In this document: positions 1-64,000 of the stretch, in pieces
How the letters are laid out: every line of letters begins with the position of its first letter
Numbering within the stretch: the stretch's first letter is position 1
Assembly: GCA_963798845.1 (NCBI GenBank)
Contig: CAWCUS010000002.1
Location: 416,001-480,000 of the forward strand
Direction of reading: 5' to 3'
Length of the DNA: 64,000 nt
Source: an uncultured Gemmatimonadales bacterium
GTDB lineage: Bacteria; Gemmatimonadota; Gemmatimonadetes; Longimicrobiales; RSA9
Made by a program: the position numbers and the translations under genes
The notes under the pieces: generated by a model
What the model was told of the DNA's origin: nothing
What the model saw: only the letters and a program-made list of their open reading frames with translations
Database searches by the model: none

Positions 1-13977: not shown

Positions 13978-16900
13978 TCACCTTCGCCCCCCCTCCAGCT
14001 CGGCGAGTCGGGCGCGCAGCCGCTCGAGCCGCCGCTGCTGGCCCGCCGTCGCCGGGTAGAGCGTTCCGGGTTGCACTCCGCCGCCGTCCACCTCGCGGAA
14101 CAGTGCCGCGGCCTCGCGGCGAACCCGCCCGAGCGCGGCGCGCGCGGCGTCCCCGTCGCGGGTGGTGGCGGCCGCCGCCGCTCGCCGCTGGATGTCCATC
14201 GTGCCGAGCAGGAACCGCTCGCGGGCGCGGTAATCCTCATCTCCCAGCATCGGCATGAGCGGATCGCCGCGCACCATCACGTCCTGACGCGGGTGCGCGC
14301 CCCCTGATTCGAGCGTGACGGTGTACGTCCCCGGCGAGACGAAGGGACCACGCGGGCCGAGCGGGTGCGGCATTGGCTCCGCTTCACGGCCCTCCGCGGC
14401 CACAGGCGCTGCCGCGGGCCCCGCTTCCGGCTGGACCGGTGCGTAGCGGAGGTCCCACACCACGCGGTGGATCACGCCCGCATCGCCGGACACATGGAGG
14501 GTGCGGACGGTGTCGCCTCCCCGGGTGATGACGATGCGGGCGTCGCTGGACGGAGCCGCGAGCCGATAGTCGATGATGGCCCCCTCGGGCGGATTTTCCC
14601 CGGTCCAGTCGGCCATGCCCCGGTACGACGTGTCCTTCCAGTACTGGCGCAGAGTGGCGGAGCGGACGGGGAAGAGAGCCACGTCGTCGCGGGCCGCGGC
14701 GGCGAGCGCGACGGGCAATGCGTCGTCGAGGATCCACAGCCCTCGTCCGTGGGTGGCCGCGACGAGGTCGCCTTCCCGGGGGTGGATGAGGAGGTCGTCG
14801 TACGCGGTGGTCGGGAGGTTGGCGCCGAACCGCTGCCAGGACGCTCCCGCGTCGGTGGAGACCCAGAGCGCGTGCTCCGTCCCCAGGAAGAGCACGTGCG
14901 GGTTGTCGGGGTGCTCAAGGATGACGTTGACGGAGCCCTCCGGGTCGAGTCCCGCGACGAGCGGCGTCCACGTCCTACCGAAGTCGTCGGTGCCGAAGAC
15001 GTAGGGCGCGAAGTCGCCATCGCAATGGGCGTCGAACGTGGCGTAGGCGATGGCGGCTCCGAAGCGCGAGCCAATGACCCGGCTGACGTACGTCCCGGCG
15101 GGGAGGCCGCTGACGTTGCGGTCCACGCGTGTCCAGGTGTCGCCGCCGTCACGGGAGAGGACGAGGCTGCCGTCATCGGCCCCCACCCAGAGGACGAGGG
15201 AGTCCACCGGAGACTCCGCGATGGTCACGATCTCGCCGTAGCTTTCGGTGCCGTCGTTCTTGGACAGGGTGATGTCCGCGCCCGTCACGCCCATGAGCGC
15301 GAGCGTGTCGCGGTCCACCTGGCGGGTCAGGTCGGGCGAGCGCGCCCAGGTGGCGCCGCGGTCGTGGGAGATGAAGAGCCGGTTGCCGCCGACGTAGAAC
15401 GTCTTCGGATCGTGGGGTGAGAGGAGGCTCGGAGCGACCCAGTCGAAGCGATAGTCCGGCTCGCCCTCCGGCGGCACGGGACGGATGTCCATGCGGTCGC
15501 CCGTGAACGCGTCCACGCGCGTGTACCCGCCGTTCTCGTTGTTGCTGTCAATGTAATGGGCGCTGGTGGGGTCCGCCTGCTGGTACATCCCGTCGCTGAA
15601 CCCGATCTGCCTCCAGTCCCCGGCCAGGATCCCGGCCCAGTGGCGCGTGGCGCTGGGTCCCATCCACGAGTGGTTGTCCTGGAGCCCGACGTAGAGCCAG
15701 TACGGGTCGCGCATGTCGGCGCCAATGGCATATGCCTGGGCAACGGGGATGTTGTTCAGGCGGATGTAGGTCGCGCCGCGGTCCCAGGTCTCGTACAGGC
15801 CGCCATCCCCGCCCAGGTAGTAGTGGTCCGGGTTGCGCGGGTCGATCCACATGGCGTGGTGGTCGCTGTGCACGCCCACGTCGTAGGCAAGGCGGCCGGA
15901 CACGTCGGTCCACGTGCGGCCGCCGTCCTCGCTGCGACCCGAGTAGGTGGCGAGCGTGTAGACGCGATCCGCATCCGAGGGGTCGATGTAGATCGCGCTG
16001 TAGTACGAGGGGCGGATGTCGCGGTCGCTCATGCGAGTCCAGCGGGCGCCGCCGTCCTCGGTGCGGTACACGCCGCCAGAGTCCGGGTGCTCGACAATGG
16101 CGTCCACAATGCCGCACATGCTCGCCGCGGCGGCGAGCCCGATCCGCCCCTTGTCGCCCGAAGGGAGGCCCTGCTCCATGCGACGCCACGTTTCGCCCCC
16201 ATCCGTACTCTTCCAGATCCCGCTTCCCGGGCCTCCCCCGTTGAACCCCCAGGTGCGCCGGAGCCGCTGGTAGGTGGCCGCGTACAGGGTGTTCGGGTCG
16301 CACGCGTCCATGGCGAGGTCGGTGGCTCCGGTGAGGGTGTCCACGTAGAGCGTCTTCTGCCAGTTCCGGCCTCCGTCCCGGGTCACGAATACGCCGCGGT
16401 CCCGGCCGGGCGCCCAGAGATTGCCCTGGGCGGCAACCCACGCGTGGTCCGGGTCGGCGGGGTCGACGACGATGCGGCCGATGTGGCGGGTATTCACGAG
16501 GCCCAGGTGCGTCCAGGTCTTCCCGGCGTCGGTCGAGCGGTAGACGCCGCTGCCCCAGGAGGTGCTCTGCCGGTTGTTCTGCTCGCCCGTCCCAGCCCAG
16601 ACGACGTCAGGGTCGGACGGCGCGATGGCCAGGTCGCCGAAGGTGCTGTTCTCCTGGTGGTCGAAGATCGGCGTCCACGTCGTTCCCTTGTTCGTGGACT
16701 TCCAGATCCCGCCGGTGGCGGCCGCGACGTAGATCGTGGAGGGGTCGAAGGGGAGCGCTTCGATGTCGTGGATGCGGCCGCCCGTCACCGCGGGACCGAT
16801 CGAGCGGAACGCGAGCTCCCGGTAGAGCTCCGGGACCGCCGCGTGCGGCGCGTCCGCGCTGCCCTGCTCGGACTGCGCGGCCGCGTGCACCGGATGGATG

Positions 16901-17028
16901 AGCGCCGCGCAGGCCGCGCCGGCCGCGAGCACCAGGGCTGCGGCCAGGGCGGGGAGCGGCGGATTGGACGGGGTGGACGCGAAGGTCGATGCCGTCGGTG
17001 GTTGGCCCATCGTCAGGAAGGAGGACAT
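13978..17028 (-). CDS. Secreted BNR/Asp-box (VPS10/sortilin-like) beta-propeller protein, putative glycosyl hydrolase
   Basis: Many S.D.G.TW repeats, RSIGPAVTGGRI and a hydrophobic signal-like N-terminus. Confidence 0.8.
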   Translation of the reverse strand: MSSFLTMGQPPTASTFASTPSNPPLPALAAALVLAAGAACAALIHPVHAAAQSEQGSADAPHAAVPELYRELAFRSIGPAVTGGRIHDIEALPFDPSTIYVAAATGGIWKSTNKGTTWTPIFDHQENSTFGDLAIAPSDPDVVWAGTGEQNNRQSTSWGSGVYRSTDAGKTWTHLGLVNTRHIGRIVVDPADPDHAWVAAQGNLWAPGRDRGVFVTRDGGRNWQKTLYVDTLTGATDLAMDACDPNTLYAATYQRLRRTWGFNGGGPGSGIWKSTDGGETWRRMEQGLPSGDKGRIGLAAAASMCGIVDAIVEHPDSGGVYRTEDGGARWTRMSDRDIRPSYYSAIYIDPSDADRVYTLATYSGRSEDGGRTWTDVSGRLAYDVGVHSDHHAMWIDPRNPDHYYLGGDGGLYETWDRGATYIRLNNIPVAQAYAIGADMRDPYWLYVGLQDNHSWMGPSATRHWAGILAGDWRQIGFSDGMYQQADPTSAHYIDSNNENGGYTRVDAFTGDRMDIRPVPPEGEPDYRFDWVAPSLLSPHDPKTFYVGGNRLFISHDRGATWARSPDLTRQVDRDTLALMGVTGADITLSKNDGTESYGEIVTIAESPVDSLVLWVGADDGSLVLSRDGGDTWTRVDRNVSGLPAGTYVSRVIGSRFGAAIAYATFDAHCDGDFAPYVFGTDDFGRTWTPLVAGLDPEGSVNVILEHPDNPHVLFLGTEHALWVSTDAGASWQRFGANLPTTAYDDLLIHPREGDLVAATHGRGLWILDDALPVALAAAARDDVALFPVRSATLRQYWKDTSYRGMADWTGENPPEGAIIDYRLAAPSSDARIVITRGGDTVRTLHVSGDAGVIHRVVWDLRYAPVQPEAGPAAAPVAAEGREAEPMPHPLGPRGPFVSPGTYTVTLESGGAHPRQDVMVRGDPLMPMLGDEDYRARERFLLGTMDIQRRAAAAATTRDGDAARAALGRVRREAAALFREVDGGGVQPGTLYPATAGQQRRLERLRARLAELEGGRR

Positions 17029-17127
17029 GAACGTTCTTCCGCGTGTGTCCGGGTGCAGTCTGCGGGTGGCCCTGGTTCCACTGCGAATCTAGTCCCGGGG
17101 GCCGCGCCGGTCCAAACGGGGGCGGCG

Positions 17128-17943
17128 CTAATCGACGGAGGCCAGGATCTCCGCGAGGGCGGCGTGCATGGCGGGGTTGCCGGCGAGGATGGCGCCGGCA
17201 GCGCGGACGTCCGGGTCGCCTGCGATGGAGGTCACCACGCCGCCAGCCTCACGGATCATGAGGGTGCCTGCGGCGATGTCCCAGGGCGCCAGCCAGAGCT
17301 CCCAGAAGGCGTCCAGCCAGCCGGTGGCAACGTGGCACAGGTCCAGGGCTGCGGCCCCGCAGCGCCGGACGCCGGACGTGCGGCGGATCACCCTGTCGAA
17401 CTGGCGCAGGTACGTGGGGAGGGCGTGGAGTAGCTTGAACGGGAAGCCGGTGCCCACCAGCGCGTGGTCGAGGCGCTCAATGGCTGAAACGTGGATCTGC
17501 CGACCGTCCAGATGGGCGCCACCGCCGGCCCGGGCGCTCCATTCGGCGCGCGTCGTGCCGTCGATCACCGCCCCCGCCACGACCTCGCCGCGGTGGGCGA
17601 CGGCGACGGACGCCGCGAACATGGGATACGCGTGCAGGAAGTTGGTGGTGCCATCGAGGGGGTCCACGATCCAGAGCCATTCGGCGCGCTCGAAGCGGGC
17701 GCGGAACACGCCGGCATCCAGGGTTTCCGTGGATTCCTCCGCCAGGATGTCGTGCCCGGGGCAGCAGGACCGGATATGGTCCAGCACCCGGGCTTCGGCC
17801 TCCCGGTCCACGCGGGTCACGAAATCGGCCGTGCCCTTTTCCGACCATTCGCTCGGGTCCAGCGTGCCGATCTCGCGGGCGTGGATGTCCACGGCCCTCC
17901 GGGCCGCATCCAGTGCGATCTGCTCCAGGTCGGCTCGCTCCAT
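17128..17943 (-). CDS. suhB: Inositol monophosphatase family protein
   Basis: Motifs WIVDPLDGTTNF, GAAALDL and WDIAAG. Confidence 0.9.
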   Translation of the reverse strand: MERADLEQIALDAARRAVDIHAREIGTLDPSEWSEKGTADFVTRVDREAEARVLDHIRSCCPGHDILAEESTETLDAGVFRARFERAEWLWIVDPLDGTTNFLHAYPMFAASVAVAHRGEVVAGAVIDGTTRAEWSARAGGGAHLDGRQIHVSAIERLDHALVGTGFPFKLLHALPTYLRQFDRVIRRTSGVRRCGAAALDLCHVATGWLDAFWELWLAPWDIAAGTLMIREAGGVVTSIAGDPDVRAAGAILAGNPAMHAALAEILASVD

Positions 17944-18125
17944 GGGTTTCGTGACGCCTGTTCTCGGGGTTCGTCCGGCTGTTGCTGGCGGTCCTGCGTG
18001 CCGGTATCCTTGACGGACCGGGCCGCCGGGCGGAAAACATACCGAGGCGCGGTACGGCGGGACAGCAACCGGCAGAGATCTTGCGCTCGAGCGTTGATCC
18101 GGGGATGCAGCCAAGGAGAAGCGCG

Positions 18126-18416
18126 ATGGCGGAAGGCAATCGAGCCGGCGGCGAGCGCCACGGACGCTCGGAAGACGTGGTGGTCCTGACGTGCATTGAG
18201 TGCGGCCGGGACTACGAGTTCGGCGGGGACGAGGCGCCGCCGGGCGACCTGACGTGCGAGAAGTGCGGAAACCAGGTGTTCCGTCGCTTCGACGCCTCGA
18301 AGTCGCCGGACGAGGTGGAGTCGGACTTCCGGGAGGCGACGGAGCGGGACCTGGCCACGAACGACCCCGCCGGGGATGCGACGGCGGGGGACCTCCACGA
18401 CCTGAACAACCTTTAG
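18126..18416 (+). CDS. Small zinc-ribbon protein with acidic C-terminus
   Basis: CIEC..CEKC pair, RBS AAGGAG, stop codon abutting dapA. Confidence 0.7.
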   Translation: MAEGNRAGGERHGRSEDVVVLTCIECGRDYEFGGDEAPPGDLTCEKCGNQVFRRFDASKSPDEVESDFREATERDLATNDPAGDATAGDLHDLNNL

Positions 18417-19313
18417 ATGCCGAGAGAACCCTTGTTCCGAGGATCCGGCGTCGCGCTGGTCACGCCGTTCGACGAGGCCGGGGTGAACGCGGCCGTGATG
18501 CGCGAGCTAGCCCGATTCCACCTGGAGGAGGGGACGGATGCGCTGATCGTGTGCGGGTCCACCGGCGAGGCAGCCACGATGACGCCGGAAGAGCAGGCCA
18601 TGGCGGTGGCTGCGGTGGTGGAACAGGTAGCGGGGCAGGTCCCGGTCGTCGCCGGATGCGGCGGAAGCGACACGGCGGCGGTGTCGCGGCTGGCGGAAGG
18701 GGCGAGGAAGGCCGGCGCGGACGCGCTCCTGCTGAGCGCGCCGCCGTACAACAAGCCGCCGCAGCGCGGGCTGCTTGCGCACTTCCGGGCGGTGATGGAC
18801 GTGGGCGAGCTCCCGGCCATCATCTACAACGTCCCGGGACGCACGGCTGTGCCGATCGCGCCGTCGACGGTGGCGGAGCTGGCGGAGGACGAGCGGGTCC
18901 TGGGGGTGAAGGAAGCGTCGGGCGACCTGTCGCTGATCGCCGACCTGGCGGCGCTGCTGCGGGACCGGATCACGCTGTGGAGCGGGAACGACGATCAGGT
19001 CCTGCCGGTGCTGTCGCTCGGCGGACAGGGGGTGATCAGCGTCCTGGGCAACGTGGCGCCGGCCGACACGAGCCGCATGGTGCACGCGTACCTCGAAGGC
19101 GACACCGACACGGCCACCGACCTCCAGTTGCGCTACCTGCCGCTCATTCGCGCGCTCTTCGCCGTCTCCAACCCGATTCCCGTCAAAACGCTCACAGGTT
19201 GGCTCGGCTTCGACGTGGGGCCGCTCCGGCTCCCTCTCGTGCCGCTCACAGCTGCGGAGCGCGAGCGGCTCATCGCCGCGGCCGAGGACGCCGGGCTCGA
19301 GCCCCGGCACTGA
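18417..19313 (+). CDS. dapA: 4-hydroxy-tetrahydrodipicolinate synthase
   Basis: Motifs GSTGE, PPYNKP, IYNVPGRT, GVKEASGD and NPIPVK. Adjacent to dapB. Confidence 0.93.
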   Translation: MPREPLFRGSGVALVTPFDEAGVNAAVMRELARFHLEEGTDALIVCGSTGEAATMTPEEQAMAVAAVVEQVAGQVPVVAGCGGSDTAAVSRLAEGARKAGADALLLSAPPYNKPPQRGLLAHFRAVMDVGELPAIIYNVPGRTAVPIAPSTVAELAEDERVLGVKEASGDLSLIADLAALLRDRITLWSGNDDQVLPVLSLGGQGVISVLGNVAPADTSRMVHAYLEGDTDTATDLQLRYLPLIRALFAVSNPIPVKTLTGWLGFDVGPLRLPLVPLTAAERERLIAAAEDAGLEPRH

Positions 19314-19315
19314 CC

Positions 19316-20116
19316 ATGGCCCTCGATCTCGTGGTCTCGGGCGCCACCGGCCGAATGGGCCGGACGCTCGGATCGCTGATCCGCGAGACCGCCGACCTTC
19401 ACGCCATCGGCGGAATCGCCCCGGACGCTGCCGGGCAGGACGCGGCGGCGCTCGGGTTCGATACGCTGGTGGCGCTGGAGGACGCCGGCGGACTGATCCG
19501 GAGCACCGACGCCGTCATCGACTTTTCCGCCCCGGGGTACCTGGCGGCGCTTCTCGACGCCCACGCCGACGGCCTCGCCGGACGCGCGCTGCTGGTGGGG
19601 ACCACGGGGCTGGATGGGGACGTGGAAGCCCGGCTGGATCGGCTCGCACGATCGGCTGCGGTGCTCGTGGCGGCCAACTTCAGCGTCGGGGTGAACGTGC
19701 TCCTGGGGCTGGCGGAACAGGCCGCGCGCGCTCTCGGGTCGGCTGGCTACGACGTGGAGGTGGTGGAGACGCACCACCGTCGCAAGGAGGACGCGCCGAG
19801 CGGCACGGCGCTGGCCCTTGGCCGGGCCGTGGCCCGCGGACGCGGCGCGGAGCTGGAGTCGGCGCGGCGCGACGGTCGCAGCGGACGGACGGGTCGGCGC
19901 CCGGAAGGCGAGATCGCGTTCCACGCCCTGCGGGGCGGGGACGTGGTCGGCGAGCACACGGTTCACTTCCTCGGTCAGCGGGAGAGGATCGCGCTTTCGC
20001 ACGGAGCGCAGACGCGGGAGCTGTTCGCCGAGGGGGCTCTCGTGGCGGCGAGGTGGATGGTGGGGCGGGAGCCGGGGCGGTACGGGATGTCCGACGTCCT
20101 CGGGCTGCCCGGATAG
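19316..20116 (+). CDS. dapB: 4-hydroxy-tetrahydrodipicolinate reductase
   Basis: Motifs GATGRMG, IDFS, GTTG and ETHHRRKEDAPSGTA. Confidence 0.95.
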   Translation: MALDLVVSGATGRMGRTLGSLIRETADLHAIGGIAPDAAGQDAAALGFDTLVALEDAGGLIRSTDAVIDFSAPGYLAALLDAHADGLAGRALLVGTTGLDGDVEARLDRLARSAAVLVAANFSVGVNVLLGLAEQAARALGSAGYDVEVVETHHRRKEDAPSGTALALGRAVARGRGAELESARRDGRSGRTGRRPEGEIAFHALRGGDVVGEHTVHFLGQRERIALSHGAQTRELFAEGALVAARWMVGREPGRYGMSDVLGLPG

Positions 20117-20214
20117 ACGCAGCGCGTCGTACGGGGAGGACGGGGCCTCCGCGGGCCGGCCGGCACGCCGCTGGGCCGAGCCCGCACACGATCACGACTG
20201 GCACACCGAATCCA

Positions 20215-20922
20215 ATGGATTACCGGGAGATTCGCGACCTGATCGCGAATGCGAAGAAGAGCACGCCGGTGACAGTGCACGTGCGCCACGAGGGCGCGCT
20301 GGAGGTGAAGGCCGGGAAGGGGCTGAAGGTGTTCCCGGCGGGCGCGGGCACCACGATCCTGATCGGCGAGTGGGAGCACGTCGCGGCGGCGCTGGAAGGC
20401 GCGAACGTGATGTACTACCACGTGGACAACGACTGCCGGAACTCTGCGATCCCGCTCCTCGACCTGAAGCGCCTGTCCGCCAGGATCGAGCCGGGGTGCC
20501 TCATCCGGGACGGCGCGGAGATCGGGGAGCGGGTCATCGGGATGATGGGCGCCGTGGTGAACATTGGCGCCGTGGTCGGCGACGGGACCATGCTGGACAT
20601 GAACTGCGTCGTGGGCGCGCGCGCGGTTGTGGGAAAGGACTGCCACGTGGGGGCGGGGGCGGTGCTGGCAGGGGTGCTGGAGCCGCCGAGCGCGCAGCCG
20701 GTGGTGATCGAGGACGAGGTGCTGATCGGCGCCAACGCCGTGGTGCTGGAGGGGGTGACCGTCGGCCGCGGGTCCGTGGTTGCGGCCGGTGCGGTGGTGA
20801 CGCGGGACGTCCCGCCGCTGACCGTCGTGGCGGGGCAGCCGGCGAGGGAGATCAAGAAGGTGGACGCGAAGACGAAAGACAAGACGAGCCTGCTGAAGGA
20901 GCTGCGGCGCCTGAACGACTGA
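20215..20922 (+). CDS. dapH: Tetrahydrodipicolinate N-acetyltransferase (DapH type)
   Basis: N-terminus IANAKKSTPV, RNSAIPLLDL..ARIEPG, GVLEPPSA.PV and hexapeptide repeats. Confidence 0.85.
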   Translation: MDYREIRDLIANAKKSTPVTVHVRHEGALEVKAGKGLKVFPAGAGTTILIGEWEHVAAALEGANVMYYHVDNDCRNSAIPLLDLKRLSARIEPGCLIRDGAEIGERVIGMMGAVVNIGAVVGDGTMLDMNCVVGARAVVGKDCHVGAGAVLAGVLEPPSAQPVVIEDEVLIGANAVVLEGVTVGRGSVVAAGAVVTRDVPPLTVVAGQPAREIKKVDAKTKDKTSLLKELRRLND

Positions 20923-21022
20923 GGCCGCAACCCCGGGGCTCGCCGCGGCGGGAGCCCCGCCGTAGCATTCTCTCAGCCCGGCACCGCGCCGGGCGCGACC
21001 CGCAGTGAACTGGAAGGTTCCG

Positions 21023-21703
21023 ATGCCGGAGCTCTCGTCGATGGCGGATGTCGGCTGGGTGCACCCCGAGCTGTTCGGCCGCTTGCTGGTGGCGGCACTG
21101 CTGGGGGGCGTGATCGGGGTGGAGCGAGAATGGAGCGGAAAGCCGGCCGGCTTCCGGACCAACCTCCTGATCTGCCTGGGCGCGGCCCTGGTGACGGAAA
21201 TCTCCCTGGCGGTGGCCGCGGCGGGGAATCCCGCCGGAACCGCGGATCCCGGCCGGATCGCCGCTCAGATCGTGAGTGGCATCGGCTTCCTCGGGGCCGG
21301 CACGATCATCCAGTCGCGCGGATCCGTGGTGGGGCTCACCACCGCGGCCACGCTCTGGGTGGTCGCGGGAATCGGGATGGCGGTGGGCACCGGGGCGTAC
21401 GGCGACGCCGTGGTGGCCACGGCGCTGGTCGTGGTCGCGCTCCTGCTGCTGGCCCGGGTCGAGCCGGCGCTGCGGCGCAGGGAAGAGCAGACCCTGCGGC
21501 TGACCATGGGGCGCGACCCGGCCGTATCGGCGCGCGTGGAGTCATTGCTGGCAGAGCGTTTCGAGTACCACCTGCACGAAGCAGAGCGGACGGAGCGGCA
21601 GCTCACGCTGGAGTACCACGTGAGCGGCCGACGCCGGGACCTGGACGGAGTGGTCGAGCAACTGGCGGCGGTGGAAGGCGTGCAGCGGGTGGTGCGCCGC
21701 TGA
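21023..21703 (+). CDS. MgtC/SapB family membrane protein
   Basis: Motifs GVERE..KPAGFRT, RIAAQIVSGIGFLGAG and GLTTAATLW. Confidence 0.92.
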   Translation: MPELSSMADVGWVHPELFGRLLVAALLGGVIGVEREWSGKPAGFRTNLLICLGAALVTEISLAVAAAGNPAGTADPGRIAAQIVSGIGFLGAGTIIQSRGSVVGLTTAATLWVVAGIGMAVGTGAYGDAVVATALVVVALLLLARVEPALRRREEQTLRLTMGRDPAVSARVESLLAERFEYHLHEAERTERQLTLEYHVSGRRRDLDGVVEQLAAVEGVQRVVRR

Positions 21704-22734
21704 TGCCCCGACTGGTTGTGGACCTGGCGGACGCCCGCCCGATCTTCGCGCTCCCCCGGCGCGTGACGGAGGCGCTCCGCGCCGCGCTCCCCGCCGGCTG
21801 GGAGCTCACCGTGGTGGACGCTCCCGCGGACGGAACAGGCGACGGTGCGGAGCGGGCGTCGTCGGCCTCGCTCGCCGCCGTGGCCGACGCCGAAGTCTAC
21901 GTCGGCTTCGGCATTCCGGCGGCGCTGCTCGCGGCGGGCCCGCGCCTGCGGTGGGTCCACAGCGCGGCGGCTGGCGTGCGCGCCTCCCTCACACCCGAGC
22001 TGCGCGCCCGTGACCTGGTATTCACCAACTCCGCCGGCGTGCACGCTGCCCCGGTCGCGGAGACGGTGCTGGGCTACCTGCTCCACTTCGCCCGCGGGCT
22101 GGACCAGGCCGTAGCGAGCCAACGGGAGGAGCGGTGGGACAGGGCGTGGTTCGACCGGGGCGACTCGCCCGTACGGGAGCTGGGGCGGAGCACCGTGGGA
22201 GTCGTGGGGCTGGGCGGAATCGGCCGCGCGGTGGCGGAGCGGGTCAGGGCGTTCGGGGCGGAGGTGCTGGCGACGCGGCGTCGCCCGGATCGCCCCGCCG
22301 GCGTTGCGGGCGTGGAGGTTCTCGCCGGCGACGACGCGCTCGAGACTTTACTGGCGCGCAGCCACTACGTGGTCCTCACTCTCCCGGAAACCGGGCGCAC
22401 GTACGGCCTGATGGGAGCGGCGCGCATCGCCCGCATGCGGCCGGACGCGGTTCTGGTCAACGTGTCGCGCGGCAGGCTGGTGGACGAGGAGGCGCTGGGC
22501 GCGGCGCTGCGGGAGAGCCGGCTGCGGGGCGCCGCGCTGGACGTCTTCAGCCGCGAGCCGCTGCCGCCCGGCCACCCGCTGTGGCACACGCCCAACGTCC
22601 TGATCACGCCCCACACGTCAGGGTACACGCACGCGTTCTGGGAGCGCGAGATGGCCCTGCTTACGGCGAACCTGGCGCGCTGGGTGGCCGGAGATCCACT
22701 CGTGAACGTGGTCGATGTGGCTGAAGGCTATTAA
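21703..22734 (+). CDS. D-2-hydroxyacid dehydrogenase
   Basis: Motifs GLGGIG, VNVSRG, AALDVF..EPL and ITPH. Confidence 0.92.
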   Translation: MPRLVVDLADARPIFALPRRVTEALRAALPAGWELTVVDAPADGTGDGAERASSASLAAVADAEVYVGFGIPAALLAAGPRLRWVHSAAAGVRASLTPELRARDLVFTNSAGVHAAPVAETVLGYLLHFARGLDQAVASQREERWDRAWFDRGDSPVRELGRSTVGVVGLGGIGRAVAERVRAFGAEVLATRRRPDRPAGVAGVEVLAGDDALETLLARSHYVVLTLPETGRTYGLMGAARIARMRPDAVLVNVSRGRLVDEEALGAALRESRLRGAALDVFSREPLPPGHPLWHTPNVLITPHTSGYTHAFWEREMALLTANLARWVAGDPLVNVVDVAEGY

Positions 22735-22774
22735 CTTGTCCGTCATCCCCCCGGACCCTCTCACATTTATAGCG

Positions 22775-23836
22775 ATGATCGAGATCCTGAAGAGCGCCAT
22801 CCGCCGTGGCGCGTCGGACATCCACATGAAGGCGGGTGACTACATCCGGGCGCGGGTCTACGGCGACCTGGTCCCGATCACGAAGCAGCAGGTGTCGCCG
22901 GCGCAGACGCGCCAGCTGGCCCAGCAGCTGGTGCCGGAGTGGGAGCGCGGGAACATAGACAAGCTGCGCGACTACGACTGCTCGTGGGGCGCGCCCGGTG
23001 TCGGCCGCTTCCGCGTGAACGTGTTCCGTCAGCGCGGGACCATGGGGATCATCATGCGGGTGATCCCGGTGGAAATCCCGACCCTGGAAGAGCTGGGACT
23101 GCCGCAGGTGCTGTCGGACATTGCGCTGTCGAACCGGGGAATGGTGCTGGTCACCGGGATCACGGGCGCGGGGAAGAGCACGACGCTCGCCGCCATGCTG
23201 AACCACGTGAACAACAACCGGTCCCACCACATCCTGACGCTGGAGGATCCCATCGAGTTCCTGCACAGGGACAACATGAGCTCCATCACGCAGCGGGAAG
23301 TGGGAACGGACACGGAGTCGTTCAACAAGGGTCTGCGAGCTGCGCTGCGCGAGGACCCGGACACGATCCTGGTGGGCGAGATGCGCGACACGGAGACCAT
23401 CGACATCGCGCTGAAGGCCGCCGAGACCGGACACCTGGTGTTCTCCACGCTGCATACGCAGAACGCGGTGAAGACGCTGACGCGCGTCGTCTCGGTGTTC
23501 CCGCGGGAGGAGCAGGAGATGGTGCGTGTCCGGCTGGCCGACACGATCCAGGCCGTGATCAGCCAACGGCTGCTCCCCCGCAAGGACGGGTCGGGGCGGA
23601 TCGCGGCGGTGGAGGTGATGGTGGCGACGTCGACGATCCGGGATCTGATTCTCGAGCCGCAGCGCATGGAGGAGATCACCGACCTGACGGCAGAAGGTCG
23701 GCAGCAGTACCGCTCCCAGACCTTCGACCAGCACCTGATGGAGCTGGTGACGAACGGGCTCGTGGACTTCGACGTGGCCAAGCAGGCAGCCAGCAACCCG
23801 TCCGATTTCGAGCTCAAGATGAGGACGCTTGCCTGA
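22775..23836 (+). CDS. pilT: PilT/PilU family type IV pilus retraction ATPase
   Basis: Motifs ASDIH, RFRVNVF, GITGAGKST, EDPIE, ALREDPD and AETGHLVFSTLH. Confidence 0.88.
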   Translation: MIEILKSAIRRGASDIHMKAGDYIRARVYGDLVPITKQQVSPAQTRQLAQQLVPEWERGNIDKLRDYDCSWGAPGVGRFRVNVFRQRGTMGIIMRVIPVEIPTLEELGLPQVLSDIALSNRGMVLVTGITGAGKSTTLAAMLNHVNNNRSHHILTLEDPIEFLHRDNMSSITQREVGTDTESFNKGLRAALREDPDTILVGEMRDTETIDIALKAAETGHLVFSTLHTQNAVKTLTRVVSVFPREEQEMVRVRLADTIQAVISQRLLPRKDGSGRIAAVEVMVATSTIRDLILEPQRMEEITDLTAEGRQQYRSQTFDQHLMELVTNGLVDFDVAKQAASNPSDFELKMRTLA

Positions 23837-24761
23837 CGACGCGCGGGGTCGCCGCCGCGAGGACGGCGGCGACGGGTGGCTTTCCGGCCTGTTCGTGCCG
23901 GTCACCACGCCGTTCGACCCGGTCACCGGCGACATCGTGCCCGTGACCTTCCGCAACAACCTGCGGCGCTGGCTGCAGACGCCCGTGAACGGTTTCGTCA
24001 TCTTCGGCTCGACGGGCGAGGGTGCGCTCCTCGACGAGGACGAGATGGTGCGCCTCGGGGAGTATGCCCGCGACGTGATCCCGTCGATGCGGCCGCTGGT
24101 GGCCGGTGCGGGCGCCGAGTCCACGCGTGCCGTGATCCGGCGAGCGAAACGTTTCGCCGAGGCGGGCGCCGATGCCGTGCTCGTTCACCCGCCCTCGTAC
24201 TTCGGGGTGTCGCTCTCCGCCGGTGACCTGCGGGACCACTACACCGCAGTGGCGGACGCGTCGCCCGTGCCGGTCCTGGTCTACCACATGCCGAAGTTCA
24301 CCCACGTCACGCTCGACGCGGGGCTCATGGGGGAGCTGTCCCGCCACCCCAACATCGCCGGGATCAAGGACTCATCGGGAGACCTCAGGCAGTTCGCCGA
24401 GTACACGGAAGCCTGCGACCGGGGCTGCCGCCTGTTCGTGGGCAGCGGCGCGCTCCTGTACGCGGCGCTGGAGATGGGCGCGGCGGGCGGGATCGTGGCG
24501 CTGGGGCTGCTGGCGCCGGAGGCGTACGGGGACATGCTCGAGCACTACCGCGCCGGCCGCCTGAGAGAGGCGGGGGCGATCCAGGAGCGGCTGGCGCCCG
24601 CACACAAGCAGATCGTGGCCGCGTTCGGGGCCCGCGGCGTGAAGGCCGGGCTCGACCTCCTGGGCTGGGATGGTGGTCCGCCGCGGCCGCCGCTGAAGCC
24701 GCTGGACGAGAAGCAGCGCGCGACCGTGGCCCGCGTGATGCAAGAGGCGGGGTTGATCTAG
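23829..24761 (+). CDS. DHDPS/NAL-family class I aldolase (non-DapA paralog)
   Basis: GSTGE and GIKDSSGD are present. The DapA YNVPxRT motif is replaced by YHMPKFT. Confidence 0.85.
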   Translation: MPDDARGRRREDGGDGWLSGLFVPVTTPFDPVTGDIVPVTFRNNLRRWLQTPVNGFVIFGSTGEGALLDEDEMVRLGEYARDVIPSMRPLVAGAGAESTRAVIRRAKRFAEAGADAVLVHPPSYFGVSLSAGDLRDHYTAVADASPVPVLVYHMPKFTHVTLDAGLMGELSRHPNIAGIKDSSGDLRQFAEYTEACDRGCRLFVGSGALLYAALEMGAAGGIVALGLLAPEAYGDMLEHYRAGRLREAGAIQERLAPAHKQIVAAFGARGVKAGLDLLGWDGGPPRPPLKPLDEKQRATVARVMQEAGLI

Positions 24762-24783
24762 AGGTCAACCGAACCCCGACGCC

Positions 24784-25986
24784 ATGCCCATCGACATCGA
24801 CGAAGCGCGGGCGCGCTTTTCAGATCTCGCGCCCACCGACCGTTCCGAGATCCGGGAGGCCGTGGGCGCGCTCGCGCAGCCCCGACTGTGCGGCTCCGAG
24901 GGCGCCGGGATCGTCGAAAGCGAGATCCTGGAGCGGTTCTCCGCTTTCGGCTACGAGTGCGAAGCCGGCAGCTTCTCGTTCTCCTCCTTCCATGGCCGCT
25001 TCGCCCTGATGGTCTCCGGTGGCGTGGTCGGCGTCAGCGGAGCGATGGCCACCGCGCTCATCTACGCCGGCCTTCCCATCCCCGGCCTGGTGGTCCTCGG
25101 CCTTGGCCTGCTGCTCGCCGTCCTCCCGGTGCCGTTCGGAGCCATGGTGATGCGGCGATTGCCGTGGGCGAGGCTCGAGGCCAGGAACCTGCTCTTCCGC
25201 CGGCCGGGCGCCCGCCCCGCGTGGATCCTCATGGCGCACCGCGACACCAAGGGTCAGGCCGTGCCGGCGCTGGTGCGGGCGCTCGCGATCGCGGTGGCGG
25301 TCGCGGCGTGGGCGGGGCTCGTGATCCTGGCGGCATTCCGGCTCGCGGGGGTGGACGGCCTGGGACCCCCGCTCCTGCTGGTCGGCGGCGTGCTGCTCGC
25401 GGCCGGTGCCACCCTGGGGCTGGGGCGGGTCACCAACAACTCACCGGGGGCGCTGGACAACGCGTCGGGGCTCGCGGCGCTGCTGGCGGTGGCGAAGCGG
25501 GAGGAGTCGGGGGCGATCGCATTCCTGATCACCGACGGTGAGGAGCTGGACCTGGCGGGAGCCCGGGCGGCGGCGCTCCGGCTGCCTCCGGTCCAGGGCG
25601 TCATAAACGTGGACGGGCTGGACGACCGCGGCCGCTTCTACGTGGCGGAGGGGCACGGCTGGCGACGGCGCCGGGGGCGCGCACCTCAGCTCGCCGCGGC
25701 GCTGATGGTGGCCGGCAGCGCACTCGATCTGCCGGTGGAGCGCCGGCGGCTCCCGGCCATGGTGGCGGTGGACCACGTCCCGCTCTCGGCGGCCGGAATC
25801 CCAGCGCTCACGCTCATGCGCGGGCAGTGGCGGTCGCTCATGCGCGTGCACCGGCCGGGAGACTCGGCGGAACACCTGGACGGCCGCGGCGCCGCGCAAG
25901 GGGCCACCCTCCTGACGGCTGCGGTGCGGCTCCTTTCCGCGGATGGACCGTCGCGCCTTGCGAGGGGGCACGACGCCGGGCCATAG
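24784..25986 (+). CDS. M28-family peptidase with transmembrane insertions
   Basis: Motifs AHRD, GALDNASG, DGEE, NVD and VH...D, plus hydrophobic segments. Confidence 0.75.
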   Translation: MPIDIDEARARFSDLAPTDRSEIREAVGALAQPRLCGSEGAGIVESEILERFSAFGYECEAGSFSFSSFHGRFALMVSGGVVGVSGAMATALIYAGLPIPGLVVLGLGLLLAVLPVPFGAMVMRRLPWARLEARNLLFRRPGARPAWILMAHRDTKGQAVPALVRALAIAVAVAAWAGLVILAAFRLAGVDGLGPPLLLVGGVLLAAGATLGLGRVTNNSPGALDNASGLAALLAVAKREESGAIAFLITDGEELDLAGARAAALRLPPVQGVINVDGLDDRGRFYVAEGHGWRRRRGRAPQLAAALMVAGSALDLPVERRRLPAMVAVDHVPLSAAGIPALTLMRGQWRSLMRVHRPGDSAEHLDGRGAAQGATLLTAAVRLLSADGPSRLARGHDAGP

Positions 25987-25994
25987 TCCAGCAC

Positions 25995-27284
<1,290 letters not shown>

Positions 27285-27288
27285 CGAA

Positions 27289-27320
27289 CGGGCCCGCCGA
27301 CCTCGAGGTCGGCGGGCCCG
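27289..27320. terminator. Perfect 32-bp palindrome between convergent genes
   Basis: CGGGCCCGCCGACC-TCGA-GGTCGGCGGGCCCG. No U-tract. Confidence 0.55.
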
Positions 27321-27350
27321 GATCCATGCGTTGGCCGGGAGGGGCGCCGG

Positions 27351-29594
27351 TCAGCCGGCCGGCGGTGTGCCGGGCACGACGTCACCCGTCTTCCCGCGCT
27401 GGCCCGCGACGGTCTCGCCTGCAGGCCTTCCGGCGCCCTCCACAGCCGGTTCCCGCGCCGCCTCGTCGGGGAACAGGCGCTGGTACTCGAGCCAGTGCTC
27501 TTCCTTGAGCCGCTCGATCGAGACCTTCCCCGTGAAGATCGAGGTGTCGAGGGGGAAGATCTCGGGGCGGAAAACCACTCCCCAGGAGTGCCAGAGCACG
27601 ACGACAAGCGTGGCGAACGTGGCCTCGTAGCCGTGCATGGTGCGCATGGCGGCCATCCACTCCCCGGGCACCAGGCGGGTGGCCAGTTCCGGCCACACCA
27701 GCGCGATTCCGGTGAAGGTCATGACCAGGCCGCCCATGAGCAGGCCGCCGTACTCGAACTTCTGGGCGAAGTCGAACTTCCCGACCTTCGGACGCGGCGT
27801 CCCTTCCATGAAGTGACGGACCGTGCCGATCGCCTTGTCGAAGTCATCGAGCGTCGGGAGCATGATCGGCATCCGCCGCTTGCGGATCGCGTTCAGGATC
27901 GCCAGGCCGACATGCACCACGAGCAGCGTCGCGAAGGAGAACCCGGCGATGCGGTGGATCATTCGGGTCGTCCCGATGCTGCCGAAGAATGCGATGACCG
28001 AGTCGGCCACGGCCAGGTCCGGCCGCAGCTGCGGCAGGCCCGTGACCACCAGCGTGATGAACGTGGTCAGCCCCAGGGCGTGCTGCACCTGCTCCCACGG
28101 GGAGAAGCGCCTGATCATGCGTGGCCGCTCCGACTTCTTCCCGGTGAGGCGCGCCCAGCTCGAGCGGATCTTCCGCGACCACGCCCGGTGGCGTTGCCCG
28201 TGGAGAGCCTCGGACAGGATGATCAGCGACAGCCCGATCAGCATGAAGGGGATGAGAAAGTAGTAGAACATGCTGACCAGCCATGTCGGCAGCTGGTTGT
28301 GCGGGCCCGGAGGCTCATGGCCCAGCCACGCGCCCGCCAGCTGAGGGCTGGCGTGCTCGTGGCAGCGCTCGCACACCTCGCTCACCACTTTCTCCTTGCT
28401 CCACCCCACCGCGTGCGCGCCATGGCAGTCCTCGCACGTGAGGACCGCCACCGAGTCCGCGGAGCCCATGGCGTTCATGAAGCCGAGGGTGGTGCCGTGG
28501 TAGTCGTCCTGGTACGACTTCACTACCGTCGTGGACAGGCCGTACGTCTCTGCCAGCTTCTTGTTGCTGTGGCAGCCGATGCACGTGCTGGTGGCCGCCA
28601 TGCGGTCCGGCGCGCTGTTCGTCTCCCCTTGCAGCATGTCCGCGTGGCACGTCAGACACGTGGGCACGCTCTTGTGCGACTCGGGCGCGGTCAGGCCCAC
28701 CGAGTGACCACCGCGCAGGTATTCCTGCATGGCGTCCGCATGGCACGCGGCACACCGATCCGCGATCACCGTCCCCGACAGCTCCGTCACAGGCGGATCG
28801 TCCGCGAAGGAGTGGCAGTCGGTGCAGAGCGGCGCGCCCTCGCCCACTCCCTGGTGCGTATGGTGCGCGGATTCATGGCACGACACGCACGCCGCCGCCA
28901 GCTTCACGCTGTCCCGCGCCACCGGCAGGGCCGCGTCCGGCTCGTGGCACTGAACGCAGTCCACCGCGTTCGCGCCCGTCTTCGGGTGCGACGGGTGCAC
29001 GTCAGCGTGGCACGACACGCACGCGGCGGTCATCGGCGTCGCCCCCTCCTCGCCGGCGCCCGACGCCGCGGTGCGAACTTCCTCCGAGGCCGGGTGCTCA
29101 CGCGTGCCGTGCACGTCGTGGCAGTCCACGCACAGTGGCGCATCCTGCTTCACGCCCGCATGGAGCTCGTGCGGCTGCCCGTGACACGAAGCGCAGCGAG
29201 CCGACAGCTGTGCCTTGGCCCAGTCCAACCGCGGTTCTCCATGGACCACGTGGCAGTCCAGGCACGTCGCGTCCCCCGCGCCGTGTCCCGTCTGTGCCGC
29301 CTCCGTCTCGTGGCAGCTCCGGCAGGCCTTCAGCTGCCTCGCCTTCAGGACGGACCTGTCCGTCGTCTGCAGCCCGATGTGGTGGCAGTCGAGACACGAG
29401 ACCGAGCCCGCATGCTCCGCGGCCTGCGCGCGCAGCACCGCGTCGCTGTCGTGACACGATGCGCACGCGCCTTCCATGTACGGCTGCCTCTGCGGCGCCT
29501 GGGCGCTGAGCCTCCCGGCTCCGATCCCGCCCGCCACCAAGAGGAGCAGCAGTACGGCCCCCCCGGCCGCCCCTCGCATGGATCCGCTCATCAA
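27351..29594 (-). CDS. 15-heme cytochrome c fused to an FdnI/HyaC-like di-heme cytochrome b (CbcL-like architecture)
   Basis: Signal peptide and 15 CxxCH motifs counted. These are followed by TM helices with His ligands (QHALG, IHRIAG, MHGYE, WHSW) and FPLDTSIFTG..EEH. Confidence 0.88.
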   Translation of the reverse strand: MMSGSMRGAAGGAVLLLLLVAGGIGAGRLSAQAPQRQPYMEGACASCHDSDAVLRAQAAEHAGSVSCLDCHHIGLQTTDRSVLKARQLKACRSCHETEAAQTGHGAGDATCLDCHVVHGEPRLDWAKAQLSARCASCHGQPHELHAGVKQDAPLCVDCHDVHGTREHPASEEVRTAASGAGEEGATPMTAACVSCHADVHPSHPKTGANAVDCVQCHEPDAALPVARDSVKLAAACVSCHESAHHTHQGVGEGAPLCTDCHSFADDPPVTELSGTVIADRCAACHADAMQEYLRGGHSVGLTAPESHKSVPTCLTCHADMLQGETNSAPDRMAATSTCIGCHSNKKLAETYGLSTTVVKSYQDDYHGTTLGFMNAMGSADSVAVLTCEDCHGAHAVGWSKEKVVSEVCERCHEHASPQLAGAWLGHEPPGPHNQLPTWLVSMFYYFLIPFMLIGLSLIILSEALHGQRHRAWSRKIRSSWARLTGKKSERPRMIRRFSPWEQVQHALGLTTFITLVVTGLPQLRPDLAVADSVIAFFGSIGTTRMIHRIAGFSFATLLVVHVGLAILNAIRKRRMPIMLPTLDDFDKAIGTVRHFMEGTPRPKVGKFDFAQKFEYGGLLMGGLVMTFTGIALVWPELATRLVPGEWMAAMRTMHGYEATFATLVVVLWHSWGVVFRPEIFPLDTSIFTGKVSIERLKEEHWLEYQRLFPDEAAREPAVEGAGRPAGETVAGQRGKTGDVVPGTPPAG

Positions 29595-29616
29595 CCTTCT
29601 CCTCAGCGTCGTAGAC

Positions 29617-30228
29617 TCACGTGTTCGCCGGCTTGAACCGCTTCGTCACGGCTTCAGCCGCGACCTTGAAGAAGGCCGCGAAGCCGATCACGGGCAGGAA
29701 CATCACGAACGCCAGCCCCAGGATCGGCGCAACCACCAGCCCGGTCAGCACCTGTCCCGTGCTCCCCATCGCCCCGCGTTCCACCGCCGCCGTCCCCTCC
29801 GGCGCCAGCTCGACGGGCGTTACCGCCTCCGCCGCCTTCGCGGCGGCTTCCTCCCGCTCCTTCTTCAGCATGGCCGCAGTCACCACCGCCGCCAGAACCT
29901 CCGGGCTCACCGGCTTGTCCAGGTACTCGAAGCCACCCAGCTCCCGCACCCGACGCTTCACGTCGTCATTGCCGTAGCCCGTCAGAAGAATGAACGGCGT
30001 GCCCGGGGTCGCCCCCTTCATCCACTCCAGCAGCTCCATCCCGTCCACCGTCGGCATCTTCAGATCCGCGACCACGACGTCCACCGGCTCCCGGGTCAGC
30101 CAGTCCATGGCCACCTTCCCATCCTCCGCCGTCGCCACGTCGAAGTCCCGCTCCGAGAGGTATCGGTTCCAGCTCCGGCGGACGGACTCCTCGTCGTCCA
30201 CCACGAGCACCTTGCCGTGCCTTCTCAT
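29617..30228 (-). CDS. Receiver-domain protein with C-terminal hydrophobic/TM tail
   Basis: Motifs VLVVDDE, ADLKMP, LTGYG and KP. Tail LVVAPILGLAFVMFLPVIGFAAFF. Confidence 0.85.
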   Translation of the reverse strand: MRRHGKVLVVDDEESVRRSWNRYLSERDFDVATAEDGKVAMDWLTREPVDVVVADLKMPTVDGMELLEWMKGATPGTPFILLTGYGNDDVKRRVRELGGFEYLDKPVSPEVLAAVVTAAMLKKEREEAAAKAAEAVTPVELAPEGTAAVERGAMGSTGQVLTGLVVAPILGLAFVMFLPVIGFAAFFKVAAEAVTKRFKPANT

Positions 30229-30262
30229 CTCTCCGCTCCTTCCGTTTCGCGTGAGCCTCGCC

Positions 30263-30664
30263 CTACCCGGCGATCCAGCCCACCCGCTCGTGAACACGCT
30301 CCAGAACTCCCACCAGCTGCTCCATCGCCTCCGCCTGCGACTCCGACCACACCAGCTCCACCCCGCACGCCGTCAGGTATTCGGCGACCGGCAGCGGCAG
30401 CGGCCCTTCCATCACCGCCACCTTCTGCATGCGCGGATACTCCAGGTTCATACGACCCAGCGTCGCCAGCAGCACGCCCTTCGGCACCGGCTGTCCATGG
30501 ACCACCAGCACCGCGATCGTCGACAGGGCATGCTCCCGCAGCAGCTCTTCCAGGCTCGAATACCACACCACCGCGTGCCCGGAGGCCGCCAGCCGGCTCG
30601 CCAACGCGCCGAACCCGCCAGCATCCGACAGCAAGACCGTGGATCCCGCGTCCCGTACTCCCAC
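30263..30664 (-). CDS. Hypothetical protein, possibly a degenerate receiver-like fold
   Basis: GTG start after RBS AAGGAG. Alternating beta/alpha pattern without the phospho-Asp. First gene after the sigma-54 promoter. Confidence 0.6.
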   Translation of the reverse strand: MGVRDAGSTVLLSDAGGFGALASRLAASGHAVVWYSSLEELLREHALSTIAVLVVHGQPVPKGVLLATLGRMNLEYPRMQKVAVMEGPLPLPVAEYLTACGVELVWSESQAEAMEQLVGVLERVHERVGWIAG

Positions 30665-30736
30665 TGCGGCCTCTCCTTCCTCGGGCGTCTCGTCTCCCGC
30701 CCCGCTTCGACCTCCACCCTTCCGACCATGGCAGGG

Positions 30737-30751
30737 GCAACGGTCGTGCCG
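30737..30751 (-). promoter_or_regulatory. Sigma-54 (-24/-12) promoter
   Basis: The minus strand reads CGGCACGACCGTTGC. It lies downstream of a GAFTGA activator gene. Confidence 0.75.
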
Positions 30752-30848
30752 CAAATGAGAATTTCTTCACGAAACCTGTAAGACGTTGTGGCCCAGTCGA
30801 TTGCGCAGTTGGTAGTGCGCCTGGGAAGGGGGCCGGAAAGGCCCCGAG

Positions 30849-30867
30849 TGTATACGGGTCGTATACA
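30849..30867. promoter_or_regulatory. Palindromic enhancer (UAS) box 1
   Basis: TGTATACG-GGT-CGTATACA, a perfect inverted repeat about 100 bp upstream of the promoter. Confidence 0.7.
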
Positions 30868-30962
30868 GTTGGTGGGGGCAGCGGCGGAGCCGGTCAGGCG
30901 ATGATCATCGTAAGTGATTCACAGACAACGTTTTGAGGTTCTTGAGCATGGCCCCCATGGGG

Positions 30963-30981
30963 TGTATACGAGGGCTATACA
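30963..30981. promoter_or_regulatory. Palindromic enhancer (UAS) box 2
   Basis: TGTATACG-AGG-GCTATACA, a near copy of box 1. Confidence 0.65.
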
Positions 30982-31042
30982 GTCATCGCGATGGAAGGAA
31001 GAGACGGTCCCGCGAAGCCCACGAACGGCGGAGGCGCGGGCG

Positions 31043-32506
31043 TCAGGAGCTCGGGTCGCCCTCGCCGTCAGGATCGGTCTCGCCGGTATCCCCGGAGGGA
31101 GACGTGATGTCGTACTTGCGCATGAGGGCGTGGAGGTTGGGCCGCTGCATGCCGACGCGACGGGCGGCTTCGGAGACGTTCCAGTCGGCGCCGCGCAGGG
31201 CCTTGAGGACGAAGAGCTTTTCGAGGTTCTCGACGGCCTGGGAGCGGATCTCCTTCTTGCGCTCGGCGAGGGTGGCGGCGTCGTCGGGTACGTCGTCCCA
31301 GCGAGCTGCGGAGTGCTCGGCGGCGAGGGGGATGGCCTGGGGTTGGATGGTGCGCCCCTCGGTGAGGAGGACGGCGCGCTCGAGGACGTTTTCGAGCTCG
31401 CGGACGTTGCCGGGCCATGCGTGGGCCTCGAGGAGTGCCATGGCCTGGGGGGAGATGGCGTCGATCTCCTTGCCGACCTCATCGGAGATGCGCTGGACGA
31501 AGTGGTGGGCGAGGAGGGGGATCTCCTCGCGTCGCTCGCGAAGGGGAGGAAGGCGGATGGCGAAGACGCTGAGACGATAGAAGAGGTCGTCGCGGAAGGA
31601 GCCGTCGTCGACGAGCTCCTGGAGGTCGCGGTTGGTGGCGGCGATGACGCGAACGTCGACGGACACGGTGCGGTCGGCGCCGACGGGGCGGATCTCGTGT
31701 TCCTGTATGAGGCGGAGGAGGCTGCCCTGTACCTTGGGCGAGATGGTGCTGATCTCGTCGAGGAAGAGGGTGCCGCCGCGGGCGGCCTCGGCGAGTCCCT
31801 TGCGGTCCTTGGCGGCGCCGGTGAAGGCGCCGCGGACATGGCCGAAGAGCTCGGACTCGAGGAGCGACTCGCTGAGTGAAGCGCAATCGGCGACGACGAA
31901 CGGGCCGCTGTTGCGCCGGCTGTTGTAGTGTATGGCGCGGGCGATGACCTCCTTGCCGGTGCCGGTTTCTCCGGTGACCAGGACGGTGCTGTTGGTGGGC
32001 GCGACCTTGGCGACGAGGTCCATGACCTTGCGCATGGGGGGGGAGGCGCAGATGACGTTGCCGACCGAGTAGCGGGTCCCGAGCTCGGAGCGGAGGCGGC
32101 GTGTGAGGTCGACCAGGTGCTTGCGCTCGAGTGCGCGGGCGGTGGTGACGATGAGGGCGGGCGGGCTGACCGGCTTCTCGAGGTAGTCGAAGGCTCCGAG
32201 CTTGGTGGCCTCGACGGCGGTCTCAATGGTGCCGTAGCCGGTTATGATGATGACCTCGGTCTCGGGCGAGATGTCCTTGGCGTGGCGGAGGAGCTCGATC
32301 CCGCTCATCTCGGGCATCTTGATGTCGAGGAGGAGGAGGTCGAACGTCTCCTTCCGGATCATCTCGAGCCCTTCGCGAGGCGAGGTGGAGGTGTTCACCA
32401 CGTAGCCCTCGCCCGTGAGGACGCGGCGGATGCTCTCGCACACCACTTCCTCGTCGTCGACGGCCAGGACGCGGGGGGGCTCGGTCCAGCTCACTTCATC
32501 CGTCAT
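31043..32506 (-). CDS. Sigma-54-dependent response regulator (REC-AAA+-HTH)
   Basis: Motifs GETGTGKE, ESELFGHVRGAFTGA, LFLDEI, FRDDLFYRL and WPGNVREL, plus a Fis-type HTH. Confidence 0.95.
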   Translation of the reverse strand: MTDEVSWTEPPRVLAVDDEEVVCESIRRVLTGEGYVVNTSTSPREGLEMIRKETFDLLLLDIKMPEMSGIELLRHAKDISPETEVIIITGYGTIETAVEATKLGAFDYLEKPVSPPALIVTTARALERKHLVDLTRRLRSELGTRYSVGNVICASPPMRKVMDLVAKVAPTNSTVLVTGETGTGKEVIARAIHYNSRRNSGPFVVADCASLSESLLESELFGHVRGAFTGAAKDRKGLAEAARGGTLFLDEISTISPKVQGSLLRLIQEHEIRPVGADRTVSVDVRVIAATNRDLQELVDDGSFRDDLFYRLSVFAIRLPPLRERREEIPLLAHHFVQRISDEVGKEIDAISPQAMALLEAHAWPGNVRELENVLERAVLLTEGRTIQPQAIPLAAEHSAARWDDVPDDAATLAERKKEIRSQAVENLEKLFVLKALRGADWNVSEAARRVGMQRPNLHALMRKYDITSPSGDTGETDPDGEGDPSS

Positions 32507-34137
32507 CGGCTCACAGCCATTGCAGGTTCTTTCGCCGTGGGCAGCAGTATGGTGAACTCGGACCACGACTCGCCATCGCTGTCCACCATGATGGAGCCGC
32601 GGTAGCCGCGGACGATCCCGAGCGACACGGCCAGCCCGAGGCCGGAGCCCTGGCCCACGGGCTTGGTGGTGTAGAACGGGTCGAAGATCTTGGAGAAATG
32701 TTCCCTTGGGACGCCCGGTCCGGTGTCGCGAACGCGCAGGCGCACCGCCTCGCTGCCGCCGTCCGGCGGCCACTCCACGCCGGGGAAGGCGTCGCGGCGG
32801 ACCACGTCGCCGCGGATGCGTATCTCGCCGCCGTTCTCGCCCATGGCGTGGAGCGCGTTCATGATCAGGTTGATGAAGACCTGCATCAGCTGCTGCTCGT
32901 TGACGTCGACCACGGGTAGGTCGGGCGCGATCTCCGACTGGACGCGGAAGCCGCCGTTCTGGATCTCGACCTTCACGAGGTCCAGGGCGCGAGCGACAAT
33001 GGGGCCGACTTTGCGCGGCTGCGTCTCGGGCTCTTCCGACTGCTTGCGCGAGTAGTCCAGGAGCTGGCGGATGATGGCGGCGCAGCGGTTCGCCTCCCGC
33101 TCGATCATGCGCAGGTCATCCTGAGCCCCCTCGTTGTCGGGCACGGCCGACTTCACCAGATGGGAGAAGGTGATGATCGCCATGAGCGGGCTGTTCAGCT
33201 CATGGGCGATCCCTGCGGCCACGAGCCCCACGGACGAGAGCTTCTCCGCCTGGAGCACCTGGAACTGCGCCTCGCGCAGCGCCTGCGCCTTCAATGCCAC
33301 GCGCTCCTCCAGCGTGCTGGCCCATTCCTCGAGCTGATGCCGCGAGCTGGCCAGGCTCTCGACCATCTCGTTGAAGGAGTCGGCCAGGATCGCGATCTCC
33401 GGCGCGGTGCCGCGGGGGACCGGGACGGAGCCCGCGCCCTCGACCACACGCCGGGTCGCGCTCACCATGCGCTGGATCGGCCGCCGGACGCTCCAGCGCA
33501 CGAGGAGGAAGAGGAGGAGCGTGATCAGGGTGACGGCGAGGACCGAGATCACGAGGGCGTCGCGGGTGTCCGCGGCCACGCGCTGCTCCGCCGGCGCCAT
33601 GGACATCGCCACGTCGAGGACCCCGAGAACGCTCTGCTGAGCGGGCGTGGCGTGGCATCCTGAGCCCTGACAGCCGAGCTCGTTGCGGATCACGTGGATC
33701 GTGCCCAGGAACCGTTCGCCGTCCGGTCCCGTGTACGTGCGCCAGCGCCGGTCGGGCTCGACCGACGCCCGCGCCTGCCCGTTGGCGTGGCACGTCACGC
33801 ACGCTTCGGAGCCTCGCGGCACCACGCGACCCACCTCCTCCGGATTCGACGAGTACGAGATCCGGCCCTGGCGGTTGTACAGCCGGATGCCCGCGATCCC
33901 CTCGTGCTGGCCCACCATCTCCAGCATTTCCCGCACGCCCTCCCGGTGGTTCAGCTGCATGTCCCGGTGGACGCTCAGGGCAATGGCGTCCGCGATGCTC
34001 TCTGAGCCGTGCACGACTTCCGCCCGCACCTGCTCTCGCTGACGCTGGATCAGGATGAACGAAAGAAGCCCCACGCTCACCAGGGTGAAGAACCCCGCGG
34101 TGAGGGCGATGCGCGTCCCCAAGTTCTTGAAGCTCAT
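32503..34137 (-). CDS. Membrane sensor histidine kinase with periplasmic heme-c motifs and HAMP domain
   Basis: TM1, CVTCH, CQGSGCH, TM2, HAMP, AGIAHELNSP, NLIMNA, DTGPG and FYTTK..G.GLGL. RBS GGAGG. Confidence 0.93.
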   Translation of the reverse strand: MSFKNLGTRIALTAGFFTLVSVGLLSFILIQRQREQVRAEVVHGSESIADAIALSVHRDMQLNHREGVREMLEMVGQHEGIAGIRLYNRQGRISYSSNPEEVGRVVPRGSEACVTCHANGQARASVEPDRRWRTYTGPDGERFLGTIHVIRNELGCQGSGCHATPAQQSVLGVLDVAMSMAPAEQRVAADTRDALVISVLAVTLITLLLFLLVRWSVRRPIQRMVSATRRVVEGAGSVPVPRGTAPEIAILADSFNEMVESLASSRHQLEEWASTLEERVALKAQALREAQFQVLQAEKLSSVGLVAAGIAHELNSPLMAIITFSHLVKSAVPDNEGAQDDLRMIEREANRCAAIIRQLLDYSRKQSEEPETQPRKVGPIVARALDLVKVEIQNGGFRVQSEIAPDLPVVDVNEQQLMQVFINLIMNALHAMGENGGEIRIRGDVVRRDAFPGVEWPPDGGSEAVRLRVRDTGPGVPREHFSKIFDPFYTTKPVGQGSGLGLAVSLGIVRGYRGSIMVDSDGESWSEFTILLPTAKEPAMAVSR

Positions 34138-34309
34138 GGACCTCCAGCGACAGAGGCCGGGCAGGGGCTGGCTGCGCATTGACGTTCACCTCCGGCGCAA
34201 ACCGTGTCAATGCGGAAATGCACGTGTGGGAGCGTGGGGGGAAGCCCCGCGGGCTGCACCATCCGACTTCGAAGCCCGGACGCTGCAAGGGACGGGGCAG
34301 CGGGCCGGG

Positions 34310-35059
34310 TCAGGCGGGGCCGGGCCAATCGAAGGTCGTCACGCGGACGACAGGGGATTCGAGGGCGACGGCGGCCACGTGGGCAGTGGGGGCGGGGATC
34401 TCGACCACGGCCCAGCCATTCGTGCGCTGGTGCATTTCGGACGTGAGGGCCAGGAGGCCGGGCCCGTTCGTGGCATCGGGGTCGACTGCGAAGGAGCGCA
34501 GGTCGCCGGCGCCAAGACCCAGCCCGACGCCCTTCACGAAAGCTTCCTTCATGACCCAGTGGCGCAGGAAGAGACGCGCTCGCCCGGGCGGGGTGGTGGC
34601 CAGGATCCGGGCCAGCTCGGGGGCCGCGAAGAAGCGCCGGGCGATACCCTCGGCGTCGGGCGCGCGGTCCAGGCGCTCGACATCCACGCCTACGCGTGCG
34701 TCCAGCGCCACGGCGACCAGCACCGCGTCTCCGGAATGAGAGAGATTGAATTCGACGCTGCGCTTCGCGCTTCCGGGCGCCAGGCGCGGCTTCCCGTGCG
34801 GGCCGGTGCGGAAGCGGATCGTGTCGGGCTCGAGGCCGGCGTACCGGCCCAGAATCACTCGAAGGAGGCCGTGCGCGATGCGGAAGCGGAGGCCGTCGGC
34901 CTCGCGACGGAACCGGTCCGCGCGGTCCCGCTCGTCCTGGGAAAGCAACGGGGGCAGCGTCGCCTCGAGCGTCGGGTCAGGCCCGCAGCGGGCGCGCCAG
35001 ACGTGGACCTCGCCGGGGCCGACCGGTGGCGTTCCGGCCGGAAGGAGAGGTGGGTTCAT
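34310..35059 (-). CDS. Sfp-type 4'-phosphopantetheinyl transferase (appears in frame with the NRPS in this sequence)
   Basis: Motifs GKP, FNLSHSG, VGVDVE and WVMKEAFVKG.G.GL. Its own ATG is at 35059. Confidence 0.9.
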   Translation of the reverse strand: MNPPLLPAGTPPVGPGEVHVWRARCGPDPTLEATLPPLLSQDERDRADRFRREADGLRFRIAHGLLRVILGRYAGLEPDTIRFRTGPHGKPRLAPGSAKRSVEFNLSHSGDAVLVAVALDARVGVDVERLDRAPDAEGIARRFFAAPELARILATTPPGRARLFLRHWVMKEAFVKGVGLGLGAGDLRSFAVDPDATNGPGLLALTSEMHQRTNGWAVVEIPAPTAHVAAVALESPVVRVTTFDWPGPA

Positions 35060-38000
35060 GAGGCGGTTCGGCCCTGCTTGGGGGATCCGGCCCGGCGCAG
35101 CAGGCGGCCGAGCAGGCGGCCCAGAGGCTGACTGTCGTCCGTGAGCAGACTCGAGATGGTCGCCGCTCATGGAGTACACTTCGGCGCGATCGGCGACCCG
35201 CGCCCAGAGCCGAGGTGATGTCGAGGAGGAGACTGTCTCGTCCGCTTCGGCTGCTACGACCACAAGCTCGCCGCGAAAGTGTTCGGGAACGTATCCCCGC
35301 ATGGCCCGAGCGAAGTAGTCGGCACGTGCCAGGTGCTCGTTGTGGGGGCGAGGCGGCGTCGGATCTGCAGACCCTCTCAGCCGGCCGACGGTGTGGATGA
35401 GTCGTGCCGCGACGCGTCTGCTCTCTCCCACCACCCAGGTGGCGAGGACCGCCGCCCGCCGCACGCCGGCGAGGTGCGGACCCGCCGTCGCGCCCGCGCC
35501 GATCCAGCCGGAGACGAGCCGTTGGGCCGACCTGCGCGTGGCGTGGAAGAGGGCGCGCCGGCGCTGAGACGGGAGGTGAACCATCCGGGAAACCCGGTCC
35601 AGGAACGCGGCGTAGCGGGCCAGCCCGACGTTGCGACCCGGCGCATCCACGAGGACGAGCAGTTCCACGGTCTCTCCCGCTGCCACGAGTCGCTGGGCGG
35701 CTTCGAAGGCCACCACTCCGCCGTTGCAGTGTCCGCCGAGACGATAGGGTCCGTGCGGGCGGACCCGGCGCACTTCACGGAGGAGGTCGTCGGCCATTTC
35801 TTCGATGGTTTCCGGACCACCTGGCTGATGGGGGTGGACGATGTAGACCGGCTGACTCTCGTCGAACTCGGCCACCAGCCCGCGAGAGTAGAGGCCCGCC
35901 CCGTTGAAGTCGCCGTGGAAGAGGAAGAACGGGGCGATCCGGGTGTCGCCCTCCCGAACCCGGACGACGGGCGAAGCGGTTTCCAACTCCTGACTGGCAA
36001 GGACCCGGGCGAGGTGAGCCACGGTGGGCTCTTCGAACAGCACCCGCAGCTCCAGATGCCGGCCGGTGGCGGCTTCCACACGCCGGATCATCTCGAGTGC
36101 GAGGAGCGAATGCCCCCCCAGGTCGAAGAAGCTGTCCCGGGCGCCCACGGCCTCGACGCCGAGGAGAGCCGTCCAGATGTCAGCGATCTGGCGCCTGAGC
36201 GGATCTCCCAGGGGGCGAGCCCCGCTGGCCCGTTCCGTACCTGTCGTCGTCAGCGCCTGCCGGTCCACCTTCCCGCTGGCCGTGAGCGGGAGAGCGTTCA
36301 GCGTGAACAGAACGCTCGGGACCATGTAGGCCGGGAGGTGCTGGCGGAGCTGGTCCTGCAATCGCGTCCGGTCCAGGTCGTCCGGACCTGCCACATAGGC
36401 GACGAGGTGGCGGCCCGGCCCTTCGCCCTGGAGCACGACCGCCGCGTCGCGCACGTCCTCGCATCGCCGCAGCGCCCCCTCCACTTCACCCAGCTCGATG
36501 CGGAATCCCCGCAACTTCACCTGGGTATCGAGTCGCCCGCCGAACTCGAGCTCCCCGTCCAGGTTCCAGCGAGCGCGGTCGCCGGTGCGGTAGAGCCGGC
36601 GACCGGGTGAGTCGGCGAACGGGTCGGGAATGAAGCGGTCCGCACCGGCCGTCGCGGCGCCGAGATAGCCGGCGGCCACACCTGCGCCGCCCACGTGCAG
36701 GTCGCCCCAGAGTCCACGTGGCTGTGGCTTTCCGCGGGAGTCCAGGACCCAGGCGGTGGAGTTGGCGATCGGCCGCCCGATCGGCAGTGTGGTCGCGCCG
36801 GGCGGGACGCCCCTTACGGCATACCAGGTGGAGAAGGTGGTGTTCTCGGTGGGGCCGTAGACGTGGAGCAGGCGCTCGGGCGGAGATCCGCTCTCCAGCA
36901 CACGACGGGCGGCCTCCGCGTCGGCGGTCTCGCCCCCGAACAGGAGATGGCGGAGGGAGCCGAACGCCGCGGGGCGCTCACGGGTCACCTGATTGAAGAG
37001 AGCGGTGGTCAGGAAGAGCGTCGTGATGCCCCGCTCGTGGAGGAAACGCTCGAGCTCGCGAGGCGAGTGCAGGCGCGGGCCCGGAATGGTCAGGCGAGCG
37101 CCGTTGAGGAGTGCTCCCCAGATCTCGAACGTGGCGGCATCGAAGCTGGGTGTGGACGCCTGGGCCACCACGTCGTCCGCCCGGAGCTCCACGTAGTCGG
37201 AGCCCAGGACCAGTCGCACGATCGCCCGATGGGGCACGGCCACGCCCTTCGGCCGGCCCGTGCTTCCGGACGTGTAGATGACGTAGGCGAGGTCGTCGGC
37301 GGCCCCGGCGACGAAGGTCGCGGGCGGCGCCTCGTCTGCCCGTTCAGGATCGGCGCCGAGCTCCACGACCTCGACGCCGGTGCCCCGGAGGCCAGGAAGC
37401 GCCGGGGTCGCCGCGATCACGCGAGCTATGGCCGCGTCCTCGATCAGGAGCTCCAGCCTCTGCTGCGGGAGCATCGGGTCGAGCGGGACGTAGCAGCCGC
37501 CCGCCTTGAGGATGCCGAGCAGCGCGACCACCAGCGGCGCGCCGCGCTCCATGCACACGCCCACGCGCTCGCCGGGTTCGAGCCCCGAGGCAAGCAGACG
37601 ACGGGCGAGCGCTCCACTGCGGGCGTCGAGATCGGCGTATGTGAGGCGCTCGCGCGTGTCCTCCACGGCCACTGCGTCGGGCGTCCGGGCGGCCGCGGCG
37701 GCGAACAGCTCGTGCACCGTCCCTTCCGGGAGCGGCCGCCCGGTCCGGTTCCAATCGAGCGCCCACCGGCGCTCCTCATCGGAGCAGAGGTCCAGGTCGG
37801 CCACGGGCCGGTGAGGGTCCGCCAAGGCCGCGGACACGAGCGTGAGGAAGAGCTCGAGGAAGTGGGCGGCTGTGCGGGGCTGGAAGAGGTCGCCGTCGTA
37901 TTCAAGACGCAGCTCGAGCCCGTCCGCGGCGGGAGAAGACGCGAGGAAGAGGTCGAACTTGGAGGTGCCCGTGTGCAGCGCGATGCGCTCCACCACGAGG

Positions 38001-41000
38001 CCATGCAGCCGCGGCACGCGCCGACCGTCCGGATCCAGCGCGAATGCCACCTGTGTCAGGGGGTTGGCGCTGCCGTCCCGCTCGACCCCGCTGGCCTCGA
38101 CCATGGCCTCGAGGGGCACCGCCTCATCGCCGTAGATCGCGAGCATGGCGGCCCGAACGCGGCCCAGGGCGTCGGCGAACGACAGCTCGCCGGCGAAATC
38201 GACGCGGATCGGAACCGTGTTGGCGAAAAGGCCGATGAGCGGCTCGAGCTCCGGGCGGGGTCGACCGGCCATCGGCGTCCCGACCACGATGTCATCCTGG
38301 CCGGTGAGCCGGGAGAGCAGCACCTGGAACGTGGCGAGGAGCGCCATGTGGAGGGTGCATCGCTCCCGCTCGGCAAGCTGGCGAAGCTCTTCCAGCAGGT
38401 GATCGGGCAGCCGCGCTCGACACTGTCCACCGGCCTTGCCACGCGTTCCCGCGCGAGGCCGGTCGGTGGGAAGCTCGAGCGCCCGGGCTCCGTGCAGCCG
38501 CTTCGACCACCGTTCGAGGCCCGGCCGCAGGAGTACCTCGTGCCGACGCTGCCAGGTCGCGTAGGCACCGTAGGAGACAGGGACATCCCGCAGGCTCGGC
38601 TCGGCACCCGTCACGGCCGCCCCGTAGAGCGTTTCCAGCTCCTCGAAGAGGATGTTCCCGGACTCGCCATCGGCGGCGATGTGGTGAATACACAGGAAGA
38701 GCGCGTGCTCGCCGGCGCCGTGCCGGAAGAGCCGGGCGCGGAAGGGAATCTCCTTCCCCAGGTCGAACGGTCGGCGCGCCTCCTCTTCCAGCCGTCGCAT
38801 GACCGTGGCGCGGGGATCCTCCGGGCCGCTGGCGATGTCTTCGACCACGAGCTCAAAGGCGTCTGCACGGGTGGTGACCTGGACGGGCCCGTCCGCCCCC
38901 TCCCGGATGCGGGTCCGGAGCGGCTCGTGCCGCTGGACGATCCGGCGCAGGGCGTCACTCAGCGCCGGGGCATCCAGCGGGCCGTCAATACGGAATGCCC
39001 ACGGGATGTTGTACGTGGCCCGTCCCGGGTCCAGCCGATCGAGGAACCACAAGCGCCGCTGCCCGAAGGAGAGGGGGGCGAGACTATCGCTCCGGGGATC
39101 CACCGGAGGGAACGTGAAGCCCGTACTCTGGCGGCCGGGTTCCAGGAACGCGGCCAGGCCCGCCACGGTGGCATGCTCGAAGATCGCGCGGAGCGGGACC
39201 TCCATGCCGAGCGCGGCCTCAGCGCGCCCCGCGACCCGCATGGCCGCCAGGGAGTGGCCGCCCGCTTCGAAGAAGTCCACGTTCCGCCCGATCGGCCGGA
39301 CCCCGAGAACGCCCTCCCAGATCTCACACAGCGTGGTCTCCAGCGGGTTCCGGGGCGGCTCGTGCGGTGTCGCCCCGACCGGATCGGGATCCGGGAGGCT
39401 CCGCCGGTCGACCTTGCCGTTGGGCAGGAGGGGCAGCTCCGCGAGCCGCACGAAGGCCGCCGGGATCATGTGTTCCGGGAGGGAGCGGCGCAGGTGGGCA
39501 CCGAGGACGTCCGGGTGGAACGCGCCGCGGGCAGGCACCACGTAGGCCACCAGACGGAGGTCGCCCGCGCCGTCCCGCCGCGGGATCACCACCGCGTGGC
39601 GCACCGAAGGATGGCTCCCCAGGGCCGCCACGACCTCTCCTGGCTCGATGCGGAACCCGCGGATCTTGACCTGGTCGTCCGCCCGGCCGAGGAAGTCCAG
39701 GGCGCCATCCTCGCGGCGCCGGACGATGTCGCCGGTCCGGAACAGGCGCGCTCCTCGCACGGCCGAAAACGGGTCCGGGATGAACCGTTCTGCCGTCAGC
39801 TCGGGGCGATCGTGGTAGCCCCGGGCGACGCAGGATCCGCCAATGTACAGCTCGCCGGCAACCCCCGGCGGCACCACATCGAGCCGCTCGTCAAGGACGT
39901 GCACATCCACGTTGGCCATGGGGTGCCCGATCGGGACCACGTGTCCTTCCCCTGACGTTGGCCGCGTCAGCTCCTGGACGGTGGCCCAGACCGTTGTCTC
40001 CGTCGGCCCGTAGACATTGAAGAGGGACGCGCCCCGGCCATGACGGCGCCAGAGTGCGAGCCGGTCCGGGCGGGCCGCTTCGCCCCCAATGATCATGGCG
40101 CGCACTGCGGACGGGATCTCGAGACCATCCTCCTCCATGGAAACCACCATCTCGTGCCAGAAGGCGGTGTTGACCCGAAGCAGCGTCACACCTCTCTCTT
40201 CGCACGCGCGCAGGAAGCGGGGGACCGATGCGAGCATGGCGGGCGTGCACACCACCACGGCCGCGCCGGCCGCGAGGGGGGTGAAGATCTCGGCGACGGA
40301 CGCGTCGAAATTGATGGACGAGAACTGGAGCCCGCGGTCGGCCGGCCCGACCTGGTACAGGTCCCGCCCGGCCCGGACCAGGTTGACGACGGAACCATGC
40401 GTGACCTCCACACCCTTGGGCGTGCCCGTGGAGCCTGAGGTGTAAATGATGTAGGCGAGCGGGTCCGGGGGAGCGGGCCCGGCCGCGCCGGAAGGAGAAG
40501 TCCGCGGAGCGTCGTGCGTTCCCGGGTCGTCCAGGCAGAGGGCGGGGATCGACTGGAGCGGCAGGCGCGAGCGCAGCCGCCGGGTTGTGACGATGGCCTC
40601 CATCCCCGAATCGTGGGCGATGAACGCCAGGCGCTCCGACGGATAGTCGGGGTCGAGGGGGACATAGGCGCCGCCTGCCTTGAGAATCCCGAGCAGAGCA
40701 ACGATCTGGCCCGGGGACCGTTCGACGAAGACACCGACGCGGCTTTCCGGGGCGAGCCCGACCGCTCGCAGCCGCGCGGCGAGCTGGTCGGCCCGGTGGT
40801 TCAGGTCGTCGCGAGAGAGCACCTCGCCCTCGCCGATGACGGCCGTGGCTCCCGGTTCGCGGGCCGCCTGCGCCTCCACCAGGGTGTGGATGCGGGACTC
40901 AGGGGAAAGGGGGCGGCGGGGTCCGCGGCCGGCCTCGATCAGGCGTGCGCGCTCCTCGGGTCGGAGCAGGGATGCAGCGGCGATCGCGCCGTCGGGGTCG

Positions 41001-42433
41001 GCCACGAGACCCTCGAGGAGTGTCTCCAGCTGGGTCAGGAGGCGGCGCACGTAGCCGGGATCGAATAGCTCGAGGCTGTAGGTCAGAACACACTCGAGTC
41101 CTCCGTGTGCGCGCGTGACGTCCAGACTGAGATCGAGCAGGCTCCGGCCGTGGAAGCCCGCGCGCGCTTCCACGTCCAGGCCCTCGAACTCCGCCGGTGG
41201 GTGCGGGAGGATCCGGTCGTTGAACGCAATCTGGAAGACCGGCGTGATGCCGGCCGCACGAGTGAGCCTCAGGTCCGCGACCACGCGATCGAACGGCACG
41301 GCCTGATGGGCGAAGGCCTCCAGCAGTCCGCTACGGACCCGATCCACCACCTGTCGAAACGACGGGTCGCCCGAGAGCTCGGAGCGAACCGGGAGCATGT
41401 TGACGAAGTACCCGACCAGATCCTCCTGCTCGCTGCGAGTACGGCCGGCAATGGGCACGCCCACCACGAGGTCGCGAGCACCGGAGTGGCGAGAAAGGAG
41501 GACCTGAAACGCGGCCAGGAGAACGGCGGAGTCGGTCGCGCCCTGCTGCCGGCCCAGCTCCCGCAGGCCACTCACCAGTCGCTCCGGCAGACGCCGCTCC
41601 TCCTGAGCCGCCGCATAGGTGCGGTGCGCCCTGCGCGGGCGGGTGGGCGGGAGCGTCGACTCCGGCGGCGCACCGTGCAGCCGGAGTCGCCAGTAATCGA
41701 GCTCGCGAGCGAGCCGGCCGGACTCCAGGCGCTCCGCTTCCCAGGCGGCGTAGTCACCGTACTGGATCGGGAGGGGCGGGAGCGTCGGATCCCCTCGCAG
41801 GGCACCCCGGTAGGCCGCAGCGAGATCACGCAGGAACACGCCCGTGGACCAGCCGTCGAAGGCAATGTGGTGGAATACCAGGTGGAGGAGGTGGTCTCCG
41901 GCCGCGAACCGAAACAGCTTGGCCCGGACGACCTCTCCAGCCGCAAGATCGAACGGCCGGAGCGCATCGGACCTCGCCTCCTCCCGCCAGGCCGCGGTCT
42001 GGGCTACGTCCGAATCGCCGACCCCTGCCGATCGCCGTTCCGACGCCGCCACATCGACTTTCGGCAGCGCCAGCCCGTGGCCCGGAACGACCCGCTGACT
42101 GAGGGCGCCGTCGGTCCCCATCTCGTAGCACGTGCGCAAGATCTCGTGTCGACGAACGACCTCCCCCAGCGCGCGCTCCAGGGCTGCGACCTCCAACGGC
42201 CCCCGCAGTCGGACTTCCTTGGGGAGGTGGTAGGCCGCGCTGCCCGGCTCGAGTCGCTCGAAAAACCAGACCTGCTGCTGCCGGGACGAGAGCGGCGCTT
42301 CGCTGGCCGCCGCCCTGTGCGGGATCGGCGCCCCGACGGCGGTGGGCGGCGCGCCCTCGCGGGCGCGGCGAGCGAGCATCTCCCGGGCCGCAGGGGAAAG
42401 CCCGGAAAGGCCCTCCGGTAACGGGTCGGCCAT
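35056..42433 (-). CDS. Two-module NRPS C-A-PCP-C-A-PCP-TE (probable 1-nt insertion near 35152 merges it with the PPTase)
   Basis: C domains HHIAFDG and HHIAADG. A domains YTSGSTG.PKG and YGPTE (twice). PCPs GGHSL (twice). TE GHCNG..GDH. Confidence 0.93.
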
Positions 42434-43314
42434 CAGGGCGACGGGTGGTCGGGGTCCACGGTCACGACGGTTCCGGCCCCGGGGCGCGCGCCGCCACGGA
42501 GGTTCTCCTCGAGAATGGCGTTGCAGTCGGCCACTCCGGGATAATCGGGGCCCGCCCCCTCCAGACGTCCGCCGTCCGCAGCGAGCCGTCTCAACGCCTG
42601 GTCGATGGAGTGCTGTGCGGCGAACAGACAGGGCGTGCTGTAGATCGCCAGGTCGATCCCCGCCGAGGCCAGCTCCTCGAGGGATCGCGGCTCGGCCTTG
42701 CCCCCGGCGATCTGGTTGAATGCCCAGGGACGGTCGACTTCCCTTCGCAGTGTGCGGACCACCTCGAGATCGACCCCGTCCACCAGCACGGCGTCGGCGC
42801 CCGCCTGTGCGAAGGCCCGTACTCGCCGAAGCGCCTCCGCCGGCTCGCTCGCGTCGGTCCGGGCAACGACCAGGAGATCGGAGCGGGCCTCGAGCACCCG
42901 CTCCAGTTTCGACAGGTACTCATCCAGCTCCAGCAGCTGCTTGCCTTCGAGGTGACCGCACTTGCGCGGGCGCCGCTGGTCCTCCAGCACCACGCCGGAC
43001 GCGCCGGCCTGCTCGAGTGTGGCAGTCACGCGGGCGGCCACCACGGCATCGCCGTAGCCGTCGTCGATGTCCACCAGGAGGTGGTGGTCCGGCAGGACCC
43101 CGCGGACCCGGTGGACCAGCGAGACGATGTCGGGCCATGCCACGAAGCCCACGTCCGGCAGCCCGTAATGGCTGGCGGCCAGGCCGAAGCCACTGAGGAA
43201 CAGGGCATCGAAGTGGCGTGCGGCCAGGGACGCGGAGAACACGTCGTAGATGCCGATGAACGGGACGGTGGCGCCTCCCGCCAATCGTTCCCGCACCTCT
43301 GTGCCGGCGCTCAT
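42433..43314 (-). CDS. Isocitrate lyase/PEP mutase superfamily lyase, oxaloacetate acetylhydrolase-like
   Basis: Motifs LSGF, VDIDDGYG, LEDQ..RKCGH, VARTD and AIYS. Confidence 0.8.
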   Translation of the reverse strand: MSAGTEVRERLAGGATVPFIGIYDVFSASLAARHFDALFLSGFGLAASHYGLPDVGFVAWPDIVSLVHRVRGVLPDHHLLVDIDDGYGDAVVAARVTATLEQAGASGVVLEDQRRPRKCGHLEGKQLLELDEYLSKLERVLEARSDLLVVARTDASEPAEALRRVRAFAQAGADAVLVDGVDLEVVRTLRREVDRPWAFNQIAGGKAEPRSLEELASAGIDLAIYSTPCLFAAQHSIDQALRRLAADGGRLEGAGPDYPGVADCNAILEENLRGGARPGAGTVVTVDPDHPSP

Positions 43315-45161
43315 GATTCTGCGGCCATGAGAAGCTCGATTTCCGTGGCGGCACCCGCCACCGTCGGGGCATCGAAGAAACCGAGAAGCGGCAGCTCGAC
43401 CCGGAGGGAGTCCCGGATGCGCGCCACCAGCTGTGTGGCGGTGACCGAGTCCCCGCCAACCGCGAAGAAGTTGTCGTGGACGCCGGGCGGATCGCATCGC
43501 AGGACCTGCCCCCAGAGCGCCGCCAGGACTTCCTCGACCGGGGTCCGCGGCGCGACGTGGGGCGTGTCCACGCGGACGGGATCGAATGCCGGGATTCCCA
43601 GCCGGTCTGCCAGGCCAATGCGCTGGAGCTTGCCCGTAGCGCCTTTCGGGATCTCCTCCAGGAAGAGCACGCGACGCGGAACCTTGAAGTAGGCGAGGCG
43701 CGTGGCAACGAACTCCCGCAGCGCCCGCTCGGAGACATCGGCGTCCGGTCGGAGCACCACGGCCGCGGCCACATCCTCGCCCAGCTGCGGGTGGCGGACG
43801 GCGAACGCCAGCGCCTGCCGCACTGCGGGGTGCCCCATGAGCGCCTCGTCCACCTCCACCGGCGCGATCTTCTCGCCCCCGCGGTTGATGATCTCCTTGA
43901 TCCGGCCGGTCAGAACCAGGAACCCGTCCCCGTCCAGGTACCCCTGGTCTCCCGTCCGGAACCAGCCATCGGTGAAGGCGGTCCGGTTCGCCTCCGGGTT
44001 GTTCGCATAGCCGGCGGTCACGTTGGGGCCCCGGATCGCGACTTCCCCCGTCTCGCCCGTGCCCAGCCTCTCCCCCGCAGGGCCCAGGATGGCAACATCG
44101 GGTCCCGAGGCCGGGCCCACGGAGCCCGGCTTCCGTCCGCCCGGCGGCAAGGGATTGCTTGCGATCTGGTGCGCCGCTTCGGTCATGCCGTACGCTTCCA
44201 CCACCGGCACGGCGAAGACCCGCTCCAGCTCCGCCAGCGTGGCCCGCGGGAGCGGGGAAGACGACGAGCGGATGAACCGGAGCCGCGCCCGATCGATCAC
44301 CTCCCGGTTCGCTTCCGCCCGCGACAGGATCGCCTGGTGCATGGTCGGCACCGCCGTATACCACGTCGGTGCCGTCTCCTCCAGCCAGTCGAAGAAGTCG
44401 GGAGCCTGGAATCCCGGCGTGCAGATCACGCTGCCGCCCGCACGCAGCGACGAGAGGGCCGCCGCGACGAGGCCATGGATGTGGAAGAGGGGCATCACGT
44501 TCAGACAGCGATCGGCCTCGGTCAGGCCGAGCGCGCTCCCGACATTCGCCGCCGAAGCAGAGAGGTTGCCGTGGGACAGCGGCACCTGCTTCGGCCGCGA
44601 GGTCGTGCCGGAAGTATGCAGAACGAGGGCGACATCCGGCGCCTCAGGAGGCCTGGCCTCGCCGGCCACGCTCGCCGCCCCAGCGCCGCGGAGTCGCACG
44701 AGGCCCGCCGCCGCCTCCTCCTCCTCGTTCCGAACCGCTTCGAGCACCGGGATCCCCAGGCGCCGCGCCACCTCCCGCGCCGGGGAGTCCAGCGTCCCGT
44801 CGATCACCAGGATCCGGGCCGCCAGGTCCCCCAGGTAGAATTCCAGCTCGGGCGCCTGGTACGCCGGGTTGAGAGGCGCGGCTGCGCCCGCCGAAGCGGC
44901 CGCCAAAAAGAGGACCGCCGCTTCCGGGCCGTTCGGCAGGACCAGAGCTACCGCATCGCCGCGGCGTATTCCCCGATCGGTGAGGTCGGCCGACAGATCG
45001 CGCATGCGTCGGTCGAGTGACTCGTACGAGAGCGGGGGGCGTCCCGGCGCCGCGATGGCCGCATGCGCGGGCGTGTGCCGGGCGTGCCATGCGAGCATGG
45101 AGGGGAGGGTCGCCTCCGCTCCGGGCGCGGACAGCGCTGGGCTACCATTGAATCGGGTCAT
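43311..45161 (-). CDS. Oxalate--CoA ligase-like adenylating enzyme with C-terminal carrier (PCP/ACP) domain
   Basis: Motifs LHTSGTTSRPK, PLFHIHGL, WYTAVPTMHQ, RFIRS.S, EAYGMTEAAHQ..SNPLPP and INRGGEKI. C-terminal NFFAVGGDS. Confidence 0.85.
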   Translation of the reverse strand: MTRFNGSPALSAPGAEATLPSMLAWHARHTPAHAAIAAPGRPPLSYESLDRRMRDLSADLTDRGIRRGDAVALVLPNGPEAAVLFLAAASAGAAAPLNPAYQAPELEFYLGDLAARILVIDGTLDSPAREVARRLGIPVLEAVRNEEEEAAAGLVRLRGAGAASVAGEARPPEAPDVALVLHTSGTTSRPKQVPLSHGNLSASAANVGSALGLTEADRCLNVMPLFHIHGLVAAALSSLRAGGSVICTPGFQAPDFFDWLEETAPTWYTAVPTMHQAILSRAEANREVIDRARLRFIRSSSSPLPRATLAELERVFAVPVVEAYGMTEAAHQIASNPLPPGGRKPGSVGPASGPDVAILGPAGERLGTGETGEVAIRGPNVTAGYANNPEANRTAFTDGWFRTGDQGYLDGDGFLVLTGRIKEIINRGGEKIAPVEVDEALMGHPAVRQALAFAVRHPQLGEDVAAAVVLRPDADVSERALREFVATRLAYFKVPRRVLFLEEIPKGATGKLQRIGLADRLGIPAFDPVRVDTPHVAPRTPVEEVLAALWGQVLRCDPPGVHDNFFAVGGDSVTATQLVARIRDSLRVELPLLGFFDAPTVAGAATEIELLMAAES

Positions 45162-45326
45162 CGGGACACATGGGTGGACGGCGCCGCTTCAAACCACCGG
45201 CCGACGGGGTCGGACAGGCACGGGCGCGCCGGGATGCAGGGACTTCGACGTGCCACGTACGATAATGCGCGTCCCGCCGGCCGTCGACCCTGGCGCCGTC
45301 CGACATCAGACATTTTCCTCCGGGGC

Positions 45327-45355
45327 TTGAGAGGAAGAGGGGGAGGCCCTACCTT
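45327..45355 (+). promoter_or_regulatory. Putative sigma-70 promoter of ffh
   Basis: TTGAGA-N17-TACCTT. Confidence 0.55.
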
Positions 45356-45429
45356 TATAGGCTCTTTGGCCACCGGTGGCGCACGCACGTCGTTCGTCCG
45401 CCGTCTCTTCTCGCATACGGGCGCTCGGG

Positions 45430-46794
45430 ATGTTCGACGAGCTTTCAGAACGGCTAGACGGCGTACTGGGCCGCTTCCGCCAGCGCGGGCTGCTCACGGA
45501 GTCCATGATCGACGAGGGGCTCCGTGAGATCCGCCGTGCGCTGCTGGAGGCGGATGTGAACTATCAGCTCGCGCGCGGGTTCCTGGAACGGGTCCGGGAA
45601 CGTGCGATGGGCGAGCAGGTTCTGAAGTCCGTCAAGCCGGGCGAGCAGGTGGTGAAGATCGTCCACGACGAGCTCGTGGAGCTGCTGGGCCACGAGCGGG
45701 TGGGGCTGGAGGTCGCGCCGGTGCCGCCTACGGTGATCCTGCTGGTGGGGCTGCAGGGGTCGGGGAAGACGACGACGGCGGCGAAGCTGGCGCGTCGTCT
45801 GAAGCGGGAGGGAAAGAAGCCGATGCTGGCGGCGCTGGACGTGTATCGTCCGGCGGCGATCGACCAGCTGGAGATGCTGGGTCAGCAGGTCGACGTGCCG
45901 GTGGTGTCGGACCGGGACGAGAAGGACGTGGCGAGGCTGGCGACGCGGGCGCTGGAGCGGGCGAAGTCGGAGCGCAGCCGTGCGCTGATCCTGGACTCCG
46001 CGGGCCGTCTGCAGATCGACGAAGCGCTCATGGCGGAGCTTCAGCGCGTGAAGGCGGCGGTCACGCCGGTGGAAGTGCTGCTGGTGGCCGACGCCATGAC
46101 GGGGCAGGAGGCCGTCGGGATCGCGGAAGGGTTCGACGGGGCCCTGGGGCTGACAGGCGTGGTGCTGACCAAGATGGATGGCGATGCGCGCGGCGGTGCG
46201 GCGCTCTCCATCAGGGCGCTGACCGGCGTGCCGATCAAGTTTGTCGGGATCGGCGAGCGGATGGATGCGCTGGACGTGTTCGACCCGATCCGGATGGCGG
46301 ACCGGATTCTCCAGCGCGGGGACGTGGTCGGGTTGGTGGAGCGGGCCCAGCAGTCGTTCGACATGGAAGAGGCCGAACGGCTGCAGAAGCGTGTGGCCGA
46401 GGAGGGGAAGTTCGACCTCGAGGACTTCCTGGGCGCGCTCCGGCAGATGCAGAAGCTGGGGCCGCTGGAAGGGCTCCTGGGGATGCTGCCGGGCGTGAAC
46501 AAGAAGCTGCTGAAGAACGCCAAGGTGGATCCGCGGAAGCTGAAGCACATCGAGGCGATCATCCTGTCGATGACGCCGCAGGAGCGGGCGAAGCCACAGA
46601 TCCTGAACGGGTCGCGGCGGCTGCGGATCGCCAGGGGTTCGGGGACGAAAGTGCAGGAAGTCAACCAGCTCATGAAGCAGTTCCAGCAGATGCAGAAGAT
46701 GATGAAGCAGATGCGGAAGATGGGGCTGGGCGGGATGATGGGAGGGGGGGCGCTCGGCAGAATGGGCATGGGCGGAGGATTCGGCATGCAGTAG
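45430..46794 (+). CDS. ffh: Signal recognition particle protein
   Basis: Motifs GLQGSGKTT, DSAGR and TKMDGDARGG, plus a Met-rich M domain. Confidence 0.98.
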   Translation: MFDELSERLDGVLGRFRQRGLLTESMIDEGLREIRRALLEADVNYQLARGFLERVRERAMGEQVLKSVKPGEQVVKIVHDELVELLGHERVGLEVAPVPPTVILLVGLQGSGKTTTAAKLARRLKREGKKPMLAALDVYRPAAIDQLEMLGQQVDVPVVSDRDEKDVARLATRALERAKSERSRALILDSAGRLQIDEALMAELQRVKAAVTPVEVLLVADAMTGQEAVGIAEGFDGALGLTGVVLTKMDGDARGGAALSIRALTGVPIKFVGIGERMDALDVFDPIRMADRILQRGDVVGLVERAQQSFDMEEAERLQKRVAEEGKFDLEDFLGALRQMQKLGPLEGLLGMLPGVNKKLLKNAKVDPRKLKHIEAIILSMTPQERAKPQILNGSRRLRIARGSGTKVQEVNQLMKQFQQMQKMMKQMRKMGLGGMMGGGALGRMGMGGGFGMQ

Positions 46795-46907
46795 AACCGC
46801 TCGGGCACGTCGACGAGCAGGAAGCACCGGGCCGAGCCCGGCGAGCAGGAAACGGGCGGTGGCGTGACCGGCCCGGCAACCAGAACAGACCGAAGACTGA
46901 GGTACAA

Positions 46908-47606
46908 ATGTCCGTGAAGATCCGACTCCGGCGCGTGGGCCGGAAGAAGCAGCCCTACTACCGGATGGTGGTGGCCGAGAGCACCGCCCCCCGGGATGGC
47001 GTCTACCTGGAAGAGGTCGGGTTCTACAACCCGCGAACGCGCCCGGCCCTGCTGCGGGTGGACCTGGAGAAGGTGGACGCGTGGCTCGGGAAGGGGGCGG
47101 AGATCACGGAGAGCGCGGCGTCGCTGGTGCGGAAGGCGCGCAAGGGCGGCGACTCCGACGTCCGCTTCGTGCAGCCGGGTGACGCGGCGCCGATCCTGAA
47201 GACGGCTACGAAGCCGGAGCGCCGGCCGACGTCGCAGGCCGTGGCAGCGGAGCCGGAAGCTGCGCCGGAGGGCGGCGCCAAGGACACGGTGGAGGACGCG
47301 GCCCCGGAAGCGGAGAAGCCGGAGCCGGCGGAGACGACGGCGAAGGACGAGACCAGGGCCGCGGTCGAGGCGGAAGCGCCGGAGTCGTCGGAAGCCGCCT
47401 CGGAAGAGCAGTCGGCGGTCGAGGCGGAAGCGCCGGAGTCGTCGGAAGCCGTCTCGGAAGAGCAGTCGGCGGTCGAGGCGGAAGCGCCGGAGTCGTCGGA
47501 AGTCGTCTCCGAAGAGCAGTCGGCGGTCGAGGCGGAAGCGGCCGCGCCGGACGTGGAAGCCGGCTCGGAAAACGCTCCGGCCCGGGAAGAGGCCGAGGAG
47601 AAGTAG
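46908..47606 (+). CDS. rpsP: 30S ribosomal protein S16 with long acidic C-terminal extension
   Basis: MSVKIRLRRVG.KKQPYYR..PRDG..E.VG.YNP. Confidence 0.95.
   Translation: MSVKIRLRRVGRKKQPYYRMVVAESTAPRDGVYLEEVGFYNPRTRPALLRVDLEKVDAWLGKGAEITESAASLVRKARKGGDSDVRFVQPGDAAPILKTATKPERRPTSQAVAAEPEAAPEGGAKDTVEDAAPEAEKPEPAETTAKDETRAAVEAEAPESSEAASEEQSAVEAEAPESSEAVSEEQSAVEAEAPESSEVVSEEQSAVEAEAAAPDVEAGSENAPAREEAEEK
47361..47540 (+). repeat. In-frame 54-bp tandem repeat (about 3.3 copies) within rpsP
   Basis: Units start at 47361, 47415, 47469 and 47523 (partial) and encode AVEAEAPESSExxSEEQS. Confidence 0.95.
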
Positions 47607-47612
47607 CCGGCG

Positions 47613-48149
47613 GTGGGCGACGATCCGCAGTACCTGGTCGTCGGCCACGTGAGCAAGGCGCACGGCACGGCGGGCGAAATCCAGATCTGGCTGCTCACGG
47701 ACCGGCCGGACGAGGTGTTCGCACCAGGTGCGCGGGTGCTGCTCGGCGACCGTGAAGGCGGCGTCGGCCGGGTGCCGGACGAGCGGAAGGTCGAAGCTCG
47801 TCGCCCCTACAAGGGCGGGCTTCTGGTGATGCTGGAAGGGGTCGGGGACCGGGGCGAGGCGGAAGCCATCGCCGGCCGCTACCTGCTGGTGCCGGCGGAG
47901 GAAGCGAGCCCGCTCGAAGAGGGGGAGGTTTTCTACCACCAGCTCCTCGGGCTGCAGGTCGAGACCGTGGCCGGCGAAGCGGTGGGCCGGATCCGGGAAG
48001 TCTTCGAGACGGAGCCGCACCACCTGCTGGAGGTGAAGGACGGGAACCGCGTCCACCTGGTCCCGTTCGCCAGCTGGGTCGTGAAGGACGTGGACCTGGA
48101 GCACGGACGCGTGGTAATCGATCCGCCGGAAGGACTGCTGGACCTCTGA
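47613..48149 (+). CDS. rimM: Ribosome maturation factor RimM
   Basis: Motifs VG.V.KAHG..GE, FYHQLLGL.V and LVPF. Synteny with rpsP and trmD. Confidence 0.93.
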   Translation: MGDDPQYLVVGHVSKAHGTAGEIQIWLLTDRPDEVFAPGARVLLGDREGGVGRVPDERKVEARRPYKGGLLVMLEGVGDRGEAEAIAGRYLLVPAEEASPLEEGEVFYHQLLGLQVETVAGEAVGRIREVFETEPHHLLEVKDGNRVHLVPFASWVVKDVDLEHGRVVIDPPEGLLDL

Positions 48150-48217
48150 GCCCGGCGCCCGACCGGAACGGCAGCGGGCCAGCCGGAGATGGAGAGGTCG
48201 GCCGGAAGGAGGGGTGG

Positions 48218-48913
48218 ATGCGCATCAACATCGTCACCATCTTTCCAGGCTTGTTCCGGGAGCCGCTCGCGCTGAGCATACCCGGGCGGGCGGCGGAGGC
48301 AGGGCTGGTCGAGTACCGCGTGGTCGACCTGCGCGAATTCGCCCACGACCGCCACCGGACGGTGGACGATTACCCGTACGGGGGCGGCACCGGGATGGTG
48401 ATGAAGCCGGAGCCGTTCTTCGAAGCAGTGGAGAGCCTGGGCGAGGGTGGGCGGCCGGCGGGGCCGGTCGTGCTGCTGAGCGCGCGCGGGCGGCGCTTCG
48501 GGCACCGGGATGCGGTGAGGCTGGCGGTTCAGCCGGAGCTGACGCTACTGTGTGGCCACTACAAGGACGTGGACCAGCGAGTGGCGGACAGCCTGGCGAC
48601 GGAGGAACTGTCGCTGGGCGATTTCGTCCTCAGCGGCGGCGAGGTGGCGGCCCTGGCTGTGACCGACGCAGTGGTGCGGTTGCTGCCGGGCGCGCTCGGG
48701 ACGCACGAGTCGGCGGCGACGGACAGCTTCTACGACGACGAGCTTCTGAGCCCTCCATCGTACACGAGGCCGGCGGAGTACCGGGGCCAACCGGTGCCGG
48801 AGGTGCTGCTGTCGGGGGACCATGCCCGCATCGAGGCGTGGCGCAGGGAGCGGGCAGAGGAGCTGACGCGAGAGCGTCGGCCGGACCTATGGAAGCTACG
48901 GGAGCGAGGGTAG
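48218..48913 (+). CDS. trmD: tRNA (guanine37-N1)-methyltransferase
   Basis: Motifs [26 protein letters not shown] and LLSGDH. Confidence 0.97.
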
Positions 48914-48917
48914 CGAT

Positions 48918-49265
48918 ATGGACATCATGAAGCAGATCGAGCAGGAACAGCTGCGGGAGGCGCTCCCCGATTTCGCGCCCGGGGACACGGTCCGGGTCAA
49001 CGTGCGCGTGCGCGAGGGTGAGAAGGAGCGCCTGCAGGCGTTCGAAGGGGTGTGCATCGGGCGGCAGGGCGGCCGTGTGGCGGAGACGTTCACGGTGCGC
49101 AAGGTGAGCTCCGGGATCGGCGTCGAGCGCGTCTTCCCCCTGCACTCGCCGATGCTCGAGTCGATCAAGGTGGTGCGGCGCGGTCGCGTACGTCGTGCGA
49201 AGCTGTACTACCTGCGTGCGCGCCGCGGGAAGGCGGCGCGAATCCGCGAGAAGCAGCAGCGCTGA
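48918..49265 (+). CDS. rplS: 50S ribosomal protein L19
   Basis: Motifs [23 protein letters not shown] and RRAKLYYLR. Confidence 0.98.
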
Positions 49266-49278
49266 GCCGCGGGCGACA

Positions 49279-49926
49279 ATGCCCGCGAGCGCGTCCGGCC
49301 GGAAGCGGCGCCGCCGCGGTGCTCCCCTGGCGCTGGAACGGGAGCTCTGGGCCGAAGGCCTGACCCGGGTTGCCGGCATCGACGAGGCAGGACGGGGTCC
49401 GCTGGCGGGTCCGGTCGTCGCCGCGGCCGTGATCTTCCACCCGGAAGTCCGGGTCCCCGGCGTGACGGATTCGAAGCAGCTGAGCGAGAAGGTGCGGGGA
49501 GAGCTCGTCGTCGAAATCCGGCGGCGGGCTCTCTGCATCGGCGTGGGGGCGGCGAGCCCGAAGGAGGTGGACAGGCTGAACATCCTCCGTGCCACGCACC
49601 TGGCCATGCGACGGGCGCTGGCGCGGCTGAGCGTCCGCCCGGAACACGTGCTGGTGGACGGCCTGCCGGCGGAGCTCGGGTGCCATCACACGGCCATCGT
49701 GGAGGGGGACGCCAAGTCGTTCACGATCGCCTGCGCCTCCATCGTGGCCAAGACCACGCGGGACCGGCTCATGAAGCGGCTCGCACTTCGCTACCCGGAC
49801 TACGGGTGGGAGACGAACGTGGGGTATGGTACTCCCGAGCACGTGACGGCGCTGGGCCTGTTCGGCCCCACACCTCACCACCGGCGCTCGTTCGTCCCCG
49901 TGCAGCTCTCGCTCGGGCTCAACTGA
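49279..49926 (+). CDS. rnhB: Ribonuclease HII
   Basis: Motifs AGIDEAGRGPLAGPV, DSK, IACASIVAK..RD and HRRSF. Confidence 0.96.
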   Translation: MPASASGRKRRRRGAPLALERELWAEGLTRVAGIDEAGRGPLAGPVVAAAVIFHPEVRVPGVTDSKQLSEKVRGELVVEIRRRALCIGVGAASPKEVDRLNILRATHLAMRRALARLSVRPEHVLVDGLPAELGCHHTAIVEGDAKSFTIACASIVAKTTRDRLMKRLALRYPDYGWETNVGYGTPEHVTALGLFGPTPHHRRSFVPVQLSLGLN

Positions 49927-49936
49927 AGGAAACGCC

Positions 49937-50410
49937 ATGCACACCGAGCATCTCCAGAACGTCCACCCCGTCCGCGTGCTCGCCGGCTGGCTCGTCTCCA
50001 TCGCCGTGACCGCCGTGGCGGTCTTCGCCCTGATCTTCATCGGCCTCATGGGCGCAGAACCCGGGCGCGATTCCGCCTGGGCCGTCGCGGCGGTGGTGAT
50101 CGGGTTCCTCGTGGGCGGATGGTTCACCGGCTTCCGCACGGTGGAGGCGCCCATCCTCCACGGCATCGCGCTCGGCCTCACGTCCCTCGTCGCGTGGGTC
50201 GCGGTGAACCTGCTGGTGGCCCTGGCGTTCGGGTGGGACCAGTGGACGGGGCTCACGCCGAACGAGACCGTGGTCGTGCTCCTGGCGCTCATCGCCGCCG
50301 CGGTCGTCGGCTGCCTCATCGGGAACCAGCGGGCGCGCGGCCGCGCCGCACACCTCGCCAGCCCCGCCACCGGCGTGCGGGAACGGGGCCGCGGGAGGGG
50401 GCGCGATTGA
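49937..50410 (+). CDS. Hypothetical 4-TM membrane protein
   Basis: Four hydrophobic segments. RBS AAGGA. Confidence 0.75.
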   Translation: MHTEHLQNVHPVRVLAGWLVSIAVTAVAVFALIFIGLMGAEPGRDSAWAVAAVVIGFLVGGWFTGFRTVEAPILHGIALGLTSLVAWVAVNLLVALAFGWDQWTGLTPNETVVVLLALIAAAVVGCLIGNQRARGRAAHLASPATGVRERGRGRGRD

Positions 50411-50436
50411 AACAGTCCGGCGTGGAGGTTTAGTTT
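50407..50436 (+). promoter_or_regulatory. Putative sigma-70 promoter of tRNA-Lys
   Basis: TTGAAA-N18-TAGTTT, 8 nt before the tRNA. Confidence 0.5.
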
Positions 50437-50444
50437 TGCCCCGT

Positions 50445-50517
50445 GGGCCGGTAGCTCAGCTGGCAGAGCAGTGGACTTTTAATCCAACGGTCGTGGGTTC
50501 GAGCCCCACCCGGCCCA
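50445..50517 (+). tRNA. tRNA-Lys(UUU), CCA not encoded
   Basis: Acceptor stem GGGCCGG/CCGGCCC, D arm GCTC/GAGC, anticodon loop CTTTTAA, T arm GTGGG-TTCGAGC-CCCAC. Confidence 0.96.
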
Positions 50518-50725
50518 TTTACCACCCTACTGCGTGACGATTCGCCAGACGCGCCCGTCACCGCGCGGTACGCCTCGTGCGCCTTCGGCTTCGCTCCTTT
50601 CCGACCGCCGCGGGCGGCCCGGGGGTGGGCGTGGAAAGGCTCGCGGAGTGAGGAAAATCACCGCGGTCGCATAGGGGCGATCCCCGACTGGCCCGGTCCA
50701 TAGGCCTGTCGTACCTTCTGGGACC

Positions 50726-52541
50726 ATGAGTCGGCTTGGAACACTTCTGACAACGCTGGTCGCGCGTCTGCGCGGCCTCCCCATCGGGGTGCAGGTGGTG
50801 GGCGGAGTGGTGGTTCTCGCTGCGCTGGGTGTGGGCTCCGTGCTGATGTACCGGACCTACAATTACGTGCAGCACGACAACCAGTTCTGTCTTCAGTGCC
50901 ACCTGATGCAGGACCCGTATGAGCGCTTCGCGAAGAGCGCGCACCGGGGGCTCGGGTGCAAGGCCTGCCATCATCCGAACATCATCCAGCGCAGCGAGAT
51001 GGGGCTGACGCAGATCATCGAGCAGCCCAAGGAGCTGACGAAGCACGCGAACGTGCCGAACTCCGCGTGCGCCGAGTGTCACATCAAGGGCAATCCGGAG
51101 GAGTGGCGACAGATCGCCAATACGGCCGGGCACCGGATCCACATGCAGTCGGACGATCCGTCGCTGCAGGGATTGAAGTGCGTGGAGTGCCACTCTTCGG
51201 GTCTGCACGAGTTCACGCCGACCGACCAGACGTGCGGGCAGGCAGGGTGTCACGAGAACACGCGGATCCGTCTCGGGAAGATGGGGAACCTGACGATCCA
51301 CTGCGCGACGTGTCACGACTTCACGACGCCCGTGGGCGAGGAAGCGACGCCGGCGCAGCTTGCCAGCGCCATCCGGCCCAACGCGCAGGAGTGCCTGGCC
51401 TGCCACCGAGATGCGCTCGCTGCTCCAGGACTTCCCTGCGGATGAGCCGCACAACGCGCAGTGCGGCGCGTGTCACGATCCGCACCGCCAGACGACGCCG
51501 CGGCAGGCGGTGCAGTCGTGTGCGAAGGGTGGCTGCCATGCACAGCCCGACACCCTCACGCCCTACCATCGCGGGCTGGACGCGGGCGTTCTCGAGAACT
51601 GCCTCAACTGCCACAAGGCGCACGAGTTCCGCATCCACGGCGGTGGCCGCGACTGCCTCGACTGCCACCAGGACATCTATCGCACGGATGCGCCCCCGCC
51701 GGCCCGGCGTCTGCCGCCCGCGGCCGCCGCGCCGAGCGCGTCCGGCGACACCGGCCGCGTGGCCAGTGCGCCGCGCGGCGCGATCCGGGTGGCGTCCGCC
51801 GGCCGGATCGATCCGTGGCTCATCCGCCTGGTGCTCGCTGCGCACCCCGGAGAGGCTGCGGTCGAAGCCTCCTCTGTCGCCGCCGCGGCACCGCAGCGGG
51901 ACACCGTGACCTTTCACCACGCGCAGCACCGCGGCGTGGAGTGCACCGCCTGCCACTCAATGCAGCGAGAGCATGGGGCGCTGACGGTCACGAGCATCCA
52001 GGACTGTCGGTCCTGTCACCACACGCAGCCGGTGGCGTCGAGCTGCACCCGCTGCCACGCGCAGCGCACCGTCCGCTCGCTCACGGTGCGGGTCCGGCGC
52101 ACCATGGACATCACGGTCGGGTCGCTGAACCACCCCGTGCGCACGCTCCCGTTCCAGCACCGGGTGCACGAAGGACTGGCGTGCACGAACTGCCACACGG
52201 GCGGCAGCGCGCTGAGCGCCGTGGACGTGAACTGCTCGAAGTGCCACGAGTCGCACCACCAGCCGAACCGCAACTGCATGGCCTGTCACGAGCAGCCGAA
52301 AGCCAAGGCGCACAACACGAAGGTGCACCTCGGATGCGCCGGCGCAGGGTGCCACCAGGCGGCACCGCGAAGCGTGGCCTCGGTGCCGCGGACGCGGAAC
52401 TTCTGCCTGGTTTGCCACCAGGCGATGGTGAACCACAACCCCGGCGAGAACTGTGAGGCCTGCCACGTGCTGCCTCGCCCCCGCGCCGCGGCCGCCAGGC
52501 CGTCCGGCACCGCCGGGACCGACCTCGCGGAGGGGACATGA
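50726..52541 (+). CDS. Membrane-anchored ~20-heme cytochrome c with NapC/NirT-like N-terminus, split by a 1-nt frameshift at about 51407
   Basis: N-terminal TM helix, then FCLQCHLM..Y....SAH..CKACH. Across the two frames there are 17 CxxCH and 3 CxxxxCH motifs. Confidence 0.82.
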
Positions 52542-52912
52542 AGCACGCGATCGCCACAGCCTGCCTGTCCGTTCTCGTGCTGGCCGGCTGCCGGGGCGCC
52601 GGCGACGACCAGGAGACCGGCAGCATCAGCGCCGACCAGGTCCGCAACGAGCGCTCGGACCTTCCCACCGCCGTCGTTGCGGCGCTCGACAGCGGCAACG
52701 CCGCTTACCGCGCCAACGACTACCAGGCGGCGCTCCAGCAGTACCGCAAGGTCGTCGAGCTCGAGCACGACCTGGCCGCCGGCTGGTTCGGGGTGTACAT
52801 GGCCCAGCTCGCCCTGGGCAACACCGAGGCGGCCGACTCCGCCATGAACGTCGCCCAGCAGCTGGCGCCCGGCGCCAGCCTCATTCATCCCGACCAGTCA
52901 CCGCAGCAATGA
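52538..52912 (+). CDS. TPR-like lipoprotein
   Basis: Lipobox LAGC. GN.AY...DY..AL..Y and AAGWFG...A..ALG fit a TPR pattern. Confidence 0.75.
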   Translation: MKHAIATACLSVLVLAGCRGAGDDQETGSISADQVRNERSDLPTAVVAALDSGNAAYRANDYQAALQQYRKVVELEHDLAAGWFGVYMAQLALGNTEAADSAMNVAQQLAPGASLIHPDQSPQQ

Positions 52913-53403
52913 GCCGAGCGCCCACCGTGCTCTCGCTCGCCCTCGCTGTCGCCCTGGTCGCGACCGCGTGCGGCGACCACGAGTTCTCTCCACCTTCCGA
53001 GGAGTCCCGGATCGCCGGAGCCGACACCCTCTTCAGCCCGGCAATGTTCGACACCATCGAATGGTCCTCGCGCGCACAACGCATCGACGCCGGGAACATG
53101 GTCTTCGCCCAGAACTGCCGGCGCTGCCATGGACCCGTCGGGCGCGGTAACACCCAGTACGACCGCGACCACGACCTGCACCCGCCCTCGCTCGTCGAGC
53201 CAGACTTCCCCTACGACAGCGTAGGCGAGCTCAGGCACGTGGTCTTCACGGGACACCGGGGCGGAATGCCCGGCTGGGGCGTCGCCAGTCTCGACCCCCG
53301 CGACATCGACGCCGCCTCTTTCTACCTGCTGGAGCAGCTCCGCCCGGAGATGCTCTCCGACAGCACGCGGCTGCCCGGACCGCTCCGGGAACGTCCGCGC
53401 TGA
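52909..53403 (+). CDS. Monoheme cytochrome c lipoprotein
   Basis: Lipobox ATAC, CRRCH and distal Met in GMPGW. ATGA overlap with the previous gene. Confidence 0.85.
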   Translation: MSRAPTVLSLALAVALVATACGDHEFSPPSEESRIAGADTLFSPAMFDTIEWSSRAQRIDAGNMVFAQNCRRCHGPVGRGNTQYDRDHDLHPPSLVEPDFPYDSVGELRHVVFTGHRGGMPGWGVASLDPRDIDAASFYLLEQLRPEMLSDSTRLPGPLRERPR

Positions 53404-53446
53404 CGACGCCGGGCGACCCGCCGGCCCCGGCCCCGACCTTCCCCCG

Positions 53447-53481
53447 GCGCCCCGACCCTCCCGGTCGGGGCGCTCATTTTT
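53447..53481 (+). terminator. Rho-independent terminator
   Basis: GCGCCCCGACC-CTCCC-GGTCGGGGCGC followed by TCATTTTT. Confidence 0.75.
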
Positions 53482-53733
53482 CGCGGCTCGAGGACCGGTG
53501 GCGTAGCGAGGCTGCGCCGGCGGAGGGGTGCGCGGAGTGCGCGTTTCTGCGCGCTCCAAGTGCGCGAAAGCGCGCGATCCGCCGGTTCAAGAACCCACGG
53601 CCGGATGGATATGAACGTCGTAAACGATTGTATTGCAATGGTTTCCGGGGTCTGAACGCTTTCTGGTCTCCGCCTTGTATTAGAGGAGGGCGGAAACCAC
53701 GGCCCGAGGAAGGGCCCTGATCGGGAGGCGGAG

Positions 53734-54900
53734 ATGACGACAATGACGGAAGGCGCGACTCAGGCGACGAGCCCGCTGACGCGGGGGATCGGGCCGGTAG
53801 GAAAGGTGGCGGTGAGCTGGGGGGCGGCGGGTGGCGTGCTGGTGGGTGGCTTCCTGGTGGCGGCGATGACGCTGGCGGGGAAGCTGAGCGGGCACGCGCT
53901 TCTGCTGACGAGCAGCGGACTGTTCGTGGTCGGGGCGGGTCTCGGATTCACGCACGGTGCGGTGCTGGGATGGATGGGCCGGGCGCGGGACGTCAGCCGG
54001 CGGGTGGCGGTGGGGCAGCTGGGTCTGGCAGCGGTGTACGCGGTCCCCGCGCTGCTGGTGTCGTGGCTGGTGGCGGGCTGGATCGCGATGACGTCGGTGG
54101 CGCTGTACACGGGGAAGATGGCGCCGCTGGTGGGCTCCGGGATCGCGTGGCTGGTGGGGATCGGCCTCGTCGTGCTGAGCCTGGAGCAGGGCTGGGCGGC
54201 GATCCGCGGCGCGTACGCGTCGTGGTCGAACGCACGGGCCGGGACACTGATCGTCGCGGCGCTCTTCAGCGGGCTCCTGGCTGCGTTCCTGACCGAGCGG
54301 CCGGAGCTGTGGGGCGTGCACCTGCGCGTCACGCCCGTCGGCGCGGTGCTGCTGGCACTCGCCGCGACGCTGTGGCTCGCCGGGCCGTTGGTCACGCTGT
54401 CGCTGGTCCTGCTGCAGCGGCTGCCGGTCAGGGCGCCCAGCGTGGCGTTCGGTGGGAAGGGAAGCACCGCGGTGAGCGTGGCCGTCGCCGTGCTGGTGGG
54501 CGTGGGCATGGCGCTGATCGCCCTTCCGTTCTACCAGGGCGACTACGTCCTCCCGGCCAGCACCGTTGCCGGCGTGCTCAGCACGGCCCTCCTCGACGAG
54601 GTCCTGCTCCGACTCTTCCTGGTCACCGCCGTGACCTGGGTGCTCCTGCGGGAGCTGAAGATCGGAAGCGGGCGCGCGGCTGCCCTCGCGGTCGCCGCCG
54701 GCGCCGCCGTGCAGGTCCTGATCTACCTCCCCGGCGTGCTGGCGATCGGGTTCCCCTCCGCCTCCATGACGGCCGGGTTCCTGGCCACCACCGTCGCGGT
54801 CCCGGCGATCGCCTTCGGGCTCCTCTTCTGGCGCCGCGGCTTCGGCACCGCGCTGGTTGCTCACGCCACCACGCTGGCGGCGCTCCTGATCGTCGGCTGA
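53734..54900 (+). CDS. Polytopic membrane protein with degenerate C-terminal CPBP/Abi-like motifs
   Basis: About 10 or more hydrophobic segments. Motifs DEVLLR and FG.LFWRRG...A.VAH. Confidence 0.7.
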   Translation: MTTMTEGATQATSPLTRGIGPVGKVAVSWGAAGGVLVGGFLVAAMTLAGKLSGHALLLTSSGLFVVGAGLGFTHGAVLGWMGRARDVSRRVAVGQLGLAAVYAVPALLVSWLVAGWIAMTSVALYTGKMAPLVGSGIAWLVGIGLVVLSLEQGWAAIRGAYASWSNARAGTLIVAALFSGLLAAFLTERPELWGVHLRVTPVGAVLLALAATLWLAGPLVTLSLVLLQRLPVRAPSVAFGGKGSTAVSVAVAVLVGVGMALIALPFYQGDYVLPASTVAGVLSTALLDEVLLRLFLVTAVTWVLLRELKIGSGRAAALAVAAGAAVQVLIYLPGVLAIGFPSASMTAGFLATTVAVPAIAFGLLFWRRGFGTALVAHATTLAALLIVG

Positions 54901-55255
54901 GAAGGGGAGGCTGGGCGGCGGCTGAGCCCGTCGCCCGGCTTCGATGCGGCCGGGGCTGCGGGACGCGGCTTCGGCCGCTTTCGCGCGTCCCGAGCGGAAC
55001 ACCGTCGTCGATCCTGAGCGCGCGCGGGAATGCGGGCCGCGACCGCGGGCGCAGCCGGCGTCCCGCGGAGCGCCTGAAGCCTCGCGCGCCCAACGCGCTC
55101 GCGCGCCACGCGACGTCCCGGCCCCGCCAGTGTCGGGGAATCCCCCTCTGTTTTCCACGGGTAATGCCCTCTACCGGAGTGCGCGGAACCGCGCAGTATT
55201 CAGCCGTGACCATGCGCGAAGACGCGCGGACCGCGTCGGAAGTGGAGGCCGGGTG

Positions 55256-56704
55256 ATGCGCTGGATCGAGCGACTGCGGAGGCAGCCGCTACGGACCAAG
55301 CTGGTGCTGACGACCGTGGGTACGGCGGTGGTGGTGTTTGGCGCCGGATCGCCGCTGACGTTCCGGTACTGGCGAGAGCAGTCGGAGGCGGCGGCGGAGC
55401 AGCAGGCGCTACTTGCGGCGGCCTCGGTGCGTTCGGCGGTGGAGGCGGGGATGTCGGCGGGGGAGCCGACGCGGGCGAGATCGGCGCTGCGGGACCTGTC
55501 GGAGCTGGAGTCGATCACGGCGGCGCGGGTCTACGCGACGACGGGGACGGTGCTGGTGTCGACGAACGTGGCGGAGGAGGGATCGAAGCGACCGGGGGTG
55601 TGGGTGCCGTCGCCCGTGGAGCTGCCGGAGCGGGGGACAGCGAGGCGGACGGCGGAGGGGGATGCGGTGAATGCGTTCCTGCCGATCAAGTCGGGGGGCG
55701 CGGCGGTGCTGGAGGTGGACTTCTCGCTGGCTCCGCTGGAAGCGGCGATGGACCGGGCGGCGAAGCTGGGGCTGCTGCTGCTGATCGGGAGCGTGGCGGC
55801 GGTGATCCTGATCGTGGCGACGATGCTCGAGCGGGAGGTGATGACGCCGATCGAACGCGTGGTGGGGATGCTGTCGCCGGAGCCGGGGTCGCGATCGGCG
55901 GGGCTGGAGCGGATCGAGGAATCGGTGGTGGATCTGGTGAGGAAGGAGCGGGAGGCGACGGCGAAGGCGGCGGAGCAGGAGGAGCGGCTGGCGACGCAGG
56001 CGGGGTTCGCGGAAGTGGGTGAGATGGCGGCGGAGATGGCGCACGAGTTCAAGCGGCCGCTGGCGTCGATCCGCTCGGCGGTGGGACTGCTGGAGCAGGA
56101 GTACGACCTGAACGACCAGGCGCAGTCGCTTCTCGGGGCGGTGGACGCTCAGCTGGTGAAGCTGGCGGAGACGATGCAGGACCTGTTCGCGCTGGCGAAG
56201 CCGATGGAGCTGGAGGCCGACGAATTCGAGGTGGCGGATGCGGTGGACAGCGCGCTGATCCAGCTGGCGGGGCTGACGGACACGTCAGGGCGGAAGGTGG
56301 AGCGGCGCTACGATTCGGCCACGCCGCCGGTGTCTGGTGACCAGCACCGCCTGGAGCAGGCCGTACTGAACCTGCTGCTGAACGCGATGGAGGCGATGGA
56401 GGCGGGCGGCGTCCTGACGGTGCTGGTGCGGCCGGAGGGCGGGCACGCCGTGGTCGAAGTGCGTGACACGGGTCCAGGCATCCCGCCGGAAGAGAGGGAG
56501 AAGGTGGTGCGGCCGTTCTACTCGACGAAGCCGGGGGGCACCGGTCTGGGTCTTCCGCTGGTGGCCCGGGTGGTGGCCGCGCATTCGGGGACGCTGGAGA
56601 TCGAGAGCGAGGTCGGGAGGGGCACCGCAGTGCGGATCACGCTGCCGTGTCGTCCGCTGGCCGAGGTGGAGGGAGCGGAGTCGTGGGCAACGCACGAATC
56701 CTGA
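55256..56704 (+). CDS. Membrane sensor histidine kinase
   Basis: Two TM helices. Motifs EMAHEFKRPL, NLLLNA, DTGPG and FYSTKPGGTGLGL. Confidence 0.93.
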   Translation: MRWIERLRRQPLRTKLVLTTVGTAVVVFGAGSPLTFRYWREQSEAAAEQQALLAAASVRSAVEAGMSAGEPTRARSALRDLSELESITAARVYATTGTVLVSTNVAEEGSKRPGVWVPSPVELPERGTARRTAEGDAVNAFLPIKSGGAAVLEVDFSLAPLEAAMDRAAKLGLLLLIGSVAAVILIVATMLEREVMTPIERVVGMLSPEPGSRSAGLERIEESVVDLVRKEREATAKAAEQEERLATQAGFAEVGEMAAEMAHEFKRPLASIRSAVGLLEQEYDLNDQAQSLLGAVDAQLVKLAETMQDLFALAKPMELEADEFEVADAVDSALIQLAGLTDTSGRKVERRYDSATPPVSGDQHRLEQAVLNLLLNAMEAMEAGGVLTVLVRPEGGHAVVEVRDTGPGIPPEEREKVVRPFYSTKPGGTGLGLPLVARVVAAHSGTLEIESEVGRGTAVRITLPCRPLAEVEGAESWATHES

Positions 56705-58035
56705 TCCTCGAGGACGACGACCTGCTGCGGCAGGTGACCGCGGAGCGTCTGGAGCGGGAGGGCTACTCCGTGACGACGGCGGCATCGCTGGCGGAGGTGG
56801 AGCCGGTGGTGGAGCACCACACGCCCGACCTGGCGCTTCTGGACATCAAGCTGCCGGACGGCGAGAGCACGGAGCTGCTGGAGGACCTGGTGGCGACGGG
56901 CGAGACGGTGTGCGTGGTCATGACGGCGCACGGCACGGTGCAGTCGGCGGTGCGCGCGCTGCGCGCCGGAGCGGTGGACTACCTCGAGAAGCCGTTCTCG
57001 TTCGACCGCCTGAGCGCCACCATCGCCGGTGCGCTGGAGCGAACGCGCCTGCAGCGGGAAGTGCGTGCGCTGCGGGAGCAGGCGGGCCTGGGAGGGGACG
57101 TGGTGGGGAGCAGCGCCGCGATGCGGGAGGTGTTCGACCTGGTCAAGCGGGTCGCGTCCGCGGAAGGGACGACCGTCCTGCTGGACGGCGAGACCGGGAC
57201 GGGGAAGGGGATGGTGGCGCAGGCGATCCACCGGGCAAGCCCGCGAGCGGACGGCCCTTTCATCAATGTGACCTGCTCGGCGCTGGCCGAGACGGTGATG
57301 GAATCGGAGCTGTTCGGCCACGAGAGGGGGGCGTTCACGGACGCCCGCACCATGAAGCGGGGGCTGGTGGAGCTGGCGGACGGCGGGACCCTCTTTCTCG
57401 ATGAGATCGGAGAGCTGGGGCTGCGTCTGCAGGGGAAGCTGCTGCGCTTCATCGAGGAGAAGCGGTTCCGCCGGGTGGGGGGGACGAAGGACCTGGTCGT
57501 GGACGCCCGCCTGATCGCGGCCACGAACCGGGACCTCGCGGCGGAAGTGGAGAAGGAGGAGTTCCGAGAGGATCTCTATTACCGGCTGCGTGTCTTCCCG
57601 ATCCGGCTCCCTCCGCTGCGCGAGCGGACATCGGACATCCCCGCCCTCCTCCTGACGTTCGTGGAGGAGTTCAATCGGCAGTTCGGGCGGCGGATCCTGG
57701 ACGTGTCGCCCGAGGCGATGGAGCTCCTGAAGGCGTACCGCTGGCCCGGGAACGTGCGCGAGCTGCGGAACGTGATCGAGCGCACGGTGCTCCTGGCCGA
57801 CGGACCGGTGCTGAAGCCGGAGATGCTGCCGCCGGAGGTGCGAGGGGAGCGGCCGAGGGAGGTGGGTCCGCTGGAGCTGGGGCCGGACGGGCTGGACGTG
57901 GAGGCGTTGGAGCGGGAGCTCCTCACGAAGGCGCTTCGCCGGGCGGAGGGGAACAAGACGGAGGCGGGGCGGCTGCTCGGGATGAGTCGTCATCAGGTGC
58001 GGAATCGACTGAAAAAATACGGAATGGATGAATGA
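56683..58035 (+). CDS. Sigma-54-dependent response regulator (GAFTDA variant)
   Basis: REC domain, GETGTGKG, ESELFGHERGAFTDA, FREDLYYRL, WPGNVREL and HTH. Confidence 0.94.
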   Translation: MGNARILILEDDDLLRQVTAERLEREGYSVTTAASLAEVEPVVEHHTPDLALLDIKLPDGESTELLEDLVATGETVCVVMTAHGTVQSAVRALRAGAVDYLEKPFSFDRLSATIAGALERTRLQREVRALREQAGLGGDVVGSSAAMREVFDLVKRVASAEGTTVLLDGETGTGKGMVAQAIHRASPRADGPFINVTCSALAETVMESELFGHERGAFTDARTMKRGLVELADGGTLFLDEIGELGLRLQGKLLRFIEEKRFRRVGGTKDLVVDARLIAATNRDLAAEVEKEEFREDLYYRLRVFPIRLPPLRERTSDIPALLLTFVEEFNRQFGRRILDVSPEAMELLKAYRWPGNVRELRNVIERTVLLADGPVLKPEMLPPEVRGERPREVGPLELGPDGLDVEALERELLTKALRRAEGNKTEAGRLLGMSRHQVRNRLKKYGMDE

Positions 58036-60080
58036 GACACCGACTCGTGATGGGGCTGTCGGTGCTGGTGGCGGTTGGCCTGTGGGCGTCGCCGGCTGGG
58101 GCGCAGCAGGCGCTCACGTGCAGCCAGTGCCATGGCGAGCTCGAGCTGCTGAGGCAGCACACGGGCAGTCTCTCCGAGGCGCGGGCTCTCCTGGTCCCCG
58201 ACTCGCTCCTGGACGGCACGGCGCACGCGGGATTCGCGTGCTCGCAATGCCACACCGGCTTCGACCGGTTCCCGCACCGGGCCGAGGCGAGGTCTCGGAC
58301 GTGCGTGGACTGCCACGAGGAGGTGGCGGCCAAGTGGCGTCAGGGCGCGCACGCCGAGGGGGAGGGGCGGGCCGGAGTCGCATGCACGGAGTGCCACACG
58401 ACCCACACCGTGGCCCCGCCCGAGGCGCTGGACGTGGCGGGCGCCGCCATGGCGACCATGGTGGGCCAGTGTGTGACGTGCCACGAGACGCAACGCCTGG
58501 GCGAGGATGATCCGCACGCCGGGGAAGCGCCGTGCTACGCATGCCACGCGCCGCACGCGGCGATGCCGCCCGACCTGCCGGAGTCGGGGCTGAGTCCGGC
58601 GTCGCAGCCGCGGACGTGCGGCGCGTGCCACGACTCCATCGCGACCGCCTGGCAGACCGACGTGCACGGTCAGGCGCTGCGGGAAGCGGCGGCGCGGGGC
58701 GACGTCGAGCTGAGCAATTCCGAGGTGCCCACGTGCACCGCCTGCCACGGAGCGCACCCTACAGCGGGGCCGTCCGGTCCGAACGCGCCCGCGCTGGCGG
58801 TGGCCGCGTGCTCGCGCTGCCACGAGGAGTATGCGGAGTCGTACGCGGATTCGTACCACGGGCAGGCCAAGCGGCTGGGCTCCGGGACCGTGGCGACCTG
58901 CGCGGCGTGCCATGGTGCGCACCAGATCTACGGCAAGGGCGACCCGCGCTCCACCGTCGCCCCTGCCAACCTGGTGGGGACGTGCCGGAGCTGCCATCCG
59001 GACGCGACATCGTCGTTCGCGAAGTTCGACCCGCACGCGAATCCGCACGAGCGGAGCCGCAATCCTCTGCTGTACTGGGCGTACAAGTTCATGACGTGGC
59101 TGCTGATCGGGACAATGGCCATGTTCGGGCTGCACACGCTGCTGTGGCTGCTCCGTATCGCCATCGACGCCGCTCGCGGAAGCAGCCCGCACGGGTACAG
59201 GCTGCCGAGCCAGGACGTGGCGCTGGACGCGGCGCAGCGAGGCCACGGCCGCTACGTCTGGCGCTTTCGCCTGTATCACCGGCTCACTCACGCCGCAGTG
59301 ATCATCTCGTTCTTCCTGCTCGTGTTCACGGGGATGCCGCTGCGCTTCAGCTGTGCGCCCTGGTCGGCCGGGCTCATGCGCCTGTTCGGCGGCGTGCACG
59401 CGGCCGGGCTCCTGCACCGGGTGGGGGCGTCGATCACGTTCGGGTACTTCGCCGCGCACCTCTTCTACATGATCCGCGCGCTGATCCGCACGCCGGACCG
59501 GCGTCGTCTGCTGTGGGGCGCGGACTCCATCGTGCCCCACCCTCAGGACATCATCGACTTCACGAACCAGTTCCGCTGGTTCCTGGGCCTGGGGCCGCGG
59601 CCGAAGTTCGCTCGCTACAGCTACATGGAGAAGTTCGACTACTTCGCCGTGTTCTGGGGCGTCGCGATCATCGGCGGGACCGGGCTGATGCTCTGGTTCC
59701 CCGAGCTGTTCGCCGGATTGGTGCCGGGTTGGTTCTTCAACGTGGCCACGGTGGTGCACGGCAATGAGGCGATGCTCGCCACGCTGTTCATCTTCACCAT
59801 CCACTTCTTCAACGTCCACCTGCGGCCAGAGAAGTTCCCGCTCGACGCCGTCATGTTCACGGGGCGGGCGACGGTGGAGTACATGGAAGAGGAGCACCCG
59901 CGCATCCTGGACCACATCGAGGCCAGGGCCAGCGAGCCGGCGCGGGCGGACCAGGCCCCGGACGCCCCCGCGGCGCCGCCCAGCCGGAGGCAGACGCTGG
60001 TGGCCGCCATACTCGGATTCCTCGCCCTCGGACTGGGACTCTTGCTGATCGGAATGATGACATGGGTAAGCTTCTGCTGA
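58032..60080 (+). CDS. 11-heme cytochrome c fused to an FdnI-like cytochrome b (CbcL-like architecture)
   Basis: Signal peptide and 11 CxxCH motifs. TM His ligands (LTHAA, LHRVG, VHGNE, IHFF) and RPEKFPLD..FTG..EEH. Confidence 0.88.
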   Translation: MRHRLVMGLSVLVAVGLWASPAGAQQALTCSQCHGELELLRQHTGSLSEARALLVPDSLLDGTAHAGFACSQCHTGFDRFPHRAEARSRTCVDCHEEVAAKWRQGAHAEGEGRAGVACTECHTTHTVAPPEALDVAGAAMATMVGQCVTCHETQRLGEDDPHAGEAPCYACHAPHAAMPPDLPESGLSPASQPRTCGACHDSIATAWQTDVHGQALREAAARGDVELSNSEVPTCTACHGAHPTAGPSGPNAPALAVAACSRCHEEYAESYADSYHGQAKRLGSGTVATCAACHGAHQIYGKGDPRSTVAPANLVGTCRSCHPDATSSFAKFDPHANPHERSRNPLLYWAYKFMTWLLIGTMAMFGLHTLLWLLRIAIDAARGSSPHGYRLPSQDVALDAAQRGHGRYVWRFRLYHRLTHAAVIISFFLLVFTGMPLRFSCAPWSAGLMRLFGGVHAAGLLHRVGASITFGYFAAHLFYMIRALIRTPDRRRLLWGADSIVPHPQDIIDFTNQFRWFLGLGPRPKFARYSYMEKFDYFAVFWGVAIIGGTGLMLWFPELFAGLVPGWFFNVATVVHGNEAMLATLFIFTIHFFNVHLRPEKFPLDAVMFTGRATVEYMEEEHPRILDHIEARASEPARADQAPDAPAAPPSRRQTLVAAILGFLALGLGLLLIGMMTWVSFC

Positions 60081-61468
60081 CGCTGACGCTGGCGCTGGCC
60101 GCCTTCCTCGCCGGCTGCGAGCAAGGCGGACCGGGTGCGTCGCAGGAGAGGGGAGCCGGCGCTCGCGCGGAAGCCACCGCGGCCGCGTCCGTCCGGGAGC
60201 AGCACGCGGATCCCCACGCGGACCTGGCGTGCCGGGCGTGCCACCAGGGGCCGCAGGGCGAGCGCGGCAGGGCGACCGTGCCGGCGTGGTCGTGCAAGGC
60301 GTCGGGCTGCCACGAGTCCGGCGGCCCGCCTGAGGTGCAGGTGGCCACCGTGGAGTTCGGGCACCGGGACCACGGCCAGAACGGCGAGGTCCAGGCGACA
60401 TGCGCGGGATGCCACACCCACAGCGCGGGCGGCGAGCCGCTGCAGGCTTCGGTGGACGCGTGCACCCTGTGTCACCTGTCGCAGGTGTCGAGCCGCGCGC
60501 CGGAGGACTGCCGGGTGTGCCACCAGCAGCCGGACCACTCCAGGCTGACGAGCCAGGGCGTGGTGGTCTCCCACTCGAAGCTGCCGTGGATGGAGATCGG
60601 GTGTGTGCGCTGCCACTATGACGTCTCGGAGGCGGAAACGAGCGTGGCCAGCGCGCGCTGCCGGGAGTGCCACACGGACATTGCAGCCCTCAACCAGCAG
60701 GCGGTGGGCCGCGACCTCCATCCGCTGCACGATGGCGTGAGCTGCACGTCCTGCCACGAGAAGCACATGCACCGCGTGGCGGCCATGAGCTCGGCCGTCG
60801 ACCTCATCTGCTCCGACTGCCATCGCGAGGAGCACGGGGTGGCGCTGAAGGGAGCGGGGGCTTGGCCCCAGAGCAGCGTTTGCTCGACGTGCCACGAGGG
60901 GGTGCACGCGGCGCAACAGCAGCTCATCCTGGGCGTCTCGCCCGACGGCGAGGTGGTCCCCAGCGCCAAGTTCCTGGCCGGAGTGACGTGCCGGTCCTGC
61001 CACGTGCCCACACCGGGCGACTCTGTGGGCCCGCTCCGGGGCGAAGCGCAGGCGTGCGGCATGTGTCACGACCAGCGCTACACGCAGGTGCTGAGCTGGT
61101 GGATGAGCGGCGTGCAGTCGCGTCTCAACGCGGCGCGCGGCTATCTCCACACGGCCGAGACGACGCTGCGGAGCGCTCCGGACAGCGCCCGCGCGCTGCT
61201 CGGGTCCGCGACCCAGATGGTCGACCTGGTGGCGCGCGCTGGCGGCGAGCACAACCTTGAGCTGAGCGATCGCCTGATGCGCGCCGCCGTGGAGCGGACG
61301 CGGGAGGCCTACGCCGTGTCGGGAAAGACGGCCCCGGCCGCGCCGAACATGGGGCCGGTCCCCCACATGGGGCTCTGCTCCTACTGCCACTACAGCACGT
61401 CCCGGCCGCTGGACATCCGGGACATGCCCGACGAGTTCCACCAGCGGGTTCTGCGGCAGCGGCAGTAG
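60062..61468 (+). CDS. 13-heme cytochrome c lipoprotein
   Basis: Lipobox LAGC, 12 CxxCH plus CKASGCH, and a helical C-terminal region with an HN motif. Confidence 0.85.
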   Translation: MGKLLLTLTLALAAFLAGCEQGGPGASQERGAGARAEATAAASVREQHADPHADLACRACHQGPQGERGRATVPAWSCKASGCHESGGPPEVQVATVEFGHRDHGQNGEVQATCAGCHTHSAGGEPLQASVDACTLCHLSQVSSRAPEDCRVCHQQPDHSRLTSQGVVVSHSKLPWMEIGCVRCHYDVSEAETSVASARCRECHTDIAALNQQAVGRDLHPLHDGVSCTSCHEKHMHRVAAMSSAVDLICSDCHREEHGVALKGAGAWPQSSVCSTCHEGVHAAQQQLILGVSPDGEVVPSAKFLAGVTCRSCHVPTPGDSVGPLRGEAQACGMCHDQRYTQVLSWWMSGVQSRLNAARGYLHTAETTLRSAPDSARALLGSATQMVDLVARAGGEHNLELSDRLMRAAVERTREAYAVSGKTAPAAPNMGPVPHMGLCSYCHYSTSRPLDIRDMPDEFHQRVLRQRQ

Positions 61469-61537
61469 CGTCTGGCGGCCGGTCCGAATGACGGAGACCG
61501 GACACGGGTGGACGAACCGGAGCGACGGAGGACTCGG

Positions 61538-62410
61538 ATGCGAGTGGCGTTTCTCGGAGTGGGCAGCATGGGTGCGCCGATGGCGACGAACCTGGCCCGA
61601 AGCGGGCACACGCTCACCGTCTGGAACCGCACACGGTCCCGGGCGGAGGGTGTGGAAGGCGCCGTGGTCGCCGCGTCGCCGCGGGAAGCCGCGCTCGGGG
61701 CGGACGTGGCGATCACCATGCTCTCCGACGACGACGCGGTGGAAGCCGTCGTCTTCGGCGCCGACGGGCTCCTCGCCGGTCTCCCCGCGGGCGCGGTGCA
61801 CGCTTGCATGAGCACCATCAGTCCGGTGCTCTCGCGACGACTCGCCGAGGCGCACGCAGGCCGCGGCCAGCGCTACGTGGCCGCCCCCGTGTTCGGACGG
61901 CCCGAGGCGGCGGAAGCGGCACAGCTCTGGGTGCTCACGTCGGGTGATGGGGACGCGAGAGCGGCGTGCGCGTCGGTTTTCGAGACGCTGGGGCAGGGCG
62001 TGATCGTGGCCGGGCCCCGCCCCGAGCAGGCCAACGTCGTGAAGCTCGCGGGCAATTTCCTGCTCGCGTCGGCCATCGAGGCCATGGCCGAGGCGTTCAC
62101 GCTGGTGCGCAGCTACGACGTGGACACCGCCGAGTTCCTCCGCACCATCGCGACACGCCTGTTCCGATCTCCGATCTACGAGAACTACGGCGGCATGATC
62201 GAGGCGCAGCGCTACGAGCCGGCCGGATTCAGCCTCCGGCACGGCCTCAAGGACATACGCTACGCCCTCGGTGCCGCCGACCGGGCCGAAGTGCCGCTCC
62301 CGCTGGCCAGCCTCCTCCACGACCGCCTCCTCTCCGCCACGGCGCGCGGGTGGGCCGATCTCGACTGGGCGAGCCTCGCCCGCGTCGCGGCGGTGGAGGC
62401 CGGCGAGTAG
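61538..62410 (+). CDS. NAD(P)-dependent beta-hydroxyacid dehydrogenase (3-hydroxyisobutyrate/6PGD family)
   Basis: Motifs FLGVGSMG.PMA.NL, WNRT, STISP, APVFG and VKLAGN. Confidence 0.92.
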   Translation: MRVAFLGVGSMGAPMATNLARSGHTLTVWNRTRSRAEGVEGAVVAASPREAALGADVAITMLSDDDAVEAVVFGADGLLAGLPAGAVHACMSTISPVLSRRLAEAHAGRGQRYVAAPVFGRPEAAEAAQLWVLTSGDGDARAACASVFETLGQGVIVAGPRPEQANVVKLAGNFLLASAIEAMAEAFTLVRSYDVDTAEFLRTIATRLFRSPIYENYGGMIEAQRYEPAGFSLRHGLKDIRYALGAADRAEVPLPLASLLHDRLLSATARGWADLDWASLARVAAVEAGE

Positions 62411-62577
62411 GGTCCGGCCGGTCGGCACCCTCGGTCAGGACGGACCACCCGGACAATGGTGCGACGCCGGCTCGGGGGCACATGAGCGTCGACGCGCTTG
62501 CGGCGGCGGAAAGCGCGCGTTAGCGTCGTTCCGTCCTTCCGCCTCAACCGCGCCACAACGAAGAGACGCAGAGCCGC

Positions 62578-64000
62578 GTGAACACGGACCCGGTCGGGGC
62601 CCCCGACCTCAGCATGCATCCTGCCGGCGAGAACGGCCGTGAGGAGGAGCTCAGGACCGTTCGGAACCGGCTCGAGCAATCCGCATCGCTGCTGCGGGCC
62701 GCGCTGGACTCCACCACGGACGGTGTGCTCGTGGTGGACCGGGATGGCCGGATCGTGAGCTACAACGGCCGCTTCACCGAGATCTGGGGCGTCCCGGAGG
62801 AGGTGCTGGCCACCGGCGACGACGACCTGGCCCTCCAGTACGTGATCGAGAAGCTGCAGGACCCCACCGCGTTTCTCGATCGGGTCCGCACACTGTACGG
62901 CGACCCCGAGCGGACGGGGCACGACGTCCTCCGCTTGCGGGACGGGCGAGTGATCGAACGCTTCTCTCTTCCGCAGCGCCTCGGTGCCCGCGTGGTCGGG
63001 CGAGTCTGGAGCTTCCGCGATGTCACCGAGCAGAAGCGGATGCAGGAGGCGCTCATCGACAGCGAGCGCCGCTACCGCCGGCTGTTCGAAGAGTCACGCC
63101 ACGCCCTCTATATCTCGACCCACAGCGGCGACTTCGTGGATGTGAACCGGGCGATGCTCGACCTCTTCGGTTACAGCCGCCGCGAGCTTCTGCGCCAGAA
63201 TGCCAGCGCGCTCTACGCGGATCCCGCCGACCGGGAGGCGTTCCAGCGGACCGTCGAGGGGATGGGATCGGTGCGCAACCACGAAGTCCAGCTCAAGGAC
63301 CGCGACGGCCGGGTCCTGGACTGCGTGATCACGGCAACGGCCCGGCGAGCTCGGGACGGCGAGATCATCGGATACGAAGGGATCATAGAGGACGTCACGG
63401 ACCGGAAGCGCTCCACGGCGGCGCTGCGGGAGAGCGAGGAGTATTTCCGCTCGCTCATCGAGAACGCGCTGGACACCATCACGATCCTGAGCGCCGACGG
63501 TACGATCGCGTACGAGAGCCCCTCGGTGGGCCGCGTCCTGGGCTTCACCCCCGAGGAGATGGTCGGCACGTCCGTTTTCGACTACATCCACCCGGAGGAC
63601 CTCCCCCGGGTGAAGGAAGTGTTCGCCCAGGCGGAAACGCAGCCGGGAATGATCTCGCGCCTCCAGCTGCGGTTCCGGGATCACGAGGGGGGCTGGCGGA
63701 TGCTGGAGGCGGTCGGCAGGAACCTCCTCCACCATCCCGCGGTCGGCGGCGTGGTGGTGAACGCCCGCGACGTCACGGAGCGGAAGGAGGCGGAGGATCG
63801 CCTGCTCCACGACGCATTCCACGACCAGCTCACCGGCCTCCCCAACCGCGCGCTTTTCATGGACCGGCTGAACCAGTTCGTGAAGAGGGGACAGCGGGCG
63901 GACACGCCCGGTTTCGCCGTCCTGTTCCTGGACGTGGACCGGTTCAAGGTAGTGAACGACAGCCTCGGCCACGGTGCGGGGGACCTGCTTCTGGTGGAGA
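62578..64000 (+). CDS. Multi-PAS GGDEF signalling protein, 3'-truncated by the window (absent from the ORF track)
   Basis: The frame is open from GTG 62578 to the window end. It has three PAS/PAC units (DVTE.K), then HDQLTGLPNR..LFLDVDRFKVVNDSLGH..GD. Confidence 0.9.
   Translation, partial: MNTDPVGAPDLSMHPAGENGREEELRTVRNRLEQSASLLRAALDSTTDGVLVVDRDGRIVSYNGRFTEIWGVPEEVLATGDDDLALQYVIEKLQDPTAFLDRVRTLYGDPERTGHDVLRLRDGRVIERFSLPQRLGARVVGRVWSFRDVTEQKRMQEALIDSERRYRRLFEESRHALYISTHSGDFVDVNRAMLDLFGYSRRELLRQNASALYADPADREAFQRTVEGMGSVRNHEVQLKDRDGRVLDCVITATARRARDGEIIGYEGIIEDVTDRKRSTAALRESEEYFRSLIENALDTITILSADGTIAYESPSVGRVLGFTPEEMVGTSVFDYIHPEDLPRVKEVFAQAETQPGMISRLQLRFRDHEGGWRMLEAVGRNLLHHPAVGGVVVNARDVTERKEAEDRLLHDAFHDQLTGLPNRALFMDRLNQFVKRGQRADTPGFAVLFLDVDRFKVVNDSLGHGAGDLLLVE

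What the first reader, a model, noticed from the sequence alone, without database searches (positions are those of the whole stretch)
34310..45161. Self-supplying oxalate-primed NRPS cluster, predicted to make an N-oxalyl dipeptide
Seen: four minus-strand genes with overlapping stop/start codons (the NRPS-PPTase junction after correcting the 35152 frameshift), in the order ligase-PCP, ICL-family lyase, NRPS (C-A-PCP-C-A-PCP-TE), PPTase. The NRPS begins with an intact C domain (HHIAFDG), so it needs an external acyl donor, and the ligase carries its own GGDS carrier domain. Established: the ligase motifs (LHTSGTTSRPK, PLFHIHGL, WYTAVPTxHQ, RFIRS, MTEAxH..SNPLP, INRGGEKI) match, from memory, the oxalate--CoA ligases AAE3 (plant) and Pcs60 (yeast). 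Oxaloacetate acetylhydrolase of the ICL superfamily converts oxaloacetate to oxalate plus acetate. Inference: oxaloacetate gives oxalate, which becomes oxalyl-S-PCP, then oxalyl-Xaa-Ile/Val, which the TE releases. N-oxalyl amino acids mimic 2-oxoglutarate and chelate metals, so the product could be an enzyme inhibitor or a metallophore. I do not recognise this as a characterised cluster.
Basis: partly seen in the sequence, partly recalled or inferred. Interest (0 to 1): 0.88.

Follow-up and report, generated by a model that had tools for sequence, protein, structure and literature searches.

The report
Oxalate-type starter cassette priming a small NRPS
Four tightly packed genes form a self-contained peptide assembly line whose loading enzyme looks like an oxalate activator, so it probably makes an N-oxalyl dipeptide, a kind of bacterial product not yet described in the papers searched.

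Summary
On the minus strand lie a ligase-carrier fusion (43311-45161), a PEP-mutase/isocitrate-lyase-family lyase (42433-43314), a C-A-T-C-A-T-TE synthetase and an Sfp-type PPTase (34310-35059). The starts and stops overlap.

The loader is oxalate-type. It scores far above all other ligases against solved oxalyl-CoA synthetases. It keeps Ser289 and His319, the two residues said to be specific to them. Its pocket is identical to that of bacterial stand-alone relatives, 53 of 57 of which sit beside a PanE-type reductase.

The lyase is less certain. It has the Ser found in oxaloacetate hydrolase, but other active-site changes, and it is about equally distant from all solved family members. Its subgroup is almost always linked to this loader (21 of 23 informative loci). 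Most loader clusters nevertheless lack it.

Module 2 reads as Ile/Val-like; module 1 is unassignable. Loader cassettes occur in at least nine phylum-level groups. Earlier sessions of this scan noted the same family on other DNA. No paper describing it was found. Nothing was shown biochemically.

The parts
43311..45161 (-). Loader: AAE3/oxalyl-CoA-synthetase-like adenylating domain (about 43629-45092) fused to a PCP (about 43347-43529; GGDS at 43446-43457)
   Evidence: Pfam domains. PDB hits: 5ie0 424 bits, 6qjz 419, 8aff 371, against 233 for malonyl-CoA synthetase. Pocket residues I228 H229 S299 S300 G325 M326 H331 K511. Coordinates.
42433..43314 (-). PEP-mutase/isocitrate-lyase superfamily C-C lyase, candidate oxaloacetate hydrolase; start overlaps the loader stop (ATGA)
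   Evidence: Pfam PF13714 at 1.3e-33. RKCGH loop, DIDDGYG, and Ser226 aligned with the OAH and PDP Ser. Junction.
35056..42433 (-). NRPS C1 (40940-42304, HHIAFDG 41852-41872), A1 (39395-40876), T1 (39143-39334), C2 (37724-39079, HHIAADG), A2 (36245-37666), T2 (35984-36181), TE (35156-35950, GHCNG within GGHCNGG 35717-35737, GDH within 35147-35167). The end at 35056 holds only if one base near 35153 is disregarded.
   Evidence: Pfam and NCBIfam. Motif coordinates. A-domain codes DAARIGVVW and DAFFLGVTF. Comparison with G001.
35152..35154 (-). One extra base relative to the sister genome. It shifts the last ~33 TE codons and fuses the NRPS in frame to the PPTase in this assembly.
   Evidence: blastn window against G001. 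Three-frame translation. Public contigs did not resolve the site.
34310..35059 (-). Sfp-type 4'-phosphopantetheinyl transferase (249 aa from the ATG at 35059)
   Evidence: AASDHPPT_N and ACPS domains. G001 has a separate 249-aa ORF. Start.
45162..45375 (.). Divergent intergenic region between the loader and ffh; presumed promoter region of the cassette
   Evidence: ORF map and Pfam of neighbours. The sigma-70 consensus scan found no site.

Best explanation
This is a self-contained NRPS cassette and the only NRPS found in this genome. Inferred steps follow. The loader adenylates oxalate and thioesterifies it onto its own PCP, instead of onto CoA as its stand-alone relatives do. The Sfp-type PPTase primes the three carrier domains. 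C1 condenses oxalyl-S-PCP with the amino acid loaded by A1. That amino acid cannot be assigned; Arg at code position 278 hints at an acidic side chain. C2 then adds a branched aliphatic residue (Ile/Val-like), and the Cys-type TE releases an N-oxalyl dipeptide, linear or cyclised. The lyase, translationally coupled to the loader, most likely supplies the starter by cleaving oxaloacetate to oxalate plus acetate. Shown here: domain content, gene coupling, pocket conservation and conservation of the cassette. Inferred: substrate identities, the lyase reaction, the release mode and the product.
For: Loader: solved oxalyl-CoA synthetases score 424, 419 and 371 bits, against 233 for the next CoA ligase. 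Ser289, His319 and Lys500 of AtAAE3 are kept as S300, H331 and K511. The other five pocket positions are identical or conservative (V215I, C288S, A313G). [quoted passage not shown] These residues are invariant in 18 loader homologues. Stand-alone bacterial relatives (54-62% identical) have a PanE/ApbA reductase directly downstream in 53 of 57 loci. PanE of M. extorquens is an oxalyl-CoA reductase (PMC9485241 passages). One such ligase, L088, has all 8 pocket positions identical to the loader. Lyase coupling: ATGA overlap. In the lyase tree all 21 NRPS-linked rows lie outside the 50-row clade that holds all 30 rows of the other context (SH-aLRT 98). Outside that clade, 21 of 23 informative rows are NRPS-linked. 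A-domain codes next to lyase-bearing loaders differ widely, so the lyase goes with the loader, not with a particular amino acid. Lyase chemistry: catalytic-loop Cys (RKCGH), and Ser226 aligned with the Ser of OAH and PDP where DMML and MICL have Pro. A conserved active-site Ser is associated with OAH activity (PMC8224569 and PMC3256194 passages). Assembly line: both C domains have HHxxxDG and all carriers have the Ser motif. The same four genes are in G001. No other C domain over cut-off in the genome.
Against: No biochemical data exist for any bacterial member. The lyase is about equally distant from CPEP-mutase-like, PDP, DMML (148-149 bits), OAH (134) and MICL (131). It has family-specific changes at conserved sites: DxDTG becomes DIDDG, the Glu of the xxEG/FPE motif becomes Asp179, and the N-x-x-E Glu becomes Ala. 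That the aligned Ser is the published marker Ser281 rests on my recall of the DMML and OAH papers, which were not held. Of 23 loader-PCP loci in representative genomes, 20 lack the lyase. G010 (98% complete) has loader plus C-A-T-TE but no lyase homologue found with this query. Of 49 informative metagenome loci of close lyase relatives, 30 sit beside a different ligase that lacks the oxalate residues. The frameshift may disable the TE here. The A1 code differs from G001 at 5 of 9 positions.
Confidence: 0.5

Rival explanations
1. The loader does load oxalate, but the lyase is not its source. It has another role, for example cleaving or forming a different 2-oxo or 2-hydroxy acid, removing oxaloacetate, or tailoring. 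Oxalate would come from the environment or from other metabolism.
For: Most loader clusters lack the lyase (20 of 23), and G010 has none found. The lyase family carries substitutions at sites conserved in OAH, DMML, PDP and MICL. The sister clade of the lyase works beside a non-oxalate-type ligase.
Against: ATGA coupling to the loader. 21 of 23 informative rows of its subgroup are NRPS- or loader-linked. The Ser is shared with the OAH-active enzymes. No other obvious need for a C-C lyase in a three-enzyme pathway.
Confidence: 0.2
2. The starter is another very small acid (glyoxylate, oxamate, malonate or similar), made by the lyase or taken from metabolism. The product would then be a different N-acyl dipeptide.
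For: Three of the eight pocket positions differ from plant AAE3 (V to I, C to S, A to G). LsOCS has measurable activity on glyoxylate (PMC8905533). ICL-type lyases typically release glyoxylate or pyruvate. No bacterial member was found characterised in the papers I could read.
Against: Ser289 and His319 equivalents are invariant. The pocket is identical to ligases paired with PanE-type reductases in 53 of 57 loci, the oxalate-to-glyoxylate arrangement. The best malonyl-CoA synthetase match scores 191 bits lower than the best oxalyl-CoA synthetase match (424 against 233).
Confidence: 0.15
3. In this genome the cassette is a recent pseudogene. The one-base insertion is real, replaces the last ~33 residues of the TE after its catalytic His, and fuses the PPTase, so no product is released here.
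For: The extra base is present in the assembly. The displaced frame keeps homology to G001 and, by my count from the sequence, a higher third-position G+C (about 0.83 against 0.61). This marks it as the ancestral frame.
Against: The rest of the 8.1-kb ORF is intact and all catalytic motifs are kept. A single-base indel is a common assembly error. Public contigs did not cover the site well enough to tell.
Confidence: 0.15

Closest known systems
Oxalyl-CoA synthetases AAE3 / LsOCS / Pcs60 (PDB 5IE0-5IE3, 6QJZ, 8AFF) and the plant beta-ODAP route
   Same: Same enzyme family and the same oxalate-contacting residues. In grass pea the activated oxalate also ends up as an N-oxalyl amino acid (PMC8905533, PMC9485241 passages).
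   Different: Here the acceptor is a fused PCP, not CoA. Transfer to the amine would be by an NRPS C domain, not a BAHD acyltransferase. The organism is a bacterium, and the activity is untested.
Bacterial stand-alone ligase plus PanE-type reductase pairs (oxalate to oxalyl-CoA to glyoxylate, as reported for Methylobacterium extorquens)
   Same: 54-62% identity to the loader's A domain, with an identical 8-residue pocket in L088. 53 of 57 loci have the reductase directly downstream.
   Different: No carrier domain and a catabolic context. I read only a secondary account of PanE; the primary paper was not held. That the M. extorquens synthetase belongs to this family comes from an earlier scan note, not from a paper I read.
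Fungal oxaloacetate acetylhydrolase (PDB 3LYE) and petal death protein (1ZLP)
   Same: Same superfamily fold, KxCGH catalytic loop, and Ser at the position where DMML and MICL have Pro.
   Different: Profile score is 134 bits to OAH, no closer than to other members. Asp replaces Glu in the xxEG motif, DIDDG replaces DxDTG, and the protein is bacterial and NRPS-linked.
Lipopeptide-type initiation (separate acyl-AMP ligase and carrier feeding an N-terminal C domain, e.g. daptomycin DptE/DptF; recalled)
   Same: The logic is the same: an adenylating enzyme loads an acid onto a carrier, and the first C domain N-acylates the first amino acid.
   Different: The acid is a C2 diacid rather than a fatty acid. 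The ligase and carrier are fused, and a dedicated supply enzyme is coupled to them.
Cys-nucleophile TE domains of SulM (sulfazecin) and ObiF1 (obafluorin)
   Same: Cys in the GxCxG nucleophile elbow. Cys is followed by Asn as in SulM's Gln-Cys-Asn (PMC11298585 passages).
   Different: The last module here has an aliphatic code, not Dap or a beta-hydroxy acid, so beta-lactam or beta-lactone closure is not expected. The motif is His-Cys-Asn.

Membership tests
Oxalate-CoA ligase / oxalyl-CoA synthetase (AAE3, Pcs60, OCS) | ANL-superfamily fold whose best matches are characterised oxalyl-CoA synthetases by a clear margin | tested here: met
   5ie0 at 9.2e-126 (424 bits), 6qjz 419 bits, 8aff 371 bits; malonyl-CoA synthetase 233 bits.
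Oxalate-CoA ligase / oxalyl-CoA synthetase (AAE3, Pcs60, OCS) | Ser289 and His319 (AtAAE3 numbering), which contact oxalate and are said to be conserved only in this subfamily | tested here: met
   S300 and H331 in P0001. Invariant in 18 homologues. The statement is from PMC8905533.
Oxalate-CoA ligase / oxalyl-CoA synthetase (AAE3, Pcs60, OCS) | CoA as thiol acceptor, releasing free oxalyl-CoA | tested here: not met
   A PCP with GGDS is fused to the C-terminus, so the acceptor is presumably the tethered phosphopantetheine. It works like an OCS but is an NRPS loading didomain.
Oxalate-CoA ligase / oxalyl-CoA synthetase (AAE3, Pcs60, OCS) | Oxalate-dependent adenylation measured in vitro | not testable with these tools
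   Needs purified protein.
Oxaloacetate acetylhydrolase (OAH) | PEP mutase/ICL fold with Mg-binding Asp cluster and catalytic Cys in a K(K/R)CGH gating loop | tested here: met
   PF13714. DIDDGYG, EDQRRPRKCGH and ARTD motifs.
Oxaloacetate acetylhydrolase (OAH) | Active-site marker Ser (Ser281, A. niger numbering) | tested here: inconclusive
   Ser226 (IYS) aligns with IFS of OAH 3lye and AHS of PDP, while DMML, 4iqd and 3eoo have Pro or Cys. The existence of the marker comes from PMC8224569 and PMC3256194. That this column is the marker is recalled; the primary papers were not held.
Oxaloacetate acetylhydrolase (OAH) | Closer to OAH than to other superfamily members | tested here: not met
   Profile scores: 4iqd 149.5, PDP 148.5, DMML 147.9, OAH 134.1, MICL 131 bits. 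It is a separate subfamily with Glu to Asp179 and other changes.
Linear (type A) NRPS with trans-loaded acyl starter | N-terminal C domain with HHxxxDG, followed by A-T-C-A-T-TE, plus a separate acid-loading A-carrier | tested here: met
   The same layout is in G001.
Sfp-type PPTase | AASDHPPT_N plus ACPS domains, about 230-250 aa | tested here: met
Beta-lactam/beta-lactone-forming Cys-TE (SulM, ObiF1) | Catalytic Cys, Gln-Cys-Asn motif, and a last module loading Dap or a beta-hydroxy amino acid | tested here: not met
   Cys and the following Asn are present (GHCNG). But the residue before Cys is His, and the last A domain code DAFFLGVTF is aliphatic. Criteria are from PMC11298585.

The most novel reading that the evidence does not exclude
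The AAE3-type loader marks a large, uncharacterised class of bacterial NRPS and NRPS-like systems that N-oxalylate amino acids and short peptides. These would be natural 2-oxoglutarate mimics or polycarboxylate chelators. The class includes members whose first module has a Gly-like code (L055: loader, C-A-T-TE-methyltransferase), which could make N-oxalylglycine-type compounds. Many members use an unusual Cys thioesterase. A subset, including this window, carries a dedicated bacterial oxaloacetate hydrolase of a new subfamily to make the oxalate.
Probability: 0.3. Interest if true: 0.8.

Novelty: new variant of a known kind. Interest (0 to 1): 0.6.

Why it matters
If the reading is right, oxalate, so far known in bacteria mainly as a carbon source or a secreted acid, is also a building block of non-ribosomal peptides. 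The loader would be a simple sequence marker (Ser and His pocket plus fused PCP) for mining a product class seen in at least nine phylum-level groups of mostly uncultured bacteria. N-oxalyl amino acids are classic 2-oxoglutarate analogues, so the products could be enzyme inhibitors or metal binders. It would also give the first bacterial oxaloacetate hydrolase of the ICL superfamily, and more examples of Cys thioesterases. The cassette is small (10.9 kb, four genes, with its own PPTase), so it is easy to express and test.

Tried and rejected
- **Neighbours of stand-alone ligases.** Apart from the PanE-type reductase, I found only Tct transporters, FAA-hydrolase-family genes and GntR regulators in 9-13 loci each. 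No oxc or frc appeared, so there is no extra oxalate signal there.
- **C-domain tree.** This tested whether loader-adjacent C domains form their own clade. The quick tree was poorly resolved: 26 of 38 inner branches were open, and the label needed 10 changes against 14.1 in shuffles, with 8 of 500 shuffles as low. I do not use it as evidence.
- **Primary papers.** Those on OAH, DMML and M. extorquens oxalate metabolism were not held, and the oxalotrophy review added nothing on synthetases.
- **Sequencing runs.** No RNA holder was listed. Three DNA runs of one study hold short low-depth contigs. Cover at 34942-35312 was 0.36 in one run and zero in the others, so the extra base could not be checked.
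- **Promoter and terminator scan.** It found no promoter-like site and only two terminator-like sites, fewer than in shuffles.
- **Insertion test.** I asked whether the cassette sits between ffh and the histidine kinase as an insertion. In G007, G010 and G014 the kinase orthologue and ffh lie on different contigs, so no ancestral adjacency could be shown.
- **C-terminal lyase search.** A PDB search with only the C-terminal third of the lyase did not reach OAH; the profile search did.
- **Actinomycete origin.** I considered this because of the 70% G+C and rejected it. Sigma-54 activators and multihaem cytochromes flank the cluster, and the nearest named homologues are Gemmatimonadota.
- **Beta-lactam/lactone TE.** Considered and rejected; see the membership test.
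Full report
**What is there.** The window has about 70% G+C. On the minus strand between 34310 and 45161 lie three open frames. Pfam reads them as follows:
- a 616-aa protein with AMP-binding, AMP-binding_C and PP-binding domains;
- a 293-aa PEP_mutase/ICL-family protein;
- a 2707-aa protein with two Condensation, two AMP-binding and two PP-binding domains, one Thioesterase domain, and then AASDHPPT_N plus ACPS.

The loader stop and lyase start overlap as ATGA, and the lyase stop and NRPS start as TGATG.

Flanks. To the right, divergently, lie ffh, rimM, rplS and rnhB. To the left lie a histidine kinase and a sigma-54 response regulator, then multihaem cytochromes. No transporter, tailoring or resistance gene adjoins the cassette. 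In the 4.26-Mb genome (96% complete):
- Condensation domains over cut-off occur only here;
- no MbtH was found;
- no oxalyl-CoA decarboxylase reached its cut-off;
- only one other weak PEP_mutase-family match exists.

**The frameshift.** As given, the NRPS and PPTase are one frame. The same-genus genome G001 has the same four genes between ffh and the kinase, but with a 2475-aa NRPS and a separate, overlapping 249-aa PPTase. A nucleotide alignment shows one extra base in the window at about 35152-35154. The displaced frame encodes HLSLLTDDSQPLGRLLGRLLRRAG..., matching the G001 C-terminus. It ends in a TGA that overlaps the PPTase ATG at 35059. Whether the base is an assembly error or a real mutation could not be decided, because the only public holders are short low-depth contigs that barely touch the site.

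**The loader.** Against all solved structures, the three top hits are oxalyl-CoA synthetases:
- Arabidopsis AAE3 (5ie0), 424 bits, E 9e-126;
- Lathyrus OCS (6qjz), 419 bits;
- yeast Pcs60 (8aff), 371 bits.

Malonyl-CoA synthetase, the best ligase of another specificity, scores 233 bits. NCBIfam gives only a sub-threshold FadD7-family match.

I read passages of PMC8905533. They list the AtAAE3 oxalate pocket as Val215-His216, Cys288-Ser289, Ala313-Met314, His319 and Lys500. [quoted passage not shown] In the printed alignment and my own the loader has Ile-His, Ser-Ser, Gly-Met, His and Lys at these positions. All three contact residues are kept, and they are invariant in 18 homologues.

**Relatives of the loader.**
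- A word-based search of 5.8 billion proteins hit its 8000-candidate ceiling. The best 120 were 56-82% identical, and nearly all carried the same A-plus-PCP architecture.
- In one genome per species, the best 80 loci split into 23 PCP fusions and 57 stand-alone ligases.
- 53 of the 57 stand-alone genes are followed directly by a PanE/ApbA-family reductase. PanE of Methylobacterium extorquens is described as an oxalyl-CoA reductase in PMC9485241 (passages).
- One such ligase (L088) is identical to the loader at all eight pocket positions.

This is contextual evidence, not biochemical, that the bacterial clade handles oxalate.

**The 23 fusion loci.** By record title they come from Gemmatimonadota, Verrucomicrobiota, Chloroflexota, Cyanobacteria, Acidobacteriota, 'Deltaproteobacteria', Actinomycetota, Gammaproteobacteria and Planctomycetota.
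- Ten have a C domain just downstream.
- Eight have a TE directly after the PCP.
- Three have a lyase homologue, one of them only a fragment.

Among 40 relatives of this genome, only G001 has the full cassette. G010 has a loader plus a single C-A-T-TE gene and no lyase, and none was found elsewhere in G010 with this query.

**The lyase.** It has the Asp cluster (DIDDGYG), the EDQ...RKCGH gating loop with the catalytic Cys, and ARTD. Alone or as a 20-sequence profile, it is about equally distant from all solved members:
- a Bacillus CPEP-mutase-like protein, 149.5 bits;
- petal death protein, 148.5 bits;
- 2,3-dimethylmalate lyase, 147.9 bits;
- oxaloacetate acetylhydrolase, 134.1 bits;
- methylisocitrate lyase, 131 bits.

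Its invariant Ser226 (IYS) aligns with the Ser of OAH (IFS) and of petal death protein (AHS). Dimethylmalate lyase and the MICL-type chains have Pro or Cys there. Two open papers state that a conserved active-site Ser (Ser281 in A. niger) goes with OAH activity (passages). That this alignment column is that Ser is my recollection of papers I could not open.

Against a simple OAH assignment, the family has its own changes at otherwise conserved sites: DIDDG for DxDTG, Asp179 for the Glu of the xxEG motif, and Ala for the Glu after the conserved Asn.

**Is the lyase tied to the loader?** I fetched the 80 best metagenome loci of lyase relatives (57-67% identical). They sort as follows:
- 17 lie in a loader or NRPS context;
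- 30 lie in a quite different context (an unannotated ~460-aa ORF, another ANL ligase, the lyase, and a sulfatase/EptA-like membrane protein);
- 2 have no ligase;
- 31 are too short to tell.

The other ligase lacks the Ser and His of the oxalate pocket. On a quick maximum-likelihood tree of 84 rows, all 30 rows of the second context fall in one clade (SH-aLRT 98, 50 rows). All 21 NRPS-linked rows fall outside it. Outside it, 21 of the 23 informative rows are NRPS-linked. So the window's lyase belongs to a subgroup that is nearly always coupled to this loader. The neighbouring A-domain codes vary widely, so the lyase goes with the loader rather than with a given amino acid. That fits a supply role. 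The absence of the lyase from most loader clusters shows it is an accessory, not a requirement.

**The assembly line.**
- Both C domains have HHxxxDG, and there is no E domain.
- I read the specificity codes from an alignment of 33 A domains, with positions anchored on motifs by my recollection of GrsA numbering.
- A2 reads DAFFLGVTF in both genomes. By recalled Stachelhaus codes this is Ile/Val/Leu-like.
- A1 reads DAARIGVVW here and DVASMGGVF in G001, differing at 5 of 9 positions although the domains are 73% identical. I cannot assign A1. Arg at position 278, in a scaffold that resembles Orn/Lys-type domains, suggests an acidic side chain, but this is a guess.
Cys occurs in 16 of 24 TE hits in related loci. 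Cys-Asn occurs only in the window, G001, L051, L093 and L119, all of which bear the lyase.
- Cys thioesterases are known from SulM and ObiF1, and SulM has Gln-Cys-Asn (passages of PMC11298585). With an aliphatic last residue, beta-lactam or beta-lactone closure is not expected here. Release may be by hydrolysis or by another cyclisation; this is open.

**Literature and earlier notes.** Three full-text searches for oxalate or oxalyl with NRPS terms returned 5, 6 and 2 papers. I checked these from the listings only, plus one set of passages. None concerned an oxalate-primed bacterial NRPS. Earlier sessions of this scan reached the same reading on other genomes:
- a four-gene Gemmatimonadota operon sharing 35 of 110 words with this loader;
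- a three-gene version;
- a version with a thiamine enzyme;
- A-T-TE forms with Cys.

These are unchecked AI notes and not independent evidence. I tested two of their leads myself: the PanE pairing and the Cys TE.

**Verdict.** The oxalate-type loader is well supported in silico. The lyase as oxalate source is plausible and supported by linkage, but unproven and not universal. The product (an N-oxalyl-Xaa-Ile/Val-like dipeptide, with release mode unknown) is inference. This is a new variant of a known kind of system: an NRPS with a trans-loaded acyl starter. It belongs to a widespread uncharacterised family.

Noticed in passing
L129:6561-12655, L151:6764-10828, L170:6303-12392 (metagenome loci): Close relatives of the lyase sit in another conserved context in 30 of 49 informative loci. 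It consists of an unannotated ~460-aa ORF, a ~505-aa ANL ligase lacking the oxalate-pocket Ser and His, the lyase, and a sulfatase/EptA-like membrane protein. It looks like an envelope-modification operon of unknown chemistry, and its lyases form one tight clade.
   Followed up: partly
window 35717-35737 (GGHCNGG; TE aa 2233-2239); related loci: The thioesterase nucleophile is Cys, followed by Asn. Cys is found in 16 of 24 TE hits of loader-associated loci. These include eight loci where a TE follows the loader PCP directly with no C domain (six with Cys, one with Ser; L031's count is unclear).
   Followed up: partly
L055:9890-18097: A 'delta proteobacterium' MAG has a loader (its PCP appears to lie in the next frame), then C-A-T-TE fused to a methyltransferase domain, then a PPTase. 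The A code DILQIGAVW resembles the recalled Gly code, so this may be an N-oxalylglycine-type product, perhaps methylated.
   Followed up: partly
L013-L092 stand-alone loci, e.g. L088:8472-11257: 53 of 57 stand-alone AAE3-like ligases in Alphaproteobacteria and others are directly followed by a PanE/ApbA-family reductase. This fits an oxalate to oxalyl-CoA to glyoxylate pair. Such ligases are commonly annotated only as acyl-CoA or fatty-acid ligases.
   Followed up: yes
window 39395-40876 versus L011:7290-8789: The A1 domains of the two congeneric genomes are 73% identical but differ at 5 of 9 specificity-code positions (DAARIGVVW against DVASMGGVF). The A2 codes are identical. The first residue may differ between sister species.
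   Followed up: partly
window 27351-29645, 50675-52541, 31043-34179: The surroundings hold multihaem c-type cytochromes (one fused to a cytochrome b561-like domain) and sigma-54-dependent two-component regulators. The kinase and regulator pair next to the cassette is also next to it in G001, but lies on other contigs than ffh in G007, G010 and G014.
   Followed up: partly
G000 whole genome: This cassette is the only place with Condensation domains over cut-off. No MbtH-like gene and no oxalyl-CoA decarboxylase over cut-off were found in the 96%-complete genome.
   Followed up: yes
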